From Octopus sinensis (taxonomy: Eukaryota): a DNA stretch of 64,000 bases. Numbering within the stretch: position 1 is the stretch's first letter; each line of letters starts with the position of its first letter. The notes below the pieces were generated by a model. It did no database searches and was not told the origin of the DNA. It worked only from the letters and a program-made list of their open reading frames with translations. The position numbers were made by a program, and so were the translations under genes. Where the stretch lies: NCBI RefSeq assembly GCF_006345805.1, contig NC_043006.1:11098001-11162000 (forward strand). The letters run 5' to 3'. Of the stretch, positions 1 to 64,000 are shown in pieces.

Positions 1-674
1 ATATCTATGAATATTTATCCTTGTATGTAGGCATGTATGTATACATATATGTATATATATATATATTTATGTATATGCCTTTATATGGCTATATATCTAT
101 ATATTTTTTTATATCTATCCCAAGAGGTTTTATACAAACATACACATATATATGTATATGTAAGCATGTATGTATGCATATATCTATTGTGTAGAGGATA
201 GGTGTATGACGGAAGAAATTTGATAGGCACAACATGAAAGTAAATTACATGTTGTTTTGTATATTTGTTCGTTCTCATTTATGTTTTTCTATTTATTTTT
301 CTTTTTTTATTTTTCCTTATTTTTGTTTCTTTATGTTTCCATTTCTTTCGTAAAGGCAACCATTTGTAAATCACTTGCACTACTTTTCGGAATTAAATTC
401 TGTGATATTTCGTTTCATGCCTGATTGAAGGATATAGAGGTAGTCATGCCTGAAACTGTTATGGCTTGTAGAGGGAGCTGAACACAGATTAAAGTTGAAG
501 CAGTACACTTAGTACAGATATTTTCCCTCACCATTCAGATTAGTGTTCGACAGATTGCTTAAGATTAGTCTTCAACACTGGTTTTAACTACGAAGATTTA
601 CATATACCGATACATTAGCCGATTATTTTTGGTTGTTGTTGTTGCTGTTGTTGTTTTTGTTGTTGTTCTTTGCT

Positions 675-895
675 AAGGCGGCGAGCTGGGAGAGTCGTTA
701 GTAGGCTTGATGACGAAATGCTTAGCGGTATTTCGCCTGTCTTTATGTTCTGAGTTCAAATTCCTCTATGGTCGACTTTGCCTTTCATCCTTTCGAGCTC
801 GAAAAAATTAAGTACCAATGTAACACTGAGATCGATGTAATCGAGTTATCCCCTCTCCAAAATGGCTGCCCATGTGGCAAATTATGAAATCATTA
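675..895 (+). mobile_element. SINE family B, monomer (tRNA-like head GGCGGCGAGCTGGCAGAA, B box GAGTTCAAATTCC)
   Basis: Matches the many other B copies in the window; flanked by (GTT)n. Confidence 0.85.
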
Positions 896-912
896 TTGTT
901 GTTGTTGTTGTT

Positions 913-1340
913 AAGGCGGCTCGCTGGCAGAATCGCTAGCACGCTGGAAGAAATGGTTAGCGGTATTTCACCCGAAAAGCAGAAACGTTAGCACGCCGGG
1001 CGAAATGCTTAGCGGTATTTCGTCTGCGTTACGTTGTGAGTTCAAATTTCGCCGAGGTCGACTTCGCCTTTCATCCTTTCGGGGTCGATAAAATTAAGTA
1101 CCAGTTACGCACTGGGTCGATGTAATCGACTTAATAACTATGTCTGTCCTTGTTTGTCCCCTCTGTGTTTAGCCCCTTGTGGGTAATAAAGAAATAGGTA
1201 TTTCACCCGTTCTCAGTTCAATTTTCTACGAGGTCGGCTTTGCCTTTCATTTGTTCGGGGCCGATAAAGTAAATACCAGGGAAATGCTGGTCCCGCCCCA
1301 CGAATTTGAGGCCTTTTTGCTTCCAGTAGAAAGGATTATT
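913..1340 (+). mobile_element. SINE family B, duplicated head plus two body units
   Basis: Head, unit, spacer ending aaagaaatag|gtattt, terminal unit, then (ATT/GTT)n tail. Confidence 0.85.
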
Positions 1341-1401
1341 ATTACTATTATTATTGTTACTGTTGTTGCTGTTGTTGCTGCTGTTGTTGTCGTTTTTGTT
1401 G

Positions 1402-1482
<81 letters not shown>

Positions 1483-1485
1483 CAG
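1335..1485. repeat. (ATT)n/(GTT)n microsatellite
   Basis: Direct reading; source of ORF 1179..1490. Confidence 0.95.
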
Positions 1486-1611
1486 GCTAGCTGTCCAAAT
1501 ATCGTTCGTGTTGCCTATTATTATTAATATTATTGTTGTAGTTGTTGTTGTCATTCTTTTTTCTACTTCTTGTTCTTCTCCTCTTTCATCTTCTTCAACA
1601 AATTATCTGAT

Positions 1612-1679
<68 letters not shown>

Positions 1680-1981
1680 ACATACATACATGTATCAGAT
1701 AATTTGTTGTTAACAGGAAAAACAAAACACAAGTAAAAAGAGAACTTATCTCATGAACTCCTGACTGAAAAGTTGGCAACATCATTGGCACCAAGAACTG
1801 CTAGCGATATCCTCTGCCTCTTCGACCTTATATTACCGATTTCTTTCCTCGGGCGCCCTCGCCCCTACAGGGAAGAGTGTCAGTTCAGGGATTGATATCA
1901 TCGGAAATCTTAATAGTAACCAGCGGCAAAACTAATATATATATATATTAATAATTGGTATCTTATATACATTAATGATTG

Positions 1982-2273
1982 TTGTTGTTAGTTCCTTCTC
2001 GAGACATACTTGGCTCATAAGGGCCGGTTTCCCGGTTTCATTGGCGTATAGGTTCCTCACCTGTACGGGACGCCATTCCGTCGCAGGTGTCCTGCTAAAT
2101 CAGAAGGAAAGAATGGGAGAATGTTGTGGCGAAAGAGTCAGCAGGAGTTCGCCATTATCTTCTGCCAGAGCCACATGGAGCGTAGATGTTTCGCTCATAA
2201 ATACACAAACACGGTCTGAATTTCGAACCGCGAGTCCGTGGCTCTAACCACTAGGCCATGTGCCTCCACTCGA
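1982..2273 (-). mobile_element. SINE family C (tRNA-like head), tail type 2
   Basis: Reverse complement of the 61758-62065 copy; 13-bp TSD ACATTAATGATTG at 1969-1981 and 2274-2286. Confidence 0.9.
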
Positions 2274-2483
2274 ACATTAATGATTGGTATCTTATAATCT
2301 TCCGCTTCACTGCGTTTTGAGTGATAGCTGTGAGTTTAAGGCCAACAGGAGAAGGTTGGTACTGGAGATTATATCACAAAAAGTAATGCTTCCTGTAGGG
2401 ATTCGATCGAAAAGGACATTTTCCATTCCGGACTCGAAGTCGAGATTAACATACACGCACACACACGCACACACACACACCAC

Positions 2484-2536
<53 letters not shown>

Positions 2537-2825
2537 CTGATCAATTAGCTGTCGTCGTCGTCGTGTTAGTGAACATGCTGATGGTAGTCGCCGTTGTCTT
2601 CGTCGTGGCGGTCACGGGGAAACGGCGGTAGAGATAGAAGTGGTGATGGTGCTTTATGTTGCTGTTATTGACATAGTATTTTGTTGGTGGTGGTGATGCC
2701 ATTCGCTCTGAGTGAACCCTCACCGAGCAGAACTGCGAACGAAAATATCCCAGCACTGATCGTCACTATACGATGAGGAACATTTCGTTCCTCTTTCAAA
2801 CAAATCGAGATATCGCGTACTAACT

Positions 2826-3140
2826 AACTGGCACTCCGTCGGTTCCGACGGCGGGGCTTACAGTTGATACCGATCAACGGAACAGCCTGGTCGTGAAATT
2901 AACGTGCAAGTGACTGAACACTCCACAGACACGTGTGCCCTTAACGTAGTTCTCGTGTAGTTCAGCGTGACACAGAATGTGACAAGGACGACTTTGAAAT
3001 ACAGGTATTACTAATTTTTGCCATGAGTGGACTGGAGCAACGTGAAATAAAGTGACTCGCTCAAGGACACAACGCGCCGCCAAGCATCGAACTGGCGACC
3101 TTACGATCGTTCGCCGATTACCCTAACCACTAAGCTACGA
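2826..3140 (-). mobile_element. SINE family D (tRNA-like head, GTGTCCTTGAGC CORE-like box)
   Basis: Homologous to 36603-36885 and 44399-44706; minus-strand head GTAGCTTAGTGGTTAGGG...AGTTCGATG. Confidence 0.85.
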
Positions 3141-4319
3141 GTATAGACTCACTATAGAACCAGTGCTGTCTTTCGGCAACTGGTTGTAGAGATTCTACAC
3201 TATATTTATAAAGTTGATTACACATGAAGCAGTTACTCGGAATTTAGAGGCCCAGTGCTGATCCATGTACGCTGTAGTTGCATATATACTACCCCAGTGC
3301 ATTGCTATGCGCAGGTGTATATAACGGTATTAAAATGGCCCTGATTACATCTATGCAAATGTCTAGTAGTAACGATGTAACTGACGGCTTTTAAACGAGA
3401 CGACATTGTGTGTGTATGTATAAGATAGTAACGATGCCACAATAGAAACTAATTGAATATATAAAGCAGTAATTGGTCAAGCTAGAATCTCATTGAATTA
3501 ACGTCGCTTAACGTGTTGTTGTCATGAAGTCTTTGGAATAGTGTTGATCTGTTCAGCAATACATTATCCATTCAGTCATTGACCGGCAAGAAGCAACGAC
3601 TTAATTCACTCCAGACTTGCCATACTTGATTTTAAAAGAGAGAAGGAAAACCTTAGGTAATATAGTTGATACTATGGAAACTGTGTGATTTTTTTATTAA
3701 CCATAAAGGTCTTAAATAGAGGGGACACTACAACACATTGGGGACACAAAACATCAAAAAAAAATTATCGTATGATAAGATGATAAAAAGGGTGAAACTG
3801 AGAGATAAAAGTGATGTTAACTGCCCCATCAGTTATCACTACTTGTCCATTTTTTTCTATTTTACTGCGAACACCACAAAGTCCACAAATGTGAACTCGA
3901 ATGTTTCTTCTAGTTTTCTTCTCTTTTCCGGTGCCAATGTTCCTTTTATCAATATATATTCATCCTCAAATTCCTTTTCAAGATCTTTCACCTTTGATCA
4001 CAGACGTGCTTGTGTCGTTATCATATTGAGACGTCATTTTTTTTTTTGTTGCTATTTTTCAATTATTTGAAACATCTTGTATAACGCGCAGCAATAAACT
4101 CCCAGTTTCATCAGTCCAAACCGTAATGAGACCTGTAAAACAAAACCATGAAATATTAGCAACAATAAGACACTTTTGTTACGTTCCTAAGAGCAGAAAA
4201 CCCATAAGCGGTTGTTATTTTTTTCTGACGCATTCTGTTATAAGCATTGTCTCAACGGTTTTGTCGCACAGAGTTTCCTGACTATGCTGGTCAATATTTT
4301 GCTTGGATCTAAGGGAACG

Positions 4320-4552
4320 AGATGGCAGAATCGTTAGCACGCCGGGCAAAATGTTTAGCAGCATTTCGTCTGTTTTTTTGTCCCGAGTTCAAATTCCGCC
4401 GAGGTCAGCTTTGTCTTTCATCATTTCGGGGTCGATAAAATAGGTACCAGTTGGACACTTGGGTCAGTGTAATCGACTTAGCCCCGCCATCACCCCGACC
4501 CCCACTCAGACCCAGAATTTGCTGGCCTTGTGCCAAAATTTGAAACCAATAT
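4320..4552 (+). mobile_element. SINE family B, monomer
   Basis: Head, B box, GTACCAGTT, and tail GGCCTTGTGCCAAAATTTGAAACC. Confidence 0.85.
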
Positions 4553-4656
4553 CCTACTTGGATCTAGTCACCTCTTGTTTGGTAAATTTATACACCAATG
4601 TTCAAGCGAAGAAAGAGAATTCTTGAGAAAAAATATTATCTGTTGGTGTTACTCTT

Positions 4657-4797
<141 letters not shown>

Positions 4798-5157
4798 ATC
4801 GTTTTCTACTTTTACTTGCTGAACCTGGAGGAAGAGAGAATGCACGGCCTTTCAGACCGTTTGTGACTGAAGAGATCAAAACTCTTAATGTTAGGTTTAA
4901 GCTATTTCTCAACGAAAGAAGAGGCTTGAATCGTAGTTTAATTTTGTTTAAGTCCTTCCTGTTCGAGCACTCCTATCGTCCGACGAGAGGCGTCCCTGTT
5001 GTCTTTGTCCAGATTTTTTAAACAACTAAAACTACATTAACTAAAATCTGCTCTGCGATATGAGGAAAATTTAGCAGCTATTTCTAGTAGGTCGACCAAC
5101 CACTTAGAGGTGTATTCATTGACTGGAATCAATGCATCATTTTTTGTAGTTGCTGTT

Positions 5158-5536
5158 GCTGTTGCTGTTGAGCGAACGGTCTTCGTCCCAGAGCTCGCAA
5201 GATGGGAGAAGTCCGAAACGTGGTCCTTTGCTATTCGTAAGACTCGCAGAAGAGAAAGCAGGTCAACCTTCGACACCGAGAGCATCGACGGATGAATGAA
5301 TGCGCATCCAGGCGCAGCGGTTGCGTAGGAAGTCGGGGACAAGAAACAGGAAGAACAAGTGAGAGAAAGTTGGGACGAAAGAGTATAACAGGGGTCGCCA
5401 CCACCCCCTGCCGGAGCCTCGTGGAGCTTTAGGTGTTTTCGCTCAATAAACACACACAACGCCCGGTCTGGGGATCGAAACCGCGATCCTCCGACCGCGA
5501 GTTCGCTGCTCTAACCATTGGGCCATTGTACCTCCA
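5158..5536 (-). mobile_element. SINE family C, tail type 3 ending in (CAACAG)n
   Basis: Head shared with the 51254 copy; 14-bp TSD TTGTAGTTGCTGTT at 5144-5157 and 5537-5550. Confidence 0.9.
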
Positions 5537-5805
5537 TTGTAGTTGCTGTTATCGCCCTTGCTGATTTCGATGATGTGCTGAAATGAACCAAGGAGAAACT
5601 GATAATTAACAAAATTTCTATAAAACGTTCGTGTTACAGCGACAAAACTAGGGGAAAAGAACAACGCTTTTCGAAAGATATCCTTTGTGATATTTGTTCT
5701 GTCCCGAGATAGGGAGACTTACTTGTCACTTCGACAGTGAATTAGTGAGTAGCTTGTTGGAAACGTGTAACCAACGATACTATTTATTTTCAATGACGTC
5801 ATATC

Positions 5806-6221
5806 TCTTTACTCTTTTACTCATTTACTTGTTTCAGTTATTTGACTGCGACCATGCTGGAGTACTTCCTTTAGTCGAGCAAATCGACCCCAGGACTTAT
5901 TCTTTGGAAGCCTAGTACTTATTCTATCGGGAACCTTTTACCGAACCGCTAAATTACGGGGACGTAAACACATCAGCATCGGTTGTCAAGCGATGTTGGG
6001 GGGACAAACACAGACACGCAAACAAATACACACACATACATATATATATACATATATACGACGGGATTCTTTCAGTTTCCGTCTACCAAATCCACTCACA
6101 AGGATTTGGTCGGCCCGAGGCTATAGTAGAAGGCACTTGCCCAAGGTGCCACGCAGTGGGATGAACCCGGAACCATGTGACTCATAAGCAAGCAACTTAC
6201 CACACAGCCACTCCTACGCCT
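5806..6221 (-). mobile_element. SINE family A, full length (tRNA head, TTGGGCAAGTGTCTTCT box, internal (TA)(TG)n, (AAAGAGT)n tail)
   Basis: Reverse complement of the 28567 and 38289 copies. Confidence 0.9.
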
Positions 6222-7499
6222 ATATAGGTAAAAAAAAAAAAAACTAGTAAACGTTGAATTCTGGAAGCGCATGAAACACTGATCCATAGTGCAATGCTCC
6301 CACTGTTTTCAATTAGTGTATTGACTTGATAAAAGCAAGATTTCCATTGGATAAAAATCAATCGCCTTGACCAATCGTGACGCGTACCTAAGCTATTAGT
6401 TCAGTAATAACTTGGAAGTGGAAATGTATTTGGCTTTGTTGTAAATATTAGCTTCGTTTATGAAAGATATCATTAACCAGCAAAGACTGAATAGTTTACG
6501 AAGTCATTAGACTTTCTCTTGAAAATTTTGATTTGCTGCCAAAATCATGTATTCAAGGATAAATGAATGCGCGGACAATATGTGTTCAAACTTGAGTTAG
6601 CGGATTACATGCTGAATGTGAGTTCAAAGTTTAGCTGTAGCTCTTCTCCAAAACAGTTGACCAATCATAACACCTTTCAATAATACAGATCACATTGTAT
6701 TGTTTTGTTTTTTATTATCATGTATTTTGTAATTCTTGGTTATATATTTATCGATTATTGCTTTCTGTTTTTAGCAACAACTCCACAGACATCGGGTTCC
6801 AAAAAAAAAAAACAAAAAAATCTGATTAATAATGGTAATCCCGTTTGTTCTTTATCGGAATCGTAGATTATGGTTTGCACTGCAGAAATCAGTTATCGAT
6901 TTGTTTTTCGCAGGAATTTAATTAATAGCTATTAGAAATTGCTCGACATCAAAGACATTTCTTGTCTCTTTTCTTTTGTTAGCATAACTCTCTCTTTTCC
7001 TTTTTTAATGGGCGAGAGAGGGAATAAAACGGACAGTATTACGAGTATTATTTTTATAAATTAAACTTATCAACATTCTCAACAAATATAGAATAGTCTG
7101 CCATATGTAGCGCTGCGATATATGGCACTAAGGAACAGTTTAGTAGTTATGCATTACTAAGTGCTCGTCAAGTGTATGCTAATAGCATATAATTTTAAAT
7201 ACTTTTGATATGGTATTCTAAATAGTAACTTGATATAATATTCAATAATGCTTTATAATGATTTAAATGCTGCTTATGGCAAACATGGCTTTACGTAACC
7301 TTCTGTTGAATGCTCCGCGATATGATTCACTGGAGGTTTTCTTTTGACTGACAGCAAACGTTAAAAGTGAAAACATATTTGAATATTTTTCATTGCATTG
7401 TATTCGCTATGATATATTTCTCTCCCGAATGAACAGATTATACGTGAATTTGCATGAATATATACCTATACACACATACACACACTCACATACACACAA

Positions 7500-7556
<57 letters not shown>

Positions 7557-7559
7557 GTA

Positions 7560-7640
<81 letters not shown>

Positions 7641-7968
7641 TAAATTTAAAAATAAGGATAAAATCTTTATAAGAAATTATCAGTAGTTAGCGTGAAAAAC
7701 CTCGTAAGAGAAAAAATCTGTAAATTTTTTCAACTTTGAAAATACTTATTTATATCATATAGAGGGTACTATTATTCATAGGTACCGCACGCTAGGAAAG
7801 ACTTTTGCAGTCAAAACTACTAAAATAAACAAATTGTACCGAATGCAATACTTCAAAGCTAGTCATTTAAAAACAGAATTTAGTTACATATCACCTGTGA
7901 TTTCGCATTCAATGCAGAATATGCATTCTATGCTCTCCAGTGCAACGAACTCAAGATATATAAGAAAA

Positions 7969-8006
<38 letters not shown>

Positions 8007-8417
8007 TAAAAATGGTAAGATAACAAAAGAAAGAAAGAGACCTCAATATTATGTAAATAGAGGACATTTATCTGTAAAAATATGTGACAATTATTCAATA
8101 GTCAAGATAAAACTCTGAGTTTCGGATGCCGAGGTGGAAATCCACACCACCATCTCTGAGATTTCTGTATGTACCATTGATAGACTCCACTAACGTCATT
8201 TTATAGTCCCTGGTGATATCTCTATGCTAATGAAGACAGTCATTAGTAAAGATAAGTTCATACTAAATTTGACTAACAGATCTAGGTTCCACGTGGTACT
8301 CACGTATTTACTCTTCTACCAAATACGTTCTATTCATAGGTACGCCCAGGAGATGACTAGATTGTAAAGACTAGCAATGAAGTAGCATCGTCATAGAGAA
8401 TAATTATTATTATCACA

Positions 8418-8630
8418 AAGGCGGCGAGCTGCCAGACTCTTTTGCTTAGCGGCATTTCGTCCGTCCCTCTTTATGTTTTGAGTTCAAATTTCGACGAGGC
8501 CGATTATGCCTTTCATTATTTCGGGGTCAATAAGTTAAATACCAGTTGAGCACTTGGGGGAGGGTCGATGTAATCGACATATCCCACCGCAGAAATTGCT
8601 GGCCTTGTGCCAATATTTGAAACTAATAAT
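8418..8630 (+). mobile_element. SINE family B, monomer
   Basis: Head and tail present; runs directly into the (ATC)n tract. Confidence 0.85.
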
Positions 8631-9070
8631 ATCATCATCACTATCATCATCGTTATTATCACCAGCATCGTTGTCATCGTCGTCGTCATCATCCTCATTA
8701 TCATCTTCGATATCATCATTATAATTACCATCATTATCATTGTAATTATCCTGCTCTTTATCGTGGACATTATAATCATCATCATCGTCGTCGTTATCGT
8801 CGTCATCGTTATAGCAACCATCATCAAAATCATTATTTCATAAATTACCATCATTGTCATTGCAATTATCTTTAATTTCATCGTCATCATCATCATCATC
8901 ATCATCGTCGTCGTCATCATCATCATCATCATGACCATCATCACCATCACCATCATCACCATCATCATCATCACCATCACCATCATCATCATCATCATCA
9001 TCATCACCATCATCATCGTCATCGTCGTCGTCGTCATCATCATCACCATCATCCCCATCATCAACATCAT

Positions 9071-9102
<32 letters not shown>

Positions 9103-9280
9103 TCAGCATCACCATCATCATCATCATCACCATATCATCATCATCATCATCATCATCACCATCATCATCATTAGCAGCAGCAGCAGTATCATCATCATCA
9201 TCATCCTCATCATCGTCTTCGTTGTCGTCATCATCATCATCACCATCATCATCACCATCATCACCATCATCATCATCGTT
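8628..9280. repeat. Degenerate (ATC/GTC/ACC)n triplet tract
   Basis: Direct reading; source of the poly-D/M/I/S ORFs. Confidence 0.95.
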
Positions 9281-9779
9281 ATCGAGTATCAGAACCGTGC
9301 TGATTCCTTTTAGCCAAAATATCATAGCCTGTTTAGTTTCTCTATTTGATTACAATTCTTTGCATTATATTTTATTTCCAACATTTATGACAAGCAACAG
9401 TATTTTTAACAATTCGATATAACCACATATAATAAATTCGAATGAAATCTCTAAATAAATGTGTAAAGCCAACGTCGTTGTTTGGTTTCTGTCTTTCAGA
9501 GACTACAATTTACGTTTCTTCCTCGTGTACACTCCCGACTTTACAGATCATTAATGACGCAAGCTGAATGACGTCATAAACTGAGGGATTACCAAATGCT
9601 GCTGGCTAGGAAATTTGTTAATAAATAAACTGTTGATAACATTAACAGCTTTCTCTGCACCAACAGACGTAGATGTCTGTAGAAATGGAAATTCAAATAG
9701 TATTTCACAATATATGCATATACAAACGGAAAATACCATTGGAAGTGTCTCCCTCGTACTATTAGAATTATATTAAAAA

Positions 9780-10177
9780 CTAGCAGTATCGCCCGGCGTT
9801 GCTCGGGTTTGTAAGGGAAATAACTATAAAAGCATTTTTAGAGATGTAAAGTATAATAGCCATCTCAACATGGCTAACCACAAAGGGGGGGTGTTACTGT
9901 AGCTTTTTACGTTCTGAGATTTAATAATAAATTTTTAGAGAGTTACTTCCCTTATATATGCCAAAAATGCATTAAAAATGGGAAAAATTGATGGTAAATT
10001 TTTTTTTTTAAATCGTCGACTCATCGTAGACGCGCGCTAATACCCAGAAGGGCTCGATATGAATCACGACTATAAGATACTCGGTTTTGGTTAAACTGCA
10101 CCGCAAAATGTGGGAGTAGTTAGGAATATAAATCGTAGGAGACAAACAGCACACAACCTCACTTTTATATATAAAGA
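9780..10177 (-). mobile_element. Non-autonomous Helitron
   Basis: Minus strand starts TCTTTATATATAAAAG, ends hairpin ACCCGAGCAACGCCGGGC then CTAG; inserted between A and T with no TSD. Confidence 0.85.
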
Positions 10178-10441
10178 TATATTCTACACGTTTACATTGA
10201 CTTCTGCCATTTACAGCTTCTAGTGAAGCGACAGTAAAATAACAAAGACCACGTTATATTTTTATTTCACATCAGCGCTACAAACTACAGCGCTCATGGT
10301 ACATACTCGCGCATGCTCACACACATACACACATACAAACATACATACATACATACATACATACGTACGTACATACATACATACATACATACATACACAC
10401 ATACATACATACACACATACATACATACATACATATATACA

Positions 10442-10476
<35 letters not shown>

Positions 10477-10951
10477 GTATGTGGTCGTCGTGGTCGAATA
10501 ATCTTTAATGGCGGTGCCCCAGCTTGGCCACAGCTTGTGAGCTGAAACTAGATAAATAAATAAAAATATATATATATGTATATGTATATATATATATGTG
10601 TGTGTATATATATATATCTATATATATAGTGGCGAGAAGTTGAGGTTATAAGAGATAATGGCGTCATTGAGACCCAAAGGTGTCAGACAATGCCGAATAA
10701 GTGCTATAAACAGACCAAAGTTAAGTTCCAGAGTCACCTATACATATCTCACATCTATTTTCTTTCTTCCACCTCACTCTCTATTTTGTATCACATCGAA
10801 ACTAACTATGACTTAATTTTTTCCTCTCATACTTCTCCGATGAAGGGATATTATTAATTAATATCCTAGAAATACCTGTAATACCTCCTATCTATAATGC
10901 TCTAATATCTATACAGCCTTGGTTTTTTTTATCTTATTACGGAAAAAATGT

Positions 10952-11016
<65 letters not shown>

Positions 11017-11214
11017 ATATATATATATATATCATAATTGTGTGGGCAACATAACACTTTAGAAAAAACATTGATTTTATATCTAGCGTGAAGTAGACAT
11101 CTCTTCAGTTTCTCTAAACAATAACTGATCTCTGCAAAGAATGTTCTTTTTTAAACACAAGAACGCCGGTGATAGTTGAAGAAATATTTATTCCTCTTAT
11201 AAAATTATGGCAGG

Positions 11215-11600
11215 GCAAATTGTCTTCCTTTGCTTGATAGCTTGGTTTTCCAATTTCCATGGCTTCCGTACTGGAGTTCAGATAGCCTCCTGGTTCATGT
11301 GAGTTCATGAGATTATATATCTTTCTGCCGTACACAATTTACATAGTCTTGTTCCATTGTGATAGGGTCCACAACTTTCTAGTAATTTCCACCTGATGCT
11401 AAAGGGCGTATGATCGTCCTTTAGATGCCATATGTATGCTGCGAGTGTCATTATCTTGCGTCTCTCCGGGACCCTGAAAGAAAATCTGTGGTTGTTCAGG
11501 CGAATTTCAAATTTGGATTTACAAAATCCAACATAAATTTTAGTGTGTGTCCTTGTGTTGGTATGGATGTTACTGATATTTGTGCCAAATAGAACTAGAA
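11215..11600 (-). mobile_element. Penelope-like element fragment, GIY-YIG endonuclease
   Basis: Manual translation KIYVGFCKSKFEIRLNNHRFSF...TLAAYIWHLKD...IRWKLL...PY...LCKLCTAERYII, then a frameshift. Largely missed by the ORF track. Confidence 0.85.
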
Positions 11601-11709
11601 CTTTGGTCTCCTCTCACATAACGTTTTTTATTTACCATAATTATGAAGATGTTGACGGTTTTTTTAGGATTAGCAAAGGAGTAGTATGATTATATGGATG
11701 GAGTAAAAT

Positions 11710-11788
11710 TATCATGATCGTGATCGTCCTCACCATGATGATGATCATCATCATCATTACAACCAACGTCATAGTCGCCGTCATCATC

Positions 11789-11821
<33 letters not shown>

Positions 11822-11953
11822 GTCGTCGTCGTCATCGTCATCATCCTCATCATCAATATTATTATCATCGCCATCACCACCAACGTCATCGTCGTCGTTA
11901 TCATCATCATCACCATCAGCACCATCATCATCATTATCGTCGTCATCGTTGTT

Positions 11954-12002
<49 letters not shown>

Positions 12003-12135
12003 CCACCATTACCACCATTATCATCATTATCGCCGTCATCGTTGTCATCATCATCATCATTATCATCACCATCATCATCATCACTATCAGCACCATCATC
12101 AGCACCATCATCATCATTATCGTCATCATCGTTGA

Positions 12136-12166
<31 letters not shown>

Positions 12167-12530
12167 TGCATCACTACCTCTATTATCCCCGTCATTATCC
12201 TCATTATCTTCATTATTATCATAATCACTGTCATCGTAATAATTATCTCATAATTACCATCATTATCATTGTAATTATCATTATTTCTGTACGCCTTGTA
12301 GTCAGCATCAACTTCCTCCTCTTCATCATCATCATTGGCATCATCATTACTACCGCAGCTATCATCATGATTATCATCATAACCATCACACGCACCATTA
12401 TCACGATCATTATTAATATCACCATCACCATCACCATCACCAGCATCTCCACCATCCCCATCATCTTCAACAGCATCATCATTTCACTCATCAGTCATCA
12501 CTCACGAAAGCATCATCAGTTCTTTTCTCT
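11710..12530. repeat. Degenerate (ATC)n triplet tract
   Basis: Direct reading. Confidence 0.95.
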
Positions 12531-13200
12531 CTTCCACTCCTGCCTCCAATTTGCTCTTCCTTATCTTCCTACTCCTCTTCTTCCTTCTCCCCTTCCCCTC
12601 CATCCTCTTCGTCCGCCGCTTTCTTCACTTCCCTTCTTCCTTCATCCCTTCTTTCTTCGTCGCTTCCCCTCGTCCTCTTCATCTCCTCTTTCACTTCCTC
12701 TGTTTCCCTTTCCCTTTCCTCCCCGTCCTCTTCCTCCTCTATCCCTCCACCCACTCTTCATACTTTCTCTCTACCTTCTTCCTCTCTTTCATCTCCCTCT
12801 CTTCCCTTCACTCTCTTCTTCCTCTACTCCTTCCTCCTCACTATCTTTGTCCTCACTCTCTTCCTTCCTCTTCCTTTTCTTCACCCTTTTCCTTCCTCTC
12901 CCTCTTCCATATTCTCCCACATTCTCTTCCTCTCACTCCCTCTCTCCTCCTTTCTTCTCCCTCTCCTTTTCCTCTTCCTCATTCTCTTTCTCTCCCTCTC
13001 TTCCTCCTCTACTCCTTCCTCCTCACTGTCTTTGTCCCCACTCTCGTCCTTATCTCCATCTTCCTTCCTCTCCCTTTTCTTCGCCCTCTTCCTTCCTCTC
13101 CCTCTTCCTTATTCTCCCACATTCTCTTCCGCTCACTCCCTCTCTCCTCCTTTTCTTCTTCCTCATTCTCTTCCTCCTCCTTTCTCCCTCTGCTCACTGC
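12510..13200. repeat. Polypyrimidine/polypurine low-complexity tract with an internal ~185-bp duplication
   Basis: CTACTCCTTCCTCCTCACT recurs at 12824 and 13009. Confidence 0.9.
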
Positions 13201-13296
13201 TTTTCGACTGCATGCTAGTTTTGCACACATGTCACACACTGCTTTATGTATCGCCATGTTTTATTTCTTATGACGACAGAATGTCGAGTGTTAAGG

Positions 13297-13349
<53 letters not shown>

Positions 13350-13362
13350 TATATATATATCT

Positions 13363-13408
<46 letters not shown>

Positions 13409-13942
13409 ACGAAGCAGCCAAGTCTGTGATGCAGTTTACATTTCTAATAATGTTTGGATCGATACATTGCTAATCTATTGAAATCGATGAATTGCTACCA
13501 TTCTTGGATTAGATCAATAGATTGCAAATAGAGTGAGATCAATAAAATTCTAATATAATTAGTTCGATAAAATACGTAGTCATATTATGCTTAGGAATCC
13601 GGATGAGAAAATATACTCCATGGGTGTATTCCGTAGCCTAAGCTCATAAACTGCAGTAACACTGGCATGGAATATCCTCAATTTCAAAATTCTGATCAGC
13701 TGAGATCATCAAGACAATTAGTATTTAATAGTATTTAAGACCTCTCTCTAGATGTTTAAAGACTTAGAAACTGCAAACAGGGGAGATAATGCCTTAAGAT
13801 AAAGTTGATAAAAATTTCTAAAGAATGTAGACAATGAAAATTAGAATGGACCTGGTCTTTAAAGCCACGTGATAGAGTAAGGAGCATGTTACTTTCTTTT
13901 TAGCCTCGTCTGTGAAAATTATTCTACACTGTTGTCTAATAT

Positions 13943-13991
<49 letters not shown>

Positions 13992-13993
<2 letters not shown>

Positions 13994-14311
13994 TACTCTT
14001 TACTCTTTTACTTGTTTCAGTCATTTGACTGCGGCCATGCTGGAGCACCGCCTTTAGTCGAGCAACTCGACCCCGGGACTTATTCTTTGTAAGCCCAGTA
14101 CTTATTCTATATCGTCTCTTTTTTGTCGAACCGCTAAGTGACGGGGACGTAAACACACCAGCATCGGTTGTCAAGGCAATGCTAGGGGGACAAACATAGA
14201 CACACACAACACACACACACGCATATATATATATACATATATACGACGGGCTTCTTTCAGTTTCCGTCTACCAAATCCACTCACAAGGCATTGGTCGGCC
14301 CGGGCTATAGC
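13992..14311 (-). mobile_element. SINE family A, head missing
   Basis: Matches family A; cut at CTATAGCA by the (TA)n/hammerhead-bearing element at 14325. Confidence 0.9.
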
Positions 14312-14324
14312 ATATATATATATA

Positions 14325-14518
14325 GGGAGAGTTTACGATGAAAACAAAAGACGAAGACAGGTGGTGTACAAAACAAACAGATGTATTAGTATAACGCTCA
14401 GGAATAGAAAAAATTGTTTACGTTTCGAGCCTACGCTCTTCTACAGAAAGGGACACAGAAAAAAACAAGGAGAGAAAAAAATGTGTAGTGGCTAACGATC
14501 TATCATGGCGACTGACCA
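14325..14518 (-). mobile_element. ~190-bp (TA)n-embedded repeat with a minimal hammerhead-like motif (PLE LTR-like)
   Basis: Near-identical to 20318-20506; minus strand CTGTAGA-A-GAGCGTAGGCTC-GAAACGTA. Confidence 0.7.
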
Positions 14519-15371
14519 TATATATATATATACATATATATGAATATATATATACATGTATATATATATAATATGTATATACATATATATCCACACACAT
14601 ACACACACACACATATATATATATAAGCATACATACATACTTACTTACATATATACATAATGTAACATAATATAAATGGGGCTTAAAATTTACAACTGTT
14701 TCAGAAGGATTTTATTCGCGCATCTTTAGACTACATCCATAGCATATCCAAAAACGTTGGTCGGACTCATCATCATCAAGCTGTTCTCTCACTTATTTAT
14801 ACCTGTTGAAAATTTTACCTGAAGATGGTGAATGATATTCAATGATGTAATCTATGACTACATCAAGAAACTTCTCCCGAAACAGCTGCTGTGATTTTTC
14901 AATTTGATTTTTCAATTTAACCTTGAATCTGATATACAGTTTAAATTAGATATGGTACTTAACATATCTACAGTATCCTTCCAATTTATGATACCTTCAT
15001 GGATGTGTTACCTTAATATCAACTCTATTGTAAATCCACGGATTTACAATATAGAATTGTGATGAATCATAACTTGGAAATCAACCTGAAGATTACTTGG
15101 AATTTTTCACTAATCTAAGTATTTTTGTTAGCTTGATGTGCCAACGGAGAGCTTATGAAGTATTTTGCCCGGAGTGATAAACCCACGCTGTTTGTTCTAC
15201 ATATTTCTACGTTAAATCCGATTTTGTTATTTATTTGTTCCAGAAATGTTGCAGTAAAATGTTACCAAGGTTTAAAGTTTAATCAATCTTACCTGATCAG
15301 AGAACAGGATTATGAAGCTGTCTGTTGTTTATACACCTGTCTTCGACTTTTGTTTTTCTGTAAATTTCAAC

Positions 15372-15408
<37 letters not shown>

Positions 15409-15435
15409 GTATATATGTACATGTATATATACAAA

Positions 15436-15548
15436 ATCTCTGACGAAGCCTAGAGTACCTCAATTTCATCTACTTATTACTTCAGTCTACTGGAGGAATA
15501 AATGTAGAATGAGGTAATTGTGCCTCTTGGCTGAAAGGGATGTAAGAT
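15436..15548 (+). ncRNA. Hammerhead-like motif, type I, long stem II, degenerate stem III
   Basis: ATCT/AGAT stem I, CTGACGA core, AGCC...GGCT stem II, GAAA, GTA. Confidence 0.55.
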
Positions 15549-15772
15549 ATTTTCCCAATATATATTCCTGTATGTTATATTTGAATAATTACTGGTATCT
15601 TTATATATTAATATATTTTATATGTAAAGCATAACATGTATACATATTCTTGTAATTGTCATTTTAGTAAATAAATAAAGTTGACATAATATAATGTTTA
15701 GAAGTTGATGAACCACCTATTGATCCCCTCCATTTTCTTATTACTCTCTTTACCTCTCTCTCCCTCCATCTT

Positions 15773-15822
<50 letters not shown>

Positions 15823-15829
15823 TAATCCA

Positions 15830-15995
15830 AACAAGCAAACACAAAAAAATAAACACAACAACGCGAGGACGTGGAACAAATATAGTATTATTGGACGCTC
15901 AGGAAAGAAGGGAAGAAGGAGGGTTTACCGTTTCGAGCAGAGCTCTTCGTCGGAAATTTAGGAGAAGGAAAGATCCAGAGATGGGAAGACAGAGG
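15830..15995 (-). mobile_element. PLE LTR-like repeat with hammerhead-like motif (CCGACGA core variant)
   Basis: Minus strand CCGACGA-A-GAGCTCTGCTC-GAAAC at 15924-15956; related to 40670-40830. Confidence 0.6.
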
Positions 15996-15997
15996 AA

Positions 15998-16057
<60 letters not shown>

Positions 16058-16171
16058 CATATACACACATGTACATATACATATGCACGGCATGCATAGG
16101 TATGAACAGCTAAACACACAGCAGACACATAGACAGGCAGACTGGCAGATACATAGACACATATGATAGAC

Positions 16172-16241
<70 letters not shown>

Positions 16242-16668
16242 TTAGCAATGGTGATTACAAATGTCAACCTGCAAAAACCGATATTTATTTTTATTCCCAA
16301 CTCATTTTTAGAGTATTTTTGCATAGTAATTGCTCGAATAATCTCAGTTTAGTAACGTTGGTCATGTACTATTTTTATGTACGTGAGATTCTACTGCGTG
16401 GTTGGCTGAAATATGGTTGCAAGACATTTACATCGTTACTCTTTAATAATTGATCTCCTGATAAAAAAAAATATATTTCTAAAATATGCATAAAAAGATT
16501 TGCATGTAATACATGTTTGTGCATGTGTATATATATATATATATATATATACATATGTGTGTGTGTGAGAACGAAAAAGTATAAATATAATGTAATATAA
16601 TATACATGCACATGTAATATATATTTATGTGTATATGTGATGTGTGTATATGTGTATATATATGTATG

Positions 16669-16699
<31 letters not shown>

Positions 16700-16832
16700 A
16701 TATGTGTATATATATGTAAGTAAATACAAATATATATATATATATAGTAATTGTATATTAATCTTTATATCCGTTATACATACGTGTATATTATGAATAT
16801 ATGTATATAGTAGATGTGTATATATGAATATG

Positions 16833-16870
<38 letters not shown>

Positions 16871-16938
16871 AAAAATGTAATATATAAATAAAGATCTATA
16901 AATATGAACCATCCGATCTGATTACCTCATTTTTTCTA

Positions 16939-16997
<59 letters not shown>

Positions 16998-17814
16998 TGT
17001 GTGTGTGTATATATATAAATGTGTGAGTACGTGTGCGTGTTTGTAGGTGAGTGTGGGATGTTTATTTTAACTACACAACATTATATACCTCTCTATGAAA
17101 TCTATGTTAGAGTGTATATTTGTATGAGCGAGCCTACCAATGTGTATTCAGAATTTTGTCTTACAAAGTTAAATATGCACGAGTGTATATATGCATGTGC
17201 TCTCGATAACAAACCTGTCCATTATATCTGCATATGCATAAGTATAAAGTGAATGAGAACTGTAGACGTTGGGTTTTTTGGTTTTTCTTTTCTTCCTTTT
17301 GCTACACAGCGAAAATTATCTAAATCCCCGGTAGTGATCGTACATTGTAAAGGAATTTCTACTATTTTGCCTCCACTATACAAATATCTGTTATAATTGA
17401 ATCTATAGAAATTATTTCATGAAAGATCCTTCGTTGAATAAATATATTTAATCGTGTATGAATGACGTTAGAAGTAATTGGAAAATGCATATCTGCATGC
17501 GAATATATATAGTTCAACAATGGAGGAATGAATTGTATATTCCATATAAAGTACTATACAACCGTCTGAGAGGCCGTGAGTTCAACTCAAAAACTGCTGG
17601 CGTATGGTTATGCTTCTCTCTGGCCAGAACAGCTAATTCTAACAGTTCAACAAGCTGCTGGGCAAGTATGGACAATCTTATCTTTATTTCAAAGCAGCTG
17701 GCCTTATGAGATATCGCACATCATAAATAGGGCCACATCACTCAAACAATTTTTTAACAAACATCGCGTGGGGGGGGGGGTCTGTGTGTCTGTCTGTGTG
17801 TGTATTTCTTTCTT

Positions 17815-17875
17815 GGGGTCTGACGATACGCCGTAAACCAAAACATTTTATGGACGAGAAACCCAGGGTAACCCC
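17815..17875 (+). ncRNA. Type I hammerhead ribozyme, apparently intact core
   Basis: GGGGT/ACCCC stem I, CTGACGA, stem II, GAAA, palindromic stem III ACCC-A-GGGT, GTA cleavage triplet. Confidence 0.75.
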
Positions 17876-18481
17876 ATAAACCGGCCTTCACCAGGATAAA
17901 ATATAGACTTCTCTACTTCTTAGATTGTGCTCCTTCTCCGGATTTATGTTTTTTCTAAAGACGATATTTTTCCGTTGTAAAAAAATGGTTTGTTCCATGC
18001 TTGTTTTTCCGTTTTCGTTTCTCGTTGAGTTCTACGTCTAGTTGTGGTGTCCTGTACTCACGTATATATATTTATATATGCATGTATATATACATGTAGA
18101 TGTAGATACGTACATATATGTATGTATGTATGCATATATTTTATTTATTACACTATTGTATGACAGCGCCCTCGCGTCGATTCGATTCGATTCGTTCGTT
18201 TCGTTCCGTTCTTATTCTCCAAGTACTGTTTATTATATATATATATATATATAGATATATACTCGATATAAGCAACAAGGATATCCAAGGTGAGTAGTAC
18301 ATTGTTTCATTATAGCATGAAATAATTGTAAGTACTACTCTACCTTGGATATCCTTGTTGCTTATTTTGAATAATCACCCCATTTGTTTTATACGATAAA
18401 TCCATACAAAATTCTGGTGCCTTAAATTAAGTACCATATTCATCTGAATCTAAATTTTGCTGAACTAATATATATATAATG

Positions 18482-18536
<55 letters not shown>

Positions 18537-19099
18537 AATATATATATATATATGTATTACTGCATCCTAAAAGACTGCCTCTACTCTTCGGAGCCCCGGA
18601 TATATTTCAATCTCCAATAATTGTGTTGGTATTTTATAAGACTCAGGTGATGACCACAACGGTGTTTGGTGCCCATATCTACGACAGTGTTGCTACGCAG
18701 GGACATCCTGCTACGCATCCAGAGATAGGTCATTAGACTGACTGGCGTTCAATAACTAACAGACACACTCCAGTCTATGTCTCCCACGGTTTTTTTTATC
18801 TTTTCTGCCCACCTTTTCTATTACTGTTGTAAAAAAAAGTGTCCGCTACTCTGTTGCTACCGTAATGATTTCAGCCTCTCGGTATGAACAGAGATATTGC
18901 AATTGCATTCATCTGCGTGCAGCAGAGGCACCTAATAACGCATTTGCAACAACAGCATCAGTACTATCATCATTGTTAGCAATAAAAGCATGAAAAATAG
19001 CAACAGTAAGATCACTAGAAAGGAGGGAACTTTTGCTCGAGCTGTAAGAAAACCTGAGTGGGTTTCACAATATACACACAGTAAGAAGGGATCACAGAA

Positions 19100-19335
19100 A
19101 GAGGTGAAGAAGAAGGAGGAGGAGGAGGAAGAGGAGGAGGAGGAGGAGAAGAAGAAGAAGAAGAACAACAACAACAACAACAAAACAACAAGAACAAGAA
19201 GAACAAGAAACAAGAACAAGAAGAAGAGAAGAAGAGAAGAAGAAGAAGAGAAGAAGAAGAAGAAGAAGAAGAAGAAGAAGAAGAAGAACAAAACAACAAC
19301 ACACAACAACAACAACAACAACAACAAACAAACAA
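19100..19335. repeat. Compound (GAG)(AAG)(AAC)n microsatellite
   Basis: Direct reading. Confidence 0.95.
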
Positions 19336-19339
19336 CTAT

Positions 19340-19612
19340 GGGCATAATGCCTGAAATTTTGGAGGAAGCGGCCTAGTCGGTTCCGAGAGTATGAAAAGAA
19401 AGTCGACCTCGGTGGAATTTGAACTCAGAACATAAAGACGGACAAAATATCGCTTAGCCTTTTGTCTGTCGTGCTAACAATTCTGTCGGCTCACCTCCTT
19501 AGTTATCCTTTCCACTATAGGCACAATGCCTGGAATTTGTGGGAGGGAGATAGTCATTTACGTCGACCCAGGTACTCAACTGGTACTTAATTTATCGACC
19601 CGAAAGGTTACG
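19340..19612 (-). mobile_element. SINE family B fragments, two pieces
   Basis: AGTCGACCTCGGTGGAATTTGAACTCAGAAC and ACTGGTACTTAATTTATCGACC are reverse complements of the B body. Confidence 0.8.
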
Positions 19613-20176
19613 TAATAATAATTCAGTATTTTCTACAAGCACCAAGGAATTTGGTAAACGTTAGATTATGATTATTACATGCAAGCCGTATTTTTTATAT
19701 CACCCATGTTATTATCCATGGTGGCAAAAGTATACCCCCAAAGTTGCCTCGTATGTAGGTATGGTCGGGCCTTGTGCCTAGAGTAGAAATGATCATATGT
19801 ATGTATATAAGTATATATATATATGTATGCGTGTGTGTGTATACATGTATGCATGTATATATATATATATGTGTGTGTATGTGTGTGTGTGTGTGTGTTT
19901 ATTACGTTTTTGGATTTGGTTTGCAAGATTCTTTATGTGAGTTAGTGTGTAGAAGCATATGTCTGGGGAGGGAGAGACATTCTCTTTTAGTGCCTTATAA
20001 TTTAACTCCTTTTTCCATTTTTCAAAACTTTTCTTTGCGTCTTGCAACAAGGTTACAAGACGCAACGAAAATTTTAGAAAAATTAAAAAGAAATAAGTGG
20101 AAATTTTACCGATGAGAGTGTAAAATTATATGGTGCTAAAAGAGAATGACTCTTCCCAGACATAACATTATATATA

Positions 20177-20232
<56 letters not shown>

Positions 20233-20253
20233 CTTTATATATATATATATATG

Positions 20254-20309
<56 letters not shown>

Positions 20310-20317
20310 TATATATA

Positions 20318-20506
20318 GGGAGAGTTTACGAAAAAAACAAAAGACGAAGACAGGTGGTGTACAAAACAAACAGATGTATTAGTATAACGCTCAGGAATAG
20401 AAAAAGTCTTTTACGTTTCGAGCCTACGCTCTTCTACAGAAAGGGACACAGAAAAAACAAGGAGAGAAAAAAATGTGTGTAGTGGCTAACGAACTATCAC
20501 GGCGAC
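20318..20506 (-). mobile_element. Second copy of the ~190-bp hammerhead-bearing repeat
   Basis: Motif at 20408-20443: CTTT/AAAG stem I, CTGTAGA, GAGC/GCTC, GAAA, ACGT palindrome, GTA. Confidence 0.75.
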
Positions 20507-21858
20507 TATATATATATATACGTGGGGTAAGAGAGAGCTGGAAGCAAAAGATGGGCATAAAGATCAGGAAGACTGACAAAGAGGAGAGACAAGTTTATGC
20601 TTGCGCACTCTCTTTATATATTCGTGGAAAATTGAGAAAGAGGGGGAAGTGAGAGGCAGAAAGAAAGAAAGAAAGAAGGGAACGAAAGAAAGTAAGAGAG
20701 AAAGTAAAAAAAAGAAAGAAAGAAAGAAAGAAAGAAAGAACACCCAACTGAGCAGTCAGTTGATTGACAATTTATCAGCTGCAAATGTCGGAGTTCGTCG
20801 ATTCGTTCGGAACACATATCTTAATAAACGAATACGGGAACATTGCCAGTTTACTATTTCAACACTTTAACACGATTCTTTTCACGAGAAAAATGATACT
20901 TGCGAAGTTTTCTATTGGCATTCTATTGGCAGAACTGGCCAAAACAAAAAAAAAAAAAATCGGAAAACATTTTACCCTCAAAGCATAAGGTTTTAGATTG
21001 GTTGTTTGTTTTGTGAATTGATTGAAATGAAAAATATACGCTGAAATATTCTTCATGTTGGCGCTACTAAGTAAGTATAACAAACGCGACCCCATTTTTC
21101 CAGTGTGAATAACAAACAGATATTAACACTGGACAGACAATCGAATTTGCTGAGGGGAGAGGGGAAAGATTATATGACCATACAAAGAAATTGGTCTCTA
21201 AAATTAGAATGAATGCTAAAAGATGTAAATATACTTCTATAAAAAAAAGAAACATATCACAGAAATACGTGTTCGCTAATAAATGATGGCTAACTTGACT
21301 ACGTGATTTTCTCCTTAAAATTCTTCATTGACAAAGCAAAGAGATTAGGAATCGGATTCTGAAACCTTCGGCTTGATTCAGTTAATAATGTGTGTCTATC
21401 TGAGTTTACGTTTGTGTGTTCGAAAGTAAGTAAAAATGTCTGCGTGTGTGTGTGAGTGTATGTGTGTGTAAAACGCGCCCCGTTGTGTGTTAACGTTTTG
21501 TATATGAATGCAGGGAATATGTATCTATGCTCATGCGTTCATTACTCTCTTGAGTTTTGGCACCGAAATATAGCAAGCTCTCACTGGTTTCCAGTTTTCA
21601 AAAGGGAGTAAGTAATAAATGGACTATTATAGTCGGTTATTCGCTAAATACTACTTGAGATGTAGTGTTTGTCGATAAATTGATTCTTCCTTCAGGAGAT
21701 GACGAACAAAAAATGGCTGCAAATACACATATACACAAGTACATACTTACATAAATATACGTCTGTGTAGCGTTAGCATATATATATATATATATAGATA
21801 TATATATATATATATATATATTTGTGCGTGTGTGTTTGTATATGTATATGTATGTATT

Positions 21859-21960
<102 letters not shown>

Positions 21961-22155
21961 TGTGCGTTTGTGTTTGTGTATGGTATATATATATATATAA
22001 TAATATTTAAGTTAGGCAAGTCGACTTGCCTAACTTGTTTCTCGTTACATTTACTCATCTACTGGCTCAAGCTTAAATCTCTTCAACACTTAGAAGTGCA
22101 TTCTATATAATAAGCCTGTTTCTAACTACCTATATATATATATAATATATAAATA

Positions 22156-22186
<31 letters not shown>

Positions 22187-22319
22187 GAAAGCTAGAAGGC
22201 CAAGTCATGTGACTTGATTGTTTATTAGTTTCGAACCCTTTCGGGTTATAGAAATATAGAAGGAAAATGGATTTGCTGGGTTGAGAGACGATAATGTATT
22301 AAAAACGAGTAACCTAGAT

Positions 22320-22445
<126 letters not shown>

Positions 22446-23574
22446 AGATTACTTGTATATATGGTATATAAAATACAAGCAGTGTATTATATGTGTATGT
22501 ATATACATATATATATTACATGCATATACATATACATAGATACACACACACACACATATACATACATACATACATATATATATACGTATAGATATATACA
22601 TGCGTATATATCTATATGTATATATATAAACACATTTATGTATGTATGTATGTATGTATGTAGTATGTACAATAGGTCGCTGCGAATATATGTAAAGTAC
22701 AAAGAGTAATACTTTTTTCTTAAATTTTCACTCAGCAACAGAAAAAAAGGAAGAAAAACTTTTTTACATTTTATATACTATGATGGAAAACTTGGATAAA
22801 AGAAAGTATTTTATTTCATCAATAATTCCGTAGAATTATTACGGTGAACTAGTTCAATATATTCGTAAATGCGTCCTCAATAAACTCTTCTACTTGTCTA
22901 ATATAGGGTCTTAACACGCACCAACAACTGAGTCTGTATATGGTCACGCATACAGACTCATTTGTTGATGCGTGTTTAGAGTCATATGGAAATATAAATA
23001 GCAGCTTCAAACACCCATGAATCACACACTACCATGATAAAAGAAAGTAAAAGATATATTGTATAATGCAGCCTATGATTACGTAGATACAAACTTGTTT
23101 CAATCAAGGCCGTAAGTTTAGTATCAGTGATACACTGAGATCAATTTAACCCACTATACACCCTCACTAACAAAATTTGACTTTGAAGATCTAATTTTCA
23201 TACGTTTTAAGTCTCACGAGACAAGAGAGCACTTCTGTAATGAGAATATTTTTTCATCAGCGCTGAACTTTTATTTTTTCTGTTCTTGACTGAAAATTAA
23301 AAAAAAAAGAAATTATTTCTCTTTATACTTTATACATATATTTTCAGCAACCTATTTGTGGTGCACGTGTGTGTGCGAGCGTTGTTTTCTATGTGCGTGC
23401 GTGTAAGTGCATGTCTTGGTGGGTGGGTTTTTGTGTATCTGCATATGTAAATGCACATATATATATAATATATATATAATATATAGATATATATATATGT
23501 ATGTATGTATGTATACATATATATATTATATATATATATATATTATATATTATAATATGCATATACATACATAA

Positions 23575-23633
<59 letters not shown>

Positions 23634-23676
23634 GTATATACATACATACATAATATATATATATATATATGTTTAT

Positions 23677-24080
23677 CGCAGGAGTGGCTGTGTGGTAAGT
23701 GGCTTGTTTACCACCACATGGTTCTGTTCAGTCCCACTGCGTGGTACCTTGGGCAAGTGTCTTCTGCTATAGCCTCGGCCGACCAAGCTTGTGAGTGGAT
23801 TTGTAGACGGAAACTGAAAGAAGCCCGTCGTATATATGTATATATATATATATGTGTGGTGTGCGTGTATGTTTGTGTGCCTGTGTTTGTCCCCCTAGCA
23901 TTGCTTGACAACCGATGCTGGTGGTGTTTATGTCCCCGTCACTTAGCGGTTCGGCAAAAGAGACCGATAGAATAGTACTGGGCTACAAAGAATAAGTCCC
24001 GGGGTCGAGTTGCTCGATTAAAGGCGGTGCTCCTGCATGGCCGCAGTCAAAATGACTGAAACAAGAAAAAAAGAAAAAAA
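23677..24080 (+). mobile_element. SINE family A, full length
   Basis: Matches family A consensus. Confidence 0.9.
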
Positions 24081-24133
24081 AAGAGAATGTGTACACATAC
24101 ACTCATATATAATACATGTATATATATATATAC

Positions 24134-24179
<46 letters not shown>

Positions 24180-24202
24180 CATATATATATATATATATAT
24201 AT

Positions 24203-24266
<64 letters not shown>

Positions 24267-24887
24267 CATATATACGCATACATATAAATATTCAATATAT
24301 ACAAATGATTTAAGGATATCTATCTATCTACATATTAGCGCAGTACTAGTGAAAACCGATGATGTTATTTCTCTTATTTTTTCTCTAATTCTCAATCACT
24401 CCACAGTTTGGAGACGTGAAGGCTTTTTTTAAACTTCCAAACACACACACACACACAGACACGCACACACAAACACACACTTGCACTTTGGACGACTTCG
24501 TTTTTCATTAAAATCGCGTCCTACCGTTTTAAGTAAGCCTACGATTTGTTACATAATGTAGTCCTTCATATTCTTAAAAATATAGGACTGTCACGGTGGG
24601 GTTGCTTTTTGATCATAGATCTGATCGATGAAGGTTGAGTTCGAGCTAACAATTGCAAAGAAATAAAAAGAGAATATATTTCTAATTTTTTATATGAATT
24701 TATCTACATAAGAAGCTGAAAAGGAAGAAAATCTGGGAGTTGATCTTGCGATGGACTGGCTTTTCGACAGGGAGTACGGTGGCTTGTACTTTTAATCATT
24801 TATCGCCTCCGGTACTAGAATAGTAGCCGGTCTAAAGAGCCAGCAGTCTCAAGACAGATTTAAAATATTTGTGTCTATTCTAGTGTA

Positions 24888-25061
24888 TAGGCTTACGAGT
24901 GGCTGTGTGGTAAGTAGCTTGCTTACGAACCACATGGTTCTGGGTTCATTCCCACTGCGTGGCACCTGGGCAAGTGTCTTCTACTATAGCCTCGGACCGA
25001 CCAAAGCCTTGTGAGTGGATTTGGTAGACGGAAACTGAAAGAAGCCTGTCGTATATATATG

Positions 25062-25121
<60 letters not shown>

Positions 25122-25331
25122 TGTGTATGTGTGTGTGTCTGTGTTTGTCCCACCAACATCGCTTGACAACCGATGCTGGTGTGTTTACCTCCCAGTAACG
25201 TAGCGGTTCGGCAAATGAGACCGATAGAACAAGTACTAGGCTTACAAAGAATAAATCCTGGCTCGAATTGCTCGACTAAAGGCGGTGCTCCAGCATGGCC
25301 ATAGTCAAATGACTGAAACAAGTAAAAGAGT
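24888..25331 (+). mobile_element. SINE family A, full length, ending ~95 bp upstream of the exon acceptor
   Basis: Matches family A consensus. Confidence 0.9.
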
Positions 25332-25424
25332 ATATATATGTTTTAAATGATAATATGCTAATTGAATTTCAATTGCTCATCTTTTTTATACTTTATTCCC
25401 CTTATTTCTGTTGTTTACTTGCAG

Positions 25425-25648
25425 GATTATACCATAACGCTATATCTTAATCAGTATTGGATCGATGAGCGTTTAGTTTACTCAAACAATTCAGACGATA
25501 ATCTCACCCTGACTGGAGATTTTGCCGAAAACATCTGGGTGCCAGACACCTTCTTTGCCAACGATAAGAACTCGTTTCTACATGACATCACTGAGAAAAA
25601 TAAAATGATCCGATTGTTCGGAAACGGATCAATTGTTTACGGCATGAG
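25425..25648 (+). CDS. Lcch3: Internal coding exon (224 bp) of a Cys-loop ligand-gated chloride channel, GABA-A receptor beta-like subunit, extracellular domain
   Basis: ttgcag acceptor, then GAT TAT; translates DYTITLYLNQYWIDERL...FAENIWVPDTFFANDKNSFLHDITEKNKMIRLFGNGSIVYGM-R; ends AG|gtaagt. WxPDTFF and this exon span match GABA-A beta/Lcch3 from recall. Confidence 0.95.
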
Positions 25649-25714
25649 GTAAGTGTAAATAAACATTTTTTTTATTTAATCTTAAAGGACAAGTGACGCT
25701 TGCCCGCATACTCA

Positions 25715-26273
25715 TCTCTCTATATATAAACGGCAGTTTGTCTGTCTGTGTGTCTGTGTGTCTGTCAGGTTGTACCCTCACCCTGACCACGGCTTTCAAC
25801 CGATCCTGATGAAACTTGACACACACATAGCCCTCTCTATATATATAAACGGCAGTTTGTCTGTCTGTGTGTCTGTGTGTCTGTCAGGTTGTACCCTCAC
25901 CCTGACCACGGCTTTCAACCGATCTTGATGAAACTTGACACACACATAGCCCAATGTCATAATTCAAAACTAACGCAGTGAAAGTTTTGAAAAGTTCCCC
26001 CAGTTCTGAAAAAAATCGATAAATTCGACATTGGCTCGAGAATCTAAGCTTTTTATATGCAACACATTTTCTGTCTAGGGGACACAACTCGACCATTTTA
26101 TCGCCCAAAGGGACAGCTAGGAACATCGTATACACAGAAGTATTCGAGTGAAGAGAAGACATTGCAACCTACACATGCGCCTTCGTTCCCTAGAGGGAAA
26201 GGACTAGATTGGGATTAGTCGTTGCCTACTAGGGGCTCTTACATACCCGGGCAACGCCGGGCTATGCTGCTAG
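25715..26273 (+). mobile_element. Non-autonomous Helitron with duplicated 5' end
   Basis: A|TCTCTCTATATATAAAC start; CCCGGGCAACGCCGGG hairpin, then CTAG|T end; ~117-bp 5' segment repeated (25717-25833, 25834-25952). Confidence 0.85.
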
Positions 26274-27359
26274 TCCATCATAAATAACAGAAAATCTATG
26301 GCTTCGACATAAAACTCTTGTGATCAAACGTTGTAAATATTTCCTTAACGCCGAAGTGGATCCAATGTCGAAACAGTCGGACACATATCACAAACACTTC
26401 CTTTAATGACGTAATTTTAGGTTCTGAGTATAAAATTCCTCGGAGATCAATTGAATTTCTACTCGTTCGGGATTTGTTTGGGGTTATTTCTCTTTCTTTT
26501 TCTGTCTCCTTGTAGAGCGCTTAGTGAAAGATTAAACTTCACTTGTGGGACAATTTTGCTGATACTTTAAATTTCATGGAGTGGGAAAGGAAAAATATAC
26601 GAAATCTCATGGACTATTCTCGATCCCAATATTTGCAAAAGAGGGGAATCCACAAAATAGACACAGAGTCAATACAGAGGAGGTGAACTCGGCATCACAA
26701 ATTTCTTGTCTAAAATATGAATAATTCGGACTACGAAATTTTGTATATTTTCCATTTACCAAATTCGATCAGTAAAACTTGGAGCAACTCGGAACTATGA
26801 CAGAAAGCCCTTGGAATGATATCAAATTTAAAATGGGAACGGATGACTGCAAAACGAATTTCTGAAACACATAGTCGTTACGATATATCTGGCCTAACGT
26901 GATAACTATCGTTAGTTCTCGAAGCCTAACCTCAAGCTCGAGAATTATTCCATTAACTCCAATATACTTTGAGACAATGGTTTCCAGGTAAAACTTATTT
27001 CTACATGAAATCTTGGAGAAGTCCAAGTTATTACAGAAATATTTTGTTTATGTGTAAAATATCTCACCTTATCAGTGCACTACTTGACCCTTCAACTACT
27101 TGGCTCCTGTCGTTCCCAAACGCTTATCTGATCAGATTTAACATTGATAGATTGTACTTGGTAATTTGTGGTCAACCCATAAATATTCATTTAGATCAGG
27201 GTCATCATGAAGTCGAACACTTCCCTGTCCACAGGGGTCACTACTACAAACTAACACCACACGTATCACTTATTCTGTTGTTACAGAAGAATTGCATTTT
27301 CTTGTTTATCGTTTTGTTATGAGTATTTGAAATACGAGAATCAGTTGAAAGAATGAAAA

Positions 27360-27453
27360 CCAGATTCTTTCTCTCTCTTTCTCTCTCTCCCTCCCTCTCT
27401 CTCTTTCTTTCTCTCCATCTCTCTCTCTCTCTTTCTCTCTCTCCCTCTCTTTC

Positions 27454-27503
<50 letters not shown>

Positions 27504-27662
27504 CATCTCTCTCTCTTTCTCTCTCTCCCTCTCTCTCTCTTTCTCTTTCTCTCTCTGTCTATCTATCTATCTGTCTGTCTCTTCCCTCCTCTGTTTCGCT
27601 CTGTTTCAATTTGTCTCTTATTCTTTCCTTCGTGCACATATTCACACTCTCTCTATCTATCG

Positions 27663-27733
<71 letters not shown>

Positions 27734-27845
27734 CATCTATCTATCTATCCATCTATCTATCTATCTATCTATCTATCCATTTATCTATCTATCAATCTAT
27801 CTATTTATCTATCTATCTATCTATCTATTTATCTATCTATCTACA

Positions 27846-27896
<51 letters not shown>

Positions 27897-27932
27897 CTAT
27901 CCATCTATCTATCTATCTATCTATCTATCCAT

Positions 27933-27992
<60 letters not shown>

Positions 27993-28020
27993 TTATCTCT
28001 TTCTTTGTCTCTCTCTTTCT
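27360..28020. repeat. (CT)n followed by (CTAT)n microsatellite
   Basis: Direct reading. Confidence 0.95.
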
Positions 28021-28566
28021 ATAGACATATCTAATACCTATAAACATGTTTCCCTTTTATCTTGACCTCCATCTTCCCACTTATTCGCTTTACATTCAAT
28101 CTATTTCATTTCTTTTCACCCACTATCTTTCATCATCCTATCTAACCTCCATTCAATATTTTTTACACCCATCCAATTCTCTCTCTCTCTCTCCCTCACT
28201 CACTCTTTCTCACTCTTTCTGTCTTGAACTCCTTATCTTTACTCACTCATGTAATCTTTTTCTGTATCTATTACCACTTACTTTGTCTTGTTACTCCTCA
28301 CTCCTTCCAAAAATATTTTTTTAATATCCTCATAAATTCAATTACACATTCTGCATTACTTCTTCGAAAGTTAACGCATTATGAAACGTCAAAAATTCCA
28401 CAACTCCTCTCTACATACAGTTTTATCTTATTTTAAACTTTTGACATCTTTTCCTGCAGAGGTGGGAGCCAGCATAAATATTTCAAGTTTTTTGGGACTT
28501 GGCTAACAGTTCTATAATTGTTTATTTACAATTAAGTAAGCAAAGCAATCATAAGCAAAGCAATCA

Positions 28567-28990
28567 TAGGCGCAGGAGTGGCTGTGTGGTAAGTAGCTTG
28601 CTAACCAACCACATGGTTCCGGGTTCAGTCCCACTGCGTGGCATCTTGGGCAAGTGTCCTCTGCTATAGCCCCGGGCCGACCAATGCCTTGTGAGTGGAA
28701 TTGGTAGACGGAAACTGAAAGAAGCCTGTCGTATATATGTATATTTATATATATATGTGTGTGTGTGTGTATATGTGTTTGTGTGTCTGTGTTTGTCCCC
28801 CTAGCATTGCTTGACAACCGATGCTGGTGTGTTTACATCCCCGCCACTTAGCGGTTCGGCAAAAGAGATCGATGGAATAAGTACTGGGCTTACAAAAGAA
28901 TAAGTCCCGGGGTCGAGTTGCTCGACTAAAGGCGGTGCTCCAGCATGGCCGCAGTCAAATGACTGAAACAAGTAAAAGAGTAAAAGAGTA
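28567..28990 (+). mobile_element. SINE family A, full length
   Basis: Matches family A consensus. Confidence 0.9.
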
Positions 28991-29356
28991 ATAAGAACTC
29001 GACTTATTGTTTACAGAAGTAAACAATAGCAATACAGAAGTAAACAATAGCTGTCATTTTTCTCACTTCACCCTTCGCTAAAAACATTGTCCTCGATGAC
29101 TTCAACACTCATAAATCTTCTTGATTTTTACACGCATCCCTTATAAAGGGAACCTTTTTCGTCCCTGGCGTTTATCTCTGGCCGACATGCAGTCACACTA
29201 AATACCCTCCAACTTTTTTCTCCCTTCCACATTCAAACTCAACCTTAACTAAATTATCACTGCTTCTGCATTTATCAGAGCACCCAGTCACTGCCTTACC
29301 ACAACCACCCACAATATATCCACAACAAGGCAACACTTCCCACCCAAGACTCTCAT

Positions 29357-29522
29357 GTAGGCGCAGGTGTGGCTGTGTGGTAAGAAGCTTGCTTTCCAAC
29401 CACATGGTTCCGGGTTCAGTCCCACTGCGTGGTACTTTGGGCAAGTGTCTTCTACTACAGCCTCGAGCCGACCAAAGCCTTGTGAGTGGATTTAGTGGAC
29501 AAAAACTGAAAGAGAGCCGTGT
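29357..29522 (+). mobile_element. SINE family A, 5' half only
   Basis: Ends at the internal microsatellite. Confidence 0.85.
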
Positions 29523-29578
29523 ATACACATATATATAAATATATAAAAATATATATATATATATTATATATATATATA

Positions 29579-29665
<87 letters not shown>

Positions 29666-29814
29666 GTGAAATAGAAAGATGAATAATCTTGTAGTAGATT
29701 AATCAAAAGTTTAACCGATACCTTAGTAGCAAAAATCACAGCAGTAAACAGCACGGTTGGAGGTACAACCATCTGGCGTTACAACCGTGCGTTGGTGCGG
29801 ATAATTGAAATTAA

Positions 29815-29931
29815 AACATTATTGGTGAATTGAAGAAATGGAGCTGAACGCAGATTGAACAGAAATCGTTTTATAAAACGATTTCTGTTCAATCTGCGTT
29901 CAGCTCCATTTCTTCAATTCACCAATAATGT

Positions 29932-29932
<1 letters not shown>
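29815..29932. repeat. Perfect 118-bp spacerless palindrome
   Basis: Centre CGTTTTA|TAAAACG at 29873/29874; arms match by eye along their full length. Confidence 0.95.
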
Positions 29933-29962
<30 letters not shown>

Positions 29963-30149
29963 GTATGTATATATGGTCCTTTTCCATACCGAAATACTAC
30001 TAGGTGAAATTTGTTGATTTTATTAAATTAATTATCATTCACCCTATATCTGTAATGAGTATGTACATAGTGAATCCAAACAAAGAAGAACAAACAAGAA
30101 AACACAATAACAGATTTTATGGACATCGTTCATAAGGCTGATATAATCG

Positions 30150-30945
30150 TTTGTCCCCTTTTTCCGCAAGTTATGCGTTTGCTGTCTGAGTTTAATTAAT
30201 TGTTGTCATGGCTTGCTCATGAACGGCTGTGTTTAGGGATTCAGTTTCTCTTTTCAAGTTTCCAGTTTTCAGCCACAACCAGCTTTTTTCACTTTAAACT
30301 TCTCTAGTTTCTTGCACAAATTACCTATGCTGTTCCTTCATTTTCTAGCGATTTTGGTGTTATACTTCTCCCCTTTCTTGAAATCTTTGTTTCAATGACT
30401 TTCGTGACATTCCTAGCTGCATACAGCTAACCGTGACTAACATAGTTTCCCAAAACCCAAATTAGCAGCATGTTAGACACTTTTGGCATTTAACAATTCT
30501 CAACCTCCTTCTCTTCTTTATTACTAGAACCTATCGATATTACTTTAAGGATGCTCTATATAATGTATCCTGAGCGGATTCCAATATCTGTAGCTATGTC
30601 TTCGTCTGTTTTAAAAAAAGAGCGGAATTTCTCGACATGACATAACCCGAGTATTGATCAATTTAGTTATATGAAAAAAAGCAATGGAGACAGTAAGTCT
30701 CCTTGCAATAGTCCCCTCAGAATTTTTCTACATTTCTCGCCAATTTGCTTCTGCGATTTTTGTTCCATTTCCCAAGTTCTTGTCGCTTTCTCTGAAAGCA
30801 AAGACGTTAATCTTTCCCTAGACCCCGGGGGTATTCTGACAGCTGAAAAGCCCATGTTGTGGTACATTATTACATGCGTTCTCGTATTGCATCCTATCAA
30901 TAGCAAAGTTTTTTTTTTATCTGCAATTAACATTGTAACCATTAA
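30150..30945 (-). pseudogene. Degraded R4/Dong-type non-LTR retrotransposon, RT and post-RT region
   Basis: RGLLQGDLLSPLLFFI (RT motif) and KSWLWLKTGNLKRETESL...HEQAMTT; stops and frameshifts present. Confidence 0.75.
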
Positions 30946-30978
30946 TCGATAGACGATAGATGAATATTATCATTATCA

Positions 30979-31038
<60 letters not shown>

Positions 31039-31039
31039 C

Positions 31040-31490
31040 CATGTTTATCGCATAAGATTTCCGAAATTAACTTTGTAATAATACGTCATCCGTCCGCAAC
31101 CTGTGGGCTAAGGTAACATATTACGGTCAGATTTCGTGAACTTTACGAAGTATTCGTATAGTTCTAAGCCACACTGCTTTGTGTAGGGGCTATATCTTCA
31201 CATTTACCCTTTTCAATCCGGTTTTTTAGCTTGGTACTTATAGCACCCAAGGCTCCCACAACAACATGCATAACTTACTTCAGTGAAGCCAGTCTTTCTA
31301 TTTCCCATTTCAAATCAACTCATCTGATCTGTTTCTTCTCTTTGATTTCTGATATTCTATAATCACCAGGACATCCAATGTCTATGATTAAACAGGTTTT
31401 TACCTCTTTATCCACAACCACTATATCCGGCTGTCGATGTTCGTTTTCATGGTCACGTTCGAGCATTGCTTCCATAAATACCCTTATCTG
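31040..31490 (-). pseudogene. 3' end of an R4/Dong-type element (restriction-like endonuclease, 3' UTR, (AAT)n tail)
   Basis: HRQPDIVVVDK...CLIIDIGCPGD and LRTIRILRKVHE, followed by (AAT)n at 30965-31038. Confidence 0.8.
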
Positions 31491-31519
31491 ATTCTTAATC
31501 GTTATTACTACTCATAAAC

Positions 31520-32075
31520 AGGGGTGAGCTGGCAGAATCGTTCGCAGGCTGAACGAAATGCTTAGCGGTATTTCATCCGTTGCTACGTTCTGAGTTCAAA
31601 TTCCGACGAGGTGGACTTTGCCTTTCATCCTTTCGGGGTCGATAAATTAAGTACCAGTTACGCACTGGGGTTGATGTAATCGACTTAATCCGTTTGTCTG
31701 TCCCTGTTTGTCCCCTTTGTGTTTAGCCCCTTGTGGGTAGTAAAGAAATAGGTATTTCGTCTGCCGTTACGTTCTGAGTTCGAATTCCACCGAGGTCGAC
31801 TTTGCCTTTCATCATTTCAGGGTCGATAAATTGAGTACCAGTTCGCACTGGGGTCGATATAATCGACTTAATCCATTTCTCTGTCCTTGTTTGTCCTTTT
31901 TTTTTTTGCACCTTGTGGGTAGTAAAGAAATTGGTATTTCATTCGTCGCTACGTTCTGAGTTCAAATTCTTTCGGAGTCGAGGAAATAAGTACCAGCTGA
32001 ACACTGGGTTCGATATAATCGACTAACCTCCTCTCCCAAATTTCAGGCTTTGTGCCTATAGTAGAAAGGATTATT
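31520..32075 (+). mobile_element. SINE family B, three-unit tandem form
   Basis: Units start at 31568, 31752 and 31934. Confidence 0.9.
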
Positions 32076-32704
32076 ACTACTAATAATACTGTAAATTTCT
32101 ACGCCTACCGCGCTGAAAATAGAATCTTTTGATTTATTTGTGTCACATATCCGGCAGGAACTAAATTAATTCGTTTCAGCCATTCCGATGACTGGAGTTC
32201 AGGATTCACAGATTATAAGAAAATAAAATATGGTCCTATTGGAAAATAAAGAATATTGGAGAGGAGATATCAAACAAATATACTAAGTTTAAATATGGCG
32301 TTTTAATATCGCACTGCATTACACCAAAATCTAATTTACACCAGAGACGACTGCCTGAATTCATGAACATATTACTTTGTGAAGTTATAAGGAACTGTTC
32401 TAAACAGATACGTTCAGGCTGAAAGAAAGAAAAGTTATTATTTCTTGCTTAAAACACCAAACATGGCAGCCAATAATGGCGGTCGATACATACGCTGATC
32501 AAATACAAAGAAAAAAAGGAAAGTGAAAGTTATTGATCCGCCGAGCGTATGAACTTATTCTTAATTGCTTTCTTATCTGTAAATATCGATGTTTTCACAT
32601 TCTGATATCTAAATACATACTTTGTCATTATGGCTGTATTTACATCTATTGTGACTGTATTTATCAGAGTGAACAAATTTACGTAAACATATATGTATAT
32701 TTAC

Positions 32705-32792
<88 letters not shown>

Positions 32793-33155
32793 TTATACAT
32801 GTTTACATGTATATTTACGACTATGTCTTTCTCTTTCTCTCTCTTTCTCTATATATATATGTATATATGTATATATATATATACATACATACATATATAT
32901 ATAATATATATATATATATACATATACATATACTAAAGTTTATGTTAAAGTGTATTTCTGTGTATGTGAGAATGTGTGCGTGTGCGTGTGTGCATGTATG
33001 TCTGTCAGTCTGTCTGTCTGTGTGTGTATGTATGTATATATATATACATAGTGTATGTTTCTGGGTATATGTGTATGCGTTCGTATATATATATTCATAT
33101 ATGTAGGATATACATATAGACATACAACCTTACATGCACACACACGTACACACGT

Positions 33156-33188
<33 letters not shown>

Positions 33189-33590
33189 CATATATATATA
33201 TGCCATATAGGTAACTTACATAAAAATATCAATAGGAGTATTTTTGCATAAACATATATGCACATGCATATATAAATAGAAAGTTAGATAGATAGATAAG
33301 TAGATAGATAGATATATATATAGAGAGAGAAATGAAAGAGAAAGAAATAGAAGATAGATGTAGGCTCGTGCACATGTATGTGTGTGTGTTTGTATGTGTG
33401 CGTATGTGTGTATGTGTGTATGCCAGTATGACTAAGTTTGATATGCAAACGAACTGCATATTCGGATGTCTGATCGATTATGGCGTCGGGATCTTCATGC
33501 GTAATGCCTATGTCTATCTCTGTGTGTAACTCGTATATGTATACGTATTTTATGCGCGAATGTGTACGCGTTTATACACACACACACACA

Positions 33591-33673
<83 letters not shown>

Positions 33674-33860
33674 CATTGCAGGCGTGTATGTATTTAACTC
33701 TATTTTCAGTCCTCCAACATTACTGATTCACTGTTTAATTGTATCAATTTCATACAGATATATTCTCTGTAGATCTAAATAGCAACACATACAAACACAC
33801 ACACACGCATAGACACACGCTCAGATGCACATACACACACACATACATATACATATATAT

Positions 33861-33896
<36 letters not shown>

Positions 33897-34269
33897 GATA
33901 TATATATATATAGATATATATATATATATGTATAGGTATATATATATGAGTATATATATAGATAAATATATATTAATACATATATATGTATAGGTATATA
34001 TATAGAAGTATGCATATGTATATATATGTATATGTATGCATATATATATATATATACATATATGATATATATATATAGGTAAATATATATAGATATATAT
34101 ATATATGTATAGGTATATATATGAGTATATATATAGATAAATATATATTAATACATATATATGTATAGGTATATATATAGAAGTATGCATATGTATATAT
34201 ATGTATATGTATGCATATATATATATATATATACATATATGATATATATATATGTATATATATATATAT

Positions 34270-34303
<34 letters not shown>

Positions 34304-34378
34304 ATATAATATATATATTTATAAATATATATATATATATATAATATATATATATATATGTGGTGTGTGTGTGTGTGT

Positions 34379-34412
<34 letters not shown>

Positions 34413-34844
34413 ACATGTATTTATATAGCTTCTTTTTGATTCAGAAAGATAAAAGTTGTCTAAATTGCCAATTCTACGTATGGTATCAACATTATCAAAT
34501 ATTTATGATATACAGGAGTTCTTCCAAAATATTCATTTTCCATCTCACAGGACATCTGATAATACCTCACTTCTCTCAGGTAATCTATCACCAATGCACA
34601 TAAAATGAAACAGAACAAAAACTATTTCTAAGAAAATCACATCTTTTCTCGACTCTGCACACAATCCTCATAAAGTAGAGCTATTATTTTTCTCTAATAT
34701 CCAAAAACCACATTCTCTCAGTATGTTTCTTACACCTACGTAAATCCATATTAACTGATTCTTAAACTGGAATACTGATTGTTTTTTTCCTTGAGAATTT
34801 ATTTTACTTTAAAATATTTTAATTTCGCCACAAGGACAAATATT

Positions 34845-35030
34845 TTGAGAGAATAGGCATAGTCGATTATAACGACCCCATTACTTGAAAGATATTTTAT
34901 TTTAATGAATCTGAAAGAATAAAATATCAAGAAATATCAAATTCACCTTGATGTTGTTCAAACTCGAGACAATGACCGGAAAGAAATACCGCAAATCATT
35001 TTTTTCCGGCGATTTAATGATTCTGCTTGG
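34845..35030 (-). mobile_element. Old degraded SINE family B
   Basis: GTCGATTATAACGACCCC and GAAATACCGC remnants. Confidence 0.55.
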
Positions 35031-35448
35031 TTGCAGCCATTTAGTTTTAAAATAAGCGTATCAATTATTTGAGACGACCACTAAATTTTACTGGTAAATA
35101 TTTCGAATTGCTTCTCCACTCTTAACGGATAACTGAGAAATTGCACGTTCTGTACAGCCAGAAATCCTATATGAAACCGCTTCTTCTATTATGAATATCA
35201 GCCAAATTTCCCTTAGGGAACATCCTAGTCTTCTAAATAAAGAAACGGTACTTTAGACAGATGCAGTGAACAGAGCTGGAATATCTTTGATCAGAGTCGA
35301 CCTGGGGCTAAGAGAACAACATCAGTAACACTGTATCAAATCAAGGAATTAAATGCTGTAATATGTTGGGTCAGCCATTTTATTCACTTAGATATCTGCG
35401 GCGTCGCTGACTAATGCAGCATAAAATATAAAGCAACTGTTGAGGGAG

Positions 35449-35454
<6 letters not shown>

Positions 35455-35532
<78 letters not shown>

Positions 35533-35543
35533 CAGAGAGAGAC

Positions 35544-35606
<63 letters not shown>

Positions 35607-35609
35607 GAA

Positions 35610-35653
<44 letters not shown>

Positions 35654-35668
35654 GACAGACAGACAGAC

Positions 35669-35745
<77 letters not shown>
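35455..35745. repeat. (GATA)/(GA)/(GACA)n compound microsatellite
   Basis: Direct reading. Confidence 0.95.
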
Positions 35746-36602
35746 TGCATATCTTCTTGGAACATTACCAATATTAACAAATCACCACGCTCCGGGAGGT
35801 TTTCTACTCTCTGCTGCCTATTATGATAATGTTTACTAAATTCCGACAAGTCTGATGAGAAAAAATTGCCAGGCGTTGAAAAGTCTACCAAAGCTGCTTT
35901 ACGTCTATTTTATTATTTATGTAAATATAGAGATTTCAGCCAATTCTTTAAAATATCCAATAAAAAGACGTGGAACTTTATAAAAAAATTGCAACACTGT
36001 TACATTTTGAATAAATTTTTAATTTGGATTTACATTTTTATCTTTTTTATGTAACGTATTTCGTTCAGTAGACTTCAGAAAAAAAAATTCTTATTTTATG
36101 TCTGTAAATATATCCTGACATAAACTGTAGGATCATTCGCAGTCATATTAAATAACTCAGTTTGGAGGGTGTTTCTCCTGAAGTCCTTGGTTCTATCCGA
36201 GGTTTGCTATGTCAAGGGTGATTTGGGAGTATGCTCGATGCTTTCGCTAATTGTTTTATTTGCCCATTTAGTTGCGAGTGGACATAGACAGCCTCTTGGC
36301 CCTGCCTTTTTTGATCTATTAAAACATCCAAAGTCGGACACCTGAAAGGAGAGTGTACTTAGAGCAGTACGCGTTTGGTTTTAGCTTTATCGACCCAGTA
36401 AAAATGTAAGCCAAAAGTTGGATTCGGCTAAATTTGAGCAAGGAGCACGGGGAGATGGTACAAACATAGCAACACTTTTCACGTGATGGTCAAAAGTCTC
36501 TGATAGACGACCGTCATTGGCATGTGCTGTCATCACAGGATGCACAAGAGAAACTGAAAATGACCGCCGTTGAATTCTATTGGCAGCAGTAAAAATAAAA
36601 AA

Positions 36603-36885
36603 AAACTGGCACTCCGTCAGTTACGACGACGAACATTCCAGTTGATCCGAGGTACGGGAGAGCCTGCGCGTGAAATTAATGTGCAAGTAGCTGTGCACTC
36701 CACAGACACGAATACCCTCACGTAGTTTTCATGAAAATTCAGCGTCACACAGAATGTGACAAGGCTGGTCCTTTCAAATACAGGTACTACTTATTTTCGC
36801 CAGCTGAGTGGACTGGATCACCATGAAATAAAGTCTTGCTCAAGGACACAACGCCCCACTACGAATCGAACTCATGACCTTCCGT
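36603..36885 (-). mobile_element. SINE family D
   Basis: Homologous to 2826-3140. Confidence 0.85.
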
Positions 36886-37221
36886 GCCTTCACAGCTATA
36901 TGCCAGTAGAAACAAAGACCCACGACCACCTTACCCTCCAAAACGAATGAACCTTGTTTCGGCAAATTCCCTGTTTACTGACTTTCGTTAATGCTTTAGT
37001 TATCTTGCATTTTTAGTACAATCCTGTTGTAATGAAAGTATTTAAGTGGAGATGGTCACGGATATAATAATACGAGTATTTAATTGGAGATTTCATGGGT
37101 ATAGTAGCAATATTATTTAATGTACGATGGTAATAGCTGTGGATTTAAGAAGGTCGCCTCGCATCTATATGTTTTTTGGTTCAATACCCCGTCAAGTCAC
37201 TTTAAAAAGTATGTTCTAAAG

Positions 37222-37475
37222 CAGCGGTCCTCCAACATTTTCTGCCTATGGTCCCCCTTTCATTCTTATTTTACTCAGCTGGACCCTCGTAGCCATTCCA
37301 TGTTTAAAAAAAAACATTACATTATATTTTTAGAACTAATTATCATAAGGAATTGTATAAAGACAATGGTTAAAATATTTTGTACATTATAGAATTATAA
37401 CTAATTTCTTGCACATAAAATTTACCAATACAATTTTATATGAATCTCCAAGAGCCATATGGACCCCACTAGGCT
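37222..37475 (+). mobile_element. Probable hAT-type MITE, left part
   Basis: Begins CAGCGGTCCTCCAAC after TTCTAAAG, resembling hAT/Charlie termini; right TIR not found. Confidence 0.4.
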
Positions 37476-38288
37476 AATTCTTCTGAGCGATGAAGTCCTT
37501 CTGGGGTAAATTTGGTAAATTGGATCCGTTGAAAGTTCTCTGGAGGGAGTGTTTCTGTTTTGGGGTTGCATATTTAATCCCTCTTTCCATCAGGCCCGTT
37601 GGTGACTTAATTTTTTTGCGCCCCAGTGTAAGGATGGCTTCATCTTTTCCACCTATCGTGGGAGATTCCGGAAAAAAGGTCATGAGTTCTACGCTTTCTT
37701 TTTTAACAAAGTAAAAAAGAAAGAAATCAAAATAATTATGAAAAAAATCTATAAATGTTCTCTTTACAACAATCCATATTTCGAAAGAGAAGAGCGTCCA
37801 CAGTAGCATATACATGCCAATCAATAATATAGATTTACATTTGTACAACTCCATGTTTTATTCAGAAAACATTACTGAAATCAGAAATCGAAATAAAACC
37901 AATGTACTTTTGCATGTTTGGGCTTCAGATATTTTCGGTAATTCTGATAGAAAGTCACAGCCTGCCATATCAATCGGGTTGAATACTGACCAATAGAGCT
38001 TGAAAAATTCAATAGCGGATTGCTGGATTATAATCCTTTATCTCTTGAGAATGCTAACATTGTATCATTAGGAAGGTGCTGATTCTGCAAAAAATTGGTA
38101 AAATGCCTGGCTGAATCCTTTTAAAGCATTTGAATTTGTTTCTTCCACGTTTTGGTCCATTGCTACGGTGTCGGTCGATTCTCTGATTTCATGGAGCTAT
38201 TCCTTAATTATTGTTGTTAAGAAAAATAATATTTCATATTATGTATGCTGGCAAGAACAAAAAAAAAATCTTAAACTATTACATTATC

Positions 38289-38712
38289 AGGCGCAGGAGT
38301 GGCTATGTGGTAAGTAGCTTGCTAACCAACCACATGGTTCCGGGTTCAGTCCCGCTGCGTGGTACCTTGAGCAAGTGTTTTCTGCTATAGCCTCGGGCCA
38401 ACCAAAGCCTTGTGAGTGGATTTGGTAGACGGAAACTGAAAGAAGCCTGTCGTATATATGTATATATATATATGTATGTGTGCTTGTTTGTGTGTCTGTG
38501 TTTGTCCCCCTAGCATTGCTTGACAACCGATGCTGGTGCGTTTACGTCCCCGTCACTTAACGGTTCGGCAAAAAGAGACTGATAGAATAAGTACTGGGCT
38601 TACAAAAAAAGAATAAGTCCCGGGGTCGAGTTGCTCGACTAAAGGCGGTGCTCCAGCATGGCCGCAGTCAAATGACTGAAACAAGTAAAAGAGTAAAAGA
38701 GTAAAAAAGAGT
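38289..38712 (+). mobile_element. SINE family A, full length
   Basis: Matches family A consensus. Confidence 0.9.
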
Positions 38713-39461
38713 ATTATATCTCAATCCAGTTAGTGGAACAGGAAAATGCACGCTACTCACCACTGTGGTCGAGTTGACTTGGAAATCCCTAGCAATTATG
38801 TAACCTTCACTTTAATGCGACAATTCCAGCCTGATGATTAGCTTTTGGAGAGCTTAACTCATTGCATAACTATTACATCAAAAGGTTCAGCTAGATAAAA
38901 AAACATGTAGCGTGCATTTTACCTGTTCCATTCTACTCCTTCAATTCGGATTTTTATTCACATTTGTAGTAGTTTTAGTGGCTAACTTGAGCTATAGAGG
39001 AACTATCAGCTTATCGAATTTCCTCGTACCTTCGATGCGAGAACTTCGATGTGCAAACCGCGATGCCAATAGATTGTTAGTGCTTCTTATCGCAAACTGT
39101 CCACTGTTTGTTCTCTATACCTGGCATACACTCGGATCACTGGATCATATATATGTGTATATATATGTGTGTGTGTGTGTGTGTATGTGTGTGTGTGTGT
39201 GCATGTATGTATATAGGCGCAGGAGTGGCTGTGTGGTAAGTAGTTTGCTTACCAACCACATGTCGTCGTAGCATCTTATTCTGGCAGCACGCTGGCGGGA
39301 GGGGGGTGGTGACATACTTTCATTCACCCTTTGAATTTGGTGGTACTGGTAAAGGCTTACGCTCGCTCTGATACCATGAGTTGAGGTGATGTCTTCTAGT
39401 GCCGTCAAATTTAATACACAATTATTAATAATTGAGACGCAATTATTTATAATTGAAGAGT

Positions 39462-39552
39462 CCTACGCTGAAGAGAAAAATAGTTGGGTAAGACATAATT
39501 ATTTAATTTTTATGCTTTCCTATGACTTAATTTCGAAACGTACGTCCGTAGG
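39462..39552 (+). ncRNA. Type I hammerhead ribozyme, intact core, GUC cleavage site
   Basis: CCTACG/CGTAGG stem I, CTGAAGA, stem II closed by GAAA/TTTC, GAAA, palindromic stem III ACGTACGT, C17 at 39546. Confidence 0.82.
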
Positions 39553-39833
39553 TGACTTAATATAGAATGATTGTCGTCATTTCTTTCTCTTTTGCCTGCG
39601 TTGTTTGCCTTTTAAGTGCTGTGGTTTTACTGGGATCTCCCTTTTAAGTAGAAAGAATAGCCATAACTCTTTGACTGCTATTTCTAAATTCGGTGTGTGG
39701 TGAGGCAAATCGTTGCTAAACCCTTAATTACTTAGTATTACTTAAACCTTCCTTGAATGGGGCTTTTACATGCCGAAATCTACTTGGTGAAATTAATGAT
39801 TATTCCAAATTAATTAATTTCACCCTATATTAT

Positions 39834-39868
<35 letters not shown>

Positions 39869-39884
39869 GTATGTATTTGTATGT

Positions 39885-40088
39885 TTGTCTCTGTTTGTCC
39901 CCCCAGCATCGCTTCACAACCGATGGTGGTGTGTTTATGTGCCCATAACTTAGCGGTCCGGCAAAAGAGAGCCGATAGAATAAGTACTAGGCTTACAAAG
40001 AATAAGTAGTCCTGGGGGTCGATTTGCTCGACTACAGGCGGTGCTCCAGAATGGCCACAGTCAAATGACTGAAACAAGTAAAAGAGTT
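39885..40088 (+). mobile_element. SINE family A, 3' half (an isolated 5' stub lies at 39214-39262)
   Basis: Matches family A 3' half. Confidence 0.85.
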
Positions 40089-40174
40089 AAAGACTATTGA
40101 GCGCCATACTAATACAATTGTTCGTTTGTTTTCCACCTGCCTTCGTCTTTTGTTTATTTTCATAAAGCTTCCCG

Positions 40175-40252
<78 letters not shown>

Positions 40253-40266
40253 TATATATGAGCAAC

Positions 40267-40533
40267 TTATAAAGAAGGGCAAAAGAAAAAATTATAATGC
40301 CAAATATGCCGAAAATCGACTTAAGTCGTCAATAACCATATAATTCATCACTATAAGCACACGTCTCGAAGTACGCTGACAGAAATTTCAAAAAATTCCG
40401 TTATTATCGTATCGGTTCCGATTTCAGACTTCGAGACGTGTGCTTATAGTGATGAATTATATGGTTATTGACGATTTAAGTCGATTTTCGGCATATTTGG
40501 CATAAATTTCTTTTCTTTTGCCCTTGTTTATAA
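40267..40533. repeat. Inverted repeat, ~106-bp arms and ~55-bp spacer
   Basis: 40267-40372 is near reverse-complementary to 40428-40533. Confidence 0.9.
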
Positions 40534-40669
40534 ATTTAGCCTTTAAAGGTATTTTTTAATATGCTGGCCATTGATAGAATTTTTTTCGAAAAGTTTTATC
40601 CTATATTAGATGCATATATATATATATATATCTGTGGTGGGGTAGTCAAGTCGAATACTAAATCTAGAA

Positions 40670-40830
40670 CAAACAATCAAACATTAAAAATAACAATAAC
40701 AAAACAAGGGGACGGACATTTGGAATGTATTATTTTAACGCTCACGTTAAGGTGGAAAGAAGAGTAGGTTTTTAACGTTTCGAGCATAGCTCTTCGTCAT
40801 AAAGGAAAACGGAAAAGTCCAGAAAGTAAA
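40670..40830 (-). mobile_element. PLE LTR-like repeat with hammerhead-like motif (ATGACGA core variant)
   Basis: Minus strand ATGACGA-A-GAGCTATGCTC-GAAACGTT at 40770-40805. Confidence 0.6.
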
Positions 40831-41344
40831 ACGTTTCACGAACAGCATGTGTGTGATTACATGACAATAGTGCTAAAATGTGTGCGTATGTGTGCGTGTG
40901 AATATATATGGATACGCAGAAACAGCGTCGAACACCTGACTTATCGTAGGCTTAAAACAATTTACGTAATGCGAAACTGAGTTAAACTACTATTGAATAG
41001 ATGGGTCTTCCAGCCAAACGTGCTGAATACTACTTTCTTTCGTTTGTTCATGCCCTTATGTGTTTGCATAAGTGTGCGTGTGTATGTGTCTTTGTCTGCG
41101 TGGGGAGGGTGTCAGCAATTTTTAATAATTATCATCGTAACATAGGCTATATGTATATGTATATAATTAGTAGTGTGTTCAAGTTAGCGCATGCGTATAG
41201 ATGTTGAAATATGTATCGTTTCAGTTGTTACACTGTCTTGTGCACACATTTGCGTTTATTTATACATATGCATGAGAATTACGGGATTCTATGTGCGTAT
41301 ATACATATGTATATATATATGTATATATATATATATATATATAT

Positions 41345-41404
<60 letters not shown>

Positions 41405-41910
41405 TATATATATATATATATATATACAGAGAGAGAGAGACATGTGTATGCAAGAGTTTTGAGTATGCGTGTATGTATGTATTTGTATAAGTGTATATCA
41501 TCATGTACTTATGTAGAGTTTATATGCCTGTATATATAAAAGTGTGTGTGTGTGTAGTTTGCACGTGATCTTGTGTGTGCGTGTGTGCGCATGCTTGTGT
41601 CGTATACTTGTGTATTAGTAACTCCCATTCTCCATTTTGAAAACACATTAATATATGTATACATGCTTGTATTATGTCTGTAATTATATATGCATGTATG
41701 AATAAATGTGCATGTATATATATTTATACATGTATGTGTATACATATATATAAGTATATATATATACACACATACATAAATATATACACACATACATATA
41801 TATATAAATATATACACACATACATATATATGCATATATATATATGTACATATATATGTATGTATATATATATATGTGTGTGTATGTATATATAAATATA
41901 TATATATATG

Positions 41911-41964
<54 letters not shown>

Positions 41965-42330
41965 ATATATATATATTTATACATATACATGCATGTGCAT
42001 GTGTGTTCGTATGTGCTGTGTGAGATTCCGTACATGTCTATGATCACGTGTATAGGCTTATGTTATGAATATATTCGTATGTAAGTGCGTTTTTCTACAC
42101 AAGAGACATTTCAATATAGAATATTTAGCTCGGAGCTAAATACTTAAGAATGCTCAAAATGTTAATTAAAGTCTAGTGTAATTCTTTGGAGAAATTTTTC
42201 ATCGATTTTTTTTCCAACCTTATATTGCTTGCTTTATTTAATTTCTATTTATCTTTCCTTTAATTCTTAGAACATTTTTCCTGTGTGTTTTTGTAATAAT
42301 TTGCTCTTTTTGTAATAATTTGCTCATCAC

Positions 42331-42387
42331 CTTCTTCTTCTTCTTCTTCTTCTTCTTCTTCTTCTTCTTCTTCTTCTTCTTCTTCTT

Positions 42388-42432
<45 letters not shown>
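42331..42432. repeat. (CTT)~19(CTA)~15 microsatellite ~190 bp upstream of the Cys-loop exon
   Basis: Direct reading. Confidence 0.97.
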
Positions 42433-42433
<1 letters not shown>

Positions 42434-42619
42434 AACTGCTTCTTCTTCTTCTACTTCTTCTATTTCATCTTCTATATCTTTTTCTTCAACTTCTCCTTTA
42501 TCTCACATCCTCTCTCCTACGAAATAAATGACATTAGCTTCTGATTGAAATATCCCCACTGAATTATGTGAATTGTCTCTTAGTCATCTATTTCGTTTCG
42601 TTTCATTTCTTTAAAACAG

Positions 42620-42702
42620 GTTTACAACAACCTTGGCCTGCATGATGGATTTGCATTATTATCCACTAGATGTCCAGAATTGCACGGTAGAAGTTGAAAG
42701 CT
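42620..42702 (+). CDS. Lcch3: Next coding exon (83 bp), encoding the Cys loop of the same GABA receptor beta-like subunit
   Basis: aaacag acceptor; phase joins the previous exon (AG+G = Arg); reads [27 protein letters not shown], then T|gtgagt donor. C-x13-C loop. Not in the ORF track because it is too short. Confidence 0.96.
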
Positions 42703-43769
42703 GTGAGTCGATTCTGTCTCTTCCTTTTCCTGTCTAAATTCTTTATTCCTTTTTTTTTTACCGCTTTTGAATTTTACGAGTTTTCTACTTTCACTTTCTT
42801 TCTTCTCCCTTTTTTTTTTAATTTATTTCATTCTTCGTTTTTTTGTTGTTTTTTTTTTTGTTTTTGTTTTTGTTGTTTTTTTTGTTAAATTTTCGTTGTT
42901 CACTTTTTACGCTTTTCTGAAATCCATTTTTCCCGTTTTATATCAGACGTGGAGTATTTAACAAAATGAACCACATTATAATGGTGTTTTAGGATTTTGA
43001 GTGGATTAATTAAATAACGGTGTTTTATGTGAGTAGCTGAGTGCAATGAGGTAGTAATATTTTATTGGAGGTCTTCAATAGTCACAACATGTATTCAATT
43101 TTTGAAATCATCGTCAAAAATATGAGATCCACAGTATTTTCTCTCTTTCTTTTTCGCTATATTAATGGTTACTAGTAAACTGTTTCAGAATGAAGAGAAG
43201 TTTAATTAGAAAACAGGTTTATAGAAATGAATAACAGTGTTTGGTAAAAGCAAATATTAAAACAACACAAAATTTGAAATAGTTTTGTTTAAAAACGCAC
43301 ATTTAATTACATTAGATTGGTTAAAAGTAATATTTTTGATGTTAATGTGATTGAAAATTATGTTTGGACGCATTTTAGAATTCTGTGAAATAAATAAAAT
43401 TCTTTCTAAATAATTTTATAGGACGGAATTACCTTAGAAATAACAATATTTCAATTAAATAGTATTTTTTTTAAGGAAAAGGTGGATGCATATTCAATTT
43501 GGCAGACAATATAGCCAGCGATTTAAATGCTTAATAGTGTTTAGTTTCGAACTCAATGTCAAGTTTTTCTAAATTTAATTTCCAATCAATCACATTTATA
43601 ATTAAAATATTACCTTTAATCAATCTAATGTGAAAACTGTGCGTTTTTAAAGACTGTTGCGTGTCTATGAGTGCCAATGAAAGGAACCGTTTTATTTATT
43701 GCAAAGAAGTGTAAAATAGGCACATTGATCTATCCTATTTACAATAACTGCTAATATTAATGGGCTTTA

Positions 43770-44385
43770 GTGAACTGGCAGAATCGTTAGCACGCCGGGC
43801 GAAATGCTTAGCGGTATTTCGTCTGCAGCTACGTTCTGAGTTCAAATTCTGCCGAGGTCGACTTTGCCTTTCATCCTCCCGGTGTCGATTAAATAACTAC
43901 CAGTTACGCACTGGGGTCGATATAATCGACTTCATCCGTTTGTCTATTCTTGTTTGTCCTCTCTGTGTTTAGCCCCTTGTGGGTAGTAAAGAAATATGTA
44001 TTTCGTCTGCCATTACTTTCTCAGTTCAAATTCTGCCGAGGTCGACTTTGCCTTTTATCCTTTCGGGGTCGATTAAATAAGTACTAGTTACGCACTGGGG
44101 TTGATATGATAGACTAAGTCCGTTTGTCTGTCCTTGTTTGTTCCCTCTATATTTAGCCCCTTGTGGGCAATAAAGAAATAAGTATCGTTAGCACGCCGAG
44201 CAAAATATTTAGCAGCATTTCGTCCTTCTTTACGGCCTGTGTTCAAATTCCACCGAGGTCGACTTTGCATTCCATCTTATAGTGGCTGTTAAAATAAGCG
44301 CAAATTGAGCACTAGCGTCGATGTAATCGATTTACTCTCTATCTCGAAACTTCTGGCCTTGTGCCAAAATTTGAAATGAATATTA
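43770..44385 (+). mobile_element. SINE family B, three-unit tandem form
   Basis: Units at 43814, 43998 and ~44183. Confidence 0.9.
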
Positions 44386-44398
44386 GTTGGCTTATAAA

Positions 44399-44706
44399 AA
44401 AACTGGCATTCCGTCGTTTAAGACGACGATCCGGTTGATGCGATCGACGAAATAGCCTTAAGGCGCAATCGCTGAGCAATCTCCAGACACGCGTGCCTTT
44501 AACGCAGTTCTCGGGGAAATTCAGCGTGTCGCCGAATGTGAGAAGTCTGGTCCCTTGAATTACATGTACAACACATTTTTGCCAGTTGAGTGAACTGGAC
44601 CAACGTGAAATAAAGTGCTTTGCGCAAGGAAACAACTCACCTCCGGGAATCGAAATCACGACCTTACGATCACGAACGGATACTACTATCCACTAAGCAC
44701 CACGCC
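44399..44706 (-). mobile_element. SINE family D
   Basis: Homologous to 2826-3140. Confidence 0.85.
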
Positions 44707-45612
44707 TTTAAGCTTGTAATCAGTGTATCTGCGGCGAGTTAAAGAGAGTGTACAGCTGCTGAACAAAGTTCCAGCAGCTTGTACAACGCTTCATTATTTT
44801 CCTGTTCATTAACGTATTGTAGATGCACACGTTTTACAATCCCAGTAACATCAGGGTTGGCGAATAAATCTATAGGTAGGTTCTTTAATACATCATTTAA
44901 TACATCATTGCCACGAAACAAAACTCTATTAATGTCCCAGCAATTTCAATTTGGACCTAGCTGCTAAGAAATTGCTTAACATGTTAATTGGTGAAGCCTG
45001 TTTATTTAACCTCTAAGATTTGTGCGTTTATAAGCACTGTCTTCGTGGATAGTTAAAGTGGGTGCACAGTTGTGTGTAAGCTATTGTTTCTTCTCTGACA
45101 AGAAATGTATTGTCGAGATCTATTGTTTACATTCCTCATAACATACAATGCTGGTTAATAAATTTATGGATATGTTCTGTGGTACATAACAGATTTTTGT
45201 TTATATACGTGAAAATGTCGAAATCTAACGACTTACTATTATTATAAAAAACGATTTTGTCTCCTGTCTAAATTGAATAACAGCCATGCACAGTAAATCG
45301 TCTATACATCCTCCTCCTAAAATTATTTTTAAGTCTTCAACTAGTAAAAGAAATCAACATTACTATTTTCTAGAACGTGATCATATAAATTGTTATGTAT
45401 CACTCCATTTTGTACTAAGTATAAATGAAATTATGGACACATTCTTTCAGTACGAAATGACTTCAATTCAACAGCCCTTAAACTTGATTCTGCGCAAAAC
45501 TACAGTTATTTACTTTTATCAGACTTTCCATAAAAAATGGTTCCAAACCTATGCACTATCTTGCAGATTGTCCATAAAATCATGTTCAATTATAATTATC
45601 ATTATTAGTATT

Positions 45613-45957
45613 ATTCAGTAGTTTTTTTTTATAGCGTGCTTTCACTTCACTACCGAGCGCAGCTCTGTGTGCCTTGGGTATGTGCTGTGATTTGTTGTGA
45701 TGCTCTGATGGTTACTGTATGGAAAGTGTTCTGCGTAGGATGTGTGCAGTGCCTAGTAGCGCAATTTTCCGTATGTTATATGTGCTTGTAAGTCCTGGTG
45801 TTTTTGTTATGTATTTGTCTGAATATTTTTTTATCATGCCTAATGTACCTATTATGATAGGAATTGTTTCTGTTTTTAGATTCCACATTCTGGTTACCTC
45901 TATTTCCAGGTCTTTGTATTTTGAAAGTTTCTCTATTTCTTTTAGAGACACATTGTC
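45613..45957 (-). mobile_element. 5'-truncated R4/Dong-type LINE (endonuclease C-terminus plus 3' UTR)
   Basis: SLKEIEKLSKYKDLEIEVTRMW...IPIIIGTLG...IALLGTAHILRRTLSIQ*; ends AAAACTACTG then AAT repeats. Confidence 0.88.
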
Positions 45958-45984
45958 TATTATTATTATTATTCAGTAGTTTTA

Positions 45985-46068
<84 letters not shown>

Positions 46069-46070
<2 letters not shown>

Positions 46071-46626
46071 AGTGAGAGAACAGTGCATGCCATCAATGTG
46101 ACACTGGGATAAAATATATGAAGCCCAGCATACCCATCATGACTACCCGTCTGATAAGGTTACACTAGGCACATGCATCACAACCATATGTGGGCGACAT
46201 GGTGATCTCATATCAATACAAACAGCGCATGACCATGCAGGTGGGGCCTAGTTAGAATTTTCTTCTGGTCGAGTAACCGATCCTGCTCAAAAGGTCCCTG
46301 AATAAGGGTTGTTTAAGGATGCTGACAGAAACACCCATGTTTCCAGAGGCGAATTATTAAAACCCCAAAGAATCACTCTCAACACATGGCTATGATGCTC
46401 CCCCACTACTTCTGTTCGTGATCAGAGATGCACATATCATCAGCCACTAAGGGACCTGCTCAACTGGTTAAGGTCAAACAACTGACAAGCAAATATGTGG
46501 TATTGAGCAGAATATTTACTGTAGCCCATCTTTTATACCAAGACAAAACAATTTACATGATAGCCCTTCCAATCAGTTAAGATCAGAAGCCATGAGAGCG
46601 ACTGTCTGGTACTGCATCAAGACATT
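46069..46626. mobile_element. Unclassified ~560-bp interspersed repeat (family E), bounded by (ATT)n
   Basis: Homologous pieces at 62895-63128 and 61075-61165. Confidence 0.8.
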
Positions 46627-46659
46627 CATTATTATTTTATTATTATTATTATGATTATT

Positions 46660-46712
<53 letters not shown>

Positions 46713-46714
<2 letters not shown>

Positions 46715-46920
46715 GGCGGCGAGCTACAAGAATCGTTCGCTCGCCGGACAACATGCTTTACAGCGTTTCGTCCGTCTTTACGTTCTCAGCCTAAATTCCA
46801 CCGAGGTTCGCTGTGCCTTTCATCTTTCAGGGTCGATAAAATAAAGTACCAGTTGAGCACTCGGGTGGATGTAATCGACTTACCTACTTTCCGAAATAGC
46901 TAGCCTTGTGCGAAAATGCG
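46713..46920 (+). mobile_element. SINE family B, monomer
   Basis: Follows (ATC)n; head, B box and tail present. Confidence 0.8.
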
Positions 46921-47130
46921 AAAATCTTGACATCCTTAACATTAATTACATTATTTACATTTAACGGATATTGTCCTCATCTTGTTTGTTGTTAACACAA
47001 CGTTTCATATTATTACTGCTATTACTATTATCATTTTTAATAGTTAACAGTTTTATATGAGTTTGGTGTTATTTTATTATGTAATTGTGCAATTTTACTG
47101 ACAATAAAATCTGTTTAATTTGACCAGACC

Positions 47131-47539
47131 TTTCTCTCTTTTCTCTTTTACTTGTTTCAGTCATTTGACTGCGGCCATGCTGGAGCACCGCCTTTAGTCG
47201 AGCAAATCGGCCCCGGGACTTATTCTTTGTAAGCCCAGTACTTATTCTATCGGTCTCTTTTGCCGAACCGCTAGGTGACGGGGACGTAAACACACCAGCA
47301 TCGGTTGTCAAGCAATGCTAGGGAGACAAACACAAACACACAAACACATACATATACATATATATACATATATACGACAGGCTTCTTTCAGTTTCCGTCT
47401 ACCAAATCCACTCACAAGGCATTGGTCGGCCCGGGGCTATAGCAGAAGACACTTACCCAAGATGTCACGCAGTGGGACTGAACCCGGAACCATGTGGTTG
47501 GTTAGCAAGCTACTTACCACACAGCCACTCCTGCGCCTA
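47131..47539 (-). mobile_element. SINE family A, full length
   Basis: Reverse complement of family A. Confidence 0.9.
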
Positions 47540-47806
47540 TGTTTGCAATTGTTATATATCTTGAGGTTTAGGAAATCTTGTAATACTCATAGTTTGCTCA
47601 TCAATAACATTATCAACGCTAATGAAGACAAACAACTTCCAATGACAGTCGAATGGAAATTAACGCTTCCGTTCGCTCTGGAATTTCTTTATTACTCTTC
47701 AATATTTAACTCAGCTTAGTTGTAGATATATCTCGGTTTAACTACACCTCATGTCATTTAAATGTCCTTAGCAGAGTTCATTTTGTTGCCAACGTATACA
47801 CCAAGT

Positions 47807-48588
47807 AAGGCAGCGAGCTGGCAGAAACGTTAGCACGCCGGCCTAAGTGCTTAGCAGTATTTCGTCTGCCGCTACGTTCTGAGTTCAAATTCCGCCGAGA
47901 TCGACTTTGCCTTTCATCCTTTCGGGGTCGATTAGATAAGTACCAGTTACACACTGGGGTCGATATAATCGACTTTATCCGTTTGTCTGTCCTTGTTTGT
48001 TCTCTCTGTGTTTATCCCCTTGTGGGTAGTAAAGAAATTCGTATTTCGTCTGCCGCTACGTTCTGAGTTCAAATTCCGCCGAGGTCAACTTTGCCTTTCA
48101 TCCTTTCGCGGTCGATTAAATAAGTACCAGTTACGCACTGGGGTCGATATAATCGACTTAATCCGTTTGTCTGTCCTTGTTTATTCTCTCTGTGTTTATC
48201 CCCTTGTGGGTAGTAAAGAAATAGGTATTTCGTCTGCCGCTACGTTCTGAGTTCAAATTCCACCGAGGTCGACTTTGCCTTTCATCCTTTCGGGGTCGAT
48301 TAAATAAGTACTAGTTACGCACTGGGATCGATATAATCGACTTAATCCGTTTGTCTGTCCTTGTTCGTCTCCTCTGTGTGCAGCCCCTTGTGGGCAGTAA
48401 AGAAATAAGAAACGTTAGCGCGCCGAGCGAAATGTTTAGTGGTATTTCGTCTGTCTTTACGTTCTGAGTTCAAATTCCACCGAGGTCGACTTTGCCTTTC
48501 ATCCTTTTGGGGTCGATAAATTAAGTACCACTAACGTACTGTGGTCGATCTAATCGGCTAGCCCCCTCCCCAAAAATTCTGAGTAGAA
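47807..48588 (+). mobile_element. SINE family B, four-unit tandem form
   Basis: Units at 47857, 48041, 48225 (184-bp period) and 48442. Confidence 0.92.
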
Positions 48589-48924
48589 AAGAGCATACAG
48601 ACCAGGTGTTTTGGTGCGATCTAACGAGAACTCGATCTGTATTCCTGCGCTGATCGCTTTCGATTGCAACAGACCTGGCGCTTGGGGCGGGGTCGCTTTT
48701 CCAAAGTCCACTTCTCTCGGAAACCCAACAAAATGAAAAACAACACCATTTCTGCGTTTACTAAGCCCCAACCATTCTTTCTAATGAAAACCCTATCCTG
48801 ATTCGGTGCGAATTAATAATCGAATATTATCTTGAATTTTGGGGGAAATTCTTTTCTATAGCTTCACGAAACTGGTAAGGGAAGTTGGATTTGACCTCCT
48901 TACGATATGGAATTATTACCATGC

Positions 48925-49135
48925 TTTTAACTCTTTACTCTTTTACTTCGTTCAGTCATTTGACTGCGGCCATGCTGGAGCACCGCCTTTAGTCGAGCAA
49001 ATCGACCCCGAGACTTATTCTTTGTAAGCCTAGTACTTATTCTATCGGTCTCTTTTGCCGAACCGCTAAGTGACGGGGACGTAAACACACCAGCATCGGT
49101 TGTCAAGCAATGCTAGGGGGACAAACACAGACACA
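48925..49135 (-). mobile_element. SINE family A, 3' half
   Basis: Matches family A 3' half. Confidence 0.85.
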
Positions 49136-49169
49136 TAAATATACACACACACATAAATACATATATATA

Positions 49170-49721
49170 TATATACATACATACCTTTATATATATACAT
49201 ATATAACCTTTATTCCTATTCACCTACCGCACTATATATCTCCACTTTGAATTTTCTGCTAATTTTTTTCTTCCTCCTCCTCTTTCTATCGATTGCCTTT
49301 GCTGTTTTATATATATATTAACGTTTTTTTTTTTAATGTACAAGCGTTCCTTTCATCATATATGCAGTAATCACATTCGGTCAGAATGTCTTATTGGTGT
49401 GTTTTGTTTCTTTTTTTTTTCTCTGATGAGAAGATAGCATTGTTTTACATCATTTTCTTCCTTCTGGAATAATAACAATGTTTTCTTCAAAACATATGTC
49501 GAAAGTATAAAGATTTGAATAACACCTGCATTTAACCCTATTTATTTATTTATCTAAGTCATACAAAAACATTTCACCAAAACCTGGAATTTCTTCCTTT
49601 ATAAGTAAGCTGTTACATCCTTGGTACTTGCGTAAATTTTTGCTACCCTGGCAACTATTTTTCTGTGTTATCTGTAAAAATTAAGAACATACACATTAGA
49701 AAAATACACACACACACACAC

Positions 49722-49780
<59 letters not shown>

Positions 49781-50431
49781 TATATATATACATACATATA
49801 TATATATATACATACATATTTATTTATATATACATACATACATATTTATATATATATATATATATATACATACTTACATACATTAATATATATTATATAT
49901 ACATACATACCTTTATATATATACATATATAACCTTTATTCCTATTCACCTACCGCACTATATATCTCCACTTTGAATTTTCTGCTAATTTTTTTCTTCC
50001 TCCTCCTCTTTCTATCGATTGCCTTTGCTGTTTTATATATATATTAACGTTTTTTTTTTTAATGTACAAGCGTTCCTTTCATCATATATGCAGTAATCAC
50101 ATTCGGTCAGAATGTCTTATTGGTGTGTTTTGTTTCTTTTTTTTTTCTCTGATGAGAAGATAGCATTGTTTTACATCATTTTCTTCCTTCTGGAATAATA
50201 ACAATGTTTTCTTCAAAACATATGTCGAAAGTATAAAGATTTGAATAACACCTGCATTTAACCCTATTTATTTATTTATCTAAGTCATACAAAAACATTT
50301 CACCAAAACCTGGAATTTCTTCCTTTATAAGTAAGCTGTTACATCCTTGGTACTTGCGTAAATTTTTGCTACCCTGGCAACTATTTTTCTGTGTTATCTG
50401 TAAAAATTAAGAACATACACATTAGAAAAAT

Positions 50432-50463
<32 letters not shown>

Positions 50464-50469
50464 TATATA

Positions 50470-50530
<61 letters not shown>

Positions 50531-50620
50531 CATACATATTTATTTATATATACATACATACATATTTATATATATATTATATATATATACATACTTACAT
50601 ACATTAATATATATTAATAT
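49170..50620. repeat. Tandem duplication, 726-bp period
   Basis: c49185 aligns with c49911; ORFs at 49665 and 50391 start identically, 726 bp apart. Confidence 0.95.
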
Positions 50621-51253
50621 ATACAAATAGTATACAGATATATAAATAATATATATATATATATTATATATATATATATATACATGTGTATTTTTGACTC
50701 TGTGTGTGTGTGTGTCACCTGCCACAGAAGGTATCACAATCACTATGACACGCTATACATTCACTGCTATGCGTAATATGCAAATTAAATAAACCAAGTC
50801 ATTTGATTCGCTCTTCCAATTCCCCATCATGTGACTCCACTGTCATCTCTTCTCAACATTCTTTAGTCGCTGTTCGTTTCTTCCACCTGTGATTCCATTA
50901 GTCTTTCTTTCCAATGTCTCCTGGGAAATAGAGCGCTTACATCATTCTTTCAGTCTATCGTGTCCGTTCTCTGCATCTGTCAGTCTTCTTTTGTTACTTT
51001 GTTACTTGTGGATTTCCGACCAACCTACAAAGTTGTCATCCGCCCACATGATTTGATATGAAATAACTTTGCTTTTGTAGAAGTATGGAGGGGATATATA
51101 TTACCCTATATCTTGTTTGCTATCATCACTTGGATATACATTATCGTTACCAGTTGACTCTGCTGCGATTGTTCAGACCTAGAAAAATCATGAATGCAGT
51201 TCATCTAACCTAAATACTTTATTACAATGTATATGCATACATACTATGTATGC

Positions 51254-51571
51254 GTAGAGGCGCAATGGCCCAGTGGTTAGGGCAGCGGACTCGCGGTCGC
51301 AGGATCACAGTTTCGATTCCCAGACCGGGCGTTGTGAGTGTTTATTGAGCGAAAACACCTAAAAGCTCCACGAGGCTCCGGCAGGGGGTGGTGATCCCTG
51401 CTGTTCTCTTTCACCACTCTTTCTCCCACTCTTTCTTCTGTTGGCCTGCTCGCTTAGCCAGCGGGGTGGCGTCATTCGAAGGCTAAAACAATGCGAGCGC
51501 ATTGTGACCAGCGATGTGTAACTACATCTGATGGACTGGTCGGTCACGTGATGATGATGATGATGATGATG
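51254..51571 (+). mobile_element. SINE family C, tail type 1 ending in (GAT)n
   Basis: TSD ATATGCATACATACTATGTATGC at 51231-51253 and 51572-51594. Confidence 0.92.
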
Positions 51572-51870
51572 ATATGCATACATACTATGTATGCATGAAT
51601 GTATCTATGTATGTATGTATGTATGTATGATCTGAGGCGAGTTGTCTTGCTTGACATTCAGGTTTTTTAACACCAGACACTTTAAGGGAGTCATCCCCAC
51701 CATGCTAACCCTCAGCTCACCGGCGAACAAAGAATGCACGTACACTGAGAGTATGTGCAGTCGATAATGTATATAAGTGTTTGTGTGTGTATGTGTGTGT
51801 GCGCGTGCATGTATGCATGTATATGTGTGTATGAGTGCGTATGTATGTCAATATATATATATATATATAT

Positions 51871-52275
51871 ATATTCAAATTAAAATCCAGAAAATGGAGA
51901 AATAGCGTTTATATAATTTATTGTTCCCTTACAGCTGTTTTCGATTTTTCCTAAATGTTTTCGATTTTCAGTTTTGCCCAAAATTCCATTAATTGAAACA
52001 TTTATGGGGGTAAAATCTCGTCAGAGGAGTAAAAAAAAGTTTAAAAAAGACATCACTAGGTTATTAACATGTTATTCTTCAAAAACATCTCGATAGACTC
52101 TATTGATATGTTTTTTACTCCTCTAACAAGAATTTGCCCCCAAAAATGTTTTAATTGCTGGAATTTAATTCATTTGGGCAAAATCGAAACAGCTGTAAGG
52201 GAACATGTTGAGTTTTTGCAGTTAATATATTATATCAACGCTACTTCTCCATTTTCTGGATTCTAATTTGAATAT
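51871..52275. mobile_element. ~400-bp foldback element carrying an inverted pair of hammerhead motifs
   Basis: Arms are reverse-complementary. Minus-strand motif 51927-52027 (CCT-CTGACGA...GAAAACAGCTGTA-AGG); plus-strand motif with mutated core at 52123-52200. Confidence 0.8.
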
Positions 52276-52654
52276 TTATAAACATGTGTGTGTGTGTGTA
52301 CGTGTACCTCTGTCTCCTTGTGCGTGCATGTGTGAGTGTGTCCCTGTAGGTGGTTGCAACTATGTACTGTGTCTGTATATATGAATGTGTATCTCCATAT
52401 GTGTATTTGTGTGAAGTGAAGCGTATGTATATAAATAGACAAGTGTTTCAGTCTTCAATTGTGTATGCGTGTGTATGTGAGCTTGTCTGTTCATATAACC
52501 TATGTACCTATTCGTCTGTATATCTATCTGTTTACATTCATATCCATATGGCTACGTACTTGTGCATATACATATACACATATACACACACCCACACTCA
52601 CACATGCATCTATCTACATAACAGCCCACTAACTATTCTACTCTAACTGTGTAA

Positions 52655-53720
52655 ACTGTGGGCATGGGGGTATGATATCTACTACGTATATTTCCTATTT
52701 AGTACTGGGGATATTTCATTTATGAGGACACATTCCTGTATTTGCCTGAGTATTGGGTCCTTTGGGTGCTTGGATAAAATGCGAATGTCAAGTTGACCCA
52801 GGTAAACTCTATGTTGGTCCTTGGCATGTTGGTAGACTATGGAGGACTGTTTTTTGTCGTGATATTGTCTCAAATGTCCATTTAGTCGTTCTGCAATACT
52901 TCTAGATGTCTCCCCTATGTATGTCATGTTCATGTCTTTACAAGCACCATCTATGCATCTTCTGCAGTAAATTAAATTTCTAGTTCTGTAGTTAATGCTA
53001 GGACTAATCCTACATACCATGCAGTTATCATTGGTGCCTATGATGTTCTCAAATTAGTACGTCCTACATAGTTGTGGTCTGACGGAGTTCCCTGTCTTTT
53101 CAACAATCTTAATGTTGAATTTGTTCTCCTTCAGAGCTTTCCTAAATCCACGGTCTAGTTCTCCATGGGCTGTGGCCTCTACAAACATCACTCCTTGATA
53201 TTTGTCGATTTTATACCACATATTCACCTAGTTTGCTTTGTCACAAGTTCTTTGTATCATATTCCAGTCTTTGTTTCTATATCTAGGACAGGTACCGCTG
53301 GTGTCATTACGTATGTTATCTAATTTCTTTCTAGCTCCCCTGTATACACGAACCCTATCTTTCTGATCATATCCAGAGAATTGCATGCGGTGCATGAAGT
53401 TCTGTATATGTTTTTTTCGTTTCACAGGGTTCGCATAGTGGGGACATGTTCATTGTCCTAACTGAGTCTACTATCAGTATGTTAATGTTCATGTTGTGTG
53501 ACAAAGATGAATTCTTGGGAACGACATATTTCGAAACTATGGGTTTCATGTAATAGTTGAGGAGCTGCACTCTGTTGTTCACAGTCTCTAACAAAGGTTC
53601 AGTATCAAGGACGGGGAGTCTATTGTTGGGGTGTCTGGTGTGCATTTTCCTTCTTTTATTATATATTTTTCACTTACCACGTACTTTTTGGGGTTTTTTT
53701 CTTGTGTTTGTTCTTCGTAT
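52655..53720 (-). pseudogene. Penelope-like element, RT thumb plus GIY-YIG endonuclease, disrupted
   Basis: LPVLD...YYMKPIVSK...SSLSHNMNINIL; LIYC...YIGETSRSIAERLNGH...RQIQECVLINEISPVLNRK; several frameshifts. Confidence 0.88.
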
Positions 53721-53740
53721 TTTTTTATTTATATACTATA

Positions 53741-54134
53741 TAGGCGCAGGAGTGGCTGTGTGGTAGGTAGCTTGCTAACCAACCACATGGTTCCGGGTTC
53801 AGTCCCACTGCGTGACATCTTGGGCAAGTGTCTTCTACTATAGCCCCGGGCCGACCAATGCCTTGTGAGTGGATTTGGTAGACGGAAACTGAAAGAAGCC
53901 TGTCGTATATATGTATATATATATGTGTGTGTATATGTTTGTGTGTCTGTGTTTGTCCCCCTAGCATTGTTGGTGTGTTTACGTCCCCGTTAGTTAGCGG
54001 TTCGGCAAAGGAGACCGATAGAATAAGTACTGGGCTTACAAAGAATAAGTCCCGGGGTCGATTTGCTCGACTAAAGGTGGTGATCCAGCATGGCCGCAGT
54101 CAAATGACTGAAACAAGTAAAAGGAGTAAAAAGA
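53741..54134 (+). mobile_element. SINE family A with small internal deletion
   Basis: Matches family A; abuts the PLE fragment. Confidence 0.9.
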
Positions 54135-54658
54135 TATATGTGTGTATATGTGTGTGCGTGTATATATATGTATATATATATATATATGTATGTATGTGTA
54201 TATACGTGCGTGTGTATCTATGTATCTACGTATGAATGCATGTATGTAAGTATATACACATACACAATATGCATATGTATTACTTTTGCAAGAAAAAAAG
54301 ATTAACAATGGTTTCGATGCTTCAACTCAGATGTTTTCACAATAAAGCTAAGTTTTTTTGCTTTGTTTTATTTCCCCAGATTTTTGTATGTTTTTTGTTC
54401 ATCTTGCGCAGGGATTTACTGCTTACAAAGTATATTGTTAAACCTCTACTTTGCCACCTTAATCTTCACCAGCAAATGAACCATAGGTAGAATATAAAAA
54501 GCTTGGAAAACAAAAATATTTACAGTCTTACGAATGCAACTGTGCAGCAAACTTCGAAGTCACAAACAGTAGATTCCTTGTTAAAATAAATGCGGTACTC
54601 TACGTAAATGTATTTAGATGTGTTTCGTGATCTTTCAATGACAAGAAGCATTAAGATT

Positions 54659-54703
<45 letters not shown>

Positions 54704-54785
54704 GTAGGTAGGTAGGTAGGTAGGTAGGTAGGTAGGTAGGTAGGTAGGTAGGTAGGTAGGTAGGTACATACATATATACATGCAT

Positions 54786-54827
<42 letters not shown>

Positions 54828-54946
54828 TCACGCAGGCACACACACGCATATATATATATATATAAACATATGTATGGATATGTATATATGTGTGTGTGTT
54901 TGTGTGTGTGTGTGTGTGCGTGTGTGTGTGTGTGGTGTGTGTGTGT

Positions 54947-54982
<36 letters not shown>

Positions 54983-56865
54983 TGTGTAATAGATAAGTAA
55001 TAAACTGGTTGATATGATTGCAAGAGAAGAAGATTAATAGATCAGTGCTTGGGGAAACGATTCTACTGTTTGGTCCATAGCAGCGTCTATTGTTAGTAGC
55101 TATTTCACTTCATTTACATTGCTAATGCCTTTAGTATCAAAATTATTATAATATGGTTGGTCTCCTAAGAATTCATTTCGCAGCTTAGCAATAGTAATAT
55201 TAATGGTGATTTATTACGGTAGTCTATGTTTAATGTGTATATTTGTATATAATCTCAAAAGACTGGCATATTGAAAGACATCACTCAATATCTACAAAAG
55301 GATACCGGAATTCATGACCGAGAACCTAGTAGTTAGGAGGCCTTATATATTTTCCCGTGTTTCTTTAATATTCTTCATCACACTGTTTCCGTTGCATTTC
55401 ATTTTTCTTTTCTCAACATAGCAAGGAGGGAGTCGGCAAGCATTGCAAGATTTTGCTAGAAATAGTACTCATCTGTCCTCAAAAACTACATATTACCATC
55501 TTGTAAAGGCGTATGCTGTATAATGTCAACTTCGATTCACTTTGCCTTGGTAAAAAGACCAGATGGTCACAGTCAGAATATCTCTGATAATTATAGATCT
55601 TAATTACGGGCTTAATGATAAAGACAACTACAACTTCTACTAGTACTACTATTTATCGTATGCTAGTCCATACAGGTTACAGTGACTGATAGAAAAACTG
55701 TTATCTCATCCATAGGGTATATTTTCAACTCTGTACTATATTGTTTCGTACCAGCCATTTCTTTGGAGTTTTTTTCTGTTTCTTGCTTTTTCTTTAGTGT
55801 GCAAGAATTAAGGATAAAATTTTCAATATAAGTGTGATGCACTATAGAAGCCGGCGTGTACGCAGAGTCGTTAGAACATCGAAAAATTCCAAACATGATT
55901 TCCATTGGTTCTTTATATTCAAAACCTATCGAGGCCAGCTTTGTCTTTCATACTTTCAGGGTGGATAAATATAGTACAACACTAGTATTGGGATACATTT
56001 CCCTTCCCTCATCTTTCTCGATTGTATCCGTAATTAGAAGTTCTAGTCTCGTCAGGTTGTGTCACTCTCATTCGACCAGAGAATTACGTTAAGGCTATTC
56101 ATATCTGTTGCATACGCAGTCATTTAATATGCTAATTACATGGTCGAACAACTGGATGCTAATCGTCGAGACTGACGGAGAATCCGGATATACGATAGAG
56201 ACTTCAGGAAGCTAGTTCTAAGAATCACTGACATTAATAACGATAACATTCTCAGCTAGAGCTCATTTGTAAATAAATTATTCATGCTTTCATTGAAGGA
56301 TTTGTGCAAACAAGCGCTTGTACAGATATGAGGTTTTATTCTTCTTGGGTTGCTAAAATAAAGTACCAGTCTTCTATTGAGGGCTGGTGTTTTTGGCTAA
56401 ACTTTTGCAATCAAACTTGCTAGCCTTGAGCCCAAATTAGAAAACATTATGTATCCCAAAGCCAGCTATAGTTAAGCAAAACCATGACCAAAAGCTGTTC
56501 ATCCGTGACTGTCCCAACTATTTTATACCAGTGACATCACTGAAAAATGTATCTTTCTTTTTCAAGACAGCAGATTGTGAATTGAGATGGGGTCTTTCTA
56601 CTTCTAGCCGATCAAGTGATCTCGTCGAGACTCACCACAACTTATTGTGAGCTGAAAGTTATCGTTGGTCTCCTTGTTGGTTTACGTTCGTTCCTTCAAA
56701 TGTAGTTTCCAATTTTGTGACAATGCCACGATAACTATTACAGCATCCAGTCTATATATATATATATATATATATATCTATATATATATATATACCGGAG
56801 TAAGCACATAAATGTGAAACAAGGTGGAAAAAAGAGTACTCAAATACCAGTGGTAGAGTAATATG

Positions 56866-57023
56866 CTTTATTTAAAGCAGCAAAATATTCAACAAAACCT
56901 GTTACTCTGAGTTTCCCGTTGCCGTTCATCGGACAGTTTTTGCTAGCAAAAACTGTCCGATGAACGGCAACGGGAAACTCAGAGTAACAGGTTTTGTTGA
57001 ATTTTCTGCTGCTTTAAATAAAG
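56866..57023. repeat. 158-bp near-perfect palindrome, each arm a minimal hammerhead motif
   Basis: Centre TTTTTGCT|AGCAAAAA; plus-strand motif 56953-56990 CTGT-CCGATGA-ACGGCAACGG-GAAACTCAGAGTA-ACAG. Confidence 0.9.
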
Positions 57024-57099
57024 TATATATATATATTATATATATATATATATATATAATATATATATATATATGTATATATATATGTATATATATATG

Positions 57100-57144
<45 letters not shown>

Positions 57145-57156
57145 TATATATATATA

Positions 57157-57196
<40 letters not shown>

Positions 57197-57258
57197 TACT
57201 GTTCTGTGATGGTAAGATCAACAAAACTATATTCCATCTGGTGAGAGATAGATATTAT

Positions 57259-57532
57259 TTAATAAGCACAATACATGTTTTTATATGCTACTATTAGTTT
57301 CGTGTGATGAGAGCATGCCAGACAGTATTTTTAAACACGTTTGGTGTCCTAGCACAATCATCAGGTACTGCCCACATGGCACAACTAACTTTAAATCTTT
57401 AGTTCGCTATGCCATATGGGCAGTACCTGATGATTGTGTTAGGACACTTAACGTGTTTAAAAATACTGTTTTGCATGCTCTCAGCACATGGAACTAATAG
57501 TAGTACATGAAAACATATATTGTGTTTATTAA
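57259..57532. repeat. Inverted repeat (~122-bp arms) with divergent hammerhead motifs
   Basis: Minus motif 57285-57368 (CTGATGA...GAAACTAATAGTA); plus motif 57423-57506 (GGAAC variant, perfect GTAC/GTAC stem I). Confidence 0.85.
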
Positions 57533-58285
57533 GTTGTGTGTGAGTGCGTGAGTATCAGCTTACAGCTTTAACAGAGAGATTGAACAATGAAGAGAGAGAG
57601 AGAGAACAATGAAGAGAGAGAGAGAGAAAGAGAGAGAACTAAGTGAGGTGAGTGCGCTTTGCAGTCGTCCCTGAATGTTACAAATTATTTGAATATTTAA
57701 CAAAATCAAGGGATAAATATATCCCGGTCAACTTTAAGATCCCTGAATCAAGACAAAACGGTACCATTCGCGGACTAACGAAAGGCCTTGCAAATCCCCG
57801 ATTTACTCCCTAAGATTAGAAGAAACTCGAACAATTTAAAATGACAATCTGCGTAAATATATTTACAACATAAATGTGTGTGTGTGTGTATGTGTGTGTG
57901 TAATTCGTTTCTCTGTTTCAATTATAGATAAACACACACACGTACACGGCGTATGCATAGGTGCTTGTGTGTTGCTTTCGTATATTTTGTAGAACAACGA
58001 GATACGTATACATATACTGCTCAATACGAAACACTTGTGCGCGTAAAAAGTGTTTAGAGTTTGATGAAGGTTAATTCGTGTGTAGAGTAAACAAAATTAC
58101 TTATTCGATGGGGGTGAAATCGTGGTTTGAATATGCAATCTTGTTTGCATTGCATATACACATATAGGCAAGTATGGAGATACACACATATTTATACACG
58201 CACACACGTGCACAGAAGACATTGTGTATCTAAATAATAGAGACCCATGCGTATACATGTATGTGTATGTTTGTATACATATATA

Positions 58286-58341
<56 letters not shown>

Positions 58342-58350
58342 TGTAATATA

Positions 58351-58400
<50 letters not shown>

Positions 58401-58914
58401 AATATGTATACACGTATATAAATGTATATGTTTAATATACATATATATGTACATTTATAGATATATTTATGATATACATACACACACATATATATTGATA
58501 TAGATAGAGAGAGGGAGAGAGAGAAAGGGAGACAAACAGACAAGTAAGCATGTAGGTAGGCGAATAGATAGAGGGAGATTAATAAGATAGATTAGTGTTT
58601 TTCTCTATTTGTCTTTGCACCATACAGATTGTCTCAAATATACCATTCTTAGTTTGATGCCATCAGTTATTCAAACAGCTATAAATTACACCAAATGAGG
58701 AAAGCTATCAAAAGCCATGTATGAAAAAATATTATGCAAAGCTTCACTTGTTCAATATTATTTATCATGCAAGTGATTTTTATGCCATGGCTCTGCTTCC
58801 TGTTTTTAACCTTGTTCTTCATCCCAAGAACATACAGCCACTTCGTCTTAATCACTGAAGGTCCTTAAACATAAGCAGTCATTTTTTTTTCAAACCTACA
58901 CATACACAGGGTCA

Positions 58915-59130
58915 TACGAGGAGGTGCTCAAAAGTTCCTGGTTTGGAGTAAAAAAGAAAAAAAGAAATATAGGGGGTTCAGTTAATTATGATTTTATTCA
59001 ACATATTCCCCTCTCAGACTCACACACTTATTGCAGCAGTCCTTCAGTTTTTCTAAGCCCTGTAAAAAGAACTCGAGCGGCTGGGCCTCCACACTAGCCT
59101 TTCGCGATACTCTTTAAGCCAGTACGTATA
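58915..59130 (+). mobile_element. Tc1/mariner-derived fragment
   Basis: Starts TACGAGGAGGTGCTCAAAAGTTCCTGG, a mariner-like TIR from recall; second TIR not seen. Confidence 0.55.
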
Positions 59131-59697
59131 GAATATATTTTAAGTACACTCAATGTACTGAAATGGGTTTTTTATCCCCTTTGATACTTTGCTCTGTTAA
59201 TATGTTTTAACTGTTAAGGAAATAGCTATTGTTGAGTAATTTATGATCCTCTTTATCTAGTTTAAATCACATTCGATAAACGATCTTTGTAGCATATTGA
59301 AATGAAATTTATCATCCCCACATGGCTATTGTTATGCCACGTTAAATTACGATAGTTTAGCGATCAATAAATTTTGTCATATCAATAGTTATCGCTTGCT
59401 CCATGAGCAAAGCATTGATCATTCTTTGGCCCTTTTGGATCACAATAAAAATTGTAGCTTGACTGTGAAATGCTAAATTAACGAGAAATCGATAATGAAT
59501 TTGAGAGACGTCATTGTACACAGAATGAAGTTTCGTACGCGGTCCGAGATTATATATATATATGGTGTAGTCCCAGCTTAACATATAAATATGAATGCAT
59601 GTATATTAAAATTTGCAAGCCACGAGTTTAGAGAGATATATTATGCTGGCGGATGCCGTGGTTGCTCGCAGTTATGTTCCAGCTTGTGGCTAACCAC

Positions 59698-59930
59698 ATC
59701 GGCGAGCTGGTAGAACCGTTAGCACGCCGGACGAAATGCGTGGTCGTATTTCGTCTGCCGTTACGTTCTGAGTTCAAATTCCGCCGAGGTCGACTTTGCT
59801 TTTCATCCTTTCGGAGTCGATAAATTAAGTATCAGTTACGTACTGGGGTTGATGTAATCGACTTAATCCATTTGTCTGTCCTTGTTTGTCCCCTCTGTGT
59901 TTAGCCCCTTGTAGGTAGTAAAGAAATAGG
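59698..59930 (+). mobile_element. SINE family B, head plus one unit ending in the spacer
   Basis: Matches family B. Confidence 0.88.
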
Positions 59931-60265
59931 TTAGTATTTAACGTTTATGAATACTTGGAGTTATCACTCACATGGTAAATTCCTCTGATGGGTAATTCCG
60001 AGTTCGTTTCACAGGAGGGTAATATAATCTGGAGTGTATAATGTCAATAATTATAACGATAGAAAATTATGCCTGGTTGCATATGCACCTGCTCATATTC
60101 TGTGCAGCAGAAACCCGTGTAGGTTGTAACCATAAACATATTCCCTATCATTATAATATGTGTGTATGTTTACGTGTCTTTGTGCGTGTGTGCATATATA
60201 TATATATATAAATATATATAAATCAATAAATGGTGGGGTTGTGTTGACCGCACGTGGAGAAATCA

Positions 60266-60490
60266 TAGGCGAGGAAATATTATAAGAAGGCAGAATACTA
60301 AATTGAAGGTAAATTTTAATAAAAGTGGGTGTATGGAAAATTTTTTAAAATATTTTTTTAAATATTATATAAAAAATATAAAAAAATATATTTTAAAATA
60401 TAAATATTTTTTTAATTTTCCATACACCCACTTTTATTAAAATTTACCTTCAATTTAGCATTCTGCCTTTTTATAATTTTTCATCGCCTA
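60266..60490. repeat. Inverted repeat, ~77-bp arms and AT-only spacer
   Basis: TAGGCGAGG...GTATGGAAAATT pairs with AATTTTCCATAC...TCATCGCCTA. Confidence 0.88.
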
Positions 60491-60503
60491 TACACACACA
60501 CAC

Positions 60504-60540
<37 letters not shown>

Positions 60541-60558
60541 ATATATATATTATATATA

Positions 60559-60601
<43 letters not shown>

Positions 60602-61757
60602 CAATGGAAAAAGGCTTATACAAGTGGAGACATGAGAAGGCCCTTTTAGAAATTGCCTAGGGACTGATCTGCAAAGAGTGTAGGCTAGTAAATACCAGCC
60701 ACCACCACCAAAAGGTATCAAATTCCTTAAGCATGGTGAGCAAATTCTCAAAACAAAAGCAGTAGTAGGGGACTCGCTTTCTATTTTACATTCAGCCTTA
60801 GATTGACTAAAGGGCGAAACTGTTATGATCCTGAGATACCTGTTGACGATATAATAGGGTTTCCGACACTGTAATGAATTTACAAGAGCCCCTTCTCCAG
60901 TTTACGCATGATGTTTATTCCACGTATAGGCGCCGGCGTAGTTATAGGGTAAGAAGCTAGCTTCCCAACCACTTGGTTCCGAGTTCAGTCCTTACACAAA
61001 TGGCTTCTTCAATATATATATATATATAGAAGAAAAAGTTAGAGGAAAGCAGCTCGAATGGGAAACTAGGCAAGAAGGTCCCTGAATAAGGGTTGTTTAA
61101 GGATGTTTCCAGAGGTGAATTATCCAAATCCCAAATTATTCCTCTCAACACATGGCTATGATGTTCGACTAAAAAGATCTACAAGGCGGTGCCCCAGCAT
61201 GGCCGTAGTCTAATGACCAAAACTAGTAAAATATAAAAGATAAATTATGTCTGCCTGCAGCTTTTTTTTCTCAAAATCCATCTTTTACTAGTATTTGACA
61301 AAGATCGCGCACGGGTTATTGAATACTATCACTAGATACCTTATTGTAGTAATAATAAGACGTTTGGCATAGCATTACAATAATTTTCTCCTTGAACTAT
61401 TAAAGTACTAAAGTACAATTAGCGTATTCATTACTAAAAGCACTTTAGCCCCAAAATGTCAAGAAAAAAGGCAACTGAAGTCCAAACGATATAAGACTCG
61501 TAGATTTGAACAAATGGCGATGATGATTACTACCACTTGTGAGTATAAAGTGACATTTTTAAGGGTTATCGTTTAAGCTAAACGCAAATTGAGTTTTGCA
61601 TGAGGACATCCATTTTAGGGCCAGAGTATACAATTATAGCTTTCATAACAATAGTATTTTGGATGAAGTCCTTTGGTGTAGGAATTTAAACCTGTGGACA
61701 TAGATTCTACTTGGAAGAAACTTCCTGATGACTCTTCAATATAACAAGTATGCCAGT

Positions 61758-62065
61758 GTGGAGGCACATGGCCTAGTGGTTAGAGCAGCGGTCTCGCGGT
61801 CGAGGGGTCGCGGGTTCGAATCTCAGACCGGACGATGTGTGTGTTTATGAGCGAAACACCTAAGCTCCACGCGGCTCCGGCAGAAGGTAATGGTGAAACT
61901 TCTGCTGACTCTTTCGCCACAACTTTCTCTCAGTCTTTCCTCCTGCATCTTGCAGCTCCCATGCGACGGACCGGTATCCCGTCCAGGTGGGGAACCTATA
62001 CGCCAAGAAACCCGGGAAACCGGCCCTTATGAGCCAGCCATTGCTCGAGAAGGAACAAACAAACG
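61758..62065 (+). mobile_element. SINE family C, tail type 2
   Basis: 11-bp TSD AGTATGCCAGT at 61747-61757 and 62066-62076. Confidence 0.92.
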
Positions 62066-62894
62066 AGTATGCCAGTAAAAAATTTTATTTTCGAAAATAT
62101 TGCAATTTGGACTGATATCAAACAAAAAAGATTGCATTCAATCAGTCTTGCTATTGTAGTCGAAGGAAGAGATTTACAGTTAAGTTGGTGATAAGCGGAT
62201 CTTCTTGGCAATAAAACTAGATTCCTGTGTTACGTTCTTGCCTATTGCTGCTCGAATATAATAAGTAAGTAAATTGGTTTTGTAAACCAGAGAAATTCCA
62301 AGATTTTTACTTTTCTCTTCAGAATACAATGCGAAGCAATTTGAGGAAAGAATTTCTTCCTAAAAGAATTATTGTACTTGAATACTTCATTGTTGGTTCA
62401 TTTTCATTTTTCGCTATCGTTTCTCGCTGTTCGCTGAGATGGCTTTTGTCATTTTAGATCTTCATTTGATGAAGGTTTTAGCTTAATATCGGTGAGTCTC
62501 TCTCTATCTACATCGTTTCAATGATTAAGGAATGAAAGTCAGGAAAAAAAAATACATTCATAGACATACAAAGATACGGATGCACACACGCACACAGAAA
62601 CACACACTCACACACACAAAGTAATACGAAGAATTCAGAAGATAATAAATAAGGTGTTATAATGAACTCCGAAATTTAATCACCTTAAAATTTGTTATAA
62701 AGTAAAACTGGAGCTTTCTAATAACCACGGACAATAAACATACATACATGTGCCCTCAGACCCATATATACTCTCAACAAATATAGATACACCTATTCAT
62801 ATACTTCTAGGTGCGTTACCACCAACAATTATCTGGATAGAAAAAAGCAGGAAATTATTATTATTATTGATGTTGTTGTTGTTGTTGTCGTCGT

Positions 62895-63128
62895 TGAGTG
62901 AGTGAGTGAGTGAGAGAGCAATGCATGCCATTAAAGTGACACAGGGGTAAAATATACGAAGCCCAGTATACCTATCATGACTACCTGTCTGATAAGAGTA
63001 CACCAAGCACATGCCTCACAATCATATGTGCGCGACATGGTAATCTCATATCAAGATAAACAGCGCATGACCTTGCAAGTGGGGCCAAGTTGGAATTTTC
63101 TTTAGGTCGAGTAGCCCATTTCTGCTCA
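62895..63128. mobile_element. Family E repeat, partial, fused to a Dong-type ORF
   Basis: Aligns with 46069-46290. Confidence 0.8.
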
Positions 63129-64000
63129 TATCCCAGAGTAGGTTGCTTTCTTATTTTCTGTGACCTTTCTCTGGTGCGTGCCTATACCATCTTTTTTTCT
63201 GTTGTTATTCCAGTGTTGGCATAGTTCCCAGTGAATATAGGTCCCAACTCTGTCATGTCTGGGAATATATTCCTTCTTAGTCAGGACTGGGCAGCCAGAG
63301 ACAATATGATTTATTGTTCTATCTCCATTTACACATATTCTGCAGTCACTTGTATTTCTTTTCATTACATGTTTTTGGTAATTTCTGGTGGGGAGGCTTT
63401 GATCTTTTGCTGTAATTAAAAACCCTTGAGTCTCTGCTTTGAGTCCTGGGCTTCTCAGTCATTGTTGGGATTTTGCTTTGTCTATTACTTTTCTGTTTAG
63501 CTTAACCTAGAATATGACATGAAGGGGCTTTTCTTGCCATCGTTTTATCATGATCCATTGCTGTTTTAGTTTGGATTTCAGTTGTTTTACAGCTTTTGTT
63601 GTTCCTTCTTTTTCTTCACAGTTGTTAGGTACTATGAATATCTTAGTACCTAACAACTATGACTTCTTTTTTGTATTCGTTAGCTTCCTTAAAGACTGAA
63701 AACAGCTTTCAGTTCCGATCGTGATTTGTCACTATCTGTATTAGTTTTCCTTGCTTCTGAAGTAGGTATTTCAGCAGTTCTGTAGGGGTCATTTTGTAAT
63801 AGTTTTCTAGCTATATAAGGCCTTTACTAACTTCGACACTTTGTATATATAATCTTTCTATGTCAGATTTTGGATTGTGCATCCTAAATCCTGTCATTAT
63901 TTTTCTTGTTTTCCTGTCTAGTTTGATTAGTTCCTTTAGTTAAGAATATTGTAGCTGCAACTTATAACTGAGACGAGTAGAGTTTTGATACCTATTATCT
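63126..64000 (-). pseudogene. R4/Dong-type LINE fragment (post-RT region and CCHC zinc knuckle), continues beyond the window
   Basis: ELIKLDRKTRKIMT...PKSDIERLY; LKAETQGFL...DQSLPTRNY; CRIC...TINHIVSGCPVLTKKEYIPRHDRVG; stops present. Confidence 0.88.

What the first reader, a model, noticed from the sequence alone, without database searches (positions are those of the whole stretch)
39462..39552. Apparently intact hammerhead ribozyme on the sense strand of a GABA-receptor intron
Seen: all conserved core nucleotides (CUGAAGA, GAAA, GUC), a perfect 6-bp stem I CCUACG/CGUAGG that extends past a UG bulge (GAGU/ACUU), a 60-nt stem II closed by GAAA/UUUC, and an 8-nt palindromic stem III ACGUACGU. 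Established: minimal type I hammerheads with palindromic stem III occur in Penelope-like LTRs and retrozymes and often cleave as dimers. Inference: the pre-mRNA could be cut after C39546 inside the 17-kb intron between the two exons, affecting splicing or output of this neural gene.
Basis: partly seen in the sequence, partly recalled or inferred. Interest (0 to 1): 0.82.

Follow-up and report, generated by a model that had tools for sequence, protein, structure and literature searches.

The report
Solitary hammerhead ribozyme motif in octopus intron
A complete hammerhead self-cleaving RNA motif does sit on the sense strand of a 17-kb intron of an octopus GABA-A receptor beta-like gene, but it looks like cargo of a mobile-element fragment, a kind of sequence common in animal genomes, and nothing here shows that it regulates the gene.

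Summary
Positions 39462-39552 (+) carry a type I hammerhead: core CUGAAGA and GAA, an A15.1-U16.1 pair, a GUC cleavage triplet (cut after C39546), a 6-bp helix I with a 4-bp extension, a 60-nt helix II with a GAAA/UUUC base, and a palindromic helix III, ACGUACGU. Rfam Hammerhead_1 matches it at 25 bits, below the 34-bit gathering score. Chance is very unlikely (about 2e-5 per window). The host gene is a GABA-A beta-like subunit, and the motif lies on the sense strand of intron 25649-42619.

The motif sits in a 563-bp block that replaces about 115 bp, including the apparent B box, of a SINE copy. It is therefore secondary, most likely a fragment of a hammerhead-bearing retroelement (a non-LTR retrozyme monomer or a Penelope-like pLTR).

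Its function in the gene is doubtful:
- Helix III is unstable as a monomer (+1.7 kcal/mol, P=0.04).
- No partner copy lies within 64 kb.
- Loop 2 is replaced by a 52-nt AU-rich arm.
- Published work shows splicing tolerates slow intronic hammerhead cleavage.

Genome copy number and conservation across octopods could not be tested. Verdict: a real motif, an ordinary new member of a known kind, with the functional inference unsupported.

The parts
39458..39461 (+). Helix I extension, 5' strand (GAGU)
   Evidence: Pairs with ACUU 39555-39558 in the MFE and centroid folds. Pair probabilities are 0.6-0.9.
39462..39467 (+). Helix I, 5' strand (CCUACG, positions 2.6-2.1)
   Evidence: Six Watson-Crick pairs with 39547-39552. 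Rfam alignment.
39468..39474 (+). Catalytic core C3-U4-G5-A6-A7-G8-A9 (CUGAAGA)
   Evidence: Sequence. Aligned to the invariant CUGAnGA of RF00163.
39475..39534 (+). Helix II, 60 nt: a 4-bp base (G10.1-C11.1 plus three A-U pairs), then an internal loop and a 52-nt imperfect AU-rich hairpin in place of loop 2
   Evidence: Folds. Scored as a 56-nt insertion by Rfam. The interior contains a third copy of a local 21-nt AT-rich motif.
39535..39537 (+). Core G12-A13-A14
39538..39545 (+). Helix III, ACGUACGU (A15.1...U16.1): 2 bp plus a GUAC loop as a monomer, a perfect 8-bp duplex as a dimer
   Evidence: Monomer hairpin +1.7 kcal/mol with pair probability 0.04. Intermolecular duplex -9.8 to -11.2 kcal/mol. 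Dimer cofold -48.4 versus 2 x -18.0 kcal/mol.
39546..39546 (+). C17. The predicted scissile bond is 3' of this base (GUC|C).
   Evidence: Position in the motif. Cleavage itself was not tested.
39547..39552 (+). Helix I, 3' strand (CGUAGG, positions 1.1-1.6)
39553..39558 (+). UG bulge and ACUU, the 3' strand of the helix I extension
39581..39597 (+). Pyrimidine tract that can pair with the purine-rich core and the 5' strand of helix II (a competing fold)
   Evidence: Duplex -12.8 kcal/mol. Helix I probability drops to 0 in windows that start at 39400 and run past 39600. It is 0.89 when the whole block from 39263 is folded.
39263..39825 (+). 563-bp carrier block holding the hammerhead. It has 37.5% GC, no ORF of note, no internal unit-length repeat, and is unique in the window.
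   Evidence: It replaces about 115 bp of SINE consensus in the alignment with four other copies. No other match in the window. Internal repeats are only 10-21 nt.
39213..39262 (+). Head of the interrupted SINE copy (contains the A-box-like segment)
   Evidence: 92-96% identical to the heads of copies at 28566, 38285, 47540(-) and 53737.
39826..40093 (+). Tail of the same SINE copy, starting at its internal (TA)n/(TATG)n tract
   Evidence: 85-88% identical to the tails of eight other copies. This host copy is 8.1% from the consensus, against 1.6-4.3% for the others.
25424..25648 (+). Upstream exon of the GABA-A beta-like subunit gene (DYTITLY...VYGM/R)
   Evidence: Pfam Neur_chan_LBD E=7e-16. 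AG acceptor and GTAAGT donor. Identical to P0003.
25649..42619 (+). The 16,971-nt intron that contains the hammerhead, which lies 13.8 kb from the 5' splice site and 3.07 kb from the 3' splice site
   Evidence: Splice-site sequences. The two exons join without a gap against GABA-A beta3.
42620..42702 (+). Downstream exon (Cys-loop: [28 protein letters not shown])
   Evidence: (Pfam E=4e-7).

Best explanation
This is a genuine descendant of the type I hammerhead ribozyme lineage. It has the canonical metazoan architecture: a 6-bp helix I, a 4-bp base of helix II, a 2-bp helix III with a palindromic loop, and every core nucleotide intact. It is carried as cargo on a 563-bp fragment of a hammerhead-bearing retroelement, most likely a solitary monomer of a non-LTR retrozyme or a fragment of a Penelope-like-element pLTR. 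That fragment inserted into an older SINE copy inside intron 25649-42619 of an octopus GABA-A receptor beta-like gene and deleted about 115 bp of the SINE.

In its native element, such a ribozyme processes multimeric element transcripts into unit-length RNAs. It does this through a double-hammerhead in which two copies share the palindromic helix III.

Here it is solitary. As a monomer its helix III is unstable, no partner lies in cis, and loop 2 is replaced by a long AU-rich arm. It is therefore expected to cleave the pre-mRNA after C39546 slowly or not at all, with little effect on receptor output. Its intactness reflects a fairly recent insertion rather than host selection.

Shown:
- the motif itself
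- its significance against chance
- strand, gene and intron
- its secondary position within the SINE
- the monomer and dimer energetics

Inferred:
- the retroelement family
- low activity
- lack of host function
For: - The motif is complete and matches Rfam Hammerhead_1 over the full model.
- Chance expectation is 2e-5 to 3e-7 per window.
- The block replaces the SINE middle, including the stretch that looks like the B box (GGTTCCGGGTTCAGTCCC). Four other copies in the window are continuous there, so the block arrived after the SINE.
- The host SINE is the most diverged copy, 8.1% from consensus. Yet none of the roughly 35-45 constrained hammerhead positions is broken, which fits a younger insertion.
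- The block's 3' junction lies at the SINE's internal (TA)n tract. Some Penelope-like elements are reported to prefer microsatellite and (TA)n targets (PMC8557442).
- Monomer helix III is +1.7 kcal/mol with P=0.04. The dimer gains about 12 kcal/mol through an 8-bp helix III.
- No second copy was found in the window.
- A decayed Penelope-like element lies in the same window at 52682-53645(-). Its homologs carry RVT_1 plus a C-terminal GIY-YIG domain. It is 70% identical at the DNA level to an O. bimaculoides copy.

Literature:
- Canonical metazoan type I hammerheads have exactly this 6/4/1-2-bp layout with a palindromic loop 3 and act as dimers. Most copies are dispersed single motifs from truncated elements (PMC4209133).
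- Type I hammerheads belong to non-LTR retrozymes (PMC7229834), which are related to Penelope-like pLTRs. Their monomers are dispersed, and about 43% overlap introns in Xenopus (bioRxiv 10.64898/2026.07.22.740005).
- 235 Hammerhead_1 loci were annotated in the giant squid genome (PMC6962438).
- Introns cut by a slow hammerhead still splice (PMC2995048, PMC2288634).
Against: - No second member of the 563-bp block's family was found anywhere I could search: the window, 12 fetched loci, JGI metagenomes and the protein-ORF collection. Assignment to a repeat family therefore rests on the insertion geometry and on the literature, not on observed copies.
- No target-site duplication, RT/EN ORF, tandem unit or poly(A) marks the block.
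- The block shows no similarity to the Penelope-like remnant in the window.
- Invertebrate hammerheads with a 2-bp helix III can cleave as monomers. The coral retrozyme reaches about 0.8 per min, and the mussel about 0.1 per min even without canonical loop contacts (PMC7229834). Low activity is therefore not certain.
- An internal loop in helix II after 4 bp and a bulge in helix I after 6 bp sit where tertiary contacts normally form.
- When the whole block is folded, helices I and II dominate (P about 0.9).
Confidence: 0.6

Rival explanations
1. Domesticated intronic ribozyme. The hammerhead is retained by selection and cleaves the GABA-A beta-like pre-mRNA to tune splicing, isoform choice or transcript yield in neurons. 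It would be an invertebrate counterpart of the amniote RECK, CTCL and DTNB intronic hammerheads.
For: - Sense strand, complete core, G10.1-C11.1 and a GUC triplet.
- All constrained positions are intact inside an 8%-diverged SINE.
- Helices I and II are predicted with P about 0.9 in the whole-block context.
- Precedent exists for domestication of retroelement hammerheads in introns (PMC6155905).
Against: - No evidence of conservation could be obtained. The gene spans 480 kb in O. sinensis and 235 kb in Argonauta hians, so no DNA was returned.
- The motif rides on a secondary insertion.
- Helix III is unstable and has no cis partner.
- Slow intronic hammerheads do not block splicing (PMC2995048).
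- Intronic retroelement hammerhead copies are commonplace (bioRxiv 10.64898/2026.07.22.740005).
Confidence: 0.06
2. Chance resemblance. An AT-rich intron happens to contain the short core boxes and complementary flanks.
For: - The Rfam score is below the gathering threshold (25 versus 34 bits).
- The fold energy is not exceptional (z = -0.79).
- A loose descriptor finds a second, poor motif at 51949-52028(-) inside a palindromic element.
- Loose descriptors would yield hundreds of hits per genome (0.01 per window).
Against: - Expected counts for this quality of match are 2.4e-5 per window by Rfam rescaling and 3e-7 by composition.
- Features not forced by any descriptor are all present: G10.1-C11.1, the 8-nt CpG-rich palindrome, the GUC triplet, the 6/4/2-bp canonical geometry and the helix I extension.
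Confidence: 0.03
3. The block is a module of a chimeric SINE subfamily that carries its own hammerhead, as the Schistosoma Sm-alpha SINE does. On this view it is not an independent insertion of a retrozyme or Penelope-like fragment.
For: - The block is bracketed, in order and in orientation, by the head and tail of one SINE.
- Hammerhead-bearing SINE-like retroposons exist (PMC6155905).
Against: - At least eight other copies of the SINE in the window lack the block.
- The replaced segment contains the apparent Pol III B box (my reading of the consensus), so such a chimera could not be transcribed like the parent SINE.
- No second chimeric copy was seen.
Confidence: 0.07
4. Dead relic. The 52-nt AU-rich interior of helix II is a later local duplication or insertion into loop 2, and it has already inactivated a once-canonical hammerhead.
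For: - The interior of helix II (39488-39508) resembles two tandem 21-nt AT-rich near-palindromes just upstream at 39411 and 39432. Fifteen of 34 aligned columns are invariant.
- Rfam expects about 10 nt here.
- Canonical loop 1-loop 2 contacts need a loop 4 bp from the core (PMC4209133).
Against: - The similarity is short and AT-rich and may be chance.
- Helix II length is not in itself critical for catalysis, and the 4-bp base is intact with P about 0.85-0.9.
- An internal loop remains at the right distance from the core.
Confidence: 0.2

Closest known systems
Canonical type I hammerheads of metazoan non-LTR retrozymes (coral, mussel, axolotl; PMC7229834)
   Same: - Type I topology and a full core.
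- A 6-bp helix I, a 4-bp helix II base, and a 2-bp helix III with a palindromic tetraloop ("similar to invertebrate HHRs").
- Low-GC carrier sequence (37.5%).
- Mollusc host.
   Different: - Not in a 170-400-bp tandem array. There is one copy in 64 kb and no unit-length repeat inside the block.
- Loop 2 is replaced by a 52-nt arm.
- circRNA expression is unknown.
Minimal hammerheads in the pLTRs of Penelope-like elements (PMC4209133)
   Same: - Dispersed, mostly solitary copies derived from truncated retroelements.
- Palindromic 15.2-16.2 and loop 3 region, implying dimeric action.
- Conserved G10.1-C11.1.
- Low expected activity.
- A Penelope-like remnant is present in the same window.
   Different: - The min-HHRs lack helix III or nearly so, have a 7-8-bp helix II and a 4-5-bp helix I, and carry an unpaired nucleotide between A9 and 10.1. 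None of these holds here.
- No RT/GIY-YIG ORF adjoins the block.
[quoted passage not shown]
   Same: Type I motif on the sense strand of an intron of a protein-coding gene, thought to derive from retroelement hammerheads.
   Different: Those are defined by deep conservation at the locus. Here conservation is untested, and the motif sits on an evident secondary insertion.
Newt and axolotl satellite hammerheads acting as double-hammerheads (PMC7229834)
   Same: Weak helix III with a palindromic loop. The dimer is predicted to be much more stable than the monomer.
   Different: Those sit in long tandem arrays, which supply the partner in cis. This copy has no partner.
Sm-alpha SINE-like retroposon of Schistosoma carrying a type I hammerhead (PMC6155905)
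   Same: A hammerhead physically embedded in SINE sequence.
   Different: Here the hammerhead block interrupts the SINE and deletes part of it, and the block is absent from the other copies.

Membership tests
Hammerhead ribozyme, type I (Rfam RF00163) | Invariant core C3-U4-G5-A6-N7-G8-A9 and G12-A13-A14 | tested here: met
   CUGAAGA at 39468-39474 and GAA at 39535-39537.
Hammerhead ribozyme, type I (Rfam RF00163) | A15.1-U16.1 pair and a non-G nucleotide at cleavage position 17 | tested here: met
   A39538, U39545 and C39546, giving a GUC triplet.
Hammerhead ribozyme, type I (Rfam RF00163) | Three helices around the core, with helix I open and helices II and III closed (type I order) | tested here: met
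   The order is helix I 5' strand, core, helix II hairpin, GAA, helix III, C17, helix I 3' strand. Helices I and II are predicted with P about 0.9 in isolation. Helix III forms only weakly as a monomer (P=0.04).
Hammerhead ribozyme, type I (Rfam RF00163) | Score at or above Rfam's curated gathering threshold (34 bits) | tested here: not met
   25.0 bits, and no hit in gathering mode. The shortfall coincides with the 56-nt helix II insertion.
Hammerhead ribozyme, type I (Rfam RF00163) | Site-specific self-cleavage giving 2',3'-cyclic phosphate and 5'-OH ends | not testable with these tools
   Needs in vitro transcription or end mapping.
Metazoan non-LTR retrozyme | Canonical type I hammerhead geometry: helix I about 6 bp, helix II about 4 bp, helix III 1-2 bp with a palindromic loop | tested here: met
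   6 bp, a 4-bp base, and 2 bp plus GUAC. Compared with the descriptions in PMC4209133 and PMC7229834.
Metazoan non-LTR retrozyme | Head-to-tail tandem repeats of about 170-400 bp, each with one hammerhead | tested here: not met
   Single copy, with no tandem array at the site and no internal unit repeat. Solitary monomers of such families do exist (bioRxiv 10.64898/2026.07.22.740005).
Metazoan non-LTR retrozyme | Conserved loop 1-loop 2 tertiary-contact nucleotides | tested here: inconclusive
   Loop 2 is replaced by an internal loop and a long arm. Helix I has a UG bulge after 6 bp. Mussel retrozyme hammerheads also lack the archetypal contacts (PMC7229834).
Metazoan non-LTR retrozyme | Multiple related copies in the genome and expression as small circular RNAs | not testable with these tools
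   No octopus genome or transcriptome could be searched at the DNA level. ORF-based look-ups found nothing.
Penelope-like element pLTR hammerhead (min-HHR) | Located in a direct repeat flanking an RT plus GIY-YIG ORF | tested here: not met
   No RT or EN ORF lies in or next to the block. The only Penelope-like remnant is 13 kb away on the other strand and is unrelated in sequence. A truncated solo pLTR cannot be excluded.
Penelope-like element pLTR hammerhead (min-HHR) | Minimal architecture: helix III absent or nearly so, helix II 6-8 bp, helix I 4-5 bp, and an unpaired nucleotide between A9 and 10.1 | tested here: not met
   An 8-nt helix III element is present, helix I is 6 bp, and there is no extra nucleotide after A9 (compared with PMC4209133).
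Domesticated intronic hammerheads (RECK/CTCL/DTNB type) | Sense-strand position within an intron of a protein-coding gene | tested here: met
   Intron 25649-42619 of the GABA-A beta-like gene, + strand.
Domesticated intronic hammerheads (RECK/CTCL/DTNB type) | Conservation of the motif at the orthologous locus across distant species | not testable with these tools
   The orthologous genes were located in O. sinensis and Argonauta hians, but their ranges (480 kb and 235 kb) exceed the limit for DNA retrieval.

The most novel reading that the evidence does not exclude
The hammerhead is catalytically active in vivo, perhaps aided by the helix II internal loop and the helix I bulge, or by pairing between nascent transcripts. 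It is conserved at this intron position across octopods as a domesticated ribozyme that modulates processing of a GABA-A beta-like receptor pre-mRNA in the nervous system. That would make it the first invertebrate counterpart of the amniote intronic hammerheads.
Probability: 0.04. Interest if true: 0.7.

Novelty: new member of a known kind. Interest (0 to 1): 0.22.

Why it matters
If it is only retroelement cargo, as I think, it matters little. It is one more of the hundreds to thousands of hammerhead motifs that retrozymes and Penelope-like elements scatter through animal genomes, many of them in introns.

It has modest value in three ways:
- It shows that canonical type I hammerheads occur in octopus. 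I found no study of cephalopod retrozymes in the searched library.
- It is an example with an unusually long helix II, which default Rfam thresholds miss.
- It is a clean, testable case for asking whether solitary sense-strand intronic hammerheads ever cut host pre-mRNAs.

Only if it proved conserved and active would it bear on the open question of what intronic hammerheads do.

Tried and rejected
- Rfam in gathering mode on the whole window gave no hits. The whole-window E-value scan was swamped by microsatellite-driven miRNA matches and was uninformative.
- Searches for a second copy or a dimer partner in the window found none. These used exact and mismatch patterns, BLAST and my own descriptor. 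The one extra descriptor hit, 51949-52028(-), has a 4-bp helix I and a 2-bp helix III with a 2-nt loop, and lies inside a palindromic MITE-like element. I rejected it as chance.
- I tried to find family members through ORFs overlapping the block: exact look-ups and a homology search of the 59-aa ORF spanning the hammerhead, plus 20 other window ORFs. None is in the collection.
- A metagenome pattern scan, CTGANGAG-N(30-60)-TCGAAACGTACGTC, returned four hits. Three are GC-rich and bacterial-like, none has a helix I, and the number is about what chance would give.
- Synteny was attempted. I located the orthologous genes with an X-padded exon query, but the gene ranges were too long for DNA retrieval. 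Two 54-aa entries in the same cluster turned out to be unrelated proteins.
- I tried to reach octopus Penelope-like pLTRs through the Penelope-like remnant. A padded homology search found nothing. A representative search found 219 homologs. The fetched loci were one O. bimaculoides region, Logan contigs and ENA contigs. None contained a hammerhead or any similarity to the block.
- ARAGORN found no tRNA-like genes.
- CpG content is not depleted in this window (observed/expected 0.89), so CpG retention in the motif says nothing about its age.

Full report
**1. The observation**

- CCUACG (39462-39467) and CGUAGG (39547-39552) form a 6-bp helix I.
- CUGAAGA (39468-39474) is the C3-A9 core strand.
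- 39475-39534 is a 60-nt helix II. Its base is G10.1-C11.1 followed by three A-U pairs.
- GAA (39535-39537) is G12-A14.
- ACGUACGU (39538-39545) is a perfect 8-nt palindrome that begins with A15.1 and ends with U16.1.
- C39546 is position 17, so the predicted cut is GUC|C.
- GAGU (39458-39461) pairs with ACUU (39555-39558) beyond a UG bulge.

The isolated 101-nt RNA folds into helix I, its extension and helix II in both the MFE and the centroid structure.

Rfam's Hammerhead_1 model (RF00163) aligns over its full length to exactly 39462-39552, with 25.0 bits and E=5e-4 for the 311 nt searched. This is under the curated 34-bit gathering score, so the default scan is silent. The alignment shows the cost lies in a 56-nt insertion in helix II, where the model expects about ten nucleotides.

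**2. Is it chance?**

Rescaling the Rfam E-value gives about 2.4e-5 expected matches of this quality per 64-kb window and about one per 2.7-Gb genome. A composition-based calculation gives 3e-7 per window and 0.013 per genome. That calculation covers a motif with this core, G10.1-C11.1, three more helix II pairs, a 6-bp helix I and any 8-nt self-complementary helix III.

A deliberately loose descriptor is far less specific, at 0.01 hits per shuffled window. It also picks up one poor second candidate at 51949-52028(-), inside a long palindromic element, which I discount.

I conclude that the motif descends from a real hammerhead lineage.

**3. Gene context**

ORF 25362-25652 and a stop-free segment at about 42.6 kb both hit Pfam Neur_chan_LBD. 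Joined, they align without a gap to residues 80-181 of human GABA-A beta3 (E=3e-38). They are 100% identical to the annotated GABA receptor beta subunits of Octopus sinensis (XP_029641547.1), O. bimaculoides and Argonauta hians.

Splice signals place the exons at 25424-25648 and 42620-42702, and the intron at 25649-42619, with a GTAAGT donor and an AG acceptor. The hammerhead is therefore on the sense strand, 13.8 kb from the donor and 3.07 kb from the acceptor.

**4. What carries the motif**

The window holds at least nine copies of a roughly 440-bp SINE. One copy has its head at 39213-39262 and its tail at 39826-40093, in order and in the same orientation. Its central roughly 115 bp is replaced by a 563-bp block (39263-39825) that contains the hammerhead. 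The replaced stretch runs from GTTCCGGGTTCAGTCCC, which I read as the Pol III B box of a tRNA-derived SINE, to the internal TA tract.

The block is otherwise unremarkable:
- It occurs nowhere else in the window.
- It has 37.5% GC.
- It has no meaningful ORF.
- It has no unit-length internal repeat.
- It has no recognisable target-site duplication.

Its 3' junction lies at the SINE's (TA)n tract. Some Penelope-like elements favour such targets (PMC8557442).

The host SINE is the most diverged of the five copies aligned, at 8.1% from the consensus against 1.6-4.3%. The roughly 35-45 constrained hammerhead positions are all intact. At 8% divergence, the probability of that for 35 sites would be about 0.05. 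The simplest reading is that the block arrived later than the SINE, not that the motif is under selection.

A decayed Penelope-like element lies at 52682-53645(-). Its C-terminal ORF has weak GIY-YIG Pfam hits and 219 homologs. The long homologs carry RVT_1 followed by GIY-YIG. It is 70% identical in DNA to a copy in O. bimaculoides. It is unrelated in sequence to the hammerhead block and has no hammerhead nearby. It therefore shows only that such elements have been active in this genome.

**5. How it would work**

The layout matches what Cervera and de la Pena call the canonical metazoan type I hammerhead: a 6-bp helix I, a 4-bp helix II base, and a 2-bp helix III capped by a palindromic tetraloop (PMC4209133). 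This form was later assigned to non-LTR retrozymes (PMC7229834). It does not match the min-HHR of Penelope-like pLTRs, which has no helix III, a longer helix II, a shorter helix I and an extra nucleotide after A9.

In their native tandem arrays, these ribozymes cut multimeric transcripts into units. Motifs with weak helix III do so as double-hammerheads that share an extended helix III.

The energetics here fit that picture:
- The monomer helix III hairpin costs +1.7 kcal/mol and has a pair probability of 0.04.
- Two copies cofold at -48.4 kcal/mol, against -36.0 for two monomers, with an 8-bp intermolecular helix III worth about -10 kcal/mol.

This copy has no partner within the 64-kb window.

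Two further features argue against efficient cleavage:
- Loop 2, which normally contacts loop 1, is replaced by an internal loop and a 52-nt AU-rich arm. The interior of that arm resembles two 21-nt AT-rich repeats just upstream, so it may be a later duplication.
- The purine-rich core can pair with a pyrimidine tract at 39581-39597 (-12.8 kcal/mol). This abolishes helix I in folding windows that start at 39400. Helix I is restored (P=0.89) when the G-rich 5' part of the block is included.

Folding therefore neither refutes nor endorses an active conformation.

On the other side, invertebrate hammerheads with a 2-bp helix III can cleave as monomers. The mussel retrozyme, which lacks the archetypal loop contacts, still reaches about 0.1 per min (PMC7229834). 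Some activity cannot be excluded.

**6. Consequence for the host gene**

Even if the motif cleaves slowly, published work in mammalian cells shows two things. Introns cut co-transcriptionally by a hammerhead are spliced about as well as intact ones. Only a fast ribozyme aborts processing (Dye et al. 2006 and Fong et al. 2009, as summarised in PMC2995048; tethering is also noted in PMC2288634).

In Xenopus, about 43% of retrozyme-derived copies overlap introns (bioRxiv 10.64898/2026.07.22.740005). The giant squid genome was annotated with 235 Hammerhead_1 loci (PMC6962438). A sense-strand intronic hammerhead is therefore not remarkable in itself.

**7. What could not be tested**

No tool gave DNA-level access to an octopus genome.

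- *Synteny.* I located the orthologous genes, but their ranges (480 kb in O. sinensis, 235 kb in Argonauta hians) exceed the retrieval limit.
- *Family copies through ORFs.* ORFs overlapping the block are absent from the protein collection.
- *Metagenomes.* A pattern scan returned only four chance hits without a helix I.
- *Fetched loci.* About 43 kb of fetched loci held no relative of the block.

Genome copy number and conservation across octopods, the two facts that would decide between relic and domesticated ribozyme, remain open.

**8. Verdict**

The best explanation, at a confidence of about 0.6, is a solitary hammerhead carried by a retroelement fragment. The fragment inserted into a SINE within the intron, and the motif is probably weak or inactive and neutral for the host.

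It is a new member of a known kind, with an unusually long helix II. Interest is low to modest.

Noticed in passing
window 52682-53645 (-): Decayed Penelope-like element. Four ORF pieces lie in different frames, and the last (52682-53020) is a GIY-YIG endonuclease domain. It has 219 homologs, and the long ones have RVT_1 plus a C-terminal GIY-YIG. It is cut off at its 5' side by a SINE at 53740. It is 70% identical in DNA to an O. bimaculoides copy (L005). Related ORFs also occur on Logan contigs from runs SRR118693xx, whose organism and library type I did not check.
   Followed up: yes
window 51890-52270 (-), motif at 51949-52028: A roughly 380-bp element with long terminal and internal inverted repeats (MITE-like or foldback). 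It contains a hammerhead-like string: CUGACGA, a 55-nt helix II, GAAA and a 4-bp helix I. Helix III is only 2 bp with a 2-nt loop, and position 17 is U. Probably chance.
   Followed up: partly
window 56891-56998: A perfect palindrome of about 100 nt, forming a 48-bp hairpin with dG -89.6 kcal/mol and z = -18. It matches dozens of unrelated miRNA models on both strands, all below their thresholds. It could be a young foldback or MITE, or an assembly artefact. It is not a credible miRNA call.
   Followed up: partly
window 28551-28987, 38265-38700, 47137-47562(-), 53740-54131 and at least five more: An abundant SINE of about 440 bp. It has a tRNA-like head (sequences resembling A and B boxes), an internal (TA)n/(TG)n tract and a conserved 3' half. 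ARAGORN calls no tRNA. Copies are 85-98% alike.
   Followed up: partly
window 43814-44185 and 47857-48407: A 184-bp unit in tandem: two copies at 86% identity and three copies at 94%. It contains a T-arm-like segment, GTTCAAATTCCGCCGAGGTCGAC. It may be a second SINE-like family amplified in tandem. My descriptor finds no hammerhead in it.
   Followed up: no
window 39411-39452 and 39488-39508: A 21-nt AT-rich near-palindromic motif, T[AG]A[TG]AC..AATTATT[AT]A. Two copies lie in tandem just upstream of the hammerhead and a third lies inside helix II. This hints that the long helix II arose by local duplication.
   Followed up: partly
window 30667-30942 (-): An ORF fragment with a reverse-transcriptase-like motif (GLLQGDLLSPLLF), probably a LINE remnant. 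There is no Pfam hit at E<=0.1.
   Followed up: partly
window 8516-9422 and 11641-12253: Long imperfect trinucleotide arrays, (ATC/ATG)n type, which produce spurious ORFs of up to 269 aa on both strands. Together with the pervasive TA/TG/TAGA microsatellites, they dominate every repeat and E-value RNA scan of this window.
   Followed up: no
protein cluster of P0003 (database, not the window): The 90%-identity cluster of the octopus GABA receptor beta subunit also lists two unrelated 54-aa metagenome proteins, P0121 and P0132. This appears to be a clustering artefact.
   Followed up: yes
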